The translations under genes and the position numbers were made by a program. A stretch of 64,000 bases of DNA from a virus. Shown here piece after piece: positions 1 through 64,000 of this stretch (its first letter is position 1; each line of letters starts with the position of its first letter). Below the pieces are notes generated by a model, which was not told the DNA's origin, did not search any database, and worked only from the letters and a program-made list of their open reading frames with translations. The stretch is taken from positions 32,001-96,000 of IMG/VR virus record IMGVR_UViG_3300044614_001341, one strand, 5' to 3'.

Positions 1-65
1 AGTTCAATAATCCCCCTTTCAACGAATCTAAATCCTTCTCGTTCAAGAATAACTTTGGTACTCAT
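1..65 (-). CDS. hypothetical protein, 5' part only (MSTKVILEREGFRFVERGIIE..., runs off window)
   Basis: ATG at 63-65 overlaps stop of upstream ORF; frame open to window edge. Confidence 0.6.
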   Translation of the reverse strand, partial: MSTKVILEREGFRFVERGIIE

Positions 66-277
66 GCAACCTCAATGGACTCAAGATCGGCAAGAACGTA
101 TTCCATTAGCATTTCGTAGTCATCCAGAGGGTCTCCAGAAAATACTACACCTTCGTTCTCATAAAAACGACGGACTTTTTTATAAAGTTTCGGACTCTTT
201 ACATCAAGGTAGATTTCTCCGTTAGCAGCAAGACGAAGAGTGCTAACATCTTTCTTGAATTTTTGGATCAGAGACAT
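62..277 (-). CDS. hypothetical cyanophage protein
   Basis: 71 aa ORF downstream of sigma70-like promoter at 301-329. Confidence 0.75.
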   Translation of the reverse strand: MSLIQKFKKDVSTLRLAANGEIYLDVKSPKLYKKVRRFYENEGVVFSGDPLDDYEMLMEYVLADLESIEVA

Positions 278-300
278 TGTTTTGTTTTGTTTGCTCTAGT

Positions 301-351
301 ATTATAAGGGTTTGAGACTTGTGTGTCAAGTGTGCCAGTTAAGGAACTGGC
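301..351 (-). promoter_or_regulatory. sigma70-like promoter with upstream palindromic operator-like motif
   Basis: TTGACA (324-329), 17-nt spacer, TATAAT (301-306); palindrome GCCAGTT-N4-AACTGGC at 334-351. Confidence 0.75.
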
Positions 352-353
352 GA

Positions 354-427
354 TCGGGGTAATAGGATTCGAACCTACGACCTCCCGCTCCCAAAGCGGA
401 TGCGCTACCAAACTGCGCTACACCCCG
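354..427 (-). tRNA. tRNA-Pro(TGG)
   Basis: CGGGGTG acceptor, anticodon loop TTTGGGA, GTTCGAATC T-arm. Confidence 0.95.
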
Positions 428-435
428 TTACACCG

Positions 436-552
436 TTATTTAGTTCGGTGTATAAACATTATACCCATTATTGGAACGGTTGTCAACCCCATACCACATA
501 TAAACAACCAAACTGGACTATGTGCCAGATATTCTACAATATGAAAGATCAT
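436..552 (-). CDS. small membrane peptide (38 aa, MIFHIVEYLAHSPVWLFICGMGLTTVPIMGIMFIHRTK)
   Basis: manually translated; hydrophobic; tightly packed with neighbours. Confidence 0.55.
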   Translation of the reverse strand: MIFHIVEYLAHSPVWLFICGMGLTTVPIMGIMFIHRTK

Positions 553-661
553 TTTACATATGCGTGATCAAGTGACCAAATAATCAATAAACCTATTATA
601 CCAAAAATAGTCATTGCTGAAAATATTGTGCTACTCATATTTTCTTTTTCCATATAAAAGA

Positions 662-865
662 TTAGTTAAGAGTAATTTTAAGAAATGGGAGTAATGGTGG
701 AATAACACCGATTAACCTTAAAAGTCCCTCAGCAAATAGAGCAAGAACCACCCAACCGACGCACATACTAATGATAGAAGCATTGCGGTTGTGTCGTCGT
801 ATTGCTGCATCGATCATCTCCTGAACTTCTGAGCGCGTAATAAATTCTTCATGCTCATACATCAT
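662..865 (-). CDS. small membrane protein
   Basis: 67 aa ORF, hydrophobic C-terminal half. Confidence 0.7.
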   Translation of the reverse strand: MMYEHEEFITRSEVQEMIDAAIRRHNRNASIISMCVGWVVLALFAEGLLRLIGVIPPLLPFLKITLN

Positions 866-1011
866 TTTTCATCACCAAGAAACTTTGCAAGAGGATCTCT
901 CTTGGTTTTAACAATCTCAACTGCTCTTTTATAGAACATATTATCAGTGTTCCCAGAAGATTCGAATGTCTCCTTGATCTTCACCCAGTTATCATAGGTG
1001 TGCTGATCCAT
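862..1011 (-). CDS. hypothetical protein (49 aa, MDQHTYDNWVKIKETFESSGNTDNMFYKRA...)
   Basis: manually translated; ATGA overlap with downstream ORF. Confidence 0.65.
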   Translation of the reverse strand: MDQHTYDNWVKIKETFESSGNTDNMFYKRAVEIVKTKRDPLAKFLGDEK

Positions 1012-1125
1012 AGGGTTTAGGTTGAATACTACTAGTTATTCTAGTAAGTATTTCTACTATGTCAAGTTTGTGTTGATACGAAAATATAGATTAAAAAAAT
1101 CTAAAATTTTGTAATATTTGTAACA

Positions 1126-1211
1126 AGGAAGATCAGGGATTCGAACCCTGGAACGCTACTAACGTTAATAGTTTTCAAGACTATCGCCATCAACCACTCG
1201 GCCAATCTTCC
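1126..1211 (-). tRNA. tRNA-Ser(TGA)
   Basis: GGAAGAT acceptor, loop CTTGAAA, long variable arm, GTTCGAATC. Confidence 0.95.
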
Positions 1212-1222
1212 AAAATAAGTCC

Positions 1223-1480
1223 TCAGCGGACTTCAAAATCTAAACGTCTCACTTTACGCTGACGCCGTGCTTCTTGAAAAGCAAGGTCTTCGTTTGTAAG
1301 AACACCAGATTTTGATTTGGTATGTATAGAGTTTAGCATAACAACAGAGGATAAGTCAACTGCTGAAATTTTATCCCCACGAATAGTTGCCATATTTGAG
1401 CAACCACAAGATACTGTTTTCGTTTGATGCCCTTCCAACTCTCTATTACAAGAGCGGCATCTGATTCTTAAATTTTCCAT
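1223..1480 (-). CDS. small zinc-ribbon-like hypothetical protein
   Basis: CxxC and CxC motifs in 85 aa ORF. Confidence 0.7.
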   Translation of the reverse strand: MENLRIRCRSCNRELEGHQTKTVSCGCSNMATIRGDKISAVDLSSVVMLNSIHTKSKSGVLTNEDLAFQEARRQRKVRRLDFEVR

Positions 1481-1496
1481 CTCTACAATAAGTTAA

Positions 1497-1934
1497 TTAT
1501 TTTTCAGTAAATGATCGAAGCATCCAAACGAATTTGCCGTGTGCTTCATTTAAATCATCAAGAAGATTAACTGTTCCTCTTGACTTTTGTTCGTCTGCTT
1601 CCATAGCAGCATCAGAAAGCATGGTAATTATTTTTTGATGTCCATCCATCAAATCACGAATCATTTCCATTTCGGAAATATTAGATTTTGCTTCACCAAT
1701 ACCAGAAACTTCTACAACTCTAGACAAAGAACTAACTGGTTTGATTTCAAGAAATCTCATATGCTCGGCAATACGATCAACTTCTTCTTGAAGAGCAACA
1801 TACTGTTCACCAAATAAGTCATGAATCTGCTTAAAATCAGGTCCAACAACGTGCCAATGATAAACCCAAGTCTTCTGAAAGAGGACAAACAAACTTGCCT
1901 GAGTATCAGAAAGTAACTTATATAATTTTTCCAT
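1497..1934 (-). CDS. dps: Dps/ferritin-like DNA-protection protein
   Basis: HWHVVGPDFKQIHDLFGEQY and DRIAEH ferroxidase signatures, terminal WML; late promoter TATAAATA at 1957-1964 favours start at 1934. Confidence 0.9.
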   Translation of the reverse strand: MEKLYKLLSDTQASLFVLFQKTWVYHWHVVGPDFKQIHDLFGEQYVALQEEVDRIAEHMRFLEIKPVSSLSRVVEVSGIGEAKSNISEMEMIRDLMDGHQKIITMLSDAAMEADEQKSRGTVNLLDDLNEAHGKFVWMLRSFTEK

Positions 1935-1967
1935 TACACCAATACTTTTTTTCAAGTATTTATAAAG

Positions 1968-2039
1968 TGGGCGATACTGGATTCGAACCAGTGACCTAAT
2001 CCTTGTAAGGGATCCGCGCTACCGCTGTGCCAATCGCCC
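1968..2039 (-). tRNA. tRNA-Val(TAC)
   Basis: GGGCGAT acceptor, loop CTTACAA, GTTCGAATC. Confidence 0.95.
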
Positions 2040-2045
2040 AATAAA

Positions 2046-2219
2046 TCAATCAGGATAACTAGATTCTAGCATAAATTCTACTGTATTTGCAATATCATTC
2101 ATAGCATCACGAAGAAATGGTTGTTGACCAGATTCTTGCCTACGAACAGGGCGAGAGGAATCACATAAGGTCCATCGCCATTGTTGCATAGATTCACAGT
2201 ACCAGAGTGTTATTTTCAT
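2046..2219 (-). CDS. hypothetical protein (57 aa, MKITLWYCESMQQWRWTL...)
   Basis: manually translated ORF filling the gap between terminator and tRNA. Confidence 0.65.
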   Translation of the reverse strand: MKITLWYCESMQQWRWTLCDSSRPVRRQESGQQPFLRDAMNDIANTVEFMLESSYPD

Positions 2220-2253
2220 TTTTTAAATGCTCTAGTTTAATCAGATTTGGGAA

Positions 2254-2270
2254 GGGGGGTTTCACCCCCC
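2254..2270 (-). terminator. stem-loop downstream of porin gene
   Basis: GGGGGG-TGAAA-CCCCCC hairpin, weak U tract. Confidence 0.5.
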
Positions 2271-2294
2271 AGTTTACACTATGTAGTTAGAATA

Positions 2295-3779
2295 TCAGAA
2301 CCTAAACTGGGTCTGAATCACACCACCATAGTTAGAAGAAGCATTCTTGAATCCTTGATTATTGGAAACATAGAAGATTGCAGGAGTGATGCTAATATTA
2401 TCACTCACACGATAGCGATAGAAGGTTTCCCACATCAGAGCATCCTTAGTGAGGGAAGCAGCATTGCCAGGAGCACCGATGGCAAAACCAGCAGCATTAC
2501 CCTTAGCAAACACATCTGCCCACTGGACACCAGCAAACCAAGTCTCAGACTTAGTAGCAGCACGGGGAGTAGCAGGACCTTCTACAGTGTTCCACCCATA
2601 AGCACCACTCACAGAAGGAATGATGCCAGACTTCTTAGGTTGCCAGTAAGCATTCACGGCATAACCATTAGAGGTTTGATTAGCGGCAAGAGTACCAGCA
2701 TTACCAGAAACACCATTGAAGGTGCGAACACGAGTGCCTTCAGTACCATAACGATAACCAAATGCGATGCCATACTGAGGAGCACGATAACCAAACTGTG
2801 CCAGAGTATTCAAAGCACCAGATTCATCAAATTCCCCTTTGCTAGAATCGGAACCGTTCTGGGCAACATAGTTCACACCAGCAACGAATCCACCCTTACC
2901 TTTCTTAGTAGGTTGTGCCCACTGAGCACCGAAACCAGAACCAGTTGCTTTGTTGTAAACACCAGGAGCGCCTGCAACAGCAAAGAAGTCCAGAATGTCA
3001 GACTTATAAGCAGTAGGAATCCAAGACATCTCAGTGTTACGAACCAGAGCACCAGCAGTCAAATTGAGACCTTTGGTGAGAGCAGGAAACTGATAGTACA
3101 GACGATCAAGTTGTACTTGGTTAGAAGTGCTTTCTGCCTTATCCAGTTTGAACAGAGACGAAGAAGAACCAAAGGGTTGACTGGAGAAATTACCAGAACG
3201 CAGACGAGTCTTCAGCAAATCCTTGCCAGTGAAAGAAGTATCGAAGTTCAGACGAACATCATAGTTGAATGCTGTGTTGCCAACGTTAGTGTTGTTAGCA
3301 AGACGAGCACCTTCTACACCACCAAGAACGAAGGTTGCTTCACCACGCAGTTTAGATGTAGTGGAGAACTGAGTTGCTTGAAGTTGACCAACTTGTGCTT
3401 CCAGTTTATCAACACGACCACGAATAACTAGAAGTTCTTCAGCAAATTCTTTCGAAAGACGCTGAAGTTCATCAGTTACTTCAGTTACACGATCCAGACA
3501 GGCATTCAGGAGTGCTGCTGCCTCATAACGGGTCATTGCCTTACCACCACCATAAGTGCCGTTAGGATATCCTGCTACGCAACCATAACGCTCCACAAGG
3601 TTGCTAAGTGCCTGATATGCCCAATCAGAAGGTTGAACATCAGAGAATTGAGTGACGCTTGTTGCCTGCTCAGAAGAGTATTGATTGACTGCTGCAATAT
3701 TAAGGTCTGCGGCATTCGCAACAGCAGGAGCAATCATACCAAGAGCAACAGGTGCAAGCATCAGTTGTTTGATTTTCAT
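2295..3779 (-). CDS. cyanobacterial outer-membrane porin (Som-type, SLH + OprB barrel)
   Basis: signal peptide, SLH motif FSDVQPSDWAYQAL...MTRYEAAALL, FSTTSKLRGE, LDRLYYQFP, C-terminal Phe. Confidence 0.92.
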   Translation of the reverse strand: MKIKQLMLAPVALGMIAPAVANAADLNIAAVNQYSSEQATSVTQFSDVQPSDWAYQALSNLVERYGCVAGYPNGTYGGGKAMTRYEAAALLNACLDRVTEVTDELQRLSKEFAEELLVIRGRVDKLEAQVGQLQATQFSTTSKLRGEATFVLGGVEGARLANNTNVGNTAFNYDVRLNFDTSFTGKDLLKTRLRSGNFSSQPFGSSSSLFKLDKAESTSNQVQLDRLYYQFPALTKGLNLTAGALVRNTEMSWIPTAYKSDILDFFAVAGAPGVYNKATGSGFGAQWAQPTKKGKGGFVAGVNYVAQNGSDSSKGEFDESGALNTLAQFGYRAPQYGIAFGYRYGTEGTRVRTFNGVSGNAGTLAANQTSNGYAVNAYWQPKKSGIIPSVSGAYGWNTVEGPATPRAATKSETWFAGVQWADVFAKGNAAGFAIGAPGNAASLTKDALMWETFYRYRVSDNISITPAIFYVSNNQGFKNASSNYGGVIQTQFRF

Positions 3780-3839
3780 AAAAATGTTTTTTGTGTACTA
3801 AACGACAATGTAAAGATTTACAACAAAGTAAATCTTCGT

Positions 3840-3921
3840 TATTTAGGGGGTCTTAAGCAAACCTTAAGATGAGAGTATCTTACAGCACTTTTGGTCTTAT
3901 GTCAATTAAGATTTGGTTAAG
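3840..3921 (-). promoter_or_regulatory. porin promoter region: sigma70 promoter, Pho-box-like repeats, late promoter
   Basis: TTGACA(3900-3905)-17-TAAGAT(3877-3882); CTTAACCA-AAT-CTTAATTG repeat abutting the -35; CTAAATA at 3840-3846. Confidence 0.6.
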
Positions 3922-3922
3922 A

Positions 3923-3993
3923 AGCGAATGACGGGGATCGAACCCGTGACACCAACTTGGAAGGATGGGATGTTACCGCTACACCACATTCGC
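3923..3993 (-). tRNA. tRNA-Gly(TCC)
   Basis: GCGAATG acceptor, loop CTTCCAA, GTTCGATCC. Confidence 0.93.
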
Positions 3994-4039
3994 AATGTGG
4001 GAGATTTGACTCTCCCAGCACTTCACTTCACACGGAAGT
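3994..4039 (-). ncRNA. candidate small RNA / structured tRNA-Gly leader
   Basis: own promoter (4044-4072); single-stranded 5' ACUUCCGUGUGAAG then hairpin UGGGAGA-GUCAAA-UCUCCCA. Confidence 0.4.
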
Positions 4040-4043
4040 ATAA

Positions 4044-4072
4044 AGTATAAGACATAATGAGTATTATGTCAA
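4044..4072 (-). promoter_or_regulatory. sigma70-like promoter with internal palindrome
   Basis: TTGACA-17-TATACT; GACATAAT-N4-ATTATGTC inverted repeat spans the spacer. Confidence 0.7.
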
Positions 4073-4143
4073 GCCCCCGATCTGATTCGAACAGACGACC
4101 AACGGTTTACAAAACCGTTGCTCTACCACTGAGCTACAAGGGC
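4072..4143 (-). tRNA. tRNA-Thr(TGT)
   Basis: GCCCTTG acceptor, TAGCTCAGTGGTAGAGC D-arm, loop TTTGTAA. Confidence 0.95.
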
Positions 4144-4222
4144 AACGCGGGGGTGATCAATTCCCCGACCTAACAAAGTTAGGATTTAGAAAGGAAGACC
4201 CAGACATTTCCAGACCTTCCAA

Positions 4223-4295
4223 CTCCCCCAGTTTGACTCGAACAAACAACCTCAGAGTTAACAGCTCCGCGCACTGCCAATTGTGCTATAGGGGA
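4223..4295 (-). tRNA. tRNA-Asn(GTT)
   Basis: TCCCCTA acceptor, loop CTGTTAA, GTTCGAGTC. Confidence 0.93.
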
Positions 4296-4445
4296 TTGGT
4301 GGTAGGAGGGATTTCTATGTGCAGACAGAATCACCTTTCACATCATCCAGACTAAACCAGCGAGAGGTGTTGCACTTCCTACATTTGATGGATTAAGTGT
4401 GATACACCTCATAAGGATGTAACAGGGACTTAACCTCTATCACTT
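4296..4445 (-). ncRNA. candidate structured non-coding RNA(s)
   Basis: nested complementary segments GTAGGA/TCCTAC, GTGCA/TGCAC, CACCT/AGGTG; second domain TTAAGT/ACTTAA enclosing TACATC/GGTGTA; no ORF in the track. Confidence 0.4.
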
Positions 4446-4452
4446 TTATATA

Positions 4453-5016
4453 TTACACTAATTCTGAAATAATGTCAAGTCTAAGTTCTGCGTGTATTTC
4501 TCTATGACAATTAGCACATACACATACACACTTATCAAGTTCTTTTTTCTGGTCTTCCCATTTTCTTAATTTTAAATTTCCAAAATTTTTATCTTTTTGA
4601 TCTGGGTCAATATGATGAAATTCTAAGGCATCAATACATTTATTATATCCACATTTTTCACATTTTCCACCCTTATACTCTACTGCTTTTTTCTTACTAT
4701 TTTTCCACCTATCAGCATTATAATTGTTATGGCATTTTTTACAATTTGCTTGCCATACCTTTTTACTTTCACGCCAATATCCAGTTTCTTCATTTAAAAA
4801 AATTCCACATTTGGAGCAATTTTGTATTGGTTTACCATCAACTCTAAGAATATGATTTTCACCAATATAACCGTCACTAAATGATTTATTTGCCGTTTTC
4901 AATTTATACTTATTCAACCAATATCTAATACTTGTAGCACTTTTATTTGTTTTTTTACCAATATCCCTTATAGACATTTTTTGTTCCACAAAGGATTTAA
5001 GAATAGAATATTCCAT
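4453..5016 (-). CDS. HNH endonuclease with N-terminal HTH and Zn fingers (tRNA-cluster associated)
   Basis: GGKCEKCGY...ALEFHHIDP...CANCHREIH HNH signature. Confidence 0.88.
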   Translation of the reverse strand: MEYSILKSFVEQKMSIRDIGKKTNKSATSIRYWLNKYKLKTANKSFSDGYIGENHILRVDGKPIQNCSKCGIFLNEETGYWRESKKVWQANCKKCHNNYNADRWKNSKKKAVEYKGGKCEKCGYNKCIDALEFHHIDPDQKDKNFGNLKLRKWEDQKKELDKCVCVCANCHREIHAELRLDIISELV

Positions 5017-5063
5017 TAGTTCAGTAGATATATATTGTTATTTATACAACTGAACTATTATAG

Positions 5064-5136
5064 CAGGCGTATCAGGATTCGAACCTGAGATAAGGCTTTA
5101 GAAGAGCCGTGTGATAATCCACTTCACCATACGCCC
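5064..5136 (-). tRNA. tRNA-Arg(TCT)
   Basis: GGGCGTA acceptor, loop CTTCTAA, GTTCGAATC. Confidence 0.93.
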
Positions 5137-5140
5137 ATAA

Positions 5141-5204
5141 GTAGGTTCCTATCGCCGCCACTCCTGAACCTACCGAAGGGGAGTGCCGCAGTTGATCTCT
5201 CAAC
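5141..5204 (-). ncRNA. candidate pseudoknotted RNA in tRNA-Arg leader
   Basis: CACTCC/GGAGTG stem whose loop GTAGGTTC pairs with downstream GAACCTAC; promoter TTGACG-17-TATAAT at 5211-5239. Confidence 0.45.
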
Positions 5205-5241
5205 TCTCATATTATAGCAGTCCTTGAGAGAGTCGTCAAGG

Positions 5242-5323
5242 TGGGCAGGGAGGGATTTGAACCCCCGTAGGCAGAGCCAGCGGATTTACAGTCCGCCTCC
5301 ATTAACCACTCGGACACCTGTCC
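5242..5323 (-). tRNA. tRNA-Tyr(GTA)
   Basis: loop CTGTAAA, variable arm, GTTCAAATC; one A-C mismatch in acceptor stem. Confidence 0.92.
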
Positions 5324-5385
5324 AAGATTTAAAGTATAGAATGGGGGAGGAGTATTGTCAACTCCTCCCAACCTATTCTATTGTA

Positions 5386-6048
5386 TCAAACTTCTACCGT
5401 GATCAGTCGGTTAGCATACTCATGAGCATACGAAGTGCGGGCACCATGAATGCCCCAACCAATCCAACTATACGCATAGTCCATGTAACGATTGATAGAC
5501 TTACCAGGAGTTTTCATCCTATCTGCAATTCGTTTCCATTGAACCTCAGTCGTTAGATAACCAAGTTGCGTTTGAAGAGATGATGGATTTCCACCAAACC
5601 TTCTAGCAAAATCACCCAATCCATAATAACGATCGGCAGATGTCCATTGGATCAGACCATAACCACGTCCGCAGTGATGGTACTGAGTCCTACTACCACC
5701 TTCACAAATATTAGGCACGAACATAGATTCCTGCTTAATATTGCCCAGGATAGTAGCAAGGGCGTTTCTGTCTTTAATTCCTTGCTCTTGGAAATAATCC
5801 AGAGCAAGTTGTTCATGTTCATTACACCCTTTACAAATTAACCTTTTCTCTTTTGGCTTTTCGGGAGCAACCTCTCGGATTGCTGTCTTCTTTTCATCTA
5901 CAAGATCAAACTCCCTAATAACAGAAAATGGTTTCGAATCCACTGGAGGTGGTGGACCCTGCATCTTGTAGTTGACGAATGGCAGTGTTGCCGTACTGGT
6001 TGTAACCGATGCCAAAAGGGGCAGGGTTACAGTAAAGAATTGTTGCAT
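5386..6048 (-). CDS. phage tail-lysozyme-like (Phage_lysozyme2-type) muralytic protein with N-terminal hydrophobic leader
   Basis: ATILGNIKQES...GYGLIQWT...R motif; start reassigned to ATG 6046-6048. Confidence 0.75.
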   Translation of the reverse strand: MQQFFTVTLPLLASVTTSTATLPFVNYKMQGPPPPVDSKPFSVIREFDLVDEKKTAIREVAPEKPKEKRLICKGCNEHEQLALDYFQEQGIKDRNALATILGNIKQESMFVPNICEGGSRTQYHHCGRGYGLIQWTSADRYYGLGDFARRFGGNPSSLQTQLGYLTTEVQWKRIADRMKTPGKSINRYMDYAYSWIGWGIHGARTSYAHEYANRLITVEV

Positions 6049-6241
6049 TAATTTTAATTGAACTCTACATCCGTATAGAAGGGGGGTACACCACCTCTCT
6101 CGAAGGGCACCTTCCACGGCTCTAATGTCACTTCAATGACTCATAATAAGAAACCCGCCATTTTGTAGCGGGCTTGTACATAATAAGTTAATATTTATGA
6201 TCTGTCAAGTGGACCAAGTGGACCAATTGAAAAACTGTCTC

Positions 6242-6249
6242 CATAAATA
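6242..6249 (+). promoter_or_regulatory. T4-type late promoter (CATAAATA) for plus-strand operon
   Basis: ATAAATA about 25 nt upstream of ATG 6273. Confidence 0.65.
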
Positions 6250-6272
6250 CTTACACACCATATTTCAGAACG

Positions 6273-6734
6273 ATGAAAAGATTAGCACTTATCTTTTCGT
6301 TATTCTTCACTACTCCTGCTTTTGCTGGCGAAATCACATCAAAAATCACTGACTCAATTCAATTAGGCGTTCAGGGTGCAGCGGTACAATCAGAAAGAGT
6401 AGGAGCATCCTACGCTGTCTCGGGCACAAACATTAATGTAACAACTCTTGGAGGAGTTGGTGGAGCAGGTTCTTATGACATCAACACAAACGGGCAAGCA
6501 TTTAGTTTCTCTGAGACATCAATTACTGCAGATGTTGATGTTACCTCTCAGTCGGCAGCTTCTGGAACAATTGCTTCTCCCAACCTTTACGGCAACTCTA
6601 CTACTCAGTTAGGTGGTGATAAAGGTTCTCTCGCAGGTACTTTGAGTGGAACTACCGTTCCTAGCGTAACTGCTGGTGGGTCGGGAACCACGGCAACAGC
6701 ACAACGTAGCGTAGAACTGAGCGTATTCAAGTGA
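6273..6734 (+). CDS. exported Ser/Thr/Gly-rich beta protein, unknown function
   Basis: Sec signal peptide ending AFA; paralogous to next ORF. Confidence 0.8.
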   Translation: MKRLALIFSLFFTTPAFAGEITSKITDSIQLGVQGAAVQSERVGASYAVSGTNINVTTLGGVGGAGSYDINTNGQAFSFSETSITADVDVTSQSAASGTIASPNLYGNSTTQLGGDKGSLAGTLSGTTVPSVTAGGSGTTATAQRSVELSVFK

Positions 6735-7093
6735 GACGCATAACTCTCGGACTGCTTACAGTTCTGGGAGTTATAAGTCCTTCATATGCTGGACCAGTAA
6801 CTCCCAACTTCACCAGTGGGACAATTACCTCCGAAACGAAAACGCGAACTGAAGTTATTGAAACTATCAGACAAATAGAATACACTACTGGAACATCTTA
6901 TACAGTCACTGGAACCAACATCAATATACCAGGAACTCCTGCTCCTGGTATGAATTACACAATTCAAACTCAAGGTGCTCCATTCCAATTTAGTGAGACT
7001 TATCTGACTCCTGGAGTGGCAAAGGAAACATGGATAGACAGAAAAACTACAGAAGATTCTTTAACAAACACAATATCAGTCTTTACGCAGTAA
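6731..7093 (+). CDS. exported Thr-rich beta protein, unknown function
   Basis: signal peptide ending SYA; GTGA overlap with previous stop. Confidence 0.8.
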   Translation: MRRITLGLLTVLGVISPSYAGPVTPNFTSGTITSETKTRTEVIETIRQIEYTTGTSYTVTGTNINIPGTPAPGMNYTIQTQGAPFQFSETYLTPGVAKETWIDRKTTEDSLTNTISVFTQ

Positions 7094-7632
7094 TAATTTT
7101 ATTGTTGACATTGACTGGATCGAGTAAAGGACAACAAGCACCAAGCAATACAAATATTGCAGGACCCTCAGCATCTGCGACTGGTAACGTAACTAACCAG
7201 GCAGTTCAGGTGCTTCAGGGTCCTTTTGCTTTAAATACTTATGGTGGCGGAGTTTCTTGCCAGGGTCCCACAATGAGTGTCGCACCGTTTATATTGGGAA
7301 ATACAAACTATAATGAGGACCCACAATCATTCCAATCTTATAGTGGAAATGCTGGTATCTCTTTTGGATTTAATTTTCCTCTAGATGGTTCATTACAAGA
7401 ACTTTGTAAAGCAAGAGTTCGTGTAGAAATTTCAAGGCAACAAGCAGAAGCAGATAAAGGAAGACTTGACTTTGAGCTTGTGAGACTTTTGAAGTGTGGT
7501 GAAGCACTGAAAAATGGAATTTCATTTCACCCAGAAAGTCCTTATGCAAAAATTTGTGCTGATATTGTTGTGAAGTATCCACAAGTACAGGATATAGCAA
7601 ATGGAAATCAAACAAATACAGATAAGAAGTGA
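7030..7632 (+). CDS. exported protein with putative membrane beta-hairpin and helices (4 Cys); start uncertain
   Basis: hydrophobic leader; CQGPTMSV...NAGISFGFNFPLDG followed by amphipathic helices. Confidence 0.75.
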   Translation: MDRQKNYRRFFNKHNISLYAVIILLLTLTGSSKGQQAPSNTNIAGPSASATGNVTNQAVQVLQGPFALNTYGGGVSCQGPTMSVAPFILGNTNYNEDPQSFQSYSGNAGISFGFNFPLDGSLQELCKARVRVEISRQQAEADKGRLDFELVRLLKCGEALKNGISFHPESPYAKICADIVVKYPQVQDIANGNQTNTDKK

Positions 7633-8275
7633 ACCTCCACCTATCATTCCAACGATAGAACCCCCTGTAACTCGCAGCACAGAACGTTCTATCGTACCTC
7701 AAATTGATATTCCCATCATCAATATGCCAGATACAACTATCAAGTATCCAGTAATTGATGTTCCAACTCAAGAAGAATTTGATGCTGCAGTCAGAGCGGA
7801 ACAAAAAAAGAAAGAAGAAGAAAAAGAAGAAAAAAGTAGAGGACTTCCTGATACTGCACCAGTTATACCACAACAACTTGTACAGCAGGATGTACAAGCA
7901 GTACAAGTTCCCACACAAGTTGAAACATCAAATACAAATTTAGGAGTACCGGTCATTGAAGTACCAATCGTCGGGGAAGTTCCAGTTCCTCCAAAAGAAC
8001 AGGTTATACTTGCTGGCACCACTGCTACTGCTTCTGTTGCTGCGGCTCTTATTGGCAAATCTTTGGTGGAATGGATGGTAGGTAAAATGAAACCTATTGT
8101 TCAGCAGATATTCGTAAGGGGTAAGAAACTTTTAAGCAAAGATCTTACCCCATATGAAACTCAGGTTTATTTTGCTTTCGAAAAATCTTCTTCTCTAAAG
8201 AAGGTCAATAAGTTACTCAAAAAAGAACAAAAGACTGAAAAGAAAGACCAATATAAAAAGTTTCACTCAAAGTGA
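7601..8275 (+). CDS. Pro-rich membrane-anchored protein, unknown function
   Basis: Pro-rich N-terminus, E/K run, hydrophobic segment VILAGTTATASVAAALIG, basic C-terminus. Confidence 0.75.
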   Translation: MEIKQIQIRSEPPPIIPTIEPPVTRSTERSIVPQIDIPIINMPDTTIKYPVIDVPTQEEFDAAVRAEQKKKEEEKEEKSRGLPDTAPVIPQQLVQQDVQAVQVPTQVETSNTNLGVPVIEVPIVGEVPVPPKEQVILAGTTATASVAAALIGKSLVEWMVGKMKPIVQQIFVRGKKLLSKDLTPYETQVYFAFEKSSSLKKVNKLLKKEQKTEKKDQYKKFHSK

Positions 8276-8290
8276 TTATTAATTTCAATA

Positions 8291-8503
8291 TTAAAAAGGA
8301 AACTTAATACTGGGAGTATTAAGTTTCGGAATAGGTAGTTTCTCAAATGCTTTCGATACTTGCTTCTCTACAACAGCACCAACAAACTCTTCCGGATTAT
8401 CTAGAATCTTCTGTGCTTTTTGATAAGTAATGTATGCTCCCACACAAAGAGCACCACTAATGGTGAGACTTGTGATTGATAGGATCAGACTCAGATGTTT
8501 CAT
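8291..8503 (-). CDS. small membrane-anchored protein
   Basis: N-terminal TM segment, 70 aa. Confidence 0.7.
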   Translation of the reverse strand: MKHLSLILSITSLTISGALCVGAYITYQKAQKILDNPEEFVGAVVEKQVSKAFEKLPIPKLNTPSIKFPF

Positions 8504-8609
8504 CTTGCATCTCCAAATATGCTAACTTTAATATGTAGTAAATGACATATGCAGTAAATATCAAACCAGAACAAAGAATTATAATTACGCCCCAAGGAAA
8601 TTCATTCAT
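8457..8609 (-). CDS. small membrane peptide (50 aa, MNEFPWGVIIILCSGLIFTAYVIYYIL...)
   Basis: manually translated; single TM; overlaps both neighbours. Confidence 0.55.
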   Translation of the reverse strand: MNEFPWGVIIILCSGLIFTAYVIYYILKLAYLEMQDETSESDPINHKSHH

Positions 8610-8802
8610 CCCAAACACCCTCTTGTTTATGAATCCAAATTTTTAAATCTTTAACGTATTTTCTTAGAATTTGTGCTTGTTCTTCGTGCCAAAAATCACC
8701 CGTCTCCATATGAAGGCGGGTGTGATTATCTATGGCTTTAAGTATTTGATGTATTGGAGGATTCCAACACTCACGCTTGGGAGTGTTCCACTCTCTTGGC
8801 AT
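8602..8802 (-). CDS. hypothetical cyanophage protein
   Basis: 66 aa ORF with GAGG SD. Confidence 0.7.
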   Translation of the reverse strand: MPREWNTPKRECWNPPIHQILKAIDNHTRLHMETGDFWHEEQAQILRKYVKDLKIWIHKQEGVWDE

Positions 8803-8811
8803 AAAACCTCA

Positions 8812-8919
8812 TTATTTTTTCTTACCACCATTCTTCGCTTTTTTGGCAGTAGCATTACCAGAGTTCTGCTTTTTATTATTTGCAGAACCCTTCTTACCTT
8901 TGTTTGCTGATTTTGCCAT
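8812..8919 (-). CDS. very basic 35 aa peptide (MAKSANKGKKGSANNKKQNSGNATAKKAKNGGKKK)
   Basis: manually translated; TAATG coupling and AGGAG SD. Confidence 0.6.
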   Translation of the reverse strand: MAKSANKGKKGSANNKKQNSGNATAKKAKNGGKKK

Positions 8920-9275
8920 TATGCTCCTGTGCGTGGTTGAACGAATCCTTCACCATCTTCTACTTTAGTTTCAAGTGCTTCAACTCTTGCTTCAAGAGTT
9001 TCTGGTGGTGCTTCAGGGGAAGGTGGTTCTGGTGGAGTTTCTACAAACTCCTCCCTCTTTGGTTGATCTTTCTTTTCATCTTCATCATCACCACCTTTCT
9101 TCATTGTATTGATGCCAAAAGTGGCAGCAGATGCTGTGAAGACTGTAGCGATAAAAGTTGGGTCCATCTTAGATAGAGTACCCGCATAACTTGCAGTGAG
9201 AAGAGCGGCAGACCAACCCAAGATACATATACGAATTAATTGTCCCATAGCATTTTCGTTTTTCTTAGTAGCCAT
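8919..9275 (-). CDS. two-TM membrane protein, putative holin
   Basis: two hydrophobic helices then charged/Pro tail; directly downstream of lysozyme. Confidence 0.55.
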   Translation of the reverse strand: MATKKNENAMGQLIRICILGWSAALLTASYAGTLSKMDPTFIATVFTASAATFGINTMKKGGDDEDEKKDQPKREEFVETPPEPPSPEAPPETLEARVEALETKVEDGEGFVQPRTGA

Positions 9276-9293
9276 TTTCCTTTGTGAATAGGG

Positions 9294-9965
9294 TTAACCT
9301 TTTTTCCAAGATTCACCTTCTGCTTTTCTTCTACGAGCAAGTCCTGCTTCTACATTGGAACCAGGATTTCTGTAGAGATATAAAGCATCGGGAACTAAGT
9401 CCCATTCTTTATTCTTCAGTCTCTTAGTGATAGTATTAAAATCACCAGAACCATAAAAACCAGCACCGAGATTATAAGCAAAAGAAAGTAGGGCACCTCT
9501 TTTACCATCAGACATTTCATTCCAGTGTGGAATTTTACGAAGTGCAGGAAGAAATTCTCTCTTGCATTGTTCAATCAAAAGTTCATCTGCTTCTTGTTGG
9601 GTAAGTGTATCACCCATATGGAATGCAGATCCATCTTTCTTACGAGTTGAACCCCAACCAATTGTGATTGGAAGTCCACCAGTGAGAGGGTCTGGATATG
9701 CTTTGAGGTGACATCCTTCAAACTCTTTGATCAATTTAAGTCCCATCATAGGCATATCGTCACCACCAACTACAGGAGCGGCAGCAGATGGTGCTGATGC
9801 TGGTGCCGCATTACCCTTTTTTCCTCTGTAGATCTCCGCCCAATCTACATTATCTTCTAGATACTTGACTGGTAGATTATCTTCTAACCATTGAACTGCT
9901 TTCACATGATTAGGGTTCTTCTCGTCATAGAACTTGAAGAAGTTATGTAAATCGATTCTTGCCAT
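9294..9965 (-). CDS. endolysin, GH24 lysozyme with extra N-terminal domain
   Basis: IKEFEG...YPD...ITIGWG catalytic motif, SFAYNLG, GLARRRKAE; GGAG SD before ATG 9965. Confidence 0.9.
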   Translation of the reverse strand: MARIDLHNFFKFYDEKNPNHVKAVQWLEDNLPVKYLEDNVDWAEIYRGKKGNAAPASAPSAAAPVVGGDDMPMMGLKLIKEFEGCHLKAYPDPLTGGLPITIGWGSTRKKDGSAFHMGDTLTQQEADELLIEQCKREFLPALRKIPHWNEMSDGKRGALLSFAYNLGAGFYGSGDFNTITKRLKNKEWDLVPDALYLYRNPGSNVEAGLARRRKAEGESWKKG

Positions 9966-10092
9966 TGTCGTCTCCAAAGTATTTGTTGAAAAGTTTGGAA
10001 GCTTCTAAATGCTTTCCGTGATTTGTAAGATCTTTAATTCTTTGCAAGATCTTTCTCTTGAAATTAATCGAAGATTCTGCCCCATCCATCAT
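9943..10092 (-). CDS. small hypothetical protein (start uncertain)
   Basis: ORF bridging the peptidase and lysozyme genes. Confidence 0.45.
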   Translation of the reverse strand: MMDGAESSINFKRKILQRIKDLTNHGKHLEASKLFNKYFGDDNGKNRFT

Positions 10093-10735
10093 TGCCCCCT
10101 GGACACCAACGGTGCTTAAGAACTGCTTTGGTATAAATGGTTTTCTTACCATTCGTTACGGGACCAGTATAATTGTCATTGAGAGAACCATAAGGATCAT
10201 TAATATAATATCCCTTACCATCTGGAGTCTTACCAATGACCACGCACATGTGCCCACCAGTAGGAGAAGTTAGAGAACCACGGTGGAGAATACCAATAAC
10301 AACAGGTTTTCCTCTATCAAGACTCTTATCAATATCAACAAAACTTAAATTATAACTAAAGTGTGATTTAATACCATAACCTTGTAGAACTTTAGTCTGC
10401 ACTGCATGGTCTGTAGTATCACCAATCGCAAATACTTTCTTAACATACTCATCATCACCTTTAATGCTTCCTGGTTTGAGGAAAGCAAGACACATTGCAC
10501 ACGATGAAGAGTTGCAAGTTCTTTGTGCATCTCTATAGTTGTCTACTTGGTTAAAGTATGGAACATCAAGAACTGCTGGAGTTGGTGGTTTTGTTCTAAA
10601 AATTCCAATCCATTCAGATTCTGAGTCATCCATAAATTGAGCAGGAAGGTTATCCTCTAACCATTGAACTGCTGCTACATGATTCACATTACCATCATCA
10701 TAATACTTAAAAAAGTTATGAAGATCTAATGTCAT
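10064..10735 (-). CDS. C39-like cysteine peptidase with N-terminal domain shared with the lysozyme
   Basis: LDVPYFNQ, CNSSSCAM (Cys), GGHMCVVIG (His), INDPYG (Asp). Confidence 0.85.
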   Translation of the reverse strand: MTLDLHNFFKYYDDGNVNHVAAVQWLEDNLPAQFMDDSESEWIGIFRTKPPTPAVLDVPYFNQVDNYRDAQRTCNSSSCAMCLAFLKPGSIKGDDEYVKKVFAIGDTTDHAVQTKVLQGYGIKSHFSYNLSFVDIDKSLDRGKPVVIGILHRGSLTSPTGGHMCVVIGKTPDGKGYYINDPYGSLNDNYTGPVTNGKKTIYTKAVLKHRWCPGGNDGWGRIFD

Positions 10736-10778
10736 TATACCTCTTTTCTGACACTAGAGATATTTATAAAATGCTCAA

Positions 10779-10958
10779 TTAATCTCCAATATATTCCAAT
10801 GAAAAAATATCATGCTCCAAAATATCTGGATCTAACCATTCATTAAATTCTTTTTGAATGGCATGAGCATTTTCATAATTTTTTTCTTCGCATAGTGAGT
10901 GCATACGGTCAATTGCCCAATCATGTGAGATACGAAGTGTATTTTCAAGAATTGTCAT
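10779..10958 (-). CDS. hypothetical cyanophage protein
   Basis: ORF overlapping end of upstream nuclease gene; start reassigned. Confidence 0.6.
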   Translation of the reverse strand: MTILENTLRISHDWAIDRMHSLCEEKNYENAHAIQKEFNEWLDPDILEHDIFSLEYIGD

Positions 10959-11376
10959 TAAAATAATCCTTTCTAAAATATCTGGAGAGAATATTGCTAT
11001 TGTAGTATGCAGGTTCTCCAGAGTCAAGTGCTTCAGTCAATACATTATTAAGAAATAGTTGTCTCGTTTCTTCAAAATTACATTTACCTTTGGTCTTATG
11101 AAGACTTATTATTTCTCTATTGAAAAACTCTTTGCCATACTTAATCACGTCTTCTTTAAGTTCTGGACAGGAACCATAATATTTTTTCCAATCAGACTCT
11201 GATTTAACTTTTCTAGATTTTCCCTTCGGTGTGCGAAAAGACCAGAAGTATTTCCTACCCACATATCTGCGATTAGTTTTACTGCAAGATATGAGATATA
11301 CAAAACCAAAATAATCTTCAATATTAGAAGACTCAAAAATTTCTCCATTGAATCTCCAAGGATTCTCATAGCTCAT
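10945..11376 (-). CDS. GIY-YIG nuclease (endonuclease II-like)
   Basis: GFVYLI...RYVGRK, WKKYYGS, YYN motifs. Confidence 0.8.
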   Translation of the reverse strand: MSYENPWRFNGEIFESSNIEDYFGFVYLISCSKTNRRYVGRKYFWSFRTPKGKSRKVKSESDWKKYYGSCPELKEDVIKYGKEFFNREIISLHKTKGKCNFEETRQLFLNNVLTEALDSGEPAYYNSNILSRYFRKDYFNDNS

Positions 11377-11481
11377 ATAGTAATCTTATAGAGCTATTAT
11401 TTATCTTCAACGCTAGCAAAGCGATTTTAGCAACAAAAAAGGGTCTTGTCAAGACCCTTTGAGAACCTTATGGTTTTTATA

Positions 11482-12828
11482 TCAAACTCCAGGAAGTTGT
11501 GGTCCTGTACGCTTTAGAGCAGATTGTGCTTCATTTGGGTTATTTGTTCCCTTTCCCAAATTATAAATCTTTTGAGTTTTTTGTGCTGCTTTATGAGCAG
11601 TGGGATCAATTGGTTCAGGCATTACACCTTCAACAATGCTTTTAATGTTTTCACTATCCATTTGCATCATTACATAAAGTGCTTCTTCTAAGGTGTCTAC
11701 GTGCCCCTGTGAGAAGAGATACTCAAGGACTAAATCATAGGCATCATTCATCATTTTTTGCTCCTTGACTGGGTTTTTGGAAGCACTAACTCCAGCTTTG
11801 ACTGCCGATAGTTCTTGTTCTTTTGTAGATTGTCCTGCAGACTTTGCTTTATCTCTTGCTTCTCGTGCTGCTGCTAGTTCTGCAGAAGTTGCTGCCCTTC
11901 TTTCAAATTTAACTCCACCTACAGACCCTAGAGCATATCCTGCAGGGGATTTTTCAATCTTTGGTTGTGGTGCTGGTCTAGGTGCAGGAGCAGTTCTTGC
12001 AACAGGAGGTTGTGCTGCAGGTGCAGGTGAAGGTCTAAGTGTAGGTGGCGGCGGGGTTGCTCTTCCTGCATTTGGATCTCCAACCCAATCACCACTAGTA
12101 CGAAATTCTGGATCTCTTCTTTTATTTTGTTCAGAATCCCATCTTTCCTTAGCTTTTTTTGCAGCTTCTGGATCCGTAATGGGTACATATTTTCCTGCTT
12201 TATTTTTTTGATACCATCCTCTACCACCCTTTCCAGTTACTGGCGCTACTTGTGCTGGTGCTTCTGTTACTAAGGAATCATTTTCAGATTCGAAATGATT
12301 GACAATAACTGCCCCTTTTGGATCTTTTTTTACTGTTGGTGTTTGTCTTGCTACTGGCGGTTTTCCAGTTGGAGTTCTCCTTCCAGATCTAACATCCGGA
12401 TCTGCCGACTTTTCTGGTGGAGGAACTAGCCATTGACCCAATTGTTTGCCTAGATCTTGACTTTGAGTAGGTTTAGGTGTTTGGGTTGAAATTTCTTTTG
12501 CAGTTGGTGGTTTGGATTGTGGTTTTCCGCCACCGGAACCAAGAACTCTTTCAACAGATTTACCAATTTTTTCTAAATCTACAGAACCACCGGTAGCAGC
12601 TTTTGTTATTCCTGAAATTGCCGATCCAGCATAATCCGCAACGGATTTAATAACTCCAGCAACTGGAGTTGCGATTTTATCACTCTCTCTACCAACTACT
12701 CTAGCACCCTTTTCCCACTGCTTAGAAACGTCACTCTGCTGCTCGTCTAACTCAGTATTGTTATGAGAATAAATTGATCGGTAAATATCATCAATTTCAT
12801 TAATTTTTTTCGAAGAAAGCTCGCCCAT
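11482..12828 (-). CDS. low-complexity late protein with YDxVLEYL..EG-type helical domain; probable internal virion protein
   Basis: late promoter TATAAATA 12857-12864; P/A/K-rich; domain shared with 43782 and 44380 ORFs. Confidence 0.7.
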   Translation of the reverse strand: MGELSSKKINEIDDIYRSIYSHNNTELDEQQSDVSKQWEKGARVVGRESDKIATPVAGVIKSVADYAGSAISGITKAATGGSVDLEKIGKSVERVLGSGGGKPQSKPPTAKEISTQTPKPTQSQDLGKQLGQWLVPPPEKSADPDVRSGRRTPTGKPPVARQTPTVKKDPKGAVIVNHFESENDSLVTEAPAQVAPVTGKGGRGWYQKNKAGKYVPITDPEAAKKAKERWDSEQNKRRDPEFRTSGDWVGDPNAGRATPPPPTLRPSPAPAAQPPVARTAPAPRPAPQPKIEKSPAGYALGSVGGVKFERRAATSAELAAAREARDKAKSAGQSTKEQELSAVKAGVSASKNPVKEQKMMNDAYDLVLEYLFSQGHVDTLEEALYVMMQMDSENIKSIVEGVMPEPIDPTAHKAAQKTQKIYNLGKGTNNPNEAQSALKRTGPQLPGV

Positions 12829-12863
12829 TTTACTACTAGATAGTTCTTTATAATGATATTTAT

Positions 12864-12889
12864 AAAAAAAGAGGGTCCGAAGACCCTCT
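12864..12889 (-). terminator. Rho-independent terminator after nrdB
   Basis: AGAGGGTC-TTCG-GACCCTCT followed by T tract. Confidence 0.85.
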
Positions 12890-13020
12890 CACACATTTAA
12901 TAAACATCGTTACTCTTTGAGTCTTTCCAAACATAAGAGTAATCATAATCACCAAATAAAAAAAGATCCGATTCTGCAGCATCTTTATATGCGTTCAGGA
13001 GTTCCTGTTCGCACCATTCA

Positions 13021-14205
13021 TCATAATTGGAATCCTGAGAAAGTATCTTTGGTAACATCTTGTTTGATTCCCCCGACGATATAGGACTCAACTTCCGTTT
13101 CCTGGGGTGCCACTTGAAGTCCCTTAGAGGAAATCCAATGCTCAGTCCAAGGAAGTGGATTGTTCTTTGCTGGAATATCATAAAGTGGGCGAAGACCGAT
13201 TGCCTTCATTCTACGATTTGCAATCCATTCAACATACTGCTGCAACAGTTTGTCATTTAGACCAATCATAGATCCATCCTTGAACAGATATTCTGCCCAA
13301 AGTTTTTCTTGATTGACTGCGTTCTCAAAGGTCTTGTAGACCCACTGCTCTTCTTCTTTGGAAATACGTGCCATCTCAGGGTCATCACCTTCTTTCCATT
13401 TGTTGAGAATGTTTTGAGTAATGACCAAGTGCTGATTTTCATCTCTAGCAATTAGAGAGATGATTTTTGCACTTCCTTCCATAAGTTTGAGTTCGCCAAA
13501 TGCAAAACTGCAAGCGAAACTGACGTAAAAGCGAATACCTTCAAGAATATTAACGTTTGCAACTGCTCGAAAGAGTTTGCGCTTGAGTTCATACCTTGCC
13601 TCTTGTGCGTATGGTACTTGTTCTAATGCATGAATCCATTCATTAGTTGAACCATAATGTTGAGCACTATTAATGAAGTCGTTATATGCCTCAGTTACAC
13701 TGACGGCACGTTCCATAATACGATCCTCTTTGAGAATAGTATCAAAGACTTCAGATGGATCTGAATAAACATTCTTGATAATATAAGTGTATGAACGGGA
13801 ATGAATCATTTCCATAAACTCCCAAACCTTCATACACGCTTCTAGTTCGGGCAGTGAACAGTATGGAGCAAATGCCATACCAGGTCCACGACCCTGAACT
13901 GAGTCCAGCATCACCTGATACTTCAAGTTACTGGTGAAGATGTGCTTTTGTTCTGGGCGAAGAGATTGGTAATCTCCACGATCTTTTTGGAGGGAGACCT
14001 CTTCAGGTCTCCAGAAATAACCCAATTGCTGTGTTGTTAGTTTATCAAAAATTGGATACTTGTAAGAATCATATCTTTGGATTCCTAGTGGTTGACCAAA
14101 AAACATAGGTTGCTTTTTGGTGTCTACTTCCTGAGGATTAAAAACGGTCATTGATTCGACCATTGATTTTTCCTCCAAACCTGTTTTAAATCTTACAAGA
14201 CTCAC
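13021..14205 (-). CDS. nrdB: ribonucleotide reductase class Ia beta subunit
   Basis: FWRPEEV, DSVQGR, EMIHSRSY, LEGIRFYVSF, DENQH, VAPQETE. Confidence 0.97.
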   Translation of the reverse strand: MSLVRFKTGLEEKSMVESMTVFNPQEVDTKKQPMFFGQPLGIQRYDSYKYPIFDKLTTQQLGYFWRPEEVSLQKDRGDYQSLRPEQKHIFTSNLKYQVMLDSVQGRGPGMAFAPYCSLPELEACMKVWEFMEMIHSRSYTYIIKNVYSDPSEVFDTILKEDRIMERAVSVTEAYNDFINSAQHYGSTNEWIHALEQVPYAQEARYELKRKLFRAVANVNILEGIRFYVSFACSFAFGELKLMEGSAKIISLIARDENQHLVITQNILNKWKEGDDPEMARISKEEEQWVYKTFENAVNQEKLWAEYLFKDGSMIGLNDKLLQQYVEWIANRRMKAIGLRPLYDIPAKNNPLPWTEHWISSKGLQVAPQETEVESYIVGGIKQDVTKDTFSGFQL

Positions 14206-14287
14206 AATCTTCCTCCTCTGTTTAAATTAACTTTTGGAAAAATTCTACACATTCTATTTACCTCCAAAAAATATTTGGGTTTCATAA

Positions 14288-14566
14288 TTAAACCTCAATA
14301 ATCAAAACATCTTTTTTAGTCATAGGAATTTTAACATCCTGTTTTTTACCGTCAAACTCATCACAATAATCACAAATTTCTTCAGTAAAGGAATAATAGT
14401 CAATATTACTTTGCCACTTTGTAGTGTAATTACAGTAATTGATTGATGATTGGAAGATGGCAAACTCATCCTCAATATTCTCATAATAATTGTCCTTGTA
14501 TATAATCAGGACTTCCATATCATCAGGATATTGTAAAAGTGCTTCTTTTAGATGTTTAACTTTCAT
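14288..14566 (-). CDS. acidic hypothetical protein
   Basis: MKVKHLKEALLQYPDDMEV start; ATGA overlap with endonuclease stop. Confidence 0.6.
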   Translation of the reverse strand: MKVKHLKEALLQYPDDMEVLIIYKDNYYENIEDEFAIFQSSINYCNYTTKWQSNIDYYSFTEEICDYCDEFDGKKQDVKIPMTKKDVLIIEV

Positions 14567-15246
14567 AACTCTTGATAACTCCATCTGTATCCTTTACAGT
14601 GATTGAATTTTCCTTCACAGGTATATTTAATGTTAGAAGGATTTGTTTCTACAAATTTAGCAGCATCACTAATAGATTGAAACTCTCTTAAAAAGTTTCC
14701 TTCAATATCATACTGGAATACTTTGGTTCTTTTTATGTTTGGATTGTTTTTTAGTGTTTGAGAAGTTTTAGATTTACTTTCTTCTTTGTGTGATTTTCCA
14801 GCAAATCCACAAGGAGATGGTTGTCCCTTTCTCATTTTACTCCACTTTTCTTTTTGTTCTTCGGTATGTGTTTGATTGTAGAATGGATTTTCTTCTTTAA
14901 TAAATTTACCTTTTCTTTTTAATGACAATAGTTGCTTCGTTTTTTCTGTATGAGAATACCCAAGCATACCACCATCACCACCAAGAGTTTGATTATATTT
15001 TGGTTTTAATTTAGAAATCCAAAACATTTCTCTAAAACCTAAATTATCTTCACATTTTTCAATTTCTTCAATAATAAAATTGTCTTTTCCATACTTTCTA
15101 ATTGCCCGATGAAGATATGTTGTTGAACTTCTTTTAGTGGCATCATAGCAGTGACTATAAAATCTTTTTTTCAAAGAGTTCATTGTCTTTCCAACATAAG
15201 TTTTATTATTGATTTTATTGGTTATTAGATAAATGCGTCCAGACAT
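14563..15246 (-). CDS. free-standing GIY-YIG homing endonuclease (NUMOD3/NUMOD1 repeats)
   Basis: IYLITNKINNKTYVGKT, YNQTLGGDG, HTEKTK repeats, VFQYDIEGNFLREFQSI. Confidence 0.9.
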   Translation of the reverse strand: MSGRIYLITNKINNKTYVGKTMNSLKKRFYSHCYDATKRSSTTYLHRAIRKYGKDNFIIEEIEKCEDNLGFREMFWISKLKPKYNQTLGGDGGMLGYSHTEKTKQLLSLKRKGKFIKEENPFYNQTHTEEQKEKWSKMRKGQPSPCGFAGKSHKEESKSKTSQTLKNNPNIKRTKVFQYDIEGNFLREFQSISDAAKFVETNPSNIKYTCEGKFNHCKGYRWSYQEL

Positions 15247-15298
15247 AGATATTATTAAAACCTATTACTATTTATAATAATAGGTTTTAATAGTTTTG

Positions 15299-17599
15299 TC
15301 AAATGGTGCAACTATCGCACGAAGATTCATCACTCTCCAAAATATCATTAAGAAGTGATTGAAGGTCTTGTTTTGGTTCTTCAATTACCTCATCAGTTTT
15401 GTGGTCATAAGTATTTTGATAGTATGCTGTTTTCCATCCCATCTTCCAGCACATAAGAAGGTCTTGAGCCATTACTGATGTTGGGACTTCATTATCTGGG
15501 TAATTTTCTGGATTATAAGACCAGTTCCCAGAAATCGCTTGATCAAAGAATTTTTGCATAACAGCAACAATATGAATGTACCCACGATTGCTAGGCATAT
15601 CCCAAAGAAGCGTATAATTGTTCTTAAGTGTTTGATACTGGGGAACAATCTGCTTAAGGGGACCTTTCTTCGATTTCTTAACGGACAAGTAACCGCGAGG
15701 TGGTTCGATTCCGTTAGTTGCGTTTGACACAACGGAACTGCTCTCCGATGGCATCTGTGCGGACAATGTTGAGTTCCGTACTCCATATTGTAGTACTTGC
15801 TGTCTAAGACTCTCCCAATCATACTTAAGTTCGTTAGGTACAATCTCATCAACATCCTTCTTATAAGTATCTATAGGAAGAATCCCTTGCCCATACTTAG
15901 TTCTATGAGAATATTCGCAAGCACCTTTTTCTTTAGCAACATTTACGGTTGCTTGAATCAAATAATACTGAAATGCTTCAGTAAGGTCGTGAACCAGTTT
16001 CCAAGCACCAGGATCATCATAATTCTCACCATTCTTAGCGAGATAATGAGCAAGACCAATATAACCTACGCCAAGTGAACGACGTGCTCTTGTGGCAATT
16101 TCTGCTGCTTTGACAGGATATCCTTGAAAATCAATGAGTTCGTCAAGAGAGCGAACAGCAAGATCGCAAAGAACCTCAAGGTCTTCATTATCCCGAATCT
16201 TTCCAACGTTAATAGCAGAAAGAATGCAAAGAGCAATTTCACCATCAGGATCATCAATATGTTGAATGGGTTTGGTTGGAAGAGTAATTTCCTGGCACAG
16301 GTTGCTCATCTCAACTTTATCCATAAAGGATGAGTGAGAGTTACAGTGATCGATATTCATAATATACAAACGACCAGTTTCTGCACGTTCTTTCAGGAGG
16401 TCCAGAAAGAGTTCTTGAGCTCCGATAGTCTTTCTTGGAATAGACTCATCTCGTTCATAACGTACATATAACTCGTCAAAAGCATCAGTTCCAAAAGCAT
16501 CATACAGACCAGGAACTGCGTGTGGGGAGAAGAGAGAGACCTCTTCGTTTTTGATGAATCGTTCATAGAACAATTTGGAGATTTGGATACTGTAGTCTAA
16601 CTTACGAACACGGTTATCTTCGGTTCCTTTGTTATTTTTTAATACTAGGATGTCTTCGATCTCTTGGTGCCAGATTGGGAAGTGGACAGTTGCTGATCCA
16701 CCTCGGATGCCATTTTGAGTGCAGCATCGGACAGTTGCTTCAAACTTTTTGAGGAAAGGGACAACACCTGTATGCTGAACTTCTCCACCTCTGATTTTAG
16801 CGTTGATGCCCCTGATGCGACCTGCGTTGATACCGATGCCCGCCCTTTGTGCAACATATCTGCCGATAGCCATATCAGAACTAAAGATGCTATCGAGGGT
16901 GTCATCAACATCAACAAGAACACAGCTAGCATATTGTCGAAGTGGAGTTCGCACTCCCGCCATGATAGGTGTGGGAATGTTGATTTTGTGTTTGGAGATT
17001 GCATCGTAGTACTTCCTAACGTAGTCTAAACGGGTTTCTTTAGGATACTTTGAAAAAATAGTTGCCGCAATCAAAAGGTACATAAACTGTGGCGTTTCAT
17101 AAAGTTCACCAGAACTTCTGTCTTGCACAAGGTACTTATCAACGACTTGACGTAGACCTGCATAAGTGAACAAATAGTCACGACTGTGATCAATGAACGA
17201 CTCAAGTTTATCAAACTCTTCATCGGTATACAGGTCAAGAATTTCTGCGTCATAGACGCCCCTACCAACGGCACGAAGCACGTGCTGCTTAACTGTAGGG
17301 CATTCGTGCATACGACCAAACAATTGCTTGCGAAGGGCAAACAGAAGCAGGCGAGCAGCGACGAACTGATAGTTGGGGTGATCTAGATCAATCAGGTCAG
17401 AAGCAGAGCGAATCAGAATTTCCTGAATCTCTGCAGTTGTAATACCATCATAAAATTGGATGCCTGATTGCATTTCTACTTGAGATGCTGATACGCTTGC
17501 TAGGTCTTTGCAGGCTTCCTCCACCATAATGTGGAGTTTATTTAAATCAAGGGGTTCAGTTTTACCATTTCTCTTAACGACTTTCGTTCCGTTGCTCAT
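15299..17599 (-). CDS. nrdA: ribonucleotide reductase class Ia alpha subunit
   Basis: ATP cone VVKRNG, PTPIMAG, SNLCQEI, NATNGIEP, C-terminal CDSC. Confidence 0.97.
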   Translation of the reverse strand: MSNGTKVVKRNGKTEPLDLNKLHIMVEEACKDLASVSASQVEMQSGIQFYDGITTAEIQEILIRSASDLIDLDHPNYQFVAARLLLFALRKQLFGRMHECPTVKQHVLRAVGRGVYDAEILDLYTDEEFDKLESFIDHSRDYLFTYAGLRQVVDKYLVQDRSSGELYETPQFMYLLIAATIFSKYPKETRLDYVRKYYDAISKHKINIPTPIMAGVRTPLRQYASCVLVDVDDTLDSIFSSDMAIGRYVAQRAGIGINAGRIRGINAKIRGGEVQHTGVVPFLKKFEATVRCCTQNGIRGGSATVHFPIWHQEIEDILVLKNNKGTEDNRVRKLDYSIQISKLFYERFIKNEEVSLFSPHAVPGLYDAFGTDAFDELYVRYERDESIPRKTIGAQELFLDLLKERAETGRLYIMNIDHCNSHSSFMDKVEMSNLCQEITLPTKPIQHIDDPDGEIALCILSAINVGKIRDNEDLEVLCDLAVRSLDELIDFQGYPVKAAEIATRARRSLGVGYIGLAHYLAKNGENYDDPGAWKLVHDLTEAFQYYLIQATVNVAKEKGACEYSHRTKYGQGILPIDTYKKDVDEIVPNELKYDWESLRQQVLQYGVRNSTLSAQMPSESSSVVSNATNGIEPPRGYLSVKKSKKGPLKQIVPQYQTLKNNYTLLWDMPSNRGYIHIVAVMQKFFDQAISGNWSYNPENYPDNEVPTSVMAQDLLMCWKMGWKTAYYQNTYDHKTDEVIEEPKQDLQSLLNDILESDESSCDSCTI

Positions 17600-18567
17600 A
17601 TTTTCTTCCAGTTGTTAAACTTAATTTTTGCTTCTAAACCTGAGTAGGTATTTGATTTTAACACATCCATAACATTAAGTCCAGCTAAAACCATATCATT
17701 AATATCTTTTTGCTGAATACTCGTTGGCCAAATAATTACCTTGTCACCTCTATTGATGGTTTTTGATATTCTGTTGACGATTTCTCGATTGCGTGGTTCG
17801 TTATCAAAAACGTAAATATAATCGCCCCAATTAAACGCCCCAATATCAACGTCGGACCCGCACATAGCAACAGCATTTTCAATAAATGTTGAGTCGAAAG
17901 GTCCTTCAACAATGTAAATGGGTTTCGAAGAATCCACTTGGTCAAGTCCATAAAGTTTGGGCGATTCATCAGAGAGCATCACAGTAATATATTTAACAGG
18001 ATTGGGACCCAATGCCCTTCCCTGAAAACCTATTAAATTAGAGTCTGTATCATACAATGGTATAATAATGCGACTCTCATCCCTACCGATAGTGTCAAAC
18101 GTAACTTTTTGAGTGTTAGTCCATGCTTTAAATTTATCAGCAAAATAAAACTTTTCTGGATTGAGTTTCCTTTTTTCCAGATACTCTTTAGCGATTGGTA
18201 TTTTTGATGCTTTAGGCAAATCTAGTTTCTTTTTAAAGACTGGTTTTGCAAACTCAAACTTTGGTTCCTCAACCACAAAGTTTCTACCAGTGTGCCCCTC
18301 CTTGAACTTCTCAAGTGTATACTGCTTGTGAAGAACTGGATCTATTTCTTTGAGGAAGTTATTAAACGATAAACTTGCTCCGCAATTATGACACTTAAAG
18401 TTGGTATTGTTCTTTACTGGATAAATATACCCTCTAGTCTTATTCTTGTTTTTTTGAGAGTCCCCACAAATAGGGCAGCGAAAGTTGTAGAGATCTGCCT
18501 TGACCCTTTTAAATTTTTGAAGACGCGAAGATACCAATCCAATATACTTGGAATCAATCAAATCCAT
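17596..18567 (-). CDS. g61: DNA primase (T4 gp61)
   Basis: CPICGDS..CHNC Zn finger, VEGPFDS and DNEPRN TOPRIM, KDINDM. Confidence 0.95.
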   Translation of the reverse strand: MDLIDSKYIGLVSSRLQKFKRVKADLYNFRCPICGDSQKNKNKTRGYIYPVKNNTNFKCHNCGASLSFNNFLKEIDPVLHKQYTLEKFKEGHTGRNFVVEEPKFEFAKPVFKKKLDLPKASKIPIAKEYLEKRKLNPEKFYFADKFKAWTNTQKVTFDTIGRDESRIIIPLYDTDSNLIGFQGRALGPNPVKYITVMLSDESPKLYGLDQVDSSKPIYIVEGPFDSTFIENAVAMCGSDVDIGAFNWGDYIYVFDNEPRNREIVNRISKTINRGDKVIIWPTSIQQKDINDMVLAGLNVMDVLKSNTYSGLEAKIKFNNWKKI

Positions 18568-18579
18568 TATGAAGGTGCT

Positions 18580-19002
18580 TTACTTTGCTCTCTCTATTGT
18601 AACCTGAGATGGTGAGCGTGTCAAGAAAGAAACCGCTGGAGGAGCAAATTTGATAAAGATTGCAATGACCGCTAAACCACCCAGCACTTGCCATCTAAAT
18701 TTTGAAATACTTTCTACTTTTTCTTCTACCTTATCTATCCTTTCACCCAATTCTTTACTTATTTGTTCATGCTGTTCTCTTGATGATCTTTTAATATCTT
18801 CAATCATCGATACAATTAAATTGTCAGTTCTATTACACTGTTCAATCTTTTCATTATGAACGGCAAGCATTTGACTGATATTTTGACTCGTCTCACCAAT
18901 CTTTTGAATTGCCGTATCAATTCTTTCCATCATCTGCTCATACACAGATAACCTTTCTTCCAATATTGCTATTTTTGTATCGGTAGATGATGGATTAAAC
19001 AT
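18580..19002 (-). CDS. coiled-coil protein with C-terminal TM (XhlA-like architecture)
   Basis: heptad pattern then RWQVLGGLAVIAIFIKF. Confidence 0.65.
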   Translation of the reverse strand: MFNPSSTDTKIAILEERLSVYEQMMERIDTAIQKIGETSQNISQMLAVHNEKIEQCNRTDNLIVSMIEDIKRSSREQHEQISKELGERIDKVEEKVESISKFRWQVLGGLAVIAIFIKFAPPAVSFLTRSPSQVTIERAK

Positions 19003-19010
19003 TGTCCTAA

Positions 19011-19217
19011 TTATTGTGGTGGTTTTCTTCTTTGCATCCAACGAGAACGAGACCCTTTTCCACCATAGATATATCTTTTTTTCGGTGCAGGCATCACTGG
19101 GTCATATCCTGCAACAGGACCTTTTGGATCGGCGGCGCCAGTAAACCCATTGGCACCAACTACCATACCCTCCTCTTTAAGGGTTCTAATAATAGAAATA
19201 ACTTTATCAATATCCAT
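19011..19217 (-). CDS. hypothetical protein
   Basis: ORF coupled to upstream stop (TAATG). Confidence 0.65.
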   Translation of the reverse strand: MDIDKVISIIRTLKEEGMVVGANGFTGAADPKGPVAGYDPVMPAPKKRYIYGGKGSRSRWMQRRKPPQ

Positions 19218-19588
19218 TAGATTGCTTGCAATTGAGAAAGACACTCATTGTCTTCCGGAATATCATGAATTTGAGTTCTAGGGTATTCTGGAAAACGATT
19301 CAAAAACAAAAGAAAACTTTTAATAGATGGCCACAGTTCTTTTTCTAAATTATAGAAAAGTAGAGGAACCGTAGCATCACTAAAAACATTAAAAAGTATG
19401 ATTAAATGATTAAGTATAAGATGAGTCTTAAGCTCACCAGTATTCTTATATCTCTTTAGTAGTCTTTTAACATAACGAATTCTTTTCAAATCAGTTTCAA
19501 AATCCTCCATCGTTACCGCTTGAGGATTATCGTAGAATTTTATAGCGAATAGTAAATAATTTTCTTCATTCAATTCATCAAATCTCAT
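19217..19588 (-). CDS. conserved T4-like cyanophage hypothetical protein
   Basis: LFAIKFYDNP...LILNHLIILFNVF. Confidence 0.8.
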   Translation of the reverse strand: MRFDELNEENYLLFAIKFYDNPQAVTMEDFETDLKRIRYVKRLLKRYKNTGELKTHLILNHLIILFNVFSDATVPLLFYNLEKELWPSIKSFLLFLNRFPEYPRTQIHDIPEDNECLSQLQAI

Positions 19589-19598
19589 ACATCAATTA

Positions 19599-20183
19599 TC
19601 AGCTTTCTGGATATCTGGAATCGTCGTCGGCGTCGTTAGTAATGCTACTTCCAGCGACTAGAGTTTCGGACTTAACTCTGAAATTGCCGTGATTATCAAC
19701 GTAAGTTACAATACCAACCCATCCAGCGTGAGCAACTGCATAAGCAGCATTTTTACCACCAACTGTTCTACCAGCTGCAACAGTAGCTTCAATAGTGCTT
19801 ACACCAACAACAGTTGAAAAATATGCTTTAGCACCATTACTATTTACCTTTACATCTGGTGCATAATATTGTCCATCCTCAAGAGTGTATTTTGGTTTTT
19901 GGGTTACTGTATAAGCAACACCAACACTTATTCCTGGTCCAGTAGTCCCTATTCCAATGAGAAATTGAGTTGATCCAATTGAAAGTTGAGTAGCAGATGT
20001 TACTCCAGTTATAACCGCCTGTCCGTATGTTGCACCAACGCCAATGACTAGAATATCACCAGTAGAAATTCCAGCGGTTACAAAAGTTGTACCACTTCCA
20101 GTTACAACTTCAGTAGTGAGATTGATTGTAATAGTTCCCGTAAGACCAGAACTGAATGAATCTTTATTGCCCCAAAGAGACAT
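19599..20183 (-). CDS. probable virion structural protein
   Basis: MSLWG start, T/G/V-rich, HAGWVG...RVKSETLVA; late promoter 20215-20222. Confidence 0.7.
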   Translation of the reverse strand: MSLWGNKDSFSSGLTGTITINLTTEVVTGSGTTFVTAGISTGDILVIGVGATYGQAVITGVTSATQLSIGSTQFLIGIGTTGPGISVGVAYTVTQKPKYTLEDGQYYAPDVKVNSNGAKAYFSTVVGVSTIEATVAAGRTVGGKNAAYAVAHAGWVGIVTYVDNHGNFRVKSETLVAGSSITNDADDDSRYPES

Positions 20184-20272
20184 GTTTCCCTACCTATAAA
20201 TTCTGTTATATTGATATTTATAAAAAAAGAAGACCTTTACTTTTGGCCTTCTTTATTTTATTTAATTTTATA

Positions 20273-20452
20273 TCAGGGTGTTAAATCTTGAGCACCTTTC
20301 TTCTTCAATACTCCTTGAGCTTGAAGAAGAATAAGTGAAAGAATACCGTTTGACTTAACTTTTGGATTTGCTCCAAGTGCTTCCGAAACTGCAAAAAGAA
20401 CGGTTGCGATAAGAGCCTGATTTGCTAAACACCAAGCGACGACTGCCGACAT
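20273..20452 (-). CDS. small membrane protein, holin-like (59 aa)
   Basis: manually translated MSAVVAWCLANQALIATVLFAVSEALGANPKVKSNGILSLILLQ...; GGAGG SD; CTAAATA late promoter. Confidence 0.6.
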   Translation of the reverse strand: MSAVVAWCLANQALIATVLFAVSEALGANPKVKSNGILSLILLQAQGVLKKKGAQDLTP

Positions 20453-20492
20453 GATGACCTCCGCGTGAAGAGTATCATGTATTATTTAGGAA

Positions 20493-22130
20493 TCAATCAA
20501 ATCTAGAACCAAGGTCAGGTCTTTTTCTTGCTTGCTTAGCAGCATATCTGCCTTCACCCTGCTTACTTTCAGGTTTCGCATAAATTCCACCCGGTTGATC
20601 TACGTATCTACGACTTGATGCACGTCTTTCCTCTTTTGTTCTACCTTCTTTACCTCTGGTATGAGGATTTTGTCCCCCAGAATAAGAAGTTTGTGGGTTG
20701 GCAATTCCACCAATTTTCGTCTTTTGGCGCTGTCTTTGTGCTCCAGTAGAACCAAGTCCTCTCTTTTCTTCTGCTCTTGCTTCATCAACCATTTCACCTT
20801 CTAGATCATAAGAACACTTAAGACCAATTGCTCTCAGTTTGTTTTTAGCAAGATTCATAGCAGTTGGAATTGAACGGGGATCCATTTCATCCTGTTCTTT
20901 CTTTGCTTTTTTATCTGCCTGAACAACTGTTTCTTCTTTTACTGGTTTCGTTGGTTTTGTTTTTGCACCCCCAAAAATTTTTTGAACATTTTGCGGAAGT
21001 TCATCTACAAATTTATAAACCGAAGGTGGAACATTGGGAGCACTTCCACCACCTTTTGGTTCTGCTGCTTCTTTAACATGACCAGGAAGATCTTTGTGCT
21101 TGGTCTTTGCAAATTTCTTTGCTTCTTTCTTACTCATTCCTGCTGCTGCTTTTGCAACTTCTGGAGATGCTGGTTTTGCTCCCTTTTTAGCAGCATAAAC
21201 CATTCCCATAAACTTTTGTTGGGCGGTACTTACTGCCTTTTCTGTAATGAAAGGTCCTTCCATTTCATGATGAGCAACTTGCATATAAGAAGTTGAATTT
21301 TTTCCAGTTCCAGGAACTTCTGGATTAATAGTAATAGAATTCTTACCCTTCATCACATCAATTTTCTTTTGATTTGCATCAGGATTTACTTTTTCATCAT
21401 TTACTTCGCCAAGAAATGCTTCCGCAACACCCTTTCTTTTACCAATCGCAGTACTTCTAACTTTTCTACGATTCAGAAGATACTTATCAGTCTTATCGTG
21501 GTCACCGTCATTATCAATGTCCTTATCTTCCTTACCAACTGGGTCTAAACCTTTACCTGCCTTTGCTCTTGCAGTTTGCTCACCTTTCTTTTTTTCACCT
21601 TCATAAGGTTCACCATACCCAGTCATTTCGACAGATTGAATGTTTGAATTGGAACGAAGTGCATTAATCTTTTCGCGGTCAGCATATCTTACATATGAAC
21701 GACCATCCTTACCCGTAACTCTTACCTTATATTTTCTATGTTCAGAAGCTTCTAACTTTTCCATATATGTTAGAACGATTGGTTCCTCTTCTTTTTGAAC
21801 CCCCTCTACAAATACCATGTAAAGTGCATTTGCTACATTGGATGAAGCAAATTCTTCAATATTAAATTCTTCTGCTTTCATCCCACCTTTACCAAATAAT
21901 TTCTGCTTTACCAGAGTTTTCTCTTGTTGACTCATACTACTGTTTGCAATATATTGTGAATATGCTTGTTGAAGAGGTAACTCTTCTCTTCTAGCACGAT
22001 AACGAATATCATAAATTGCTTGCTTTACTCTTTTTTCTGGAGATTTACCACCAGCTTCCTTTTTATCTCCAGCAGCAGCGGCAGGAGCGTGTTTTCTTGC
22101 TGGAAGCTCTTCAGCAATATGTTTTTTCAT
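20493..22130 (-). CDS. low-complexity late protein with DUF3008-like segment and EF-hand-like DxDxDGD motif
   Basis: AVSTAQQKFMGMV...KKFAKTKHKDLP; DKDIDNDGDHD. Confidence 0.7.
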   Translation of the reverse strand: MKKHIAEELPARKHAPAAAAGDKKEAGGKSPEKRVKQAIYDIRYRARREELPLQQAYSQYIANSSMSQQEKTLVKQKLFGKGGMKAEEFNIEEFASSNVANALYMVFVEGVQKEEEPIVLTYMEKLEASEHRKYKVRVTGKDGRSYVRYADREKINALRSNSNIQSVEMTGYGEPYEGEKKKGEQTARAKAGKGLDPVGKEDKDIDNDGDHDKTDKYLLNRRKVRSTAIGKRKGVAEAFLGEVNDEKVNPDANQKKIDVMKGKNSITINPEVPGTGKNSTSYMQVAHHEMEGPFITEKAVSTAQQKFMGMVYAAKKGAKPASPEVAKAAAGMSKKEAKKFAKTKHKDLPGHVKEAAEPKGGGSAPNVPPSVYKFVDELPQNVQKIFGGAKTKPTKPVKEETVVQADKKAKKEQDEMDPRSIPTAMNLAKNKLRAIGLKCSYDLEGEMVDEARAEEKRGLGSTGAQRQRQKTKIGGIANPQTSYSGGQNPHTRGKEGRTKEERRASSRRYVDQPGGIYAKPESKQGEGRYAAKQARKRPDLGSRFD

Positions 22131-22139
22131 GAGTAAACT

Positions 22140-23456
22140 TTACTTCTTACTTTTTCTATATTTATTTATGAATTGCTTAATATCATATCCCAAATATGCC
22201 TTTCCGCCCGCTTGAAGATTTTCTTTTCCAGTTCCAACTGCACCTGGAGTCATATCTGAAAAATGTTTGAAGGCGCCCAAAGTTCCAGTAAGAGTATTAG
22301 GATGAATATTATCTCTCATTTTACGATCCATTCTAACCTCAGTGTATTCTACTAAGTCTTTGATCCAAGACTTGAACATTTGACCAGACTCAGTTACACA
22401 AATTAGATAGTTGGTGCCTCTACGAATAATACGACCAACTAATCCAGTATTTAAATTTTCAACTTTTTCACCAAGTTTAAAAATAGATTCTGTAAGATAG
22501 TTTTCACGAAGAGTTTGAAAATCAAACTTAGGTGCAATCTCCCAAATACTCCACCCTTCTTTAACACTCATTGCACCACGAAGGATATTAAAAAGTTCTT
22601 TTGCTTCAGCAGGTTTAACCTCTGGGGGAAGACCTGAACGGAAAGTTTTAAAGTCACCTTCTGCTGCAGCAAGCCTCATTCTAGATGCGGACATTCCTTC
22701 TACACCTTTTGCGTCAGGATCTCTATCTCCAGCAGACATAACTTCAATATTATCGAAGTTATATAATTGACCATTATATTGATTAGAAAGTTTTTCAAAC
22801 TCTTTAACTCTATCTCCACCACCAATAATTCTTACACCAGCATAACCATTATTATGTGCCATTTTTAAGACATCAAAAATGGTTTTAGTATTAGAGTCAT
22901 TTACAATATTGCCCGCATGATTTGGATAAAACTTTTGCATATAAGCAATCTTTGTATCAGGATCAAGAGGATTCTTTTTCTTATCCTGACTTCTTGAAGG
23001 AAAGATTAGATATTGTCCATCTTTATCTTGAGATGCTGCTTGTGCCGCAACGTCCATTAATTGCTGGTGTCCAATTGTTGGTGGGTTAAAACGACCAAAA
23101 GCGACCGTAAGAGTTCCTTTTGTTTTGGGAACTGGAAGATATCGTGCAGGTGGTTGTTCTTGTGCTGCTGCTTGTTGCTCTGGTGCAGGTGCTTGCTGCT
23201 GAACAGGTTGCTGTTGAAGTTCTGGGTCATTATACCCAGGTGATGCAATTGTTTTTTCTTTTTCAGTTTGTACTGGATCTTTACCACCAACTTTTTGACG
23301 CTTATTATAAAACTTAAGTTGCCCGCCTTCAGTTTTTGCTACAAACTCTCCTTGCTTATCGTACCAACCACCATGCCCATCTCCAACAAGTCCAAGACGC
23401 TGTGCTTGCTGAGATGCGGTTGCTTCTGTTATGAATTGGAAAAAACTTTTCATCAT
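22140..23456 (-). CDS. cytidylyltransferase-like nucleotidyltransferase
   Basis: FGRFNPPTIGH (HIGH-like) and MSASRMR motifs. Confidence 0.85.
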   Translation of the reverse strand: MMKSFFQFITEATASQQAQRLGLVGDGHGGWYDKQGEFVAKTEGGQLKFYNKRQKVGGKDPVQTEKEKTIASPGYNDPELQQQPVQQQAPAPEQQAAAQEQPPARYLPVPKTKGTLTVAFGRFNPPTIGHQQLMDVAAQAASQDKDGQYLIFPSRSQDKKKNPLDPDTKIAYMQKFYPNHAGNIVNDSNTKTIFDVLKMAHNNGYAGVRIIGGGDRVKEFEKLSNQYNGQLYNFDNIEVMSAGDRDPDAKGVEGMSASRMRLAAAEGDFKTFRSGLPPEVKPAEAKELFNILRGAMSVKEGWSIWEIAPKFDFQTLRENYLTESIFKLGEKVENLNTGLVGRIIRRGTNYLICVTESGQMFKSWIKDLVEYTEVRMDRKMRDNIHPNTLTGTLGAFKHFSDMTPGAVGTGKENLQAGGKAYLGYDIKQFINKYRKSKK

Positions 23457-23500
23457 CTATTAGAATATGTATTCATTTACTCTTATATAATGTATTTATT

Positions 23501-24424
23501 CTACACAAATCTTGCAACGGTCCTTCCCCCAAGAGGATTAATCGTAATTCTTGCCCCTTTTATACCATGATCACTTCTATCACCTTTATACACTGCTAAA
23601 AATATTGGTTCATAAGGACCAGTAATTCTATCACCATTATTCATTTTATGACCAGAAGACGTGAGTTCATAATATGTCCCTCTCTTTAAAACATTCAAAG
23701 TTCCTTGCATTGTTACATCTACATTATTTTCACCTGCAGGACCACTATAATTTTGACCATATACTGCTAATTTTTTTAATGTATCATCCTGTATTCTTCT
23801 ACCTACTGTAGTTGCTGGAGGCATACCATCAGGAAACATATTCATCAGAGTGTTTATAAATGCTTGAGTTTCTGGATGTCCATAAATTGTAGGTTCAACT
23901 CTTTTAGATGTTCCTGCCCATTGTTGAAATCCCCTTGGACCAGATCCAGCTTTATGAGATACGTGCCCAACATATCCACCCTGACCTACAAAATGAAAAT
24001 CACATTTTGGTGTTCCTGGTGTACTTTCACAAAGACCAACTTGATATGTTATTTTTCCCACTTTTAATGGAACAAAATCTGTACCAAGTTGATCCATTAT
24101 TTTTGTCAGTTGCTTATTAATACTAATAACTTCGGCGTCTTCTTTTGCCGTTGTTGCTTGAGTTCTTCCAGAAAATTCAGAATCCTTATAAAGTTCTGTG
24201 AGTCTTATTTCCTTTCCAGAATCAGTCAAAAGAACTATTGATTGACCCTTTTTAAATTTGTTAAAATTAGAAATACTTGTTAATTCTTTTAACAAATTTT
24301 TATTTAATTTTACAGATGCACCGTTACCATCGTTTACTTTAAATTCTTTTGCGTTACGAATTCTAGATACAAAGATATTAAAATTATTTCTTTTTGCAAG
24401 TTCGGATACTGATAACGTAGCCAT
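23501..24424 (-). CDS. hypothetical protein, possible PD-(D/E)xK-type nuclease
   Basis: TPKCDF...VSHKAG...FQQW pattern; CTAAATA late promoter upstream. Confidence 0.55.
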   Translation of the reverse strand: MATLSVSELAKRNNFNIFVSRIRNAKEFKVNDGNGASVKLNKNLLKELTSISNFNKFKKGQSIVLLTDSGKEIRLTELYKDSEFSGRTQATTAKEDAEVISINKQLTKIMDQLGTDFVPLKVGKITYQVGLCESTPGTPKCDFHFVGQGGYVGHVSHKAGSGPRGFQQWAGTSKRVEPTIYGHPETQAFINTLMNMFPDGMPPATTVGRRIQDDTLKKLAVYGQNYSGPAGENNVDVTMQGTLNVLKRGTYYELTSSGHKMNNGDRITGPYEPIFLAVYKGDRSDHGIKGARITINPLGGRTVARFV

Positions 24425-24443
24425 TTTTATTTTTATTTAGAAG

Positions 24444-24525
24444 TGCCCAAAAGAGGACTTGAACCTCCACTCCTTACGGAACAAGTGCCTAAAACTTGCG
24501 TGGCTACCAATTACACCATTTGGGC
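24444..24525 (-). tRNA. tRNA-Leu(TAG)
   Basis: GCCCAAA acceptor, loop TTTAGGC, variable arm TCCGTAAGGA, GTTCAAGTC. Confidence 0.92.
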
Positions 24526-24972
24526 TAATGAATTTCTTCCACAAAAAGTTTCAGTTTGTGAATGACAATTTGGACAAAGCAATCTTAAATTTGAAACTTC
24601 ATTATTATAACATAATCCATCAATATGGTCAACTTGCATTCTTAAATATTTTCCATTCCAAACAGATGCAATTCCACACTCAAAACAATAATCTCCATTT
24701 TTTTCAACTAACAATCTATGTAAGATTGATCTTCTACATTTATTACCTCTAGATAAAACATATTCCTCCAAACTATTCCATTTATTTTGTCCACCAAATT
24801 TAGATAATTTTTTAGTATTATTTGGTTTGTATTCAGGTATCCATTTTTTATATCTAGAGCGTAATGTATCCGGTTTACAATTTAATTCTAAACATAATTC
24901 AGTTGGAGTTTTTTTGCCATTTAATAAGGATTTAATTATATAATCTTTTTTTAAATCTATATCTTTTCTCAT
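24511..24972 (-). CDS. HNH endonuclease between two tRNAs
   Basis: CFECG...WNGK.L.MQVDHIDG...NLRLLCPNCHSQT. Confidence 0.9.
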   Translation of the reverse strand: MRKDIDLKKDYIIKSLLNGKKTPTELCLELNCKPDTLRSRYKKWIPEYKPNNTKKLSKFGGQNKWNSLEEYVLSRGNKCRRSILHRLLVEKNGDYCFECGIASVWNGKYLRMQVDHIDGLCYNNEVSNLRLLCPNCHSQTETFCGRNSLAQMV

Positions 24973-25018
24973 AATTAGTAAACGTGCTAGTATTATTTAT
25001 ATTAGCGTCTACCTATAA

Positions 25019-25090
25019 TGGAGTGTAAGGAAATCGAATCCTTATTGCTGGAATGCAAATCCAGAGTAATAACCGTTATACGAACACCCC
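25019..25090 (-). tRNA. tRNA-Ala(TGC)
   Basis: G3-U70 identity pair, loop TTTGCAT, TTCGATT T-loop. Confidence 0.88.
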
Positions 25091-25105
25091 AATAAAACCA
25101 TTATA

Positions 25106-25513
25106 TCACCGAAGTGGCATAAGGTCAAATAGTTCTGGATGAAGTTGCCCATACTTACGCATCAATTCACCTGCTTTTGCATTTGCTTGATTTTCAGTTG
25201 GACTCCCAGCATGAGAACTCTTACGGTCTAAACCTTTCTCCATATGCTGCTTATAATGAACATATTCATGAGCAAGAGTTCTCAAAATATCCATAGGATG
25301 ACGATTGATAATACTTAAGTGAATAGCATTATCTCTCGATATTTCCCCAAACGCTGCAATTCTTTTTGCAAAGTCAGCATCATCTATGAGAATGACTGGA
25401 ATATCATAAGTAAGACGCAACTCTCTTTTTAAGAAGATAGTAAATCTTTTGAGAATTGCGTCAAACTGAATTTGAGTAACTGGTCTTCCTTTTCTTTTTC
25501 CAAGAAGAGACAT
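25106..25513 (-). CDS. zincin-like metallopeptidase domain protein
   Basis: LRTLAHEYVHYKQ (HExxH) and downstream ENQA. Confidence 0.7.
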   Translation of the reverse strand: MSLLGKRKGRPVTQIQFDAILKRFTIFLKRELRLTYDIPVILIDDADFAKRIAAFGEISRDNAIHLSIINRHPMDILRTLAHEYVHYKQHMEKGLDRKSSHAGSPTENQANAKAGELMRKYGQLHPELFDLMPLR

Positions 25514-25530
25514 ATTTTTTAAAATATTTA

Positions 25531-25716
25531 TTAGGCACCAAGAACAGCACCAATACCATCATCGATATCTTGAATTACTGTACGAATACTAGAAATACGA
25601 GGAGGAACAATTACATCATCATAAGTATATCCTTTTTGCGCCTCAAACAGAACTTGACGGACTGCAGCGGCGGATCGAGCATCCATTTTAATTGTTACTT
25701 TTTTATCTTTAGTCAT
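25531..25716 (-). CDS. hypothetical protein
   Basis: 61 aa ORF with ATGA overlap to mazG stop. Confidence 0.65.
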   Translation of the reverse strand: MTKDKKVTIKMDARSAAAVRQVLFEAQKGYTYDDVIVPPRISSIRTVIQDIDDGIGAVLGA

Positions 25717-26126
25717 CGGTCATCAGGTGCTCTATTTTCCGAAAAGTATGAATCAAACGCACCCTCAGGATAACGCTTGAGAAGTTTTTGAACATTACGA
25801 GCAACAACATCATCGAGTGTAGTATCCAGTGCCATACAAGCCTGGGCAACATACCACATAATATCACCCAGTTCAATAATCAGGTGCTCACGATTATCCT
25901 CATTATAAGGTTTACCTTGAAACACCATCTTCTTAACAATCTCCATAAACTCACCACCTTCTGCATTAATACCAACAGCAGAAGTCAGAAGACGCTCAAT
26001 ATTTGCACCTTTCTCATCCAGTTCAACCAGGCGATCAGAAAGGGCAAGAAAGTCTTTAGATGCGTCAGAAGTTACGGCATCTACAAACTCAGCGTACTTA
26101 TCAAAATTAACGTGTTTAGTTTCCAT
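25713..26126 (-). CDS. mazG: MazG-like nucleotide pyrophosphohydrolase
   Basis: AEGGEFMEIVKK, ELGDIMWY, KLLKRYP. Confidence 0.92.
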   Translation of the reverse strand: METKHVNFDKYAEFVDAVTSDASKDFLALSDRLVELDEKGANIERLLTSAVGINAEGGEFMEIVKKMVFQGKPYNEDNREHLIIELGDIMWYVAQACMALDTTLDDVVARNVQKLLKRYPEGAFDSYFSENRAPDDR

Positions 26127-27505
26127 TAAAATTTAAATCCTTCAAATGACTTTTTGAGTTTCTTGTCTTCGTAATCATTATACTCGTCTTCGTTTCCAGA
26201 GTCAAGTATGTCTTTTTGTGCTGACTGTTCACAATCATACAGTCTCATTTTAGCACGATCAATACCCACAATAAAACGCTTAAAGATTGTTGGGTCATTA
26301 TAACGATTCTTCAATTGTTTCACCATAATCTGTCCCAATCCCTCCAACTCTTCAGTGCTAATAAGGGCAAACATAAGATCAGCAGTAGCAGGGAGACCAA
26401 AGGACTCACTAGTATCAGTAAGTTCAACATCAGAATTACCATAACCACTGCGGGTAGTCTGGGTAGCAGAGACAATGGGAACATTGAATTCCACTGCCAA
26501 ACCGCGAAGTTCCTCTGCAATTGACTTAATGTATGAATAAGAATTGATAGAACTGTTTGCCTTATGCCTAGAGGAAGCACAAATATTAAGGTAGTCAATG
26601 AAAATAATATCAGGTCGAAATGATTTCTTAAGAGCAAGTTCATTGAGAAGTGCCTTGAAATGTCCTGAGTGTGCAGAAGCGGTAGGATATTCTTTGATTA
26701 CCAAAGAACCTTGTGTCTTCTTTGCAATATTATTTACTTTATTTTCAAATGCCGAACGTGGGAGATCAACCAGTTGCTGAATCGGGACATTGAGAAGGTT
26801 TGCATCAATTCTTTCTGCAATTCGTTCTTCCGCCATCTCAAGAGTGATGTAGAGTACGTTCCTACCCTGTAGCAACGCGGCACTAGCAACGTGACACATG
26901 AACAACGATTTCCCAACACCCGTTCCAGCGAGAGCAATATTGAGAGTCTTGTTAGGTAAACCACCTTTCGTGATTTTGTTGAAATATTCCAAGTCAAACT
27001 CGATTTTATCTTCTTTACGGTGGTAAAATTCATAACGCTCTCCATAATTTTGAAGATAATCGTGTCCAATATTATTATCAAAAGATACTGCTAGAGCATC
27101 TGAAAGAATACTTGGAATAGCATCACGATTTTTCTTCCCATCATTACCATCGGCAATATGAATAGACTCCATAAGTGCTAGGTAAATGGCACGATCACGA
27201 CACCACTTTTCTGTGGTGTCAAGAATCCATTGCTTATCTACTATAGCATCGTTCAAAGATGCATTGATTTCTCGAATCTCCTTGACTTCAGTTTCATTGA
27301 GATCTGTGCGATTTTCTACCTCAATGTTGAGTGCTTCAATGGTGATTGCTGAACCATACTTAACAATGAATTGAACAATCTCCTCAAAAATGACCTTCTC
27401 CGCCTTTTGCTCAAAATAATCTGGTTGTATGAAAGGTATAACTTTTCGTGAGTAATCTTCATTAAATACAAGGTTCCTTAAAATAGTAGTTTCAATTCTT
27501 TCCAT
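26126..27505 (-). CDS. g41: replicative DNA helicase (T4 gp41)
   Basis: AGTGVGKS Walker A, LEMAEE, IDYLNI, ATQTTR, QLKNRY. Confidence 0.96.
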   Translation of the reverse strand: MERIETTILRNLVFNEDYSRKVIPFIQPDYFEQKAEKVIFEEIVQFIVKYGSAITIEALNIEVENRTDLNETEVKEIREINASLNDAIVDKQWILDTTEKWCRDRAIYLALMESIHIADGNDGKKNRDAIPSILSDALAVSFDNNIGHDYLQNYGERYEFYHRKEDKIEFDLEYFNKITKGGLPNKTLNIALAGTGVGKSLFMCHVASAALLQGRNVLYITLEMAEERIAERIDANLLNVPIQQLVDLPRSAFENKVNNIAKKTQGSLVIKEYPTASAHSGHFKALLNELALKKSFRPDIIFIDYLNICASSRHKANSSINSYSYIKSIAEELRGLAVEFNVPIVSATQTTRSGYGNSDVELTDTSESFGLPATADLMFALISTEELEGLGQIMVKQLKNRYNDPTIFKRFIVGIDRAKMRLYDCEQSAQKDILDSGNEDEYNDYEDKKLKKSFEGFKF

Positions 27506-28062
27506 TATTTGTAATGCAAATAGGCACTCATAATATACTTTGGACCACTGATAGAAGGTTCTCCCTTATGAGGAAACATCCAGAGTGGGGGAAACATAAT
27601 TAAGGTTCCCTGCTTTGGTTGAATTTGAACATCCTTAAAGACAGTTTGACCACCACTTTCAACATCATTCAAATACCACATAAACGATAAAAATCTGCGG
27701 GCGGTCCCATAGTCTATCACATCTACGTGAGTATCAAACTGATCAATACCATTTGGTTCGTATTTTTTAATACGAAATTGTTCTAGAGCGTGTTCTTCAG
27801 GAAATACACGCTTATCTACAAACTCGTAATACTTATCACGATACTCAAAAATCTTTTTAATGATGTGATTATGAACTTGATTAACTTCTGGTGTTAATTC
27901 ACGATTTTCTGTGAAATTAAATTGATTAAAATTAGGTTTCCCCTCATTATCATGACGCTCTTGTTTGTCAGGAACCTGATCAAATAAACTAATTAGAAAG
28001 TTGCATATATCAGGTTCAAGAGCATTTTCGTAAATATGAATAAAATCTCGAAGTTCATCCAT
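27505..28062 (-). CDS. 2OG-Fe(II) oxygenase
   Basis: HVD, YLNDVESGGQT, FPP.W.FPH, KY. Confidence 0.9.
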   Translation of the reverse strand: MDELRDFIHIYENALEPDICNFLISLFDQVPDKQERHDNEGKPNFNQFNFTENRELTPEVNQVHNHIIKKIFEYRDKYYEFVDKRVFPEEHALEQFRIKKYEPNGIDQFDTHVDVIDYGTARRFLSFMWYLNDVESGGQTVFKDVQIQPKQGTLIMFPPLWMFPHKGEPSISGPKYIMSAYLHYK

Positions 28063-29059
28063 AAGAGAATTCACCTTTAGCAATCACATCCAGTTTTTCC
28101 ATTACTTCTTCAGTAAAGTACTCTTTTGGATTTGCTAGAATTTGTTTGGCATAAATTTTCTTACCATCCATTTCATAACGTCCCGCAACATTCTTCCAGA
28201 GTCCGCCGAGTTCCCCGAGTTCCAAAAGACCATAATAGCGATCAAGACCGCGCTCATCATAAAATAGACGGACTTCAACTTGCTGGTTCTCCTTACTTAA
28301 ACGCGACTTAGCAGTCTTTGCCTTGATAATATTTCCAACGATTTCTGTTCCATCCTTTTCCTTTTTCTTTGAAAGGTAAATGATACTAGAAGCAGCATAC
28401 TTAAGACCACTACCACCACCCATCTCCTTAGTAGGAACATAAGCACCAATAACATCATAAGTGTGATTGGTTACAATCATAGGGATTTTTGCTTGACCAA
28501 GTTTCAAAGTAAGCATACGGAATGCACCTTTAATCAGTTGGGATTTGGTCATGTCACGAACTTCTTTATCATTCAAAGCATCATTAATCTCTTTACTTGT
28601 AGAAAGCATTCCCAAAGAGTCTAGAACAAACATACAAGGATTTCGTTCTCCCTCAGGTTTTTTCATATACATATCTACTGCTTTGAGTGCCGTTCCACGA
28701 AACTCTTCAACAGTAACAACATTGACAACCACAAGACGAGAAGTATCAATTCCACGGGATTCTAAAAGAGATTTAGTGATAGCAGCCTCAGTGTCAAAGT
28801 AGAGACAGTAACCATCGGGATGAGTATCAAGAAAGTTCTTAACCACGGCGAGAGAGAAAAAAGTCTTTCCAGTAGAAGACTCTCCAGCAATAGCAGTAAT
28901 CTTATTCCCAGATACACCACCAAATACACTACCTGAAACCAGTGCATTAAAAATGTATGAACCTGTATCAACATAAGTCTCTGTCTCATCAATGTCGGAA
29001 GCAAGTTGCGTATACTCACCACCAATTTCTTTTACAATATCTTTAAGAAAATCCATCAT
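28055..29059 (-). CDS. uvsX: RecA-like recombinase UvsX
   Basis: GESSTGKT, FDTE, LDSLG, TNHTY, MGGGSG. Confidence 0.95.
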   Translation of the reverse strand: MMDFLKDIVKEIGGEYTQLASDIDETETYVDTGSYIFNALVSGSVFGGVSGNKITAIAGESSTGKTFFSLAVVKNFLDTHPDGYCLYFDTEAAITKSLLESRGIDTSRLVVVNVVTVEEFRGTALKAVDMYMKKPEGERNPCMFVLDSLGMLSTSKEINDALNDKEVRDMTKSQLIKGAFRMLTLKLGQAKIPMIVTNHTYDVIGAYVPTKEMGGGSGLKYAASSIIYLSKKKEKDGTEIVGNIIKAKTAKSRLSKENQQVEVRLFYDERGLDRYYGLLELGELGGLWKNVAGRYEMDGKKIYAKQILANPKEYFTEEVMEKLDVIAKGEFSYG

Positions 29060-29196
29060 TCTTTCTCCATATTTTCATTTTTATCAATATAGTTCATTTT
29101 ATAAGTCCATAATTTTTGATAGAGTGCAGAATCTCCTCCCAATCTCATAGCACTAATAATCGTATTCAATTCTTTTTCGTTAATAGGCAAATCCAT
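29056..29196 (-). CDS. hypothetical protein (46 aa, MDLPINEKELNTII...)
   Basis: manually translated; coupled to g43 stop and uvsX start. Confidence 0.6.
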   Translation of the reverse strand: MDLPINEKELNTIISAMRLGGDSALYQKLWTYKMNYIDKNENMEKE

Positions 29197-31697
29197 CAGT
29201 TAAAAAATGACTCTAAGGTTGTTATATGTTCTGTTTTCCATCCAATTGCATCAAGAATGGACTTAAGTGGTTCAAGAAAACTTTTTTCAAATTGTAGTTC
29301 ATAGTCAATATATTTGTCAAGTCCAAGTTCCAAAGGAAAATCTTGAATGAAAGAGACAATATTTTCTTGAATAATATTTGGTTTTTTGAGGTAGATAAAT
29401 TTAATCTTTTCCCCATTACCAATAAGTGAATATTTATTGGTGAGTTTTTTCTCTTTAATATAATGATTAAAGAGAAGTGCTCCACGAATATGAATTGGTG
29501 TTCCCTTCATATAAATGTCAGAATGGGAATGATATTTACGAACATCTGAGGCAGTTCTTGGAAAAGCAATCTGCTCTGGTGGCAGTTTTTTGAAGTCAGA
29601 ACGACACTTATCAATAAACTTAATCACCTGTTCTTCAGTTCCACTCATCATTAGTTTCAGACCATCTTTAATCATCTGGCGACAAGGAGCAGGTGTGGAG
29701 GATTTAACTGCCTCAATACCCATCATCTTCAGTTTAGGTTCTTCATAACGAACACCCTCACTATCCCAAACATTGAGAATATACCGCTTTTTGGCAGTCC
29801 AGATTCCACGGTCAGCAATATTCTCCCGCTTCATCTGCATCTTTTGGTCATATGCATTCACATAATCCGCCAGTTCTTGGTAGCAACTTTCAATATATTT
29901 TTCAAGTTCCACCTTAGCGACCTTATCAAGGAACGAAACAACGCTTTCAGTAGTTTTTTCTCTTCCCTTGTATACAGTTTCAACCAAAGGACCCATATTG
30001 AGATAAATGGAATCAGTATCAGAAGCAATAACATAATCTACCTCTTTAGTTTTTAGAAGTTTATTGAGATAAGTATTCATTTTTTCTTCTATCCAACGAA
30101 TAGCAACTTGCCCAGAAAGAGTAATTGCCTCAGCATTCGCTAATTTAAAGTAACGAAAATACTGATTACCAATAGCACCATAGGCAGAGTTAAGTTGAAT
30201 CTTTCTTGCCATTTGGATATTGTTACATCTAGCAATCTCCTTCTCAAGTTCCTTTGTCTTTTTCTTTTCATACTCCTGTTTAGCAGCAAGCATCTTCTTT
30301 TTGTAAATGGTGCGATCTTCATAGATCTTTTCCATCAACTCTGGAAGAAATCCCCGAACATCTTTACGATACATTGCCCCATTAGCACATACCGCATAGT
30401 CCTTATACATTTCAAATGTGAGTTGTTTGTTAAGGATCTTATCGACACTAACAGATGGGTGCCTTTCTTCTACCAAAGTTTCTGGTGAAATATTATAACC
30501 CATAATCAGGTGAGGATACAGTGAGTTAAGGTCAAAGTTCACAACCCAATCATACACCCCAGGAATCGGTTCTTTTACATAAGCACCAGCATACTTAGAA
30601 TCTTTATCAGACCTCACGTTTGGAGGAATCACAATATTCTTCTTTTTCAGATAGTTGTAGATAATTGTATCCCACATACGAACCTGAGAGAAAACATCAG
30701 CATAGTTTGCCTTAGCATCATACGCCATCGTCAAAGCAAGTTCAATGAGTTTCATCTTGTCTTCCAAACGGTCAACAAGTTCTACGTCAATGATGTTGTA
30801 TTCTACAAACTTCTGCCAACCTTTGGTGTAGAAATCTTTGAACGTATCAAACTCACTGTGATCTAACTTTTTCTGACCAAGTTCTACATTTGCAATGTGG
30901 TCAAGACGATAAGATTCCTGTGCCTTATAAGTAAACTTCTTATAAAGATTCAGATAATCAAGTTGACTTACTCCACCAATATCATAGGAAATATGCTTAC
31001 GCCCAGAGATGAATGTTTCACTTTCAGTTACCAATCCCCATGGAGACATACGCTTCATGAGTTTTTCTCCCAGAACACGATCTATACGACGAACCAAGTA
31101 TGGGATATCATATAATTCACTATTCCAACCAGTAATGACTTCAGGTGTATTCTCCTCAATCATCCACCAATTAATAAAGTCGTTCAACAAATCATGCTCA
31201 TTTGTAAAAGAACGATATTTTACATTACTCTGTTGATTATTGAACTTACCAAGACCCCAAGTAAGAATCTGTTTTGTATTATAATCTTGAAGTGTAATGA
31301 GCAACACTTCTTCAGCGGCACTTTCCACATCAGGGAATCCATTCTCGGATGCAACCTCAATATCAATTGTTGTTACTTTGATTTTATTAATATCAAACTT
31401 AACTTCATCTTCAGGATAAGTTTCGGAAATATATTGATAGATGTATCGGTCATTTCCATGAATTGAAAATCCTTGAACATCAGTATATTTCTTAATAAAT
31501 TCTCTACATTCTCTTACTGTTCCAGGTTGAATTGGTTCAACACATTCACCATTCAGAGTTTTATATTCAGTATTCTTTTTTGAAGGAACAAAAAGAGTCG
31601 GGTAAAACTTCTCACGGGTCATGAAATGTTTACCATTTTCATAACCACGGACCAAGAAGTGGTCCCCGACCATCTGGACATTTGTATAAAATCGCAT
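29196..31697 (-). CDS. g43: family B DNA polymerase (T4 gp43)
   Basis: DIEV exo I, DLNSLYP, KIQLNSAYG, SDTDS, KKRY. Confidence 0.97.
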   Translation of the reverse strand: MRFYTNVQMVGDHFLVRGYENGKHFMTREKFYPTLFVPSKKNTEYKTLNGECVEPIQPGTVRECREFIKKYTDVQGFSIHGNDRYIYQYISETYPEDEVKFDINKIKVTTIDIEVASENGFPDVESAAEEVLLITLQDYNTKQILTWGLGKFNNQQSNVKYRSFTNEHDLLNDFINWWMIEENTPEVITGWNSELYDIPYLVRRIDRVLGEKLMKRMSPWGLVTESETFISGRKHISYDIGGVSQLDYLNLYKKFTYKAQESYRLDHIANVELGQKKLDHSEFDTFKDFYTKGWQKFVEYNIIDVELVDRLEDKMKLIELALTMAYDAKANYADVFSQVRMWDTIIYNYLKKKNIVIPPNVRSDKDSKYAGAYVKEPIPGVYDWVVNFDLNSLYPHLIMGYNISPETLVEERHPSVSVDKILNKQLTFEMYKDYAVCANGAMYRKDVRGFLPELMEKIYEDRTIYKKKMLAAKQEYEKKKTKELEKEIARCNNIQMARKIQLNSAYGAIGNQYFRYFKLANAEAITLSGQVAIRWIEEKMNTYLNKLLKTKEVDYVIASDTDSIYLNMGPLVETVYKGREKTTESVVSFLDKVAKVELEKYIESCYQELADYVNAYDQKMQMKRENIADRGIWTAKKRYILNVWDSEGVRYEEPKLKMMGIEAVKSSTPAPCRQMIKDGLKLMMSGTEEQVIKFIDKCRSDFKKLPPEQIAFPRTASDVRKYHSHSDIYMKGTPIHIRGALLFNHYIKEKKLTNKYSLIGNGEKIKFIYLKKPNIIQENIVSFIQDFPLELGLDKYIDYELQFEKSFLEPLKSILDAIGWKTEHITTLESFFN

Positions 31698-31951
31698 TAT
31701 GCAGTCAATTCAAGATACTTTTCAACAATTTCTGGTTTAGGATTTACAATAGTAAGAATACTATCGGAGTGAATCATCATTTCTGTTTGGTCAGATACAT
31801 CTGGCCAAGGAGTTAAATTTCCCTCAGCATCAATTTTATAGGGATTAATTAGTTTACAATCTGGTTCTCCAAGTTCAGAACCAACTTCAATAATCTCAGT
31901 GACAATTACATTGTCAACCTTCAGTAAAAGACACTTCACTGTTTTCGACAT
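31697..31951 (-). CDS. hypothetical protein (Sm-like fold plausible)
   Basis: 84 aa, GEPDCKLINPY. Confidence 0.7.
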   Translation of the reverse strand: MSKTVKCLLLKVDNVIVTEIIEVGSELGEPDCKLINPYKIDAEGNLTPWPDVSDQTEMMIHSDSILTIVNPKPEIVEKYLELTA

Positions 31952-32246
31952 TTACTTTTTCCTCATACATTTCTTTAATAGTTTGAATTGGTTCTACAAT
32001 CGTAACAACCCAATCTGGCGGAACTGGTATTTGTTCATCGCTGGTTAGAATAATCCAAGGAGACAAAGAAATTTCTAAATCACCTTTTGAATTTTCATTT
32101 TCTTCTACCAACAAAAATGCCTTTCTCGTCTCTATTTTATGAGGTTTCGTAAGTAGATACCCACATATCTTATCACCAGAAATCAATTCTTTGGCATCAG
32201 AAATAACAGTTTCACCAGACTTTAATAGTACTAACTTGATTGACAT
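31914..32246 (-). CDS. hypothetical protein (Sm-like fold plausible)
   Basis: IKLVLLKSGETVI...PW...VVTIVEP. Confidence 0.75.
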   Translation of the reverse strand: MSIKLVLLKSGETVISDAKELISGDKICGYLLTKPHKIETRKAFLLVEENENSKGDLEISLSPWIILTSDEQIPVPPDWVVTIVEPIQTIKEMYEEKVNVENSEVSFTEG

Positions 32247-32344
32247 TTTACGATGTACTCTTCGATCATTATAGCAAAAAAATGGGGGAGCGTCAAACTG
32301 GATTGTGCCAGTTGCTCCCCTGCGGCGACGATATTCAGTTCTAT

Positions 32345-32524
32345 TTAGTCGCCACCAGAATCACCAGAAGATCCTCCAGAACCACTATCAGTATTGAGAG
32401 CACAAACTTTCTTTTTGGGTGCCATAGCATATTTCACAGTTTTACCATAGCAATTTTCTTTTGTTGGTAAAGGAGGATTTCCAAAATCCCCAACTTTTTC
32501 CATAAACTGCTGAAAAGTTTTCAT
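32345..32524 (-). CDS. small protein with capsid-targeting-like N-terminus (MKTFQQFMEK..., 59 aa)
   Basis: manually translated; late promoter CTAAATA upstream. Confidence 0.6.
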   Translation of the reverse strand: MKTFQQFMEKVGDFGNPPLPTKENCYGKTVKYAMAPKKKVCALNTDSGSGGSSGDSGGD

Positions 32525-32547
32525 TGCCCAACTAAGTTTTTTTCTAT

Positions 32548-32988
32548 TTAGAGATAGTCCTTACGAGTATGATGCTCTGGTACTATTTTCCCAAGTACGA
32601 TCCGTAAAAGTCCGTCTTCAAATGTGACTTCGCGAACTTCTGTGTCGTCGGATAAAGTCCACGCTCGTTTAAAACTTCTGCTAGCCACTCCCTTGTGGAT
32701 AAACGTCCTATCCGTTTCGGCATTTGATTTTTGTCCTTCGACAAAAAGCTTTCCATATTCTGTGAAAACATTGACCTCTCCCTTCTTGAATCCTGCTAAT
32801 GCAATCTCTAAGTGAGACTCTACATTATTTACCTGAATAAGATTGTAGGGGGGATAGTTTGTTGTAGTTTCGTGAAGATTAAATAAACGATCAAAATATT
32901 CATCCATTCCAATACTATTGCGAGTGATTCTTTCCATCAAAGCAGGAAGATCCGCAGCAGTAAACCGTGATGTTGCAAGGTTAGTCAT
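32548..32988 (-). CDS. hsp20: small heat-shock protein
   Basis: NYPPYNL, EIALAGF, FEDGLL. Confidence 0.93.
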   Translation of the reverse strand: MTNLATSRFTAADLPALMERITRNSIGMDEYFDRLFNLHETTTNYPPYNLIQVNNVESHLEIALAGFKKGEVNVFTEYGKLFVEGQKSNAETDRTFIHKGVASRSFKRAWTLSDDTEVREVTFEDGLLRIVLGKIVPEHHTRKDYL

Positions 32989-33065
32989 TATGGTAGCTCC
33001 TTAAAAAGCGAGTTTGTTTTTTGTGGACCCTTTCGGCATCCGTATATAATTATAACACTTTACAT

Positions 33066-33089
33066 AAAAAAGGCGGGTGTAAAACCCGC
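33066..33089 (-). terminator. Rho-independent terminator after regA
   Basis: GCGGGT-TTTAC-ACCCGC followed by T tract. Confidence 0.75.
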
Positions 33090-33095
33090 TCTTTT

Positions 33096-33536
33096 TCATT
33101 CGGCATCCTCCACCTTTTTCTTTTTAGCACCAATATTATACTTGGTCTCTAAAATCCAATCTCCCTTATCCTTATAGGCAAGAACTTTAATTTGATTCAG
33201 GGGAGCAATATCCTGAATCTTTTTAACATCAACAATCTCAATCAAACCCCAATCAGCGAGAAGTTGAGCGATACGATTGCGACGTTGCACATCATTCACA
33301 GTCAGGTTAGCGTGTTTGCCATCCAGAGCAAACAGTTCCTTAAAGTGAACGAGATAATACCTACCTTGCTTGTGTAGAATATGGCAAGACTGATAGATTT
33401 TCTTTTCCTTTCTTGAAGCAACTCCGATACGGGTCAAAGTCTCACGAACCTTAAGAAAATCATCAGGTTCATTAAGGATCACTTCCACCATTTGGTCGGG
33501 CGCCCACTTCACTTCAGGTTCTTGAACGACACTCAT
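33096..33536 (-). CDS. regA: translational repressor RegA
   Basis: DDFLKVRETLTRIG, QSCHILHKQG.YY.VHFKE. Confidence 0.96.
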   Translation of the reverse strand: MSVVQEPEVKWAPDQMVEVILNEPDDFLKVRETLTRIGVASRKEKKIYQSCHILHKQGRYYLVHFKELFALDGKHANLTVNDVQRRNRIAQLLADWGLIEIVDVKKIQDIAPLNQIKVLAYKDKGDWILETKYNIGAKKKKVEDAE

Positions 33537-33913
33537 TTTGTTCCTCCAGTTTCAAATTTCGATTTAATAAATGTTAGTTGTTCTTTAGTAAGAATCCTCA
33601 AAGCTTGTTTTGCCTTCTCATTACTATAACCATAATAACGTTTGACATAATCAAGGTCTTTGATTTTATCTTGACGGAGCCAGGGAGAAAATCTCTTCTT
33701 TTTCCTCAGACTATTTATATAAAAGTCATATTGCATCTTTTTTGGGAGGAAATGATATTGATTCATTTCATTTGCATACATCAAACAATCAATGTGCCCA
33801 GAAAAGCAGCGATTGATAATATAGGGTGCATATTCCTTCTCAAGTGAAGGGTCTTCGTCAATCAGGTGCTGTTTCGTTTGATTGATCGAGTTTAACCAGT
33901 CCTTCAATTCCAT
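33533..33913 (-). CDS. g62: clamp loader small subunit (gp62)
   Basis: WLNSIN, ANEMN, QYDFYINSLRK.KRFSPW; start reassigned to 33913. Confidence 0.9.
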   Translation of the reverse strand: MELKDWLNSINQTKQHLIDEDPSLEKEYAPYIINRCFSGHIDCLMYANEMNQYHFLPKKMQYDFYINSLRKKKRFSPWLRQDKIKDLDYVKRYYGYSNEKAKQALRILTKEQLTFIKSKFETGGTK

Positions 33914-34730
33914 AATTAAAAAGCAAGAGTTCTTTACGTTGTTTTTGCTCACGCATATATTCACCAACGGAACGCATCGTGTAAGTTAGATCAAACTCAG
34001 CAGCGTTCCAGTTCTTAAATCTATCTTTTACAAGTTGATCCGAATTATAACTGATTAACTGGTCCATATCATTAGAATCACAATCAGCAGCAAACTTATC
34101 GTGATCAAATCTTTTGTGCATTGATCCCTTATTCCCATAGAGATTGTCCTTAATATCATAAGGAGGATCGAGATACATAAAAGCACTCTTGTTTCCATCC
34201 ATTAGATAATCATACGAGTAATTAGTTATACGCCAATTAGCGATTAACTTAGAATACTCTGACAATTTTTCAATTCCTCTCAGGGAAAAATTGGAGTTAC
34301 TTGCTTGCCCTGAAAAAGATGAACTTTCGGTAAGACCACTAAAAGAACATTTGTTAACAATATAGAAAGCGACAGCACGATTAAAGTTCGTTTCAGACTC
34401 ATCATTGATATGCTCCTTTGATTTTAAAAAAAGTTCTTTAGCAAGTTCAGGAGTATTGTAGGCAAGTTTACAATCAACTAGTTCGTTCTTTAAATCATTC
34501 CCAAACATCTGGAGTTGTTGCCAGAAGTTTACAAGAGGTTCATAGAGATCGTTTACCCAAATATCCAAACTGGGATACTTTTTAGTAATATATATCGCAA
34601 CACTTCCACCACCAATAAATGGTTCACGAAATTCATCATAGTTCCGTAGGTCTGGAAAGTATGGACCCATCTTTTCACAAGCACGGGACTTTCCGCCAGG
34701 GTAGCGTAACGGGGTTTTAAGAGATTTCAT
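33858..34730 (-). CDS. dam: DNA adenine methyltransferase (Dam/D12 class)
   Basis: LRYPGGKS, EPFIGGGSV, YLDPPY. Confidence 0.9.
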   Translation of the reverse strand: MKSLKTPLRYPGGKSRACEKMGPYFPDLRNYDEFREPFIGGGSVAIYITKKYPSLDIWVNDLYEPLVNFWQQLQMFGNDLKNELVDCKLAYNTPELAKELFLKSKEHINDESETNFNRAVAFYIVNKCSFSGLTESSSFSGQASNSNFSLRGIEKLSEYSKLIANWRITNYSYDYLMDGNKSAFMYLDPPYDIKDNLYGNKGSMHKRFDHDKFAADCDSNDMDQLISYNSDQLVKDRFKNWNAAEFDLTYTMRSVGEYMREQKQRKELLLFNYGIEGLVKLDQSNETAPD

Positions 34731-34926
34731 AATCAGGTTTGTTATACTTCAAGTATTCAAAGAAAGTGAGTTTCATTTCTTTTTGAGTCATCCCACAATG
34801 CTTTGCTGCTTGTGGCAGATTCATTTTAGAATAAAAGAGTGCCTCATTTGCCTCTTTTACATTTTCAGGGGTTGTTTTCACTGGAACTTCTTTAAGAAGT
34901 TTATCATCAATTTTATAGGGGTTCAT
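34717..34926 (-). CDS. hypothetical protein with HTH-like segment
   Basis: NLPQAAKHCGMT. Confidence 0.65.
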   Translation of the reverse strand: MNPYKIDDKLLKEVPVKTTPENVKEANEALFYSKMNLPQAAKHCGMTQKEMKLTFFEYLKYNKPDYEIS

Positions 34927-35879
34927 TGGAATTCACACTCTGCCATAATTTCAATCAGTGCTGCTAGGAGATTAATTTCTTGGTCAGCCACAAAACAAAT
35001 TTGGTATTGATACTTAGCAATAATAAGAACGGCAGCGGGGATAGACTGGGGAAGTAGAACACTATAAAGGGCGTCATAAACCCTGCGAAGAATGATAGAA
35101 GAATCGTTGTCCAAGTTGGCGACCACCCACTTTCGGACTTCTGTGAAATTTTTTTCTTTGATGTATTTAATGAGATCATTTACGGCAATGTCAGAGAAGG
35201 ATGCAAGAATACCAGAGTCAATTTCTCCACCAACAGAATAACGTTGGCATTCATTGAGAACTCGCCTAAAATCAGGAAAATGCTTGGATATCAGTTCGGC
35301 AAGAACTTTTGAATCATATTTAATTCTTTCATTATCAAGAATATTTTGCAATCTTTTGAAAAAAGAACCTGCTAATTGTGCCTTCTCTTTACCCTTTACA
35401 CTAAAATCAACAACAGCACATCGGGAATGAAGAGGTTCAATAATTTTATTTTTGTAGTTACAGGTAAAGATAAATCTACAATTATTGTAAAATGTTTCAA
35501 TATTTGCTCTTAGCAAAAGTTGAACATCATTACCCGTATTGTCCGCCTCATCTATAATAATAACTTTATGTTTAGAATCTGCTGTTAGTGAAACTGTTGA
35601 TGCAAAGTTTTTTGCCTGATTCCTTACAGTATCAAGAAAACGACCTTCATCAGAACCATTAATTACATAATAATCTGCACCCAATTGATTACAAAGTGCT
35701 TTTGCAATTGTAGTTTTACCAATACCAGGAGGTCCAGAAAGAAGAAGATTTGGAATCTCGCCCTTACTGACAAAATCATTAAATGTTTTCTTTGTATCAT
35801 CTGGAAGAATACAATCATCAATAGTTTGAGGTCTGTATTTTTCTACGAACAAAAATGAATTGTTATCGCTCATAATCAA
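34923..35879 (-). CDS. g44: clamp loader large subunit (gp44)
   Basis: EKYRP, GPPGIGKTT, IDEAD, PLHSRC. Confidence 0.95.
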   Translation of the reverse strand: MIMSDNNSFLFVEKYRPQTIDDCILPDDTKKTFNDFVSKGEIPNLLLSGPPGIGKTTIAKALCNQLGADYYVINGSDEGRFLDTVRNQAKNFASTVSLTADSKHKVIIIDEADNTGNDVQLLLRANIETFYNNCRFIFTCNYKNKIIEPLHSRCAVVDFSVKGKEKAQLAGSFFKRLQNILDNERIKYDSKVLAELISKHFPDFRRVLNECQRYSVGGEIDSGILASFSDIAVNDLIKYIKEKNFTEVRKWVVANLDNDSSIILRRVYDALYSVLLPQSIPAAVLIIAKYQYQICFVADQEINLLAALIEIMAECEFQ

Positions 35880-35889
35880 AATAAAAAGT

Positions 35890-36423
35890 TCAAAGGTAAT
35901 AATAGTTTGCGAATGATTTACTTCTCATTCTCCAACTTACAGTATCTTTATGGATACCAAGTATTGTAGCACATTCTTTTACAGATTCATAAATCACACC
36001 ATCAACATAGCATTTTTTTCCCATAGATTTTGAAAGATTTTTTTTATGCTCTTCAGTAAAGGGAACTCCTTTTCTTGGATGAGAATTTTTAGACCAATAT
36101 TCTTTTTGGGACTTACGCATTTTATCAATAGAATCTTTTGTGTGCTTCGTTCCCCACAAAGAATTCAAAGAAGGATTTAACCATTCGCAGTATTGTTGTT
36201 CCACGGATTTAATGTCTTCACCTTCGTGAATCCATTTGACAACTTCAATAGTAAAATTATGATATCCATATTTTAAAAAATTGTTATAAAGTTTAGGACA
36301 ATCCATTTTATTACTATTACACATTGTTATATGTTTAGCAAATCTAAGCATATAATTCTTTTCAGTAGAACCTATGTAATTTTCTCCTGTTATTTTGTTT
36401 CTTATTTGATAAACGCAACTCAT
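35890..36423 (-). CDS. free-standing GIY-YIG homing endonuclease (NUMOD3)
   Basis: VYQIRNKITGENYIGST, HTKDSI/FTEEHK repeats, terminal HTH. Confidence 0.85.
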   Translation of the reverse strand: MSCVYQIRNKITGENYIGSTEKNYMLRFAKHITMCNSNKMDCPKLYNNFLKYGYHNFTIEVVKWIHEGEDIKSVEQQYCEWLNPSLNSLWGTKHTKDSIDKMRKSQKEYWSKNSHPRKGVPFTEEHKKNLSKSMGKKCYVDGVIYESVKECATILGIHKDTVSWRMRSKSFANYYYL

Positions 36424-36466
36424 TTACTAAACCTCGTAATATAATACTATTTAGTAAATGAATTAT

Positions 36467-36976
36467 TTACACCCATTCTGGTTTACGTTCTGGCATACGG
36501 AGATAGTTGTCCGCAACCCAGGGTTTGGAAGCAATATACATTTTGTATGCAGTAAATGTATCAATGCTTTCATCAAATTTGTATTCGTCAGGCATAGCAC
36601 GAACGAATGGAGTCACCTCAGTAATCTTTCCTTTGGGAAAAAGGTAGTATGCGGCAACAAGAGTATTATAACACGAATGCTGCTTGCCGTATCGCAGAGT
36701 GTACTCATCACAGAGATTCATCCCGTGCTTAATCAACCAGTAGGCATTGTCAATAGTCTTTGCTACCCATTGAGTGCAGGGATGATTGCGAAAGGCACCC
36801 TTCTCAGTTGCATAGGAGGTTCCATCTGCTTTAGGAAGAGTGCCATAGTTGTGATACCACTTAGATGCCACGATAGAAAGCATTTGGCAGCACTCAAGAG
36901 ACATTTTCGTTACGTGACGGTCAGGAAGTACGATAGCACTTTCTGCTGGAAATGGTGAAGTGACAAAAATATTCAA
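36467..36976 (-). CDS. pyrimidine-dimer DNA glycosylase-like (DenV family) protein
   Basis: NIF...DRHVTKM.LE..QMLS, NHPCT.W, EY..RYGK.H. Confidence 0.75.
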   Translation of the reverse strand: MNIFVTSPFPAESAIVLPDRHVTKMSLECCQMLSIVASKWYHNYGTLPKADGTSYATEKGAFRNHPCTQWVAKTIDNAYWLIKHGMNLCDEYTLRYGKQHSCYNTLVAAYYLFPKGKITEVTPFVRAMPDEYKFDESIDTFTAYKMYIASKPWVADNYLRMPERKPEWV

Positions 36977-36978
36977 AG

Positions 36979-37560
36979 TTAGTTCCTCAAAGTTTTGTAA
37001 TAATTTAAAAGTAGTTCTAACTCTTTAACTGTAGCATCTCTCTTTAAGATATTTGCTCTTCTACTGACAACTGTAACATTTCCTTTTATATAACCTTTGG
37101 AACTGTCAATTCTATCTACACTCGGAGCATACATCCAAGTTTGTTTGTCTTCTCTTTTTAACTCAAATCCAAATACAGGGCATTTTTCTGGAATTATAAT
37201 ATCTTCCAATTCAATAGAAAACTCTCTTCCAGTTCTTTTGCATCTTGATTTGATGTTTTTGTAGAGAAGTTTAGCAGCATCAACTTTCCAATCTCTGTTT
37301 AATTTTTCAATTTGTCTTATTTTTGTAGAACATTTCTTACAAATGTCTTTTGTTCCAGAATTAACATTCCATTTTTCAATTAAACTAAACTTATTAAGAT
37401 TTAGTGATTGATTGCACTTTTTGCAAACTTTGTATCTGTTTGGATTTTCTTCTCGGTGTTTCATACCAAATTCTCTTGCATTATATACATTCATACATTT
37501 GCGAGAGCAAAATTTTCTTTGTCTTTTGCCAAGAATAGAATTACATTCCAAACAATACAT
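36979..37560 (-). CDS. His-Me/HNH-like endonuclease with Zn fingers
   Basis: CPVFG...PSVDRIDSSKGY..GNV.VVS.RAN..K. Confidence 0.8.
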   Translation of the reverse strand: MYCLECNSILGKRQRKFCSRKCMNVYNAREFGMKHREENPNRYKVCKKCNQSLNLNKFSLIEKWNVNSGTKDICKKCSTKIRQIEKLNRDWKVDAAKLLYKNIKSRCKRTGREFSIELEDIIIPEKCPVFGFELKREDKQTWMYAPSVDRIDSSKGYIKGNVTVVSRRANILKRDATVKELELLLNYYKTLRN

Positions 37561-37611
37561 TTGATTATCTTCTAACTGTATAAGTATTTATAAAAAGAAA
37601 ACTTACAAATG

Positions 37612-37806
37612 TTATTTCACTCTATCAAATCTCACAAAAGGAAATACTCCTTTTGGCATAATAGTCCAGGTTCTTTTTGTTGGTTCATCCCAATATCCAC
37701 TAAAACCAGTTGGAGTACAATATCCTTGATTATGCCAAACAAAACCAAAGATTTTCCCCCAATCACTTGTGATAAAAACTGGCAAACTTGTTTTAGTTTC
37801 ATTCAT
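37612..37806 (-). CDS. hypothetical protein
   Basis: ORF between neighbours; start reassigned to 37806. Confidence 0.5.
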   Translation of the reverse strand: MNETKTSLPVFITSDWGKIFGFVWHNQGYCTPTGFSGYWDEPTKRTWTIMPKGVFPFVRFDRVK

Positions 37807-37807
37807 A

Positions 37808-38230
37808 TCAGAAACAGTACTTTTGGAGTACATATTTAACTTCGTTAGGTTTATCTTCCATCCAATATGCTTCGTGTTCAATTCTTCTAGGGGCAGTAGA
37901 AGCACTTAAAGAATTTTTAATATCTTGAAGTTTATTGGATGGAAGAGGCATATCATTTAGTGATATTCCAAATGGTTTGTATCCATTACAAAAATGACCA
38001 ACGTGAGTACCTTCGTGATAAACAGTTTCATTAATATAAAATTTTGGATCAAATCCACTGCGTTTAATATTTTTGGTGCATATTATGAATTTTTTATCAA
38101 AATCTGCATATCCAAAAAGATTTTTGTTACTCCTACAATATCCAAAATTTTCAAGAACAGAATATTTTGCTCGATAGATTTGATTAAGAATATCTTTTGC
38201 TTGAGGAGTAAGATACAGTAAGAATTCCAT
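37808..38230 (-). CDS. HExxH metallopeptidase-like protein
   Basis: ETVYHEGTHVGH, EHEAY. Confidence 0.65.
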   Translation of the reverse strand: MEFLLYLTPQAKDILNQIYRAKYSVLENFGYCRSNKNLFGYADFDKKFIICTKNIKRSGFDPKFYINETVYHEGTHVGHFCNGYKPFGISLNDMPLPSNKLQDIKNSLSASTAPRRIEHEAYWMEDKPNEVKYVLQKYCF

Positions 38231-38916
38231 TAACCAAAAGTAGAATCAGGTTCCAGAGCAATATAATAGCAGAGGTTGTACTTAGGATTCGTGAACTGTG
38301 ACAGAAGTTTAGAAGACACTACCACGTCATAGGCACCAGGAATAATCTTGATGTTTTCTACCTTGAAGTTAAAGGTAAACTCCTTGTCAGTTTCACCAAC
38401 CACGATGGCATACTCGTTAGAAGTATCATTCTTCTTATCACGAACCACCAGTTTGATCACACCATTCTCACCAACCGCAGAGAGATCAGGGAGTTGATAT
38501 ACTGCTGCTGCCTTGACCAGTTTCTCCAGAGAAGTGCTGTCCAGTTGGAAGCAAACATCTTGTGAAGGAAGTTGAATGTCCTTATCGGGGGGTGAAATGA
38601 TCACATTGGGGTCTGCAAAGAAATACTTCACACGACGTTTGCCTTCTTTGATGCTTAGGTAAGATCCCTCAGTGAAATCAAGATCAGGGTCCTGATGAAG
38701 ACTCAGACCATTCAAAAACTGGTTGAGATCATAAATCGCAAAGTCACGGGGGAAGTCTTCTGTAATCTCTGCCTCGGCAAGAATGTTCTTTGCCACAGAA
38801 ATCGTGCGAAGACGATTGCCCTGTTTCACAAGAATCGAGTTGTTAATACCAGCAAAGTTCTTGAGAAGTGCGAGAGTATTGTCAGAAAGTTTCATAGTTT
38901 TGTTCGGAAGTTTCAT
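38230..38916 (-). CDS. g45: sliding clamp (gp45)
   Basis: LKNFAGINNSI, FAIYDLNQFL, YYIALE. Confidence 0.95.
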   Translation of the reverse strand: MKLPNKTMKLSDNTLALLKNFAGINNSILVKQGNRLRTISVAKNILAEAEITEDFPRDFAIYDLNQFLNGLSLHQDPDLDFTEGSYLSIKEGKRRVKYFFADPNVIISPPDKDIQLPSQDVCFQLDSTSLEKLVKAAAVYQLPDLSAVGENGVIKLVVRDKKNDTSNEYAIVVGETDKEFTFNFKVENIKIIPGAYDVVVSSKLLSQFTNPKYNLCYYIALEPDSTFG

Positions 38917-38918
38917 AA

Positions 38919-39272
38919 TCAGCGAAATTCAGTAAGACCATTATCTTTGCGAGAATAATGCCCATCGAAGTGGAGAAGAAGCATAGCATAGTGAATAACC
39001 TTCATCAAATCACGTTTGTTGCGTCCATCTTTATCACCATAACGACTTCCATATTTTAAGATATTTGCCTGACAGAATCCTGGTGCAAGATCTTTTGCCG
39101 CCATCAAGTCAATTGTTTGAATGTCTTGATACTGCTGATTATGTCCACAGTAGTGACTGCCGTAAGTGCTAGTCACGTAATCTTGAATATCTTTTAGGAT
39201 TTTATCTTCGTTGTATTTCCAAAGATGATTTGTTTTTTCAGTCATAGTAATAGTAAAATTCGAATCAATCAT
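38919..39272 (-). CDS. conserved T4-like hypothetical protein (DUF3310-like)
   Basis: TYGSHY, ANILKYGSRYG.KDG, DLMKVIHYA. Confidence 0.75.
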   Translation of the reverse strand: MIDSNFTITMTEKTNHLWKYNEDKILKDIQDYVTSTYGSHYCGHNQQYQDIQTIDLMAAKDLAPGFCQANILKYGSRYGDKDGRNKRDLMKVIHYAMLLLHFDGHYSRKDNGLTEFR

Positions 39273-39307
39273 AAAGAGAAGGCACATTTTTACCTTCCCC
39301 AATTATA

Positions 39308-40438
39308 TCAAATTTGAGGAGGATAGTCAATGTATTCTACAGTCAATTCAGGTTGTGAAGGCATCACAAAATCAGCATCCACCTTATCATACAGTTCAAG
39401 GAAAGCAGTCTTGGTTTCTTCATCAAAACGATTCACACAGACTTGAATTGCCTTTGCCTTATCGTTGAAGATGCTGTAAGCACGAATGATATGAACCAGA
39501 CGACGGGTGCTGATGATTTCCTCAATACCACCATCATAGAAGGTCTTGCGGATAATATCACCCCAATCCACCAGACGCTTGCAGAAGTCACGATCCTCCA
39601 TCCCAAGGTCCAGAGCGATGCCTTCCAGAATCTTCTGCTCAGTAGCAGGAGCAGGATAGGACTGCTCCAGAGTCACAGGGAAACGCTCTAGAAACGCCTC
39701 GTTGAGCACGTTGGTGCCAATGAAGCGCCCATCATCGCTGCCCTTGCCCTTGGTGTTTGCAGTGGCGAATACGTTGAATCCAGCAGCAGGTTTGACGAAC
39801 TTGCCGATTTTCTTGAGGAAGACACCCTTACCTTCCAGAACAGATTGAAGACACAGAATCTTGTTAGAAGCAAGGTCAATCTCATCCAGCAGAAGGATTG
39901 CACCACGTTCCAGTGCCTCAATCACAGGACCGTTATGCCAGGCAGTTTCACCATTCACAAGACGGAAACCACCAATCAAATCATCCTCATCAGTCTCAAT
40001 GGTGATGTTGACACGAATCAGTTCACGCTTAAGTTGAGCACACGCTTGCTCAATACTGAACGTTTTACCATTACCCGAAAGACCCGTAATGAACGTTGGA
40101 TAAAAAAGATTGGAAGAAATAATTTTCTTAATATCGTTAAAATTACCAAACTTGACGAAGGTATCATCTTTATCAGGGATCAGGTTTTGTTCCACGGCAG
40201 GAAGTGCGGGAGGTGCTTGATAAGAACGTTCAATCTCTTCTACACGTTCTTGAGTCACTTCCAGATTCCAACGACCACGAGAAGTCTTGAATTGCTCCAA
40301 ACGACGAGTCACAGTCTGGTAGTTGAGACTACGAGAAGCACAGAAACCTTTCAGGTCACCAGAAGTAATTTCGGAACCATAAAGTTCTTTGATGGATTCA
40401 ATCAGTTGAGCGTCGTTCACAGAGGACTTGCGAGACAT
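39308..40438 (-). CDS. cobS: MoxR/CobS-like AAA+ ATPase
   Basis: GLSGNGKT, LLLDEID, ATANTKGKG, NEAFLERF. Confidence 0.9.
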   Translation of the reverse strand: MSRKSSVNDAQLIESIKELYGSEITSGDLKGFCASRSLNYQTVTRRLEQFKTSRGRWNLEVTQERVEEIERSYQAPPALPAVEQNLIPDKDDTFVKFGNFNDIKKIISSNLFYPTFITGLSGNGKTFSIEQACAQLKRELIRVNITIETDEDDLIGGFRLVNGETAWHNGPVIEALERGAILLLDEIDLASNKILCLQSVLEGKGVFLKKIGKFVKPAAGFNVFATANTKGKGSDDGRFIGTNVLNEAFLERFPVTLEQSYPAPATEQKILEGIALDLGMEDRDFCKRLVDWGDIIRKTFYDGGIEEIISTRRLVHIIRAYSIFNDKAKAIQVCVNRFDEETKTAFLELYDKVDADFVMPSQPELTVEYIDYPPQI

Positions 40439-40544
40439 AATGTAGTTAGGTGGTTTGTTTCAACAGACTTATTATACACACAAAAAAGGGGCAACCAAGT
40501 GCCCCTTGTGACAGTTTGAAAAGTGGTTCAGGTAAGGTTCATTG

Positions 40545-40679
40545 TTAACTTTTCTTTTTAGTTGCTTTTGTCGGTTTTTCAACAACAACTTCTTCAACCT
40601 TGACCGATTCTGATTTTACTTCTGGTTCTGGTGTTACTTCTGGGGGTGTTTCCTGAAGTAAATCTGTAAATCTACTCAT
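40545..40679 (-). CDS. small E/P/K-rich peptide (44 aa)
   Basis: manually translated; GATAAATA late promoter upstream. Confidence 0.5.
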   Translation of the reverse strand: MSRFTDLLQETPPEVTPEPEVKSESVKVEEVVVEKPTKATKKKS

Positions 40680-40709
40680 TAGACCTAGTATAATTCTTGA
40701 AAGTATTTA

Positions 40710-42857
40710 TCAAGCAACAAGTTCCACAAACTCACCCAAAATTTTCTTATTCATTTTTTTAGTTTTAAGACTTTTCACAAATGCGGATTTAATTTGTGCC
40801 TTTGTTGCATCCTCAGCAACAGCAAACTCAGATTCCTGAGAAAGAGTGTTTGCAGACAGACCGAAGTAGGAATGATAACCAGAATTCTTAAGAATAAATG
40901 CTTTCTCTTTTTTCCAAGCGTTCGTTACCTTATCATACTCAGAACCATAATATCCACAGTAGCGACGAATAAAAGCGCCAGCATCACGAGATTCAAGAAC
41001 ACGAATACCAATAAAGTTAATATCAATAAACTTGTCCCGCAAATTGTGAAGAAGAACCTCAGTGAAATCCTGATGCTCATAGTCACAAGAATAGGTCATT
41101 CCAGTCTTACGATCGCGAAGAAAGGCATTAGATCCAATATGAGCAGTGCCCATAAAGGGGTTATCCTCCCAGCGGCGTTGAACCTCACGATGATATTTCA
41201 CAAGGCAACCCTCACCATCAGTCAAAACCACACACTGAACTTTCTGCAGTTTGTTCTCCTTCTGGAACTTAGGCAGAATCTGGTGAAGAGAAATCAGTGC
41301 CTCATTCAGGGGAGTGCCTGAAAGTCCCATTCCAAGAGGAGTAGAATAGTAGCAGTGAGAATTATAAGAGAATGACTTAGCAAGACGAAAGATATTTTTC
41401 ATCTGCTCCTCCAGAGTGTTTGAATTCACTTTGCTGGTGAGAAGATTCATCATAGAGAACCATTCACCCACCTGAACAAGACCATCTTTCTTCTTGTAGG
41501 CAAGTTCACGAATGTTTGCCTTACCATCTACATCATACTTTACAAGAGGATAATCAGTGGTGAAGGCATAGACCTCAAACGGAATCGCAACTTTTTTACA
41601 AAACCAAATAAGATTGAAGAGTTGTTTGGCAGTATCCAGCATCACATTGGACATAGAACCAGACCAGTCTAGAACGAACACCAGACCATGATTCTTACCA
41701 TCAGCAAGAGTTGTAACCTTCCTGAAGATATCTTCATTATACTTGTAAGTGTGCAGTTTGGAGCAGTCCAGAACGCCAGTACGGGCAGTTGATGCACGTG
41801 CATAGGAATCTGCTGCCTTGCGACACTCAAACTCTTTCACCAGATAGTTGACTTCCTTTTGAGCAGAACGCTTGAATTCAAAATACTGCTTATCAACTTC
41901 ACCAAAGATATTCTCATACTTATAATCATTTCTTGTAAGAAAGTCATCCCAAGATTCTTTACACTTGGAATGAATCTCTTGATTGGGAACAATAACTTTA
42001 GTCAAATCAAGTTGAGGCAGTTCAAGATAAACATTCTCATAAGGGTTAGTACCGACGAGTTCTTTCAGTGCCTCTTCAAGAGACTCCATCGTTTTGACTT
42101 CAGGTTCCTCATTCTTCTCACCACCTTCATTCGTAGGTTGCTGTTGCTGAGAATTTTCTTCAGAAGAGGAAGCACGATCAGAACCCTCAGTTTCAGGTTG
42201 ATCGCTCTCACCTTGCTCCTGATCACTAAAATCAGAAGCAGGTTGATTATCGGCACCACTTTGTTGCAACTCAAGACTATCCAGAGAAGTCTTGGTTTCT
42301 TCCTGTTGCTTTTGCTTACAATACTTATACAATGCTTCTGCAGCAATTAACACATCAGCAAAGGTCTCAGTATTAGCAATCAGTTTGATAATCTCAGTCT
42401 CTTCACCACGCTCAATCGGCACATCAACATAATTGCCAATCTTGAACCACAGGTTTGCACGGTCAGCAAGGTTATAAGTTTCTACATTATCATCTTTGAT
42501 TTGAAAGAAGTCATCATCGGCAAGTTCCTTGTAACCACTATAAAAACTTTTAGGAGAACCTGGATATTTTCTTTTACAAAGTTTTTCTACACGCACATCC
42601 TCACAAATATTTACAAAAGTCGCTGGGACTTTACATTCTTTAGTCCAATCATAATTTGGGGTCCAAAGGGCATGGCTAATTTCGTGCAGGACAAGCATGG
42701 TGTAAATATTATCACTCGCTTTTTCCCACATAGGTAAGGTCAATACCCTTGTATGGACATTAAAACAAGCAGTTTCTACCTTTTTATGTTCCACCACAAG
42801 GTCCTCCGTCGCCAATAAACGAGCAAGGGACCCTTTGACTTCAAACTTAACGGACAT
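40710..42857 (-). CDS. CobT-like protein with N-terminal HExxH peptidase motif and VWA domain
   Basis: HEISHAL, DWSGSM MIDAS, SGTPL, LTDGEG; partner of adjacent AAA ATPase. Confidence 0.85.
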   Translation of the reverse strand: MSVKFEVKGSLARLLATEDLVVEHKKVETACFNVHTRVLTLPMWEKASDNIYTMLVLHEISHALWTPNYDWTKECKVPATFVNICEDVRVEKLCKRKYPGSPKSFYSGYKELADDDFFQIKDDNVETYNLADRANLWFKIGNYVDVPIERGEETEIIKLIANTETFADVLIAAEALYKYCKQKQQEETKTSLDSLELQQSGADNQPASDFSDQEQGESDQPETEGSDRASSSEENSQQQQPTNEGGEKNEEPEVKTMESLEEALKELVGTNPYENVYLELPQLDLTKVIVPNQEIHSKCKESWDDFLTRNDYKYENIFGEVDKQYFEFKRSAQKEVNYLVKEFECRKAADSYARASTARTGVLDCSKLHTYKYNEDIFRKVTTLADGKNHGLVFVLDWSGSMSNVMLDTAKQLFNLIWFCKKVAIPFEVYAFTTDYPLVKYDVDGKANIRELAYKKKDGLVQVGEWFSMMNLLTSKVNSNTLEEQMKNIFRLAKSFSYNSHCYYSTPLGMGLSGTPLNEALISLHQILPKFQKENKLQKVQCVVLTDGEGCLVKYHREVQRRWEDNPFMGTAHIGSNAFLRDRKTGMTYSCDYEHQDFTEVLLHNLRDKFIDINFIGIRVLESRDAGAFIRRYCGYYGSEYDKVTNAWKKEKAFILKNSGYHSYFGLSANTLSQESEFAVAEDATKAQIKSAFVKSLKTKKMNKKILGEFVELVA

Positions 42858-42904
42858 TTGGTTGTGTGCGATATGTGAGTATTATACGGTAACTTTAAAA
42901 CGCT

Positions 42905-43624
42905 TCACACCTTTTTATCCAGTTCCTCAACTGTCACAACCTTCCAACCCTTATGGTTTGTATACTTACCACGAGCAACAGAAGTCATTAAACGAGCAGT
43001 TAAATTATGTTCTTCACAAAATTTTTTCATATTATTAGTAATGAAAATATTTTCATCAGGACTTTGAATTGTATATTCATATTTTATACTTCTATTAGAA
43101 AGTTTTTTTAAAGTTTCTGGTGTTGCTTTTCTACCAATATTCCATTTACCATATTCAACACCTACTTTGTTTGATATAATTCTTCCAAGAACCCAACCAT
43201 CACCAGGACATTCTTTACAAAGTTTTTCTTTTATACCATTATTCCATCTTTTATTTCCCTTTCTAACTTTACTCAATTTTTCTCTATGTTTTTGAGATAG
43301 GGACTTACCAAGTTTTTTTTGTCTCATTTTTTCCTTTGTAATATCACTTATATTTGATGTTCCATCACCACCTTCTGTCCTATTATGCAGAATACCTGTC
43401 CCCAAATCTTTTCTACCAAAAACAGCAATCATATACTTTTCGTGATTAAATGCCTCTTCTTCTAAAAGATTTTTCTTTAAAAACAAAATCCGTTCTTTTG
43501 GTGGAACAAAAATATTGATGTGATTTTTACTATATGCCCTATCTCTTTGGCCCTTACCAATATAATAAGGAGTTCCATCTTTACGCAAATAAGCGTAAGT
43601 ATAAAATCTTTTTGGATTTTTCAT
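42905..43624 (-). CDS. free-standing GIY-YIG-like homing endonuclease (NUMOD3)
   Basis: FYTYAYLRKDGTPYYIGKG, LHNRTEGGDG, HKGW. Confidence 0.85.
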   Translation of the reverse strand: MKNPKRFYTYAYLRKDGTPYYIGKGQRDRAYSKNHINIFVPPKERILFLKKNLLEEEAFNHEKYMIAVFGRKDLGTGILHNRTEGGDGTSNISDITKEKMRQKKLGKSLSQKHREKLSKVRKGNKRWNNGIKEKLCKECPGDGWVLGRIISNKVGVEYGKWNIGRKATPETLKKLSNRSIKYEYTIQSPDENIFITNNMKKFCEEHNLTARLMTSVARGKYTNHKGWKVVTVEELDKKV

Positions 43625-43781
43625 CCTACTCTAATACAACGGCATAAGTATTTATACAGGAAAAGGCACCCGAAAGTGCCTTAACCATCCTAACAGATTG
43701 CCGTCGTATTAGGTTCAACTATTTATCATACAAAAAAAGAGGGTGGTGAAACCCTCTTATGTACCAGTTTAAAAAGTGGAC

Positions 43782-44351
43782 TCACGCACCTTCAAGTTTT
43801 CCCATTTGTCTTGCAGACTCTTTGGCCTTTTGTAATGCTTGTCCAGCATTTTGTTTTCCTGGAATATAAGTAAGACCTGATCCAGATTTTTCAGCATTTT
43901 GACGATTAAATTTATCCTGAACATAATCAATTCTTGCGGTTTGCTCAATAATACTCTGCCTCCACTCTTCACTCATGTTTGCCATAATAGCAAGTGCTGC
44001 ATTGTTGGTGTCAGCATAACCTTCGGCAACTAGGTGCTCCAAGATATGCTCAAACATATCTTTACCGCCTTTTTTAGGAACTTTTCCCCTATCTCTAAGT
44101 CTCTCACGACCACCTTCTGCTCTCTCCTCTTTAGAAGCTCCTGGACGGAATTTACCCAACATTAATCTGCCGTGAGTTTCAGACTTAGTTTCTGGTCTTC
44201 CTCTTTCCTTATCTTCTTTACGCTTTTGAGATTCACGTGAAAGAGCACTGAGACTCGTTGTTCTACCTTCATCAAGTTGCTCTACTTCCTCTTGAGAAGA
44301 ATAAACTTGCTGATAGGCTTCTTGAAGGGCACGAAGTTCTTTTGAGTTCAT
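43782..44351 (-). CDS. late protein of EAY..VY / ILEHL.AEGYA family, probable internal virion protein
   Basis: late promoter 44371-44378; shared domain with 11482 and 44380 ORFs. Confidence 0.7.
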   Translation of the reverse strand: MNSKELRALQEAYQQVYSSQEEVEQLDEGRTTSLSALSRESQKRKEDKERGRPETKSETHGRLMLGKFRPGASKEERAEGGRERLRDRGKVPKKGGKDMFEHILEHLVAEGYADTNNAALAIMANMSEEWRQSIIEQTARIDYVQDKFNRQNAEKSGSGLTYIPGKQNAGQALQKAKESARQMGKLEGA

Positions 44352-44379
44352 CTTACAACTACTTTTTAGTTATTTATAA

Positions 44380-45273
44380 TTAAGCAACCTTATAAGATTT
44401 GTTGTTCCAAGTAAAAGTAGAACCCATTCCACTCTTCTGTTTTGCTGTTTTATATGCCTTATCAAAAGACTGTGCTCTAGTCAAACCTTGATCTGGATTT
44501 TTTGGTCCTTGTTTTGGTTTATAATCTCCTCTCTTAAGAGCACCAGTTAATGTGGCATCACCAACTGGTTTGGGTGCCATTACAGCAGCAGCAGGAGCAG
44601 CAGCACCAACACGACCAGAACTGGCAATATTTCTTAGCGCAGAAACGGCACCAGCAGTTTTAGCAACTGGTTCAGCAACTTTTCTTGCCTGTCCAGCAAA
44701 TCGTTGAAGTTCTGGAAACTTATCCATATTTGGTCCAGTTGCTCTAACTGTAGCACCAGGTCTATATGGATTTGGTTTTGTTGGTGCTGGTGGTTTTGCT
44801 GCTGGAGAAGCAGTTTTTGTTATTTTAGGAGCAGGTGCTTTAGGAGCTTTAACTTCTTTTGGTTTATTTGGATAGAGCATTTTTCTCAATCCTTGGGCAA
44901 AAACCTGAGTTGGATGTGGTTTATCAAATCCAAGAATATTTGCAATTCCTCTACCAATTACTTCCTGTGGATTCATTCCTTGTTCCACAACGTAAGACAT
45001 AATATAGTTTGATTCTTCTAAAGTACATCCCTCATTAATAAGATAATCTAAAACTTCATCATAAAGATCTTCATCAAGAACTTCACCTTCTAGTTCATAA
45101 TGTGCTTTTTGCAGCCCACCCTTGAATGTGTGAACCTTTTCTCCTTTGGGTATCATTTTTTCAAGTTGATCCTTTGCAGCACGATCAGTTGGTTCTTTTA
45201 AAGGAACTCCAATTTGTTGTTCATAAACTTTTTGATATGCCTCAACTAATTCTAGATATTCTTTCACTTTCAT
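44380..45273 (-). CDS. late protein of same family, A/P/K-rich
   Basis: late promoter 45293-45300; LYDEVLDYLINEG domain. Confidence 0.7.
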   Translation of the reverse strand: MKVKEYLELVEAYQKVYEQQIGVPLKEPTDRAAKDQLEKMIPKGEKVHTFKGGLQKAHYELEGEVLDEDLYDEVLDYLINEGCTLEESNYIMSYVVEQGMNPQEVIGRGIANILGFDKPHPTQVFAQGLRKMLYPNKPKEVKAPKAPAPKITKTASPAAKPPAPTKPNPYRPGATVRATGPNMDKFPELQRFAGQARKVAEPVAKTAGAVSALRNIASSGRVGAAAPAAAVMAPKPVGDATLTGALKRGDYKPKQGPKNPDQGLTRAQSFDKAYKTAKQKSGMGSTFTWNNKSYKVA

Positions 45274-45295
45274 CTTTCAAGTACTTTTGAGTTAT

Positions 45296-45430
45296 TTATA
45301 AAAAAACACCCCTTTCGGAGTGCTTTTTCTTGAGTGCTTGGCGTCGTGCCTTTGCTTGTCGAAGTGCTTGCGGTTTCAGTTTCCGCTTCTGCTCCTTTTT
45401 AGAATGATGGTAGCGGTTGGGGACTTGCAT
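45296..45430 (-). CDS. small basic protein (44 aa, MQVPNRYHHSKKEQKRKLKPQALRQAK...)
   Basis: manually translated; sigma70-like promoter upstream. Confidence 0.55.
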   Translation of the reverse strand: MQVPNRYHHSKKEQKRKLKPQALRQAKARRQALKKKHSERGVFL

Positions 45431-45502
45431 TAGTCTTGTGCTTGTGAGGACAGATTACTATCTGTATTTACGGAAGTCAAGGAGTCCAGTTGAGAAAGTG
45501 TC

Positions 45503-47218
45503 TTATAATTCAGTTTTATAAGAAAATCCTTTTTTCTTTTCAAATTTTAGAGTCGTATCAAACTTATCTTGAAGGTCTGTTTTATGAGAAATTACAAAAA
45601 CATTAGTATCTTTAACCACATATCTAATAATTTTTAAAAATTCATCCGCACCAAAACCATCAAGAGAAGAGTCAAAAACTTCGTCAAATAAAAGAATATT
45701 GCAATTTACGGAGTTTTTGACTCTTGCAACTTCACGCCAAGCAAACAGCAAACTCAAATCAATTCTTGCCTTTTCACCTTCAGAAAATGAAGAGTATGAG
45801 AAATCTTCATGAATAGGTGACTTAACACTCTCATTAAATTCAGAATCCAATTCAAAATTAATATAAAAATCCATCATCTGAAGATAACGATTCACCTGCT
45901 GATTTATAAACGGAAGATACTTCTTGATTATCTTCGTTTTAACGCCATCGTCCTTGAGTAAGGAATAGGCAAAATCGTAATAAACGATTTCTTCTTTTTT
46001 CTTTGAAAGGTCTTCGAATGTTTTTTGGAGATTGGTTTGAAATTCTTCTAACTTCTCATGCTCAGTATTTCTGTTTGCAAGGTTTTGGGTAATAGTTTGA
46101 ATTTCAGATTCAAGGTCTCGGATTTGTCTCTGGTTGAGTGAAATGCGAGTATTGTTTTGAGAAATCTCATGGTTGAGTTTCGTAATCTCCTTGGATAGAA
46201 CTGCGAATTGACGCTCTCGTTCTTGTTCTAACTTTATAGTCTCCTCAAGTTCTTGAAAACCTTTCTGGAGTTCCTTTGCTTTATTTTGAGCGTGTACAAT
46301 TCTATTTAACCTAAACTCTTCTTCAATTGTTTGAGTGCAAGTGGGGCAGACCGTATTTTCTGTGAAAAACTTATGTTCTTTGGTAATAGCAGATACTTTC
46401 TGTGATATTTTGCCCTTAAGATTGTTTAGTTTTACTAACTTATCATCGGCACCAATGAGTTCTTCCTGCTCTTTAGTATAGGTAAAAATCTGCTCTTCGG
46501 TTTTGGCACTTTCGGTCATATAAATGCCAACTTCTGCATCTAAATTGACAATCTTTTCTTTATTGGCATTGATATTGGCATTACCACGATTTTCAAGTTC
46601 CTCAATGAAACTCTGTTGCATCTTCATCTTATCCTTAAGAGTTTCTTTCTTAAGTTCAAGAGATTTAATCTGGTCTTTTTTCTCACGAATTTTATCCTTA
46701 ATGAGATTGTTCATCGCAGAAAAAATACGAATATCCAAAAGATCTTCAATGACCTCTCGACGATTAGAAGTAGTCAATTGCATGAACGGGACAAAAGTAC
46801 TACTACCCAAAATTACAATTTGAGTAAAAGACTTATAATTTACTTTAAGAATATTTTCTTCTAATATTCTTTGATTTGCCCTATCATCCGCTTCTTTATG
46901 AAGAAGATTACCATTAACCTCAATATCAAAAATATTTGGTTTAATCCCACGACGAACAAGATAATCTCGACTATTCACAGAGAACTCAATCTCTACAAGA
47001 CAATCTTTTTCGTTGGTAGTATTAACCAGTTGCGGTTTATTAATCCGCCTAAATGGTTTGTTGAAAAGAACAAAAGTAAGTGCATCCAAGATTGTGGACT
47101 TACCTGCACCATTCGTTCCAATAATTAAATTTGTATGGTGTTTTTCAAAATCAACTTCTGTCCACTGATTTCCAGTAGAAAGAAAATTTTTCCATTTAAT
47201 CTTGTGAAATACTAGCAT
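45503..47218 (-). CDS. g46: recombination endonuclease subunit (gp46, SbcC/Rad50-like)
   Basis: KNFLSTGN, GTNGAGKST, CPTC hook, FSEGEK, LFDEVFD. Confidence 0.96.
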   Translation of the reverse strand: MLVFHKIKWKNFLSTGNQWTEVDFEKHHTNLIIGTNGAGKSTILDALTFVLFNKPFRRINKPQLVNTTNEKDCLVEIEFSVNSRDYLVRRGIKPNIFDIEVNGNLLHKEADDRANQRILEENILKVNYKSFTQIVILGSSTFVPFMQLTTSNRREVIEDLLDIRIFSAMNNLIKDKIREKKDQIKSLELKKETLKDKMKMQQSFIEELENRGNANINANKEKIVNLDAEVGIYMTESAKTEEQIFTYTKEQEELIGADDKLVKLNNLKGKISQKVSAITKEHKFFTENTVCPTCTQTIEEEFRLNRIVHAQNKAKELQKGFQELEETIKLEQERERQFAVLSKEITKLNHEISQNNTRISLNQRQIRDLESEIQTITQNLANRNTEHEKLEEFQTNLQKTFEDLSKKKEEIVYYDFAYSLLKDDGVKTKIIKKYLPFINQQVNRYLQMMDFYINFELDSEFNESVKSPIHEDFSYSSFSEGEKARIDLSLLFAWREVARVKNSVNCNILLFDEVFDSSLDGFGADEFLKIIRYVVKDTNVFVISHKTDLQDKFDTTLKFEKKKGFSYKTEL

Positions 47219-47471
47219 TCTTAGGAGGAATAACGATATCGTCAGGAGTGATTACAGCATAACGGTAATTATACATCTTACAAGTCTTGATTGCAAGCTC
47301 ATCATCAACTTCTACAACTTCCATTTCAGTTTCTTCTTGATCTTCTAACATCAAGGCATAACGAGTTGCATCATCTTCTTTCTCAAAAAGAAATAGGACC
47401 TTATGACCGTACTGGTCCTGAACTGCATATGCTCCGTCGTCTTTTCTGTCCTTGAGTGTAAGAAGAAACAT
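47196..47471 (-). CDS. conserved cyanophage hypothetical protein
   Basis: GAYAV...FEKEDDA.RYA...DIVIPP between g47 and g46. Confidence 0.75.
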   Translation of the reverse strand: MFLLTLKDRKDDGAYAVQDQYGHKVLFLFEKEDDATRYALMLEDQEETEMEVVEVDDELAIKTCKMYNYRYAVITPDDIVIPPKNASISQD

Positions 47472-48509
47472 TTACTCTACTTCGCAAGATTGTTTATAGA
47501 GGTCTTGAAAGATTCCTTTGATGACATTCTTATCAAACTCAAACTCTGCCTCATCAATATATCTATTCAAAATTGAAATGGTGCTTTCCTCTTCATCAAT
47601 TTCAAAATCTTCACTTTCTTGAATGTCAAAGTTCTCAACAATTTTGAGTTCTTGAATGCCAGCAGTATAAAGTTTGTCGATGAATTTCTCAAAATCTTTT
47701 GGTTTAGATTTTTTGCGAACAATCACTTTAACAATTTTATTTTCATATTCGGTAGCGTCAAATAACTGATATGGCGTATCCTCATAATAAATGTGGTAAA
47801 ACAATTTATAAGGATTATTGACTGGAATGTGTTCTAATGTTTCTGTATCAAAGATATGAAAACCGCGAGTATCATTCACATCTGTCCAGTACATTTCATA
47901 AGGATTACCAAGATAGAAAATGCGTCCATTATCAGAACGAGTGTGGTAATGACCAGAAAATACCTTTGTGAAGTTTGAAAAAATATTCGAATCCAGTCCA
48001 TGTTCCTCCATAATCAAATTTCGATTTACACGGAAACCTTTAAGTTCTAAGTGCCCCATTGCAATCTTTGCTTTGGTCTTTTTGATTTGATTGAGAGTTT
48101 CATCATAGTTCTCACTACAAATCCAGGGAACCATCATAATATCCAGACCACCAACTTTAATAGTCTGTGGAGAACTATAAGTGCGAACATTAGGATAAGT
48201 TTGAAGAAGCAAACTTGGAGAGTTAACACTATTGGTATTCTTATAATAGCAATCGTGATTACCAATAATCATATGAACATCATAATCTCGCAGAGGTTCA
48301 AATACAACACGCTTTGCCCATTCAAGACTTTGATAATCAATTGATTTGCGACTATCAAATGCATCACCCATATGAATGACTGCCTCTACCCCATGTTCTT
48401 CAAGGGCAGGAAAGAAGACATTTTTATAGAAGAGTTCAAAGTGGTCGTGGAGGTATTTTGAACCCTTCCTTGCCCCATAATGACTGTCAGTTAAAATTGC
48501 TACCTTCAT
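47472..48509 (-). CDS. g47: recombination endonuclease subunit (gp47, Mre11-like)
   Basis: TDSHYG, HMGDAFD, GNHD, GHLE, SGHYH. Confidence 0.96.
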   Translation of the reverse strand: MKVAILTDSHYGARKGSKYLHDHFELFYKNVFFPALEEHGVEAVIHMGDAFDSRKSIDYQSLEWAKRVVFEPLRDYDVHMIIGNHDCYYKNTNSVNSPSLLLQTYPNVRTYSSPQTIKVGGLDIMMVPWICSENYDETLNQIKKTKAKIAMGHLELKGFRVNRNLIMEEHGLDSNIFSNFTKVFSGHYHTRSDNGRIFYLGNPYEMYWTDVNDTRGFHIFDTETLEHIPVNNPYKLFYHIYYEDTPYQLFDATEYENKIVKVIVRKKSKPKDFEKFIDKLYTAGIQELKIVENFDIQESEDFEIDEEESTISILNRYIDEAEFEFDKNVIKGIFQDLYKQSCEVE

Positions 48510-49024
48510 CGGTTACTGCGATACTGGATATTGTCCTTCATACTATTATACTCCGAATTGCTTCCAGAAAGCAAGTTGTCATCTATCATCATAACCTCAT
48601 CAAACCCAGTTCGTTCGATAATCTTAGTCTTAATATCTAGTTGCTTCTTCTCTTTTTGAATTCTTCTCAAAAATGCGTAGTGAATGATTTGAGTAAAATA
48701 AGCAAAAGGATTCTTTGACTTCTCAGGATCAAAGTTATGAATATATTGAACACAATTTTCAATTCCGTCAGAAATCATATCCTCACGAAACATATAATTT
48801 ACAAAATTTGGTTTGTATGATAAATGAGTCGCAATTTTTAGAAAACATTCGCCAAGATAGTTTGGAATTGGTGGTTTACCTTCCCAATGCTTTCCCCTAT
48901 CCTGTTTAGTTGGTGCTCTATCATACTTTTTAAGAAAAGAACTTTCAACCTTAGAGCGATAAACGATCATCGCTTCTAATAATTCTTTATTGTTTACATA
49001 ATGTTCAGTTTTTTTCTTGGGCAT
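48506..49024 (-). CDS. g55: late-transcription sigma factor (gp55)
   Basis: HYVNNKE, EDMISDGIENC, NPFAYFTQI..AFLRRI.KEK. Confidence 0.96.
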   Translation of the reverse strand: MPKKKTEHYVNNKELLEAMIVYRSKVESSFLKKYDRAPTKQDRGKHWEGKPPIPNYLGECFLKIATHLSYKPNFVNYMFREDMISDGIENCVQYIHNFDPEKSKNPFAYFTQIIHYAFLRRIQKEKKQLDIKTKIIERTGFDEVMMIDDNLLSGSNSEYNSMKDNIQYRSNR

Positions 49025-49134
49025 GGCATTGGACTCATTTAATATAACTTTTGTTTATTATAGCATAACTAAAAAAGCTTGACAAGGTATGAAAATACGA
49101 GTAGAATTGCTTTGTTGCTTTTGAAGATAAGGAT

Positions 49135-49542
49135 CTAGCCTTCTTTAATATCCTTAAAGAGATCCTCAAGTTTCTTTCTGGCATCTTCAACAGAAGAAAT
49201 ATATCCCATCTTTGATGATGGTTTTACTTTTCCTGAAGGGTTATAGACATCAATTAAAGATTCATCTTCAATATAATTATTGTAAATATCAATCAATCTC
49301 TTATCTTTAGTCTCTGTCATTGTAATAATCTTATCAAGTTTTACAATAAAGAAATCATCACTTGACATTTCTATCCAGGGTTTTACCTTAATGTGAGTTC
49401 CATGATGATTATGAAATGCTTTCATAGTGACTGGATTTTGTAGAACAATAACTGGATCGCCATCATTTTCATCAGACATGACCAATGATAATATTTCTTC
49501 ACCAGATATTAATTTAATAATTGCGTAAAACTCTTCACCCAT
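49135..49542 (-). CDS. conserved hypothetical protein (Sm-like fold plausible)
   Basis: IKLISGEEI, MGYISSVEDARKKLE. Confidence 0.75.
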   Translation of the reverse strand: MGEEFYAIIKLISGEEILSLVMSDENDGDPVIVLQNPVTMKAFHNHHGTHIKVKPWIEMSSDDFFIVKLDKIITMTETKDKRLIDIYNNYIEDESLIDVYNPSGKVKPSSKMGYISSVEDARKKLEDLFKDIKEG

Positions 49543-51005
49543 TAGTTTTTAAGCGGTATGTTTACAATATCATAATTAAAGTTTTCTTCATTATAAACTT
49601 TAATTCTTTCGATTAAATGATTGAGCGTATAATTTTTTCTTGATTTATAACTAATATCATCGGCAATGTCATACAGAGTTGCCTTTGTTTTATTGTCCCC
49701 CTTTCTTAAGACTCTTCCGATTGATTGGAGGTTTCTGATTCTTGATTTACTAGGGGAAGCAAAGATAACATTATGTAGATTTCTAATGTTAATACCAGTA
49801 GAAAAAGTCCCGTAAGAAGCAACGATGATTGCATTATTTTCTTTTTCTGTAATTTCTCTAACTTTTTCTCGGTCCTCAGTATCAACACCACCATGAACAA
49901 AGAACACGTGACGATCTTCAGCGATATTCTTATTTATGAGTTCGTATAAAGGTTGTCCGTGACCTTCTACTCTTGAAAATAGAATCAAAGTATTACCTTT
50001 AAGATCAATAGCAAGGTTCTTGATGAACTTGTTGCGTTTCTCGTGATTGATAATATACTGAACCTCATCCTCAAATGTTTCAAACTTATTCGGTGGGTGT
50101 TTCAATAGGAGAATGTTAATATCCAGTTTGGCAACGTGACCCTTCTGCATCAGTTCTTCTGTACGGATAATTTTGTATGAAGGTCCAAATAAACCTTCCA
50201 GAACCCACTTGTGCGTCTGTGTGCCATCAAGTGTTCCTGTAAATCCAAAACGATATTTTGCATCAGAAAGTTTTGTCATTATAGATACTAATGACTTTGA
50301 TTTAAACTGGTGTGCTTCATCTCCAACGACCACATTGAATCTTGAAAAATATTGTCGGGGAAGTTTGTAGATGGATTGCCAGGTCGTAATGATCACCTGA
50401 GAGTCAGTTTCTCTTTCTTTACCTGCATAGATCTTGTGGCAAAATGAACCCACATCCCACCCATAATCTGCAAAATCTTTATAAAGTTGTTCTACAAGGG
50501 ATGTCGTTGGAACAATTATCAAAGTATTTTGTCCTTTCTCAACGTAATATCTCACAATCGAATATATCATCAACGACTTTCCAGAAGCAGTTGGAGATAT
50601 CAACAACTTTCGATTATGTCGTAAAGCGTCGTATACTCCCTCAACTTGGTACTCGCGGGGAGAATACTTGCAGATAGAAGTCATATAGTCTTTCACACCC
50701 TCCTTTGAGATATTTTCGTTCACTTCAAAGGGAAGACCATAATACTTATTGTTTATAAACTCATAAGTATAATCCTGATTTTCACAGAACCGAGTGAGTT
50801 TATCTAGAAGACCGATATAAATCTCACCAGTCTGCGTATTGAATAGACGTATTTTTCCATCCCAATGCTTGTTGCGAAACTGGGGCATAAACTTGGCACC
50901 TGGCACGTCAAATGTGAACTGATCTGCAAGTTCGTAATAGACGTGTGGTTCTGCTTTTACCTGAAGATATACCTCATTCTTTTTAGATATAACCAAATGT
51001 GACAT
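49542..51005 (-). CDS. uvsW: DNA helicase UvsW
   Basis: WDGKIRL, SPTASGKS, DEAH, QSIGRVLR. Confidence 0.96.
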   Translation of the reverse strand: MSHLVISKKNEVYLQVKAEPHVYYELADQFTFDVPGAKFMPQFRNKHWDGKIRLFNTQTGEIYIGLLDKLTRFCENQDYTYEFINNKYYGLPFEVNENISKEGVKDYMTSICKYSPREYQVEGVYDALRHNRKLLISPTASGKSLMIYSIVRYYVEKGQNTLIIVPTTSLVEQLYKDFADYGWDVGSFCHKIYAGKERETDSQVIITTWQSIYKLPRQYFSRFNVVVGDEAHQFKSKSLVSIMTKLSDAKYRFGFTGTLDGTQTHKWVLEGLFGPSYKIIRTEELMQKGHVAKLDINILLLKHPPNKFETFEDEVQYIINHEKRNKFIKNLAIDLKGNTLILFSRVEGHGQPLYELINKNIAEDRHVFFVHGGVDTEDREKVREITEKENNAIIVASYGTFSTGINIRNLHNVIFASPSKSRIRNLQSIGRVLRKGDNKTKATLYDIADDISYKSRKNYTLNHLIERIKVYNEENFNYDIVNIPLKN

Positions 51006-51060
51006 ACGTTCATATCAATACAAAAATATTTATTGGCAATAAAAAAGAGGCATTTCTGCC

Positions 51061-51492
51061 TCAGTTGAATCCCGATTGGAATCTATGCCATTCCAGAGCA
51101 TTTTTAATTTGGAAAGTTCTATTAGATATACACTTAATAATTTCTTCTAAGAACTTCAACATAATGTCGTAGTATCTTATTTTGAGTTCTACCTTACTTA
51201 ACTTCTCATCACCATCCATATGCCTCTGTAGTGCCTCTTTGTCCCGAACTTTATATGGGAACGGTTCTTCTTCGTAGACCTCTATAGGCGCCTTTCCAGT
51301 GTAGTAATTGTAACGTTCTAGTTTGACTCTATTAAAAGTCTCTCTTGCCTTTTCACGTAACAAAGTAATTGTGTTATAGATTGTATAATACTTTGAATGA
51401 AGTTGAGGAATTTTTAAAGACTCATCATGTAAATTGTCAGGATCCATAACAGAGTCTCTCTGCCACATCTCCTGGATTTCGTCAAGGTTCAT
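51061..51492 (-). CDS. uvsY: recombination mediator UvsY
   Basis: ESLKIPQLHSKY, YYTGKA, QIKNALEW; synteny. Confidence 0.92.
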   Translation of the reverse strand: MNLDEIQEMWQRDSVMDPDNLHDESLKIPQLHSKYYTIYNTITLLREKARETFNRVKLERYNYYTGKAPIEVYEEEPFPYKVRDKEALQRHMDGDEKLSKVELKIRYYDIMLKFLEEIIKCISNRTFQIKNALEWHRFQSGFN

Positions 51493-52034
51493 AAGGGTTG
51501 ATTATTTTCATTGAGTATATTGTAGACAGTATACTTGAAAGTAACGTCTGCTGTAAAGTACTGAATGTCAGTTTGTGTGGAGTCAAAATCGAGAGATGAT
51601 AATGAAACTGGAAAAAGATCTTTAAATTTTACAACCGCACTAGTTTTATAGTTACTATTCAGCACATATAAACTTCCATCACTAAATGCTTGTTTAGGAT
51701 CTAAAATACCATCAGCATCTGTAATTAAATCTTTATACTGCCCTGTTGTCTCTGGAAAACCAAGACCAGTTAACCAATTATGAATTGCCATATAATTTTC
51801 CATATTCTCATCAACGATAAATCTTAAGATTAGATCACCATATTGAATCTTTCCACCAGGAACATCAAGATCCTTTAAGTAAGTTGGTTGTTGTAAAACT
51901 GTAAGATTTATTTCAGGTATTCTTGCAGAGTTGCAAAAAAATGGAACAGTTGGTTCTTTTGATAAGCTAAACTTGAAACCAACTGGCGATAAAAAATTTC
52001 TATTCGTAATTTGGTTTGGGAAATTACAAGACAT
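51489..52034 (-). CDS. g3: tail completion / sheath stabiliser (gp3)
   Basis: NFLSPVGFKF, FIVDENMENY..IHNWL, FP.SLS; synteny. Confidence 0.88.
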   Translation of the reverse strand: MSCNFPNQITNRNFLSPVGFKFSLSKEPTVPFFCNSARIPEINLTVLQQPTYLKDLDVPGGKIQYGDLILRFIVDENMENYMAIHNWLTGLGFPETTGQYKDLITDADGILDPKQAFSDGSLYVLNSNYKTSAVVKFKDLFPVSLSSLDFDSTQTDIQYFTADVTFKYTVYNILNENNQPL

Positions 52035-52037
52035 TTT

Positions 52038-52568
52038 TTACCTCTTATTGGGTTTTACTTTTGCTGTTTGCGGATTCTGAGCAGTTTTCACGTAAATTGT
52101 TCTTTTTCCAAAATCACTTGATGTAATTTTTGGATTACCTGAAACATCTCGAGCTGTTTGTAATGCCAAATCGTAGTTTGTTGAACGATTATAATCTCCA
52201 GCAGGTCCAAAATTACCAGTATCGGATACTTTAGTTGTTGCAACAGGTGCTTTTGTCCCTGGTGCCATTGTCATTTGCAGCTTTGTACCAAATGGTGCTG
52301 AAGGTTTAGTACTAGTTCTTGATGCATATGGAACGGCAACTAATCTTTGCTTATCATTAAAACGTTCTCCACTTGCTGTCAATGAACCTGGAGTATCTGC
52401 TTTACTATAAGAACTGACCTTTACAGGTTTCCAACCATATCTTTTTTGTTCAGTATCACTATGAGATCTTGGTGTAAATTTTCCAGTTTTCTTATCAAGA
52501 ACTCCTGGTTTATAGTTTTTATATGCCAAAACTTGAGATTCCGATAAAAACTCTCTAAATGTTTTCAT
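52038..52568 (-). CDS. RlpA-like double-psi beta-barrel protein with capsid-targeting-like N-terminus
   Basis: SSY...TASGERF...VAVP...PFGTKL...V.DTG...DL. Confidence 0.7.
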   Translation of the reverse strand: MKTFREFLSESQVLAYKNYKPGVLDKKTGKFTPRSHSDTEQKRYGWKPVKVSSYSKADTPGSLTASGERFNDKQRLVAVPYASRTSTKPSAPFGTKLQMTMAPGTKAPVATTKVSDTGNFGPAGDYNRSTNYDLALQTARDVSGNPKITSSDFGKRTIYVKTAQNPQTAKVKPNKR

Positions 52569-52588
52569 CTTTTTATTTGTATTTAGAT

Positions 52589-52615
52589 AAAAAAAGAGAC
52601 CCCTAAGGGTCTCTT
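52589..52615 (-). terminator. Rho-independent terminator after g23
   Basis: AAGAGACCC-TTAG-GGGTCTCTT followed by T tract. Confidence 0.85.
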
Positions 52616-52634
52616 GGTCGAGTTGTGAACTAAC

Positions 52635-54035
52635 TCACATCAGGTTAGCAACCTTGACTCTTCTGTAGTAGGTGTTTGCATTGGTGGTCAGAGCACCTGC
52701 ACCTGGGTTAAGACCCTCAGCGAATGGGTTTGCAACCATTCCATAACGGGTCTTAAAGCCGATCTTAGGCTGGAAGGTGTTCTCGCCAACTGCACGTACC
52801 ATCTGGAGAGGTACATATGGGCAATAGAACAGACCAGCATCATATGGGCTAGAACCCTTATAACCGACAACGTAGAACTGGTTAGCAGATACGTTTGCCG
52901 AATATGGGTCAATGTATACGCGATACTTACCTTGGAGAACACCAGCGAAGGTGTTACCGGTATCATCAACGTTCAGGTTAGCGTTGAGTGCAGGGGTGTA
53001 ATCGAGAACACCAGCCATTGCAAGTGCTGAAGCAACGTCAGCGGAGCAAAGGATAGTGTTGCCCTTTCCTCTACGAGTTTGCTGTGCAATTGCGTTTGCA
53101 TCGCGCTCGATTTGGAAGATAAGACCCTTGAACTTCTCAACCGACCAACGACCGTTGGAGTCAACGTCGAGGTCAAAAGTACCAGCGGTAGCGGTATTTA
53201 CTTGAGCACCAGGCTTAGCAATCTTGTAGATGGTTCTGATAACTTCGCGGTTGATCTCAGCAAGAATCTCAGTTGAGAGAATATTTGCGAGTTCAGCCTC
53301 AGCATTCAGACCGTGGATTGCCTTGAGGTCCTGAGCAAGCTCAAGTGAGTACTCAGCCTTGAGGGCGCGTGACTTAGCGGTAACGGTGACTTTCTCAATC
53401 GAGAATGCCATCTGGTTAAACGCATCAGATTCGCCAAGCGATTCTGCGTTGTCAGTTCTCATGCCCTGACCGACGTTGTAGATATCAGCGCCGGTAGCGT
53501 TAGCAGTCTGGTTTGTTGGACTTAGAACTGAAGGGTTGAGACCTTGCTGGGCAGTAGTACCCATACCAACAGCACCACTCGTCCATCCTTCGACTTGATC
53601 GAACGATGCACTCTGACCAGAGAATGCTGAATCTACTTCGTTGTAGAAGGTTTCAGTTCCAGACTGGTTGGTGTAGCGTGAACGCATTGCGAAGATCAGT
53701 CCGGTAGGACCGTTCATTGGTTGAACGCCACAGAGATCATAGGCGATCAGGTTAGGCATCGAACGACGGATCAGTGAGATCAGTACGGGATCGAAACCTT
53801 GCATAGCGCCGGTGCTACCAGCACTAAATCCAGTACCAGCTCCAGTGCTGGTTCCTGTGCTATTAGTTGGTGACTCATAGAGGAACTCGCGCTCTTCGCG
53901 GATGATTCTCTCTTGGTTTTCGAGCAGGATTGCGGTTACAGCTCTACGATGTGAATCTTTGATAGGATCCAGACCGTCGTAGTCTAGGAGCGGTGCCCAC
54001 TTCTCCTGCAATTGCTCGGTATTGAACATTTGCAT
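52635..54035 (-). CDS. g23: major capsid protein (gp23)
   Basis: KWAPLL, GVQPMNGPTGLIFAMR, ELAQDLKAIHGL, FQPKIGFKTRYG. Confidence 0.98.
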   Translation of the reverse strand: MQMFNTEQLQEKWAPLLDYDGLDPIKDSHRRAVTAILLENQERIIREEREFLYESPTNSTGTSTGAGTGFSAGSTGAMQGFDPVLISLIRRSMPNLIAYDLCGVQPMNGPTGLIFAMRSRYTNQSGTETFYNEVDSAFSGQSASFDQVEGWTSGAVGMGTTAQQGLNPSVLSPTNQTANATGADIYNVGQGMRTDNAESLGESDAFNQMAFSIEKVTVTAKSRALKAEYSLELAQDLKAIHGLNAEAELANILSTEILAEINREVIRTIYKIAKPGAQVNTATAGTFDLDVDSNGRWSVEKFKGLIFQIERDANAIAQQTRRGKGNTILCSADVASALAMAGVLDYTPALNANLNVDDTGNTFAGVLQGKYRVYIDPYSANVSANQFYVVGYKGSSPYDAGLFYCPYVPLQMVRAVGENTFQPKIGFKTRYGMVANPFAEGLNPGAGALTTNANTYYRRVKVANLM

Positions 54036-54085
54036 TTGGTTTTTACCTCTTTAGAAGTGTTAGTTTGATTGTTATGATTTAAAAA

Positions 54086-55243
54086 TCACTTTTTAGAAAC
54101 TCTTTGGAGAGTCTGAAGATATGCACCCATGGTGCCACCGACTGATTGAATATTCAAATTGGTTTCCTCAGACAAATTTTCACTAGCGTTTCTTTGAGCA
54201 CCAGTAGTTCTGGTTGGGAAGTATGATTCCCTCAGAGTTACCAGTTTCTCACGATAGCTCTCTTCACCATCAAACTCAACATTTTCGGCAAGAGAAGCGA
54301 GTTTGTCCTTCTGAGAAAGTGCAAGCCCCTCAGCGACATCTGCAAAAATTACATCAGCAACTGACTCCGCTAATCTTCTATTCAGAGCAACATTTCTTTC
54401 GATTTGCTCGTTGAGTTTTCCTTCCATTTCATCAAGTTTATCTACCATATTCTCGATTACATCATATCTATCTTCAGGGATTGTTACATAATGATCTTCA
54501 AAAAGTTGCTTCATTCCAACAAGGAATGATTCAGTCATTTCGGTCTTAAGACCGTGCTCAACTGCGAGTGCATTTTCTTGGATCCACTCGTCAGCAACAT
54601 ACTCAAGATAAGCATCAACTCTACTGGTGAGGCTTTCCTTGATTGCTTCGATTTCTTCTACAAGTGTATGCTCATAAGCATTTTGTAGAGACTCTTTGAT
54701 TTCAACAACCTTTGATCTGATTGCTGCTTCAAAAATAGTACGTGCTTTTTCTTGGAACTCTTCGGAGAGTTCTTCGCCAGCAAGAAGAGCATTGACATCT
54801 TCATCGATGTCGAACTCTTCTTCCATTTTCTTTTTGCCCTTTTTCTTGCCACCCTCTTCTTCTTCCTCTTCCTCTTCCTCTTCCTCCTCCTCTTCCTCTT
54901 CCTCCTCAGCCGCCTCAGCAACTACTTCCTCTTCATCTTCGAGAATCTCTTCTTCATCAATAAGATCCTCATCCTCTTCAGTCTCTTCCTTTGCCACAGT
55001 CTTCATAGGTTCAGCAGCCGCTGCCTTGGCATTGACTACATTTCTTACCTGAGCAAGAGTTGGAGTTTTGAGATGTGCTGACTCGTCATCTGGACGATAA
55101 TTTTCTGGAGTAGGACCACCAAGATCTTCCCAACCAGCAGTTTGACCTGGAGTTGCTCCAGTTAATTTGTGCATTGGTTCGGCAGGTGCAGCCCCTTTGG
55201 TTACTACGTTTTCCATTTCTTGTAAATTTCTACCAACGGACAT
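54086..55243 (-). CDS. g22: prohead core scaffold protein (gp22)
   Basis: acidic, LSEEFQEKA.TIFEAA, YLEYV..EW..EN. Confidence 0.93.
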   Translation of the reverse strand: MSVGRNLQEMENVVTKGAAPAEPMHKLTGATPGQTAGWEDLGGPTPENYRPDDESAHLKTPTLAQVRNVVNAKAAAAEPMKTVAKEETEEDEDLIDEEEILEDEEEVVAEAAEEEEEEEEEEEEEEEEEEGGKKKGKKKMEEEFDIDEDVNALLAGEELSEEFQEKARTIFEAAIRSKVVEIKESLQNAYEHTLVEEIEAIKESLTSRVDAYLEYVADEWIQENALAVEHGLKTEMTESFLVGMKQLFEDHYVTIPEDRYDVIENMVDKLDEMEGKLNEQIERNVALNRRLAESVADVIFADVAEGLALSQKDKLASLAENVEFDGEESYREKLVTLRESYFPTRTTGAQRNASENLSEETNLNIQSVGGTMGAYLQTLQRVSKK

Positions 55244-55284
55244 TTGTTTTAGATTCTTGTATATAATCTATATTTATTTATAAA

Positions 55285-55935
55285 TTATAGATTTGAAAGA
55301 AACTGTTGGAACAATTGTACTTTATGTTCCTGAAGAGTCTTTTCATTAACTAAGGTATTAATTCTACGCTTAGTTGACTCGGCAAGTTTTTCGCGAAGAA
55401 TTCCTCCTTCCCAAACCCACTCTTTACCTTCCATAATTCCCTGAACAAAAGCATCAGGAGCAGAGGGATCGGCAACGATATCTGCAGCAGTTGCTAGCAT
55501 AAAATCTTCACCAACAATTTTATGACCTTCGTTGGTCATCTTGAGTGAACCAACACCACGAGAAGAAACACCAAGACAAACTCCTTCTTTGATTAAAGAT
55601 TCTGCAATCTTACCCATTGGAGTTCCAAGAAGTTGTGCTTTACCGATGAAATTGGTTCCCTTTTGTTCAAGAGAAACAATTTTATGAGAAACACGGTCAA
55701 GATTGACGGTAGGACCATCAGGATGTCCAAGTTCTCCAAGAGCACGACCCTTAGAAACAAATGCTTCGTTATATCTTTTTACCTCGCGGGCAAGAGTTTG
55801 CATAGGATACATTCTTCCATTACGATTGCAAATATCACCCTGAAGGAAAACTCCCTCAATATACATTTTCTTTTCAGCACCTTTTCCTTCGGTGATGAAT
55901 TTTACTTGTGAGACTTCTTCTGTGATGAGTTTCAT
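55285..55935 (-). CDS. g21: prohead protease (gp21)
   Basis: MKLITE, NRNGRMY, GELGHP, GVSSRG.GS, DPSAP. Confidence 0.96.
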   Translation of the reverse strand: MKLITEEVSQVKFITEGKGAEKKMYIEGVFLQGDICNRNGRMYPMQTLAREVKRYNEAFVSKGRALGELGHPDGPTVNLDRVSHKIVSLEQKGTNFIGKAQLLGTPMGKIAESLIKEGVCLGVSSRGVGSLKMTNEGHKIVGEDFMLATAADIVADPSAPDAFVQGIMEGKEWVWEGGILREKLAESTKRRINTLVNEKTLQEHKVQLFQQFLSNL

Positions 55936-55936
55936 T

Positions 55937-56464
55937 TTATTCGGAAACTAATTGAACAACTTCTGTGATACTAACGTTTGTTGTATTATCAAGAGCAAGG
56001 GCTGAAACCTTTACACTTCTAGATAAAGTGGCACCAGTTGCAGTAATTACGCCAACAACTGAGGATGTATTTGCAGCAATAGTAACTGATGCATTAGTTG
56101 TAGCAGTTATTAATCTATGAACTGTATTAATTCCTGCAGGTTGAGCATTTTCAATTGTTACATAATCACCAACTAAAAATGGATTTCCTGCATTATTATC
56201 AAAAGTAATTACGGTTGATGCTCCTGTAGTAATTCCTGCTATTTGTTGTTTTGCAATTCTCTCTTTTAAAACTTCATTTCCAAAAGGAGAAATCAGGAAA
56301 GAATTAACAGTAGCTACAGGTTCCCCACCAGTTTCCACATATACTGCAGTCGAAGCACAAGCAACACGAAGGTATCCACTTTTAAGTGCAATTGGATTGC
56401 TAGTAGCTGCTACAGATACTGTGGGAGAAATTCTATTTACGTTCTGAACAACTTTTATTGCCAT
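55937..56464 (-). CDS. hypothetical beta-rich protein in head cluster
   Basis: 175 aa, V/T/A-rich. Confidence 0.7.
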   Translation of the reverse strand: MAIKVVQNVNRISPTVSVAATSNPIALKSGYLRVACASTAVYVETGGEPVATVNSFLISPFGNEVLKERIAKQQIAGITTGASTVITFDNNAGNPFLVGDYVTIENAQPAGINTVHRLITATTNASVTIAANTSSVVGVITATGATLSRSVKVSALALDNTTNVSITEVVQLVSE

Positions 56465-56634
56465 TATTCTTCGTCTCCTCCTGATTGTTCATCATCACCA
56501 AAAATAAATGATGCTATTTCTGGACGAGCAGCATCAACTCTTTCAGCAGCTTTATTGTATAAAAGTTCTTTAATTTTGTCGGAAACAACCAATGGTGATC
56601 CATCAGTTGCAATCAAATCGATAAGTTCTTCCAT
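56464..56634 (-). CDS. small acidic prohead core-like protein (56 aa)
   Basis: manually translated MEELIDLIATDGSP...; position downstream of portal; late promoter upstream. Confidence 0.6.
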   Translation of the reverse strand: MEELIDLIATDGSPLVVSDKIKELLYNKAAERVDAARPEIASFIFGDDEQSGGDEE

Positions 56635-56662
56635 GAAAAACAGTTTATATTTATAAGATTAT

Positions 56663-58345
56663 TTATATCTTCCCACCTTTGGGTTCCGTAGGAACCTCTG
56701 GTGCGGGCGAGGCAGCAGGTTCCATTGGAGTTTCTCCAAGTGCTGGTTGTTCTCCTACTGCACCTTCTGGAGGAATTGGATTGCCCATTTCATCGACAGG
56801 TGCGTTGGGATCTGGAAGAATACCTTTTTCTATCTCATCTTCAATTTGAGTATCAATTTCAATAATCTCTGCATCAGTTTGGCGAAGAATTCTTTTTCTT
56901 ACATATTCGGTGGAGTAATATTTTCCAATATAAGGTTCCATTTGTGTCATTAAAGTTAATCGATTTGTTATAAGTTCAGCTTCCTTAAGTTCTGCAAAAT
57001 GATTATCATAGAGGAAATCATATTGGATATGATCTTCCATTTTTTCCCAATCTTCTGGAGATACAACATTCTTTAAAAGAAGTTGGGTGCGAAGCATATC
57101 ATTGAACATATTTGAGAAACGCTTTCTAAGTCTCCCTACAAACTTAGAAAACTTAAGTTCATCTCTTAGAATTTCGGATGAACGCCCAAGATTAAAACCA
57201 TCACCACCACCAGCAATTCTGGATTCTGGAACTCCAAGTGCCCTATAAAGTTTTTTCTGGAAATATTCAATATCTGCAAGTTCTCCAAGATTTTGACCAC
57301 CTGGAAGAGTTGTGATTTCAGTTCCTCTACCACCTTCTCTTCTTGGGAGCCAAAAATCTTCAAGCATTGACATATATTTACGGTCATCACGAATTTCTCC
57401 AGTATTTGCATCGTAAACAAGTTTGTTACGATAACGACTCATAACTTCTTTAAGATATTGCTCTGCTTTTACCTTAGGAAGATTGCCAACATCAATATAG
57501 AAAATCCTTCTTTCTGGAGCACGTGATAGTCTATAAATGACCAGACTATCTTCAATCATTCTCAATTGATTGAGTGCTTTAATTGCTTTGTGAAGATATG
57601 AAAGAACAGTTCCCTTATTTCTATCTACAAGTCCAGATGTACAATAAGTAATTGAATCTTTTGCAATTTTAAGAGATCCTTTAGAAGCACCACTTAAAGA
57701 ACCCATTGGATAATTTGGTGCTGGAGAATAAATGAAATACTCTTCAACATCTGAATAACTTAATTCAGAATTTGTGAGGTTTGCGTTTGCAGTTAAGGTG
57801 CTAACAATTGCTTCACCATTTTTCCCTTTCGTCCTAGTTTCTTGACGAACGTGCTTCATCTTCATTGGGTCAATATACCTGATTTCTTTTATTCCTTCCT
57901 CAGGTTTCTTGACATCAATAATCTTCAAGTAATATAATCTACCATCTACATACCAGTTTCTAAAAATTTCGTGACACTTCCTATCAAAGTCCATCATTTC
58001 TTTGATGGACTTAAACTCATCCCTAATTGCCTGCTTTAACTTATCACTAGCGTTTAAATTTGATAATTCAATTTCAACCGGAGAATCATAAAGATCACTT
58101 ACAATTGCTTCATTTACAACATCTTCAATCGCTGCATCACATTCTGGATGTAATGCCATTTCACGATAACGACGCATCAAATCAAATTCAGTTCTGTAGA
58201 CACCTTCAATATCTACATACTGACCATAAAAACCAGACTGAATATAATAATCAACCCCGTCCTCATCTGTTTGAGGTACGGGGGATACTATGGATTTTGA
58301 TTTATCTTCTTTATCCTCAATCGAAAAACCAAAAAGTTTCGCCAT
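56663..58345 (-). CDS. g20: portal protein (gp20)
   Basis: WYVDGR, RAPERRIFYIDVGNLP, EDFWLPRREGGRGTEI. Confidence 0.97.
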   Translation of the reverse strand: MAKLFGFSIEDKEDKSKSIVSPVPQTDEDGVDYYIQSGFYGQYVDIEGVYRTEFDLMRRYREMALHPECDAAIEDVVNEAIVSDLYDSPVEIELSNLNASDKLKQAIRDEFKSIKEMMDFDRKCHEIFRNWYVDGRLYYLKIIDVKKPEEGIKEIRYIDPMKMKHVRQETRTKGKNGEAIVSTLTANANLTNSELSYSDVEEYFIYSPAPNYPMGSLSGASKGSLKIAKDSITYCTSGLVDRNKGTVLSYLHKAIKALNQLRMIEDSLVIYRLSRAPERRIFYIDVGNLPKVKAEQYLKEVMSRYRNKLVYDANTGEIRDDRKYMSMLEDFWLPRREGGRGTEITTLPGGQNLGELADIEYFQKKLYRALGVPESRIAGGGDGFNLGRSSEILRDELKFSKFVGRLRKRFSNMFNDMLRTQLLLKNVVSPEDWEKMEDHIQYDFLYDNHFAELKEAELITNRLTLMTQMEPYIGKYYSTEYVRKRILRQTDAEIIEIDTQIEDEIEKGILPDPNAPVDEMGNPIPPEGAVGEQPALGETPMEPAASPAPEVPTEPKGGKI

Positions 58346-58373
58346 CTTATAAACTTTAACTGTTGTTTACTAT

Positions 58374-58964
58374 TTAGTTGATGTTGGCGCCACCAGCAGC
58401 AGGAGAAGATCCCTTGATAGCCTCCCACCAGAGAACTTGTAGTTCAACTGTAAACTCTTGAATTGAGTCGGTGCCATAGTCAAGAGGAATGCTGCTGATA
58501 CTAGTTGGGAACAAATCATACATGTGATAGGATCTTAAAATAGATCCATCACGATTAAGTTGATGAACAAATGCATCTGCTTGATAAAGTGCAGGATCAG
58601 TTGTACCAGTATTATCAGAAAGACGGTTGATATAATTCATCCACTGTTCAAAAGCAGAGCGAATTGCAAAGTCAGTGTCGTTGATAACGGTAATTGTCCA
58701 CGATTCGAATGAACGATCACCTGCTACTTTTAAAGTTCTTCCTCTAAAAGAAACTTCAAGAGAAGTAACATTTGATGATGGAATTGCAGCTGCCTTTACA
58801 AGAAATCTTGATTTGTCCAAAACTACATTATCAACTCCAACTGCAGCAGGGAATGCTAACTCAACTTCAAAGAGGTTACTTCTAGTACCGCCACCAGTAA
58901 GCTTACTCTTGAAATCTGTAATCTTCCTTAAAGGAATATTATTAATTTGATTTCTAGTTGCCAT
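58374..58964 (-). CDS. g19: tail tube protein (gp19)
   Basis: GGGTRSNLFEV, FRGR.LKVAGDR.FE.W. Confidence 0.95.
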   Translation of the reverse strand: MATRNQINNIPLRKITDFKSKLTGGGTRSNLFEVELAFPAAVGVDNVVLDKSRFLVKAAAIPSSNVTSLEVSFRGRTLKVAGDRSFESWTITVINDTDFAIRSAFEQWMNYINRLSDNTGTTDPALYQADAFVHQLNRDGSILRSYHMYDLFPTSISSIPLDYGTDSIQEFTVELQVLWWEAIKGSSPAAGGANIN

Positions 58965-58984
58965 TGTTGTTAACCTCTGTTAGA

Positions 58985-61135
58985 TTAGAAATTGCCGATT
59001 ACTTCTTCAAACGAAACACCAGTCTTAGTGGCGATGAAAGTAAGACCAATGAAGTTAATTGATCTTGCTGGTTTGATATAAACATCTGCTACAAATTCAT
59101 TGTTATCAATTACTGCAGCAGTGTTATTTGTTTCATCACAAATAACAACATAATCAGAGATTCCTCTCTTTGCCTGAACATCACGGAGGAAAGGTTCAAT
59201 TGTATTTACAAAGTTTGTTCTTGTAATCTCATCATTAAATTCGAAGAGTTGATCTTTAGCAGCCTGAGAAATTGCATCTTCAACATAAACAAATAGTCTA
59301 CGAACATTGATGCGATCAAATGCAGATGCCTTTGCAAGTCCAGTTCTATCACCAAACAGAATAATTCCTGCACCAGGTGAGAAGATAACTGGATTAATTC
59401 TACTAGTATAAAGACGATCTCTTTGAGATTTGGATGGGTTATACGCCAGTTTCACTGCGTTTAAAATCGCACCTCTAGAAGTTCCAGCGGGCGAGTACCA
59501 AGGGAAATTGTTAATATCATTACGGGCACATAGACCAGCAATATCACCATTTAGAGGAACATATCTAAAGGTGTTCGCAAATCTATCGTACATGTACTTA
59601 TAACCACTATCAAATACTGCATAAGATGATGATGTAATAGGTGCATAGAAAGATAAAACATTAGTCGTAATATCTTCTGCTGAATTGATAGTAACTGCAG
59701 TTTGTGATGAAGTATCCGTTAAAGCAGCACCTCTATATGGTGAAATGAATGCAATTGCATCTTTTCTCAGTTCTGCAACAGAGATTAGTTTATTAGCAAG
59801 AGCCTGTGCAGTCTCTTTACTATAACCTGCAGATCCCATTAATAAGAAGTCAACTTTAAAGTTATCGGTATTTTCAAATAAATCATATCCAGAAGAAAGA
59901 TTACCTAAAGATACGCTGAGTGAACCAGATGTTGTTACATCAGAAGCACCACCATAATCTTTACCGCCACCTAATGTATTGGTTGAAGAACCTGCAGCAG
60001 CAAAAGTAATATTAGATGCTTCTTGATCCCAAGCAACATCACTCGAAAGTGTATATCCAGAACTGAATCCAGTAGTTACAACTCCAACAGGCGATCCACC
60101 TGCAAAAATGTAATCTGAATTGGTTGCAATGTACTTTCTCCAGTAAGATGGTGAACCTACTGAGAATTCTGCATCTGTTGCTTTTGAAAGACCTAGGTGC
60201 TTTTCAAGAATCGTTCCAGCGTTACCTGTAACCTTTCCAAGAGAGTCAATAACTACAACGTGAACCTCATCAAATCTTGAGTTTCTGGCAGCAGCGTATG
60301 CGGTTGTAGATGGTCTAGGTGCAATATTATTCCAATTGATGGTTGAACTGGTTGTAATACCAATTGTCTGCTGATCGAACCAATCTGCTTGTGATGAAAC
60401 TGATGTAGTAGCAACACCAACACCACTTGCATTTACAACAGTTACATTACCTGCTGTCCCAAATGTATAAACACCACTTGGTTGATAATCAACTATTGTT
60501 TCTGTACCAGCAACAGATACTTGACTTAAAACTTTTACACTAAGTTTTCCAACACCAATTTCTGTAATGATTCCTTTTAAGTAACCATTTAAAACGGAAG
60601 TTGAACCTGCTCCTGGAAGAACAGAAGAAATTGCTTGAGTTACCCCATACCCAAGAACAGCGCCAGTAGTTGTGACACCAAGAATTTGATCTGCCTTGGC
60701 ATCGATAATGGCAACATTGATACCATTACCCCAAGAACCTGGGTTTTTGGCGGTAACTACAACATTACTAATTGTGTTCTCGTCATATCCTAAAGCTTCA
60801 TAATGCTCCAAACTCTTGATCTTGACGCTAGATGCAGTTCCTACAAAAGCATTTTTGATTTCATCATCATCTGCTCTAACAACTCTTAAAGATCCACCAT
60901 AAGCAAGGTATGATGATGCTGTTAACCAATGCTCATAGTGCTTATCTGCATTATATGGTTGTCCAAAAACATTAAGTAAATCGTTCTCATTTTCTACTAA
61001 AGTGGGAGAATCTACAGGTCCTTGAGCGAAAGGTGCAACAATGGCACCAATCTTATCCGATGAAGGAGTAGCTCTTCCAAGTGTTAAATCAACTTCCCTT
61101 ACTACAATTCCAGGAGATGCTAAATTTAGCGGCAT
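58985..61135 (-). CDS. g18: tail sheath protein (gp18)
   Basis: SPGIVVREVD, PWYSPAG, FDRINVRRLF, IKPARSINFI. Confidence 0.97.
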   Translation of the reverse strand: MPLNLASPGIVVREVDLTLGRATPSSDKIGAIVAPFAQGPVDSPTLVENENDLLNVFGQPYNADKHYEHWLTASSYLAYGGSLRVVRADDDEIKNAFVGTASSVKIKSLEHYEALGYDENTISNVVVTAKNPGSWGNGINVAIIDAKADQILGVTTTGAVLGYGVTQAISSVLPGAGSTSVLNGYLKGIITEIGVGKLSVKVLSQVSVAGTETIVDYQPSGVYTFGTAGNVTVVNASGVGVATTSVSSQADWFDQQTIGITTSSTINWNNIAPRPSTTAYAAARNSRFDEVHVVVIDSLGKVTGNAGTILEKHLGLSKATDAEFSVGSPSYWRKYIATNSDYIFAGGSPVGVVTTGFSSGYTLSSDVAWDQEASNITFAAAGSSTNTLGGGKDYGGASDVTTSGSLSVSLGNLSSGYDLFENTDNFKVDFLLMGSAGYSKETAQALANKLISVAELRKDAIAFISPYRGAALTDTSSQTAVTINSAEDITTNVLSFYAPITSSSYAVFDSGYKYMYDRFANTFRYVPLNGDIAGLCARNDINNFPWYSPAGTSRGAILNAVKLAYNPSKSQRDRLYTSRINPVIFSPGAGIILFGDRTGLAKASAFDRINVRRLFVYVEDAISQAAKDQLFEFNDEITRTNFVNTIEPFLRDVQAKRGISDYVVICDETNNTAAVIDNNEFVADVYIKPARSINFIGLTFIATKTGVSFEEVIGNF

Positions 61136-61217
61136 CTTTATTCTCCGTGCTAACCAGAATTATCTAAAAGTATTTATTAAAATGGTTCTTTTAATTGGGG
61201 AAACGGTGCATGAATGT

Positions 61218-61445
61218 CTACCAATCAGGATATTTCCATTCTGTAGAGTAAATATCTTTTTTTCTATATTCTTCAACTCTTTTTATGGTGCATTCTTTGC
61301 ACTCATATGCATATGATGAAAGAAGTGTATTATTCTTTCTTATTTTATAGAAACCATCTATTAGATTTTTTTTCATTCCACAAACTCTACATTTTCTTTC
61401 TGTAAAAAGTAAATGTTCTACTTCAAACTGTTCCTCCAAATCCAT
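61218..61445 (-). CDS. small Zn-finger hypothetical protein
   Basis: CRVC...YECKEC; TAATG coupling to g17. Confidence 0.65.
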   Translation of the reverse strand: MDLEEQFEVEHLLFTERKCRVCGMKKNLIDGFYKIRKNNTLLSSYAYECKECTIKRVEEYRKKDIYSTEWKYPDW

Positions 61446-63145
61446 TAGCGATATTCCCACATATAGGATCTGTCGCCATATTCATCCACGTTCCAAACTT
61501 CAGTTGATTGCATACCATTATCCTTTGTTGCAAGCAACCACCTATCTCCAGTTGATTCTTCAATAAACGTTTCCATGTCGTCTAAACCATCTGATATGAA
61601 ACCAAAAGGTGCCATATCTTGTTCAATCTGATTCTTTTGTTCTTCATAAATTCTTTTACGAACATCATTGTCCGTCATTTCTTTGAAATAATCTTGAGCA
61701 ACTAACCAAGAGAAAATAACTAAGCACATTGCTAAGTCATCATTACAACCTTCCTCTGCTTCAAAAGAATTATGCTTTTGTGCAAATGTTGTCAATTCGG
61801 AAATAATATCGTAGTCAACAGTAAGTAACTTATCATCCTCTAATAGAGTTTTTAAGTTAGAACAACCAAGTTTTTTAACGGCGGCAGTAGTTCTTACCCC
61901 AAGTTGAGATTTTTTACCACTAAAACCTGAACCAACAATTTGACCAGCACGACCTCTCATCGCACACATTAAAACATTATCATACTCAAGATCAAAATGT
62001 AGAATACTTGCTACTTGGTCTCCAATATCATTAACTTCGATTAATAACCAAGCATCATTGTAACCCTTTGCAACTTCATGAATAATGCTTGGGAATAGCA
62101 TTGGTTTAATTTCATTATTTCTATATTTTGCTACAACTTTATATGGAAAGTTCGTAATGTCAAAGACAATGAATGCCGAGTAATCGTTTCCGAGACCACG
62201 TGCTACGTCAACTGTAATTAGATAGTTATGTTCTTCTTTTGGGTGAACATAAACATCCAATCCAGCATTTCTTTTAATTGGATCCTCATATACAAGATTT
62301 CTAAGTTTTGATGGATTAATGAGTGTATTTGTAGAACCCAAAAATTCACATTCAAACTCAACCTTAAACTGTTGCTCACTAGTGTTAGCAATCGTCTGCT
62401 CCTTCCAGGCAGCGTCTCTACCAGGCACTTCGGACCAATGAACATCTGTAGGCACATATTCGTTCTTGCCCCTCTCAGCGTCATGCCACATGCGGTAGAA
62501 GTGATTCATACCGCGAGGTGTAGAAACAATAATTACCTTTGTGCTTTGACCAGAAGAAATAGTAGGATAAACAGAGGCAAAGAAGTCATCAGCAATGTGA
62601 TTTGGGATGAATGCGAATTCGTCCAAAAAGATGACATTATAGGATCCGCCTCTGACAGCAGATGAAGAAGTAGAGTTTGATGAAATTTTTGATCCATTTT
62701 CTAATTCGAGTGATCCTTTGTTCCAAGATATAATGCCCTGTTGCATCCACTTGGGTAGGTTCTCATAGGCGAGTTGTAATCTCCCAAGCAGATCTCTTGC
62801 AGTGGATGCTTTGTTCGCTAAGATGGCAATATTGACATTATCGTTAAACACAGCGTAGTGGAGCAGGTAGGATACGCAGGTGGTTGATTTACCAGTCTGT
62901 CGTGGCATCTTACAAATGTTAAATCTATTCTCGTGGAAGTTTTTTACAAGTTTCTCTTGAAATGGATACATCTCAAAAGGAACAAGACCGTGATCCAGAG
63001 AAACGATCTTAATATAGTTCTTTGCAAAATATACAGGATCTTCTTTACACTTCAAGAACTCTATAATTTGTTCTTCCGTAAATTGAATTTGTGTATTTGC
63101 TCTTTTTAGTAGAGGATTACCAAGATAGATGTCATTATTTGGCAT
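61445..63145 (-). CDS. g17: terminase large subunit (gp17)
   Basis: PRQTGKST, FLDEFAF, VSTPRG, DVARG, NDDLAM. Confidence 0.97.
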   Translation of the reverse strand: MPNNDIYLGNPLLKRANTQIQFTEEQIIEFLKCKEDPVYFAKNYIKIVSLDHGLVPFEMYPFQEKLVKNFHENRFNICKMPRQTGKSTTCVSYLLHYAVFNDNVNIAILANKASTARDLLGRLQLAYENLPKWMQQGIISWNKGSLELENGSKISSNSTSSSAVRGGSYNVIFLDEFAFIPNHIADDFFASVYPTISSGQSTKVIIVSTPRGMNHFYRMWHDAERGKNEYVPTDVHWSEVPGRDAAWKEQTIANTSEQQFKVEFECEFLGSTNTLINPSKLRNLVYEDPIKRNAGLDVYVHPKEEHNYLITVDVARGLGNDYSAFIVFDITNFPYKVVAKYRNNEIKPMLFPSIIHEVAKGYNDAWLLIEVNDIGDQVASILHFDLEYDNVLMCAMRGRAGQIVGSGFSGKKSQLGVRTTAAVKKLGCSNLKTLLEDDKLLTVDYDIISELTTFAQKHNSFEAEEGCNDDLAMCLVIFSWLVAQDYFKEMTDNDVRKRIYEEQKNQIEQDMAPFGFISDGLDDMETFIEESTGDRWLLATKDNGMQSTEVWNVDEYGDRSYMWEYR

Positions 63146-63150
63146 AAAAA

Positions 63151-64000
63151 TTACCTACTAATTTCTTCCCAGTCCATAGACCCGTGAATATCTGCACCAT
63201 TAGAATTGGAAGAAGCAACGAGAGAAAGTTCATAAGGTGTTCCAGTTAGTGCATCTCTTTCTAACTGAAACTTAAATAATGCCTCTTTAAGAATATCAAC
63301 TGGTGTTGAACCTTGATTAGACCCGTACAAATATCCAGATGCTAATATTCTTCCACCAGTATAAGTTCCACCATCAATTTTATATTCCACAGAACTATCA
63401 AGACCAGCATCATTCCAAGTTCCGCCATTAGATGTTCCACTTGCTCTTACTTGCCAGTTATAAGTTGCATTATTTGTAATACCAAGAATAGAAAGTGCAG
63501 TCATAATTACAATTGCATCCAATCTATTTGGCGTTGCTTTGAGACGAATTGATAAAACAGTATAATAAGTTCCTGCTGTTGTTAAATCAACTGGTGTTTG
63601 AATTGGTGTTCCTACTGCTTGTTGTAATCCACGAAGTTCATAACCACCTTCTGAAATTACAGTGGAACAAACTTGTTTCAGTGTGCTTGCACTCGTTGTA
63701 ATTCCAGTATTTGCAATCTCATATCTCAAAGGTAATGATGCTGTTGTGATATAAGTTGTATTGATAAGATTTGCGTGATGAAATGAATGGCAGTGAATGA
63801 ATTGACCGTCAATTACAAAACCAACTCTTACAGTTCCAACTCCCAACCACTCAATATCCATCCACATAATCTGTGCTTTGGAAATATCTAATGTGACACC
63901 AGATGGATTGAGATGCCCAGGTCCAAGCATCGTATCAACATTCCATTCGTGTTGAGATTTTCTAGTTTCTGTTAAAACTCCAGGAACATAAGTTCTTTCT
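63151..64000 (-). CDS. probable virion structural protein, 3' part (start outside window)
   Basis: frame open to window edge; EWLGVG.VR.GF, LPLRYEI, ICS.V.SEGG-like motifs. Confidence 0.7.
   Translation of the reverse strand, partial: ERTYVPGVLTETRKSQHEWNVDTMLGPGHLNPSGVTLDISKAQIMWMDIEWLGVGTVRVGFVIDGQFIHCHSFHHANLINTTYITTASLPLRYEIANTGITTSASTLKQVCSTVISEGGYELRGLQQAVGTPIQTPVDLTTAGTYYTVLSIRLKATPNRLDAIVIMTALSILGITNNATYNWQVRASGTSNGGTWNDAGLDSSVEYKIDGGTYTGGRILASGYLYGSNQGSTPVDILKEALFKFQLERDALTGTPYELSLVASSNSNGADIHGSMDWEEISR

Follow-up and report, generated by a model that had tools for sequence, protein, structure and literature searches.

Can the 5' leader of a phage tRNA, a by-product of tRNA processing, be put to use as the regulator of a late gene? 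The locus that raises this question lies in a 64,000-nt stretch of DNA, called the window here, which covers positions 32,001-96,000 of IMG/VR record IMGVR_UViG_3300044614_001341, a viral record of 114.6 kb with an estimated completeness of 56%. The source phage is a T4-like (Kyanoviridae) freshwater cyanomyophage, and the nearest named relatives of the window are the freshwater Kyanoviridae Synechococcus phage S-SRM01 and DSL-LC02. The genes of the window and its ten tRNAs lie mostly on the minus strand. To our knowledge, little has been learned about regulatory RNAs in lytic phages, and the 5' leaders of tRNAs are regarded as waste. An initial annotation of this DNA proposed that the leader of one tRNA-Gly pairs with the ribosome-binding site of a late gene.

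The tRNA-Gly leader and its 5' end

The leader lies between two tRNA genes and is preceded by a promoter of its own. The features of this region are as follows.

4072-4143, minus strand: tRNA-Thr (UGU), found by ARAGORN, with an Rfam tRNA match of 68 bits
4044-4072, minus strand: sigma70-type promoter TTGACA-17-TATACT, 11 of 12 consensus matches, between tRNA-Thr and tRNA-Gly
3994-4039, minus strand: tRNA-Gly 5' leader, predicted length 46 nt, from the inferred start to the inferred RNase P site
4026-4033, minus strand: conserved 5'-terminal seed GUGUGAAG, 6-10 nt after the -10 hexamer in nearly all promoter-bearing contigs
3998-4017, minus strand: 7-bp leader-closing hairpin (arms 4017-4011 and 4004-3998), from folding
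3923-3993, minus strand: tRNA-Gly (UCC), found by ARAGORN and Rfam

The -35 hexamer TTGACA occupies 4072-4067 and shares its first T with the last base of tRNA-Thr at 4072. A 17-nt spacer separates it from the -10 hexamer TATACT at 4049-4044, and the predicted transcription start is the A at 4039, 5 nt past the -10. From there the leader runs to the mature 5' end of tRNA-Gly, which it abuts, with four bases between the hairpin and the tRNA. The sigma70 promoter, leader and 7-bp hairpin described ahead of tRNA-Gly in the initial annotation are thus all present as sequence features on the minus strand. The leader folds at -16.6 kcal/mol (z -3.2). It does not contain an intrinsic terminator: downstream of the hairpin come ACAUU and the tRNA, and a U-run is absent; the 3' end of the leader would then come from RNase P. 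In an Rfam search of window positions 1-6500 and of loci with the two longer leader types only tRNAs were found at E <= 1, with no family for any of the three leader types described below. Public RNA matches come from freshwater and riverine metatranscriptome contigs and cover at most 12% of sampled words; they are fragments of relatives over 3500-21000, without RNA ends.

Conservation of this arrangement is extensive. The 22-nt piece comprising the -35 and spacer is identical in 93 IMG/VR contigs, lies nearly always between tRNA-Thr and tRNA-Gly, and is better conserved than the flanking tRNAs. The promoter together with a 5'-terminal GUGUGAAG(G) is kept in at least 95 IMG/VR cyanophage contigs and in the isolate S-SRM01. 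Variation at the -10 is confined to TAnnnT; 6-10 nt follow, then GUGUGAAG(G), and usually then AAGUG. What comes after the seed is one of three unrelated structured domains, either a GNRA-capped hairpin as in the window or domains that give a leader of about 70 or about 90 nt. The hairpin has in most relatives a 6-7-bp stem with a GNRA tetraloop, and it shows compensatory A-U/G-C changes across 28 distinct leaders. Three genomes (G051, G052 and G064) have an HNH endonuclease ORF inserted in the leader. The seed is the constant part of the leader, present whichever domain or HNH ORF comes downstream. Its position is always the predicted extreme 5' end, and it is mostly unpaired by prediction.

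This pattern narrows the element originally proposed. The initial annotation took a 14-mer (4026-4039) as the seed; an 8-9-nt core, GUGUGAAG(G), is indeed conserved, whereas relatives differ in the first 6 nt of the 14-mer, which belong to the variable segment 3' of the -10. If transcription starts at 4039, the first 15 nt of the leader can in this phage fold on themselves (ACUUC with GAAGU, 5 bp). The predicted mean unpaired probability of the seed is 0.74-0.85.

Several further observations concern the tRNA region itself. The tRNA-Gly promoter region contains a perfect 8-bp inverted repeat with arms at 4070-4063 and 4058-4051. This arrangement recurs at tRNA-cluster promoters (4051-4070 and 5333-5372 in the window, and loci L322, L331, L336, L341 and L208), where inverted repeats run from GACA in the -35 to TGTC at or after the -10. 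In different promoter alleles the arms differ yet stay complementary, which suggests a putative hairpin, in the trailer of the upstream tRNA or in DNA, that overlaps each promoter. An alternative promoter allele of tRNA-Gly is found in at least 120 contigs. A separate near-consensus promoter, TTGACG-17-TATAAT with TG, also serves tRNA-Arg (5137-5239, minus strand), whose leader is structured and about 70 nt long, so long structured tRNA leaders recur in this phage. An imperfect hairpin directly 3' of tRNA-Asn (4193-4220, minus strand) is found nearly letter for letter in S-SRM01 and recurs in G053; the spacer around it differs among the window, S-SRM01 and G053, unlike the hairpin itself. In a related 234-kb phage contig, an Rfam abiF RNA match above the gathering score (L021 6138-6174; 44.8 bits, E 1.9e-5) adjoins the tRNA cluster. 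The HNH ORF at L319 1661-2124 (also in L320 and L321) interrupts the tRNA-Gly leader downstream of the seed, which reads GUGUGGAG there, and upstream of the structured domain.

The late gene and its 5'UTR cassette

The putative partner of the leader is the 5'UTR of a short late ORF, and the lysozyme gene of the window bears on what that ORF may be.

20273-20452, minus strand: 59-aa small hydrophobic late ORF, putative target, with 330 IMG/VR relatives; phrog_3509
20457-20475, minus strand: 5'UTR cassette with the core CUUCACGC, the seed complement with one G-U, flanked by the Shine-Dalgarno (SD) GGAGG
20483-20489, minus strand: T4-type late promoter element CTAAATA, from enrichment, conserved upstream of the ORF in relatives
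9294-9977, minus strand: Phage_lysozyme gene, from Pfam, about 10.5 kb from the 59-aa ORF

The SD of the ORF lies at 20462-20458 and its ATG at 20452. The late promoter assignment comes from the motif NTAAATA, which occurs 10-60 nt upstream of 36 of the 149 predicted genes against 3.2 expected (about 11-fold). With a T4-type late promoter ahead of the target ORF, the layout of an early RNA and a late mRNA put forward in the initial annotation holds.

The same cannot be said of the label "holin-like". The ORF has no Pfam match, phrog_3509 carries no assigned function, and the lysozyme gene is far away, its neighbours having no assigned function. Nor is lysis timing, the role suggested in the initial annotation, supported. 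A protein atlas search with the 59-aa ORF returned viral hypothetical proteins only, and tblastn against isolated phages found DSL-LC02 alone, which is without leader and motif. A 118-aa DUF6450 ORF (8919-9275, minus strand) lies directly downstream of the Phage_lysozyme gene, and this pair (8919-9977) is plausible as the likelier lysis module of the window.

The 5'UTR is organized as a cassette. In relatives the late promoter is followed by GGAUAC and a C/U run, then by CUUCACAC and the SD, which a short spacer separates from the AUG. The element CUUCACAC is the complement of the seed, and it sits beside the SD within the conserved cassette. Conservation spans about 20 nt, beyond what pairing needs, and AUAC upstream of the core could form a second short helix with the leader. 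More than 117 contigs contain a 15-mer taken from the cassette; 15-mer matches in four unrelated contigs (G068, G072, G075 and G079) are by chance and were dropped. The motif-plus-SD pattern occurs in exactly one copy each in G000, G001, G002 and G032 and is absent from the complete, leaderless G033.

The cassette is not tied to one protein. Two small ORF families that are unrelated to each other follow it at the same locus, the first beginning MSALVAW and the second MGAVVAVVKPLL, and further loci with the cassette before the two families are L381-L497. In S-SRM01, where the leader is also present, a non-homologous 58-aa ORF stands behind the cassette at the syntenic site (L362 1501-1700, which is S-SRM01 168446-168639). 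The UTR motif is retained in G001 although the ORF protein is just 54% identical. The 5'UTR is also predicted to fold on itself, CUUC pairing with GGAG in a hairpin that would sequester the SD and AUG; this hairpin is no better than those of shuffled sequences (z -1.7).

Predicted pairing and co-occurrence

The complementarity is present as the initial annotation described it. Positions 4039-4026 pair without a gap over 14 bp (12 Watson-Crick and 2 G-U) with 20470-20457, a stretch that spans the SD. The duplex energy from RNAduplex is -23.5 kcal/mol, and 4 extra pairs lie beyond a 3-nt bulge. When the first 21 nt of the leader were scanned with RNAduplex against the 327 candidate ribosome-binding regions of the record, the target site ranked first, at -23.5 against -17.9 kcal/mol for the next. 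It is also the best site on either strand of the 114.6-kb record, the leader's own antisense aside. Ranking the seed genome-wide, a check suggested in the initial annotation, cuts both ways: the target comes out on top and only 1.25% of 400 shuffled seeds reach -23.5 kcal/mol, yet 2.9% of 420 native intergenic 21-nt windows match some ribosome-binding region equally well. At that rate a scan of all spacers should yield about a dozen equal matches, and the match in a single genome is therefore not significant by itself.

A second target that had been named, the DUF6450 ORF at 8919-9275 next to the lysozyme gene, was rejected, as its pairing is weak (-12.3 kcal/mol, rank 32 of 327). A second helix, in which leader AGUGU pairs with UTR AUACU behind a 2-3-nt bulge, is found in the window and in G032; it is not retained in all leader variants and was set aside as a general feature and treated as optional. 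When the orthologous ribosome-binding region is scored against each genome's own leader, it ranks 1 of 618 in G032, 16 of 772 in G001 and 78 of 591 in G002, and the ranks in the last two are modest. In a combined score over 70 ortholog groups, the target group is top, narrowly so without the window.

Comparison among genomes is more informative about whether the two sites belong together. The two loci are about 17 kb apart, and both are readable in 46 genomes, of which 24 have leader and motif, 20 lack both, and 2 are discordant, one in each direction. Fisher's test gives p 8e-11, or 2e-8 on distinct rows, both figures ignoring relatedness. Put differently, CUUCACAC lies beside the SD in 24 of the 25 leader-bearing genomes. 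The two discordant cases are G021, with the leader and a motif that has a terminal mismatch, and G067, which has a perfect cassette but the other, leaderless promoter allele of tRNA-Gly. Leader-like motifs elsewhere in the leaderless G030, G031, G033 and G067 were discarded as chance or coding-region matches without a promoter.

Clade structure alone is an unlikely explanation of this pattern. Both states are found in family 2 as well as in each of the two deep clades of ORF family 1. The ORF protein of G053 is 95% identical to that of G001, and G053 is without both elements. In leaderless genomes that keep the cassette flanks, the 8-nt motif itself is mutated, in several different forms. Since the ORF is short, tree-controlled contrasts are few: well-supported branches yield 3 and the best tree up to 7, and every one of them is concordant. 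Applied to the 3 well-supported pairs, a sign test returns p = 0.25, and 7 of 7 concordant would give about 0.016 by our own calculation.

At the level of single bases, leader-bearing genomes show two internal substitutions, A to G in the UTR of the window and A to G in the leader of G051, and both are compatible with G-U pairing. Three terminal changes in the pairing core break a pair. An association between the UCCG form of the leader and the CGG form of the UTR was looked for and none was found. The conserved core of 8-9 bp is nearly invariant, so there is no true compensatory covariation. That the leader 5' end and a site adjoining the ribosome-binding site are conserved, complementary, and kept or lost together nevertheless suggests that a tRNA by-product may serve as a gene regulator.

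Mechanism, alternatives and known systems

We favor a tRNA-leader-derived riboregulator with functional coupling between leader and UTR, in a narrower form than first proposed, with an 8-9-nt seed and one target cassette, and we give this reading about an even chance. It is built on sequence features, conservation, complementarity, co-occurrence and predicted accessibility, from which we infer the transcription start, RNase P release, RNA stability, pairing in vivo and the direction of the effect. Host sigma70 RNA polymerase would start at the conserved promoter between tRNA-Thr and tRNA-Gly. The transcript would open, within 0-6 nt, with single-stranded GUGUGAAG(G), followed by a stem-closed domain (one hairpin in this phage, 70- or 90-nt domains in relatives) and then tRNA-Gly. 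An RNase P cut at the 5' end of the tRNA would free the leader, which in this phage measures about 46 nt, and the hairpin would shield the 3' end of the resulting small RNA. Its 5' end would pair with CUUCACAC directly 5' of the SD in the short 5'UTR of 20273-20452, and an RNA made from an early-type promoter could in this way delay a small hydrophobic late protein or set a threshold for it.

The direction of the effect is best considered from the reach of the duplex. In this phage the 14 bp extend over the whole SD, which makes translational repression the most likely effect. Where UCCG precedes the seed, the duplex would take up 3-6 nt of the SD. About half of the leader-bearing genomes have a leader that starts with GUGUG, and there the duplex ends before the SD. 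Because the 5'UTR can fold into an SD-sequestering hairpin, activation is equally conceivable. Extended to a large clade of freshwater T4-like cyanophages, the proposal is that a tRNA-Gly leader released by RNase P carries an early-made seed that gates a small late protein by way of a portable late-promoter/5'UTR cassette; we put this forward tentatively, at slightly under an even chance.

Leader and cassette might instead be two independently conserved cis elements whose complementarity is incidental, which we consider rather unlikely. The purine-rich leader 5' end would then serve the tRNA transcript as initial transcribed sequence, SD-like stabilizer or processing signal, while the late 5'UTR cassette would work on its own as a hairpin that sequesters the SD, and the co-occurrence would come from shared ancestry or linkage within about 17 kb. 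By simple counting, an 8-mer complement is expected in some ribosome-binding region about 0.3-0.6 times per genome; 2.9% of native intergenic windows equal the match of the 14-mer, and a purine-rich leader and a pyrimidine-rich UTR arm could each mimic an SD or anti-SD for separate reasons. Against this reading stand 44 concordant genomes to 2 discordant ones across mosaic backgrounds; they come from two deep clades and from both ORF families, and the ORF tree shows at least 7 leader-state changes, although the tree-controlled test is underpowered. The case for a cis hairpin rests on its pairing of CUUC with GGAG and on the conservation of the cassette past the paired core, but such a hairpin would need no conservation of its loop ACAC, and the UTR fold is no better than shuffles (z -1.7). 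G067 retains the cassette without the leader, and other tRNAs of the cluster also have their own promoters and structured leaders, as independent elements would allow; against this, decay in leaderless genomes is centered on the 8-nt motif and spares its flanks, among them the SD and the anti-SD C/U run.

The same leader-UTR pairing could also activate translation by an anti-antisense mechanism, with the leader binding the 5' arm and loop (UCUUCACAC) of the UTR hairpin and freeing the SD, so that translation of the late protein would depend on continued sigma70-driven transcription of tRNA-Gly. We regard this as improbable. The hairpin predicted to sequester the SD and AUG is what this mechanism calls for, but it is weak and does not stand out significantly from shuffled sequences. 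In the roughly half of leader-bearing genomes with a GUGUG start the duplex does not reach the SD, and the optional second helix lies upstream of the core rather than over the SD; in the window and all UCCG leaders, by contrast, 3-6 nt of the SD are covered. A further alternative, to which we assign a very low probability, is that the shared 8 bp are bound as double-stranded DNA by a single protein of phage or host, the site acting in opposite orientations at the tRNA-Gly promoter (around +1) and at the small ORF's late promoter. The motif is neither palindromic nor repeated, which argues against such a site even though both copies lie about 10-25 bp downstream of promoter elements. A common regulator would likewise yield co-occurrence, and the conserved inverted repeat at the tRNA promoter is already suggestive of a binding site; the motif, however, occurs once per genome beside an SD and otherwise at chance level, its substitutions fit G-U pairing rather than one DNA consensus, and no candidate protein was identified.

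If the favored reading of the leader as an RNA regulator is correct, it would be the first case of a phage regulator that originated in the 5' leader of a tRNA, and riboregulation derived from tRNA precursors would be widespread in freshwater cyanophages. The tRNA clusters of large phages would then also be a source of regulators. It would provide a concrete post-transcriptional circuit from early to late expression in environmentally abundant cyanophages, and the cassette shared by unrelated small ORFs would be a compact, transferable module of translational control. S-SRM01 holds both leader and cassette, which makes the proposal testable in a cultured system.

The closest parallel is found in E. 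coli, where spacer RNAs of tRNA precursors, the 3'ETS of glyW-cysT-leuZ and the ITS of metZWV, reportedly act via base pairing, as Lalaouna et al. are said to have described in 2015. In both settings a by-product of tRNA processing would function through a short complementary stretch. The phage element differs in being a phage-encoded 5' leader with a dedicated promoter, and its release would depend on RNase P, not RNase E. Its partner is the ribosome-binding region of an mRNA and not another small RNA, so the leader would be a regulator rather than a sponge.

In design, the leader resembles small RNAs with a 5'-end seed, such as RybB, OmrA/B and the cyanobacterial PsrR1 and IsaR1. Like these, it has a conserved, predicted single-stranded 5' seed of about 8-9 nt, a structured body and a target site that adjoins the SD. 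Unlike them, it lacks a Rho-independent terminator, and its 3' end would be made by RNase P at the tRNA; it also apparently has a single target per genome and has no known chaperone.

The tRNA cluster of phage T4 encodes two stable small RNAs, species 1 and 2 (rnaC/rnaD), for which we know of no function or target. These are likewise small non-tRNA RNAs from the tRNA region of a T4-like phage, matured with the tRNAs, whereas what defines the cyanophage element is its conserved seed together with the site in an mRNA that matches it. For the rival direction of effect, the model is the anti-antisense activation of rpoS by DsrA and RprA, in which a small RNA binds the 5' arm of an SD-sequestering leader hairpin, as the phage leader might. 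In the window, by comparison, the duplex would reach over the SD itself, which fits repression better.

Follow-up and report, generated by a model that had tools for sequence, protein, structure and literature searches.

An exported, cyanophage-specific gene module beside lysis genes as a candidate for breaching the host outer envelope

What does a T4-like cyanophage do with four overlapping genes that run against every other credible gene around them? The question is raised by a stretch of 64,000 nucleotides (the window) from the virus record IMGVR_UViG_3300044614_001341, in which four genes, here called O1 (6273-6734), O2 (6731-7093), O3 (7030-7632) and O4 (7601-8275), occupy the plus strand. 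An earlier note on this DNA, made from the letters alone, had described them as overlapping, as the only counter-oriented unit in 64 kb and as standing behind a late promoter, and on all three points it was right. The four frames and their overlaps were confirmed by an ORF check, and every other plus-strand frame of at least 110 aa is a shadow of a longer minus-strand gene, including the one ambiguous case (36458-36958), which shadows a PHROG-matched DNA-binding gene; O1-O4 are the sole credible plus-strand coding unit of the window. The late-promoter-like motif CATAAATA is located on the plus strand at 6242-6249, 31 nt upstream of the O1 start, and TAAATA is found 17-39 nt (mostly 29-36 nt) before O1 in 64 of 65 related loci, the published consensus of the cyanomyovirus late promoter being NATAAATA (PMC2984593). 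Between the operon and a divergent tail-lysozyme-like gene, a consensus scan and the sequence itself place a G+C-rich hairpin (6151-6175) that appears terminator-like for the minus strand.

The first two products are predicted to be exported paralogues. O1 (153 aa; T4-GC 237) is a Thr/Ser/Gly-rich beta protein that matches phrog_564 (E 6e-28) and is known from 251 phage records; in some of the records its homologues are labeled "OMP1 protein." The shorter O2 (120 aa; T4-GC 236), known from 385 phage records, is a member of DUF6322 (PF19847), with 51.2 bits against a gathering cut-off of 30.6. O1 has no Pfam match and is joined to O2 by BLASTP (33% identity, E 1e-10) and by an iterative jackhmmer profile search, and the motifs SY.V.GTNI, F.FSE and a terminal SVF are conserved in both, in agreement with the paralogy originally claimed. 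The Sec signal peptides ascribed to the pair are also predicted as canonical, with cleavage between ..TPAFA and GE in O1 and between ..SPSYA and GP in O2. In its AF2 model (pLDDT 79.9), O2 is predicted to form a long beta-hairpin with a small head, the strands (30-52 and 95-118) being about 23 residues each, Thr-rich and charged. A profile of the O2 alignment matched nothing meaningful among PDB sequences, named clusters of the ESM Atlas held nothing usable for O2, and the model gave no significant fold match in Foldseek against the PDB or in a VIA-wide search (best Foldseek E 2e-3, Z ≤3.9). Its few non-significant neighbors are the phi29 collar, anthrax PA, iota Ib, the lysenin/aerolysin pores, FliF and the LP ring, so that two independent searches return, below significance, long-hairpin protomers from ring or barrel assemblies.

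O3 (200 aa; T4-GC 235, also "Gp165"; phrog_848, phrog_1755) is likewise predicted to be exported, and its hydrophobic N-terminus is encoded within the overlap with O2. The four cysteines reported for it are present, each conserved in some 90% or more of family members by column analysis, and the family also conserves an N-terminal motif, GSVTNQAVQ. The AF2 model of the mature protein (pLDDT 81.8) predicts one long hairpin (47-59, 69-81), two short strands and a single 42-residue helix. Along strand 106-118 hydrophobic and small polar residues alternate throughout the family, pointing to an amphipathic hairpin, the tip of which is variable and takes insertions of about 100 aa; the strand pair ends in a P-L-D-G-type turn that is followed by the long helix, with a 7-residue indel and an a/d-like hydrophobic stripe. 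Foldseek against the PDB and the VIA-wide search returned no significant fold match for O3 (best Foldseek E 0.5, VIA Z ≤5), and BFVD and the ESM Atlas returned only its own family and its own clusters, respectively. Natural O2-O3 fusions were considered as a proxy for a complex and rejected, as the long "homologues" turned out to be tip-inserted O3 or overlapping-frame artefacts. The family comprises 302 clusters among 1.84 billion representatives, and all 462 phage records with O3 are Synechococcus or Prochlorococcus phages, T7-like cyanopodoviruses included. When 185,579 species, each represented by one genome, were scanned with the GSVTNQAVQ motif required, 12 hits were obtained and no bona fide cellular locus among them: 11 lie on MAG or single-cell contigs of at most 22 kb, and the remaining match, 27 residues long, is to a 190-kb MAG contig that looks like misbinned phage. 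Within the range of such motif-bearing sequences, O3 is to all appearances a phage-only family.

O4 (224 aa) is, judging from hydropathy, charge and a shared motif, a bitopic membrane protein of the T4-GC 234 type. It had been credited with a Pro-rich region, one hydrophobic segment and a basic tail; indeed, residues 1-145 hold 20 Pro and a net charge of -9, a single weakly hydrophobic, Ala/Thr-rich segment lies at about 134-153, and the tail has a net charge of +10. The same architecture and the motif TAGTTA..SVAA..MKPI are common to S-CAM9 gp164, P-SSP7_042, P-SSP10 and S-TIP37.

The three putative cell-wall hydrolases that had been noticed around the operon are borne out by Pfam. The divergent tail-lysozyme-like gene (5386-6117, minus strand; PF18013, E 1e-15; phrog_512) neighbors the operon in just 15 of 88 loci, and it is therefore not a fixed member of the module. 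The other two, both on the minus strand, are an endolysin with a phage lysozyme domain and an additional N-terminal domain (9294-9977; PF00959, E 7e-22; phrog_7 endolysin) and a C39-like cysteine peptidase (10064-10735; PF13529, E 7.5e-14; phrog_10051 "endolysin"), which probably also cleaves the cell wall. The lysozyme gene is followed directly on the minus strand by a gene (8919-9275; T4-GC 218) for a holin-like DUF6450 protein, which has two TM segments, ends in a charged C-terminus and is assigned to PF20048 (E 8.9e-16; 57.9 bits over 8919-9272, gathering cut-off 25). This gene is present in 76 of 88 related loci, and its product aligns with P-SSP7_043, P-SSP10 and S-CAM9 gp161 at 14 invariant residues. 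The earlier note missed it, and by sequence and synteny it belongs to the O1-O4 module; in about 40 of the 88 loci the C39 peptidase, lysozyme and DUF6450 genes follow in this order and converge on O1-O3. Between O4 and DUF6450 there are three small minus-strand genes, encoding a protein with an N-terminal membrane anchor by hydropathy (8291-8503; syntenic in 56 of 88 loci), a single-TM protein (8457-8618; hydropathy, phrog_25130, phrog_814; 51 loci) and a soluble protein of 66 aa (8602-8802; 58 loci), the first two accompanying the module in the near clade. O4 itself is on the opposite strand in 16 of the 78 loci with an O4 match, directly downstream of DUF6450 in 15 of them, and wherever the small TM genes are present too, they share its inversion as a single block with the gene of the 66-aa protein. 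T4-GC 234 of marine phages similarly occurs in both orientations. It had gone unnoticed that O4 would sometimes be transcribed from the opposite, lysozyme-holin operon.

[quoted passage not shown] The module is present in hundreds of T4-like cyanophages, and O3 is carried by the T7-like phages S-TIP37, P-SSP10, S-SBP1, P-SCSP1 and MED4-184. In P-SSP7, genes 042-045 encode an O4-like protein (one TM), DUF6450 (two TM), O2 (signal peptide) and O3, with the small terminase next, and the order is the same in P-SSP10 and S-TIP37, so that the slot of the module in cyanopodoviruses lies between tail fibre and small terminase. T7 has lysis genes, including the holin gene 17.5, between these same two landmarks.

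This cluster is already in the literature, which the earlier note also missed. Sullivan et al. (2010) recorded it as hypothetical proteins (T4-GCs 218/234/235/236/237; cassette 218, 219, 234, 235, 237) in 15 of 16 cyanomyoviruses, at variable positions and often beside a plasmid-stability gene, and gave it no function, localisation or structure and no tie to T7-like cyanophages or lysis genes (PMC3037559). By tblastn against P-HM2, O1, O2, O3 and DUF6450 match PHM2_197, 196, 195 and 191, that is GC 237, 236, 235 and 218, and PHM2_194 (GC 234) has the O4 architecture; homology and relative order thus identify the module with the T4-GC 218/234/235/236/237 cassette, and the coordinates in P-SSM7 and P-RSM4 agree. 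What sets the window, a freshwater-type relative, apart from that cassette is that O4 is joined to the O1-O3 operon and that lysozyme and peptidase genes lie immediately beside the module. Searches of Pfam, NCBIfam, PHROGs and PADLOC with O1-O4 gave unnamed families only, and no functional study of DUF6322, cyanophage spanins or cyanophage OMP1 turned up in the literature searched. For timing, P-HM2 is informative: PHM2_191 (DUF6450), 194 (O4-like) and 197 (O1) were classified as "Late," 196 (O2) as Late/Mid and 195 (O3) as Mid (PMC5082946 supplement).

Taken together, the evidence supports O1-O4 as exported or membrane proteins that belong to a single conserved functional unit with linkage to lysis genes and are not virion proteins. 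Their localisation, oligomerisation and role in lysis we infer, and we regard the module as the best available candidate for breakage of the host outer envelope by these phages. That it is a non-spanin device breaching the envelope at lysis seems to us possible, somewhat short of probable. A more specific version is more doubtful: marine and freshwater picocyanophages of the two families would share a non-spanin, non-lipoprotein machine with O1, O2 and O3 as hairpin protomers, O4 as its proline-rich inner-membrane anchor and DUF6450 as its private holin, and this machine, put together from the periplasmic side as a barrel or coiled coil, would complete lysis by destroying the outer membrane. 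Late in infection, O1, O2 and O3 would be exported via Sec to the periplasm, and O4 and DUF6450 would insert into the cytoplasmic membrane, where DUF6450 would serve the neighboring lysozyme and C39 peptidase as their class-II-type holin. The acidic Pro-rich arm of O4 would extend into the periplasm and its basic tail would stay in the cytoplasm. At the outer membrane, O3 and O1/O2 could assemble into oligomeric beta-barrel or coiled-coil structures, O3 supplying a disulfide-stabilised amphipathic hairpin and a helix with a heptad pattern and O1/O2 supplying hairpins of about 75 Å. Once the wall is cut, these assemblies might perforate or detach the outer membrane, the job done by spanins in other phages.

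Several observations count against the lysis reading. Syn5 lyses its host and the module is absent from its T7 lysis-gene position; S-PM2 also lyses its host without the cluster (PMC3037559), and no recognisable endolysin adjoins the module in marine myoviruses. Nor is it obvious why a general lysis device should be restricted to picocyanobacterial phages. The proposed periplasmic arm of O4 would moreover be unusual, since an N-terminal domain of about 130 residues would have to be translocated with no signal peptide to direct it.

Four other explanations have to be weighed against lysis. In the first, superinfection exclusion or receptor masking, late exported proteins would modify or block receptors at the cell surface, or the periplasm, and so spare incoming phages or debris-binding progeny; this we consider unlikely. 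The restriction of exported proteins to cyanophages, the variable cassette position often near a plasmid-stability gene, and the hypervariable O3 hairpin tip with its large insertions, as expected of a surface-exposed host-specific interface, are what it would predict. However, exclusion genes are usually early and this module is late, five conserved families are much machinery for masking, PADLOC has no match, and the tie to a lysozyme, a holin-like gene and the T7 lysis slot is left unexplained. The second would make the module a standing trans-envelope secretion conduit, with O3 as a TolC-like channel, O1/O2 as a periplasmic tube and O4 as a tether, exporting a fibre, enzyme or other cargo before lysis. 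The O3 hairpin and long helix, the repeated TolC-family rows among weak Foldseek hits, the resemblance of the O2 model to tube or barrel protomers and the Pro-rich spacer and anchor of O4 agree with such a conduit, yet neither an ATPase or proton-motive-force coupler nor an obvious cargo gene travels with the module, O3 has no OEP sequence match and a single repeat to the two of TolC, and the structural scores are all non-significant, making it improbable. Thirdly, cyanobacterial Sec substrates are sorted both to the periplasm and to the thylakoid lumen, a point that counts against the lysis reading and opens the way for O1-O3 to be sent to the lumen and alter photosynthetic membranes late in infection. 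Although the module is exclusive to picocyanobacterial phages and psbA, psbD or hli genes often lie close to the cassette, linkage to the lysozyme, C39 peptidase and holin-like gene and the T7 lysis-gene position speak against a thylakoid function, and we know of no counterpart of an outer-membrane-type amphipathic hairpin in the lumen; we give it a low probability. Virion or assembly proteins, such as low-copy tail or fibre accessories with uncleaved hydrophobic N-termini, are a very improbable reading that we rejected despite late expression alongside structural genes, the podovirus position just after the tail-fibre genes and phage tail/collar proteins among the best O2 Foldseek rows, for there are three canonical Sec signal peptides, disulfide-type conserved cysteines and membrane partners indicating export, the same proteins occur with unrelated T4-like and T7-like tails, and none of T4-GC 218 or 234-237 is listed in the virion proteomes of S-SM1, S-PM2 and Syn9 (Supplementary Table 8, PMC3037559).

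Returning to lysis, PMC1079782 reported the absence of the rII lysis genes of T4 and of genes 3.5, 17.5 and 18.5 of T7, and PMC2984593 that of the T4 r genes. The module offers a concrete, testable gene set: five families in hundreds of genomes, mid-to-late expression in a relative, linkage to the endolysin in this window and, in podoviruses, the position of the T7 lysis genes. Should these genes indeed serve lysis, they would represent a new mechanistic class of phage lysis and would explain how the SLH-tethered outer membrane of cyanobacteria is breached, and an outer-membrane-destroying machine would join spanins and cationic disruptin peptides as a third class of disruptor. Should they serve another purpose, the module would remain among the most conserved cyanophage-specific gene sets lacking an assigned function.

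How does the module compare with known systems? The earlier note had seen in O3 a half-TolC and had proposed Foldseek against TolC as a check. O3 does present an amphipathic strand pair, the P-L-D-G-type turn and a long helix, and TolC, OprM and ST50 recur in weak Foldseek rows; the homology, however, did not hold up. At E≤1 O3 matched no Pfam family, OEP (PF02321) included, a profile of 121 O3 homologues found nothing among PDB sequences at E≤10, the TolC/OprM-type Foldseek rows (2vdd, 5bun, 3d5k, 7akz, 9j3d, 7ng9) are non-significant (E 1-2.7, probability ~0.1), and in the VIA-wide search the helix alone aligned to TolC-family chains (Z ≤5). TolC has two tandem strand-helix repeats, whereas O3 has one hairpin and one helix and carries four conserved cysteines, and membership of the TolC family was rejected on the missing sequence match and the single repeat. 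Second, the long hairpin and small head of O2 resemble pore formers (anthrax PA, iota Ib, aerolysin, lysenin) and the collar or tail proteins of phi29, P68 and Andhra; for aerolysin/PA-type stems Foldseek gives E 5e-3 to 6e-2, below significance, and VIA Z 3.5-3.7 with rmsd 4.9-6.5 Å over 48-65 residues. The O2 strands differ in being Thr-rich and charged, not lipid-facing and hydrophobic, and O2 lacks a receptor-binding or cap domain. The likeness of O2 to pore stems or tube proteins may reflect nothing beyond a long hairpin. Weak alignment to pore stems or TolC can be expected of every long hairpin or helix, which makes such likeness generic, and the monomer AF2 models of such elongated proteins are unreliable as well (pTM 0.36 and 0.56). 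Of the oligomeric beta-rich assembly envisaged in the earlier note, the part that stands is that the predicted elongated protomers, hairpin plus helix in O3 and hairpin in O2, are compatible with it; a significant structural match did not emerge.

DUF6450 can be compared with a known class. In size, two TM segments, highly charged tail and position directly after the endolysin gene, as given by hydropathy, alignment and gene order, it agrees with class II holins (two TM, N-in/C-in, charged C-terminus), and it has no match to the holin families of Pfam and PHROGs. Finally, the remark that no canonical spanin pair is recognised in the window was upheld: a crude lipobox scan of the 64 kb revealed no credible spanin-like ORF, and the whole record (114.6 kb, ~56% complete) has no Pfam match to Rz, Rz1 or T-holin. 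Neither do the module proteins qualify as spanins, as the cleavage sites of O1-O3 are of SPase-I type with no Cys and no PF06085 match (o-spanin), and O4 has its hydrophobic segment at 134-153 of 224, a Pro-rich stretch before it and no PF03245 match (i-spanin). The likeness to lambda Rz/Rz1, T7 gp18.5/18.7 and T4 PseT.3/PseT.2 is one of arrangement: late genes (timing taken from a relative) with overlapping frames in or beside a holin-endolysin cassette, one inner-membrane-anchored partner with the others exported, conserved periplasmic Cys, a Pro-rich component, and action proposed after wall degradation. In contrast, the module has no sequence relation to spanins and no lipoprotein, its anchor carries the membrane segment near the C-terminus and not at the N-terminus, three exported beta-rich proteins stand where spanins have one lipoprotein of 40-60 aa, and its proposed mechanism would be barrel or pore formation instead of membrane fusion.

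The 114.6-kb IMG/VR virus record that contains the window derives from a T4-like cyanomyovirus; its closest isolated relatives, at ~70% nucleotide identity across the region, are two Synechococcus phages from lakes, DSL-LC02 and DSL-LC03. The plus strand carries four genes that overlap head to tail, O1 (6273-6734, 153 aa), O2 (6731-7093, 120 aa), O3 (7030-7632, 200 aa) and O4 (7601-8275, 224 aa). Since the remaining plus-strand ORFs of at least 110 aa in the window are shadows of longer minus-strand genes, including an ambiguous ORF at 36458-36958 that shadows a PHROG-matched DNA-binding gene, O1-O4 form its only counter-oriented coding unit, as the earlier note had claimed. The late promoter that it had placed ahead of the operon is likewise borne out: CATAAATA lies at 6242-6249, 31 nt upstream of O1, NATAAATA is the reported late promoter of cyanomyoviruses (PMC2984593), and a TAAATA motif stands 17-39 nt (mostly 29-36 nt) upstream of the O1 start in 64 of the 65 related loci having sufficient upstream sequence.

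By tblastn, 462 phage records contain O3, 385 contain O2 and 251 contain O1; every one belongs to a Synechococcus or Prochlorococcus phage, and those with O3 include T7-like cyanopodoviruses. Co-occurrence of the genes in relatives had been set beforehand as a check, and the order and orientation of O1-O2-O3 proved constant across 88 loci. The four genes belong to a wider conserved module whose fifth family, DUF6450, is encoded on the minus strand at 8919-9275, directly downstream of the lysozyme gene; it is a protein with two TM segments whose C-terminus is charged, and its alignment with podovirus and marine-myovirus proteins shows 14 invariant residues. DUF6450 falls inside the fetched flank in 76 of the 88 loci, with lysozyme and C39 peptidase upstream of it in ~40. 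In P-SSP7, the tail-fibre genes are followed by PSSP7_042 (O4-like: Pro-rich, one TM segment, basic tail), PSSP7_043 (DUF6450, two TM segments), PSSP7_044 (O2, with signal peptide) and PSSP7_045 (O3), then by one small gene and the small terminase, an arrangement repeated in P-SSP10 and S-TIP37. O4 follows O3, as in the window, in 62 of the 88 loci and lies on the opposite strand in 16, of which 15 carry it immediately downstream of DUF6450, within the lysozyme operon; where these loci have the 66-aa gene and both small TM genes as well, all are inverted together with O4 and come after O3 as one block. Marine T4-GC 234 genes also occur in both orientations. That one gene, O4, can be read from either operon argues that the two convergent operons serve one function. 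Among close relatives, the block of O4, TM70, TM53 and the 66-aa gene (window 7601-8802) is an inversion polymorphism between O3 and DUF6450 (loci L019, L022, L035, L050, L052, L053, L055, L062, L063, L068, L074 and L087).

A scan of one genome from each of 185,579 prokaryote species, which depends on the conserved O3 motif and is not exhaustive, gave 12 matches, 11 of them on MAG or single-cell contigs of at most 22 kb. The twelfth is a stretch of 27 residues that shares 96% identity with the N-terminal motif of O3; its 190-kb contig from a Pelagibacterales MAG (L102, 189,841 bp) is as large as a T4-like cyanophage genome and probably represents a phage genome assigned to the MAG by mistake. 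HMMER against 1.84 billion cluster representatives returned 302 clusters only, and the O3 family looks phage-only.

The neighbouring minus-strand genes include a full-length cyanobacterial Som-type porin with SLH (PF00395) and OprB (PF04966) domains at 2295-3779. Porins of this kind tether the outer membrane to the wall, and the phage protein could bear on envelope handling in infection. Five tRNA genes (Gly-TCC, Thr-TGT, Asn-GTT, Arg-TCT and Tyr-GTA; 3923-5323, minus strand) are broken up by a 187-aa Cys-rich HNH-like ORF at 4453-5016 without Pfam match. The lysozyme (9294-9977, minus) and C39-like peptidase (10064-10735, minus) have a common N-terminal domain of ~50 aa; phrog_10051 covers the entire peptidase and residues 4-56 of the lysozyme, phrog_3617 spans both, and the pair resembles a single longer endolysin of other phages divided in half. 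Just upstream of them lies a SegE-type GIY-YIG homing endonuclease gene (10945-11376, minus; PF19835, E 1.6e-52).

O1 and O2, which had been described as exported paralogues, indeed each begin with a canonical Sec signal peptide (..TPAFA|GE and ..SPSYA|GP). Sequence comparison confirms the paralogy, with 33% identity in BLASTP (E 1e-10) and common motifs G.SY.VSGTNI, G..F.FSE and a terminal (L/I)SVF, and an iterative profile seeded with O2 gathers both in every myovirus locus. O2 belongs to Pfam DUF6322 (51.2 bits, cut-off 30.6). Its model (38-sequence alignment, pLDDT 79.9, pTM 0.36) predicts a small head and a hairpin of two 23-24-residue strands. In two independent searches the sole neighbours were long-hairpin protomers from ring or barrel assemblies, namely collar/tail proteins of phi29, P68 and Andhra, the pores anthrax PA, iota Ib, CDTb, aerolysin and lysenin, and FliF and the flagellar LP ring, none significant (best E 2.3e-3, Z 3.9).

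The hydrophobic N-terminus of O3 is encoded inside the O2 overlap, where its relatives in every lineage keep an equivalent h-region and A-x-A site. The four cysteines seen by the earlier note are kept in ~90% or more of the family, and the N-terminal motif GSVTNQAVQV is near-invariant and unstructured in the AF2 model. In this model of mature O3 (121-sequence alignment, mean pLDDT 81.8, pTM 0.56), a long hairpin formed by mature residues 47-59 and 69-81 is accompanied by two short strands and a helix of 42 residues. Family-wide, hydrophobic residues alternate with Ser/Thr/Asn/Gly at every position of the second strand (full-length 106-118), the hairpin tip accommodates ~100-residue insertions, and the helix has a 7-residue indel and a hydrophobic stripe spaced 3-4. 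In the marine homologues P0134, P0136, P0145 and P0149 the tip insertion is aromatic- and acid-rich and may be a separate domain. With Foldseek, the O3 model had no significant PDB match, TolC-family chains recurring at E 1-3 with a probability of ~0.1. VIA, which works independently of Foldseek, aligned the helix alone (Z at most 5), and the BFVD matches were all uncharacterised cyanophage 'Gp165' proteins.

The Pro-rich region, single hydrophobic segment and basic tail attributed to O4 are upheld by composition and charge: residues 1-145 hold 20 prolines with a net charge of -9, a weakly hydrophobic Ala/Thr-rich segment lies at ~134-153, and the tail carries +10. From this tail charge and the positive-inside rule, we infer that the tail is cytoplasmic and the Pro-rich arm outside. 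Between the T4-like and T7-like phages, O4 sequences share 22-31% identity; their weak homology is drawn from the architecture and a TAGTTA..SVAA..MKPI motif around the membrane segment. In S-TIP37 (NC_048026; L004 4137-4603) the O4-like gene is split across two frames, with the Pro-rich part annotated as gp46 and the TM segment and MKPI motif in an 87-aa ORF that is not annotated. The split may stem from a frameshift, programmed slippage or an error in sequencing.

The cassette's existence was already known, as the P-HM2 homologues bear the labels GC 237 (O1), 236 (O2), 235 (O3), 234 (O4-like) and 218 (DUF6450), and functional reasons for the clustering of these genes have been proposed (Sullivan et al.; PMC3037559); our literature search found no functional study. 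The best-supported reading, which we hold tentatively, is a late exported envelope module that would act as infection ends, alongside the endolysin(s) and its own holin-like protein, and whose most probable task is to breach the outer membrane. Against lysis, Syn5 lacks the module yet lyses its host, as does S-PM2 without the cluster (PMC3037559); moreover, the module is confined to picocyanophages, marine myoviruses have no recognisable endolysin adjoining it, and a periplasm-facing O4 requires that a long N-terminal domain be translocated across the membrane with no signal peptide to direct it. During P-HM2 infection, PHM2_191, 192, 193, 194 and 197 are Late, PHM2_196 Late/Mid and PHM2_195 Mid (PMC5082946, supplement 3), and Late genes peak at 4.5 h in the 8-h latent period (PMC5082946); that the exported proteins act in superinfection exclusion or receptor masking is conceivable and unlikely. 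The predicted O2 and O3 shapes are compatible with oligomeric barrels and no proof of them, being weak evidence because these are monomer models of elongated proteins and any long hairpin aligns to such stems; a true secretion conduit is quite improbable, and a role in the thylakoid lumen very much so. Virion or assembly proteins are the least credible option, the S-SM1, S-PM2 and Syn9 virion proteomes containing none of these clusters (Supplementary Table 8; PMC3037559).

Compared with known systems, the proposal of a half-TolC-like O3 is not borne out, and O3 is rejected as a TolC member: it has no match to the TolC-family Pfam PF02321 (OEP) at E of 1 or less, and it has one repeat whereas TolC has two. 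A loose architectural analogy is possible, in an amphipathic hairpin running into a long helix. The absence of a canonical spanin pair stands: Pfam matched neither Rz, Rz1 nor the T4 holin in the ~56%-complete record, and the window has no lipobox ORF. The predicted O4 topology is the opposite of that of an i-spanin. The module is not a spanin, and it may do a spanin's job.
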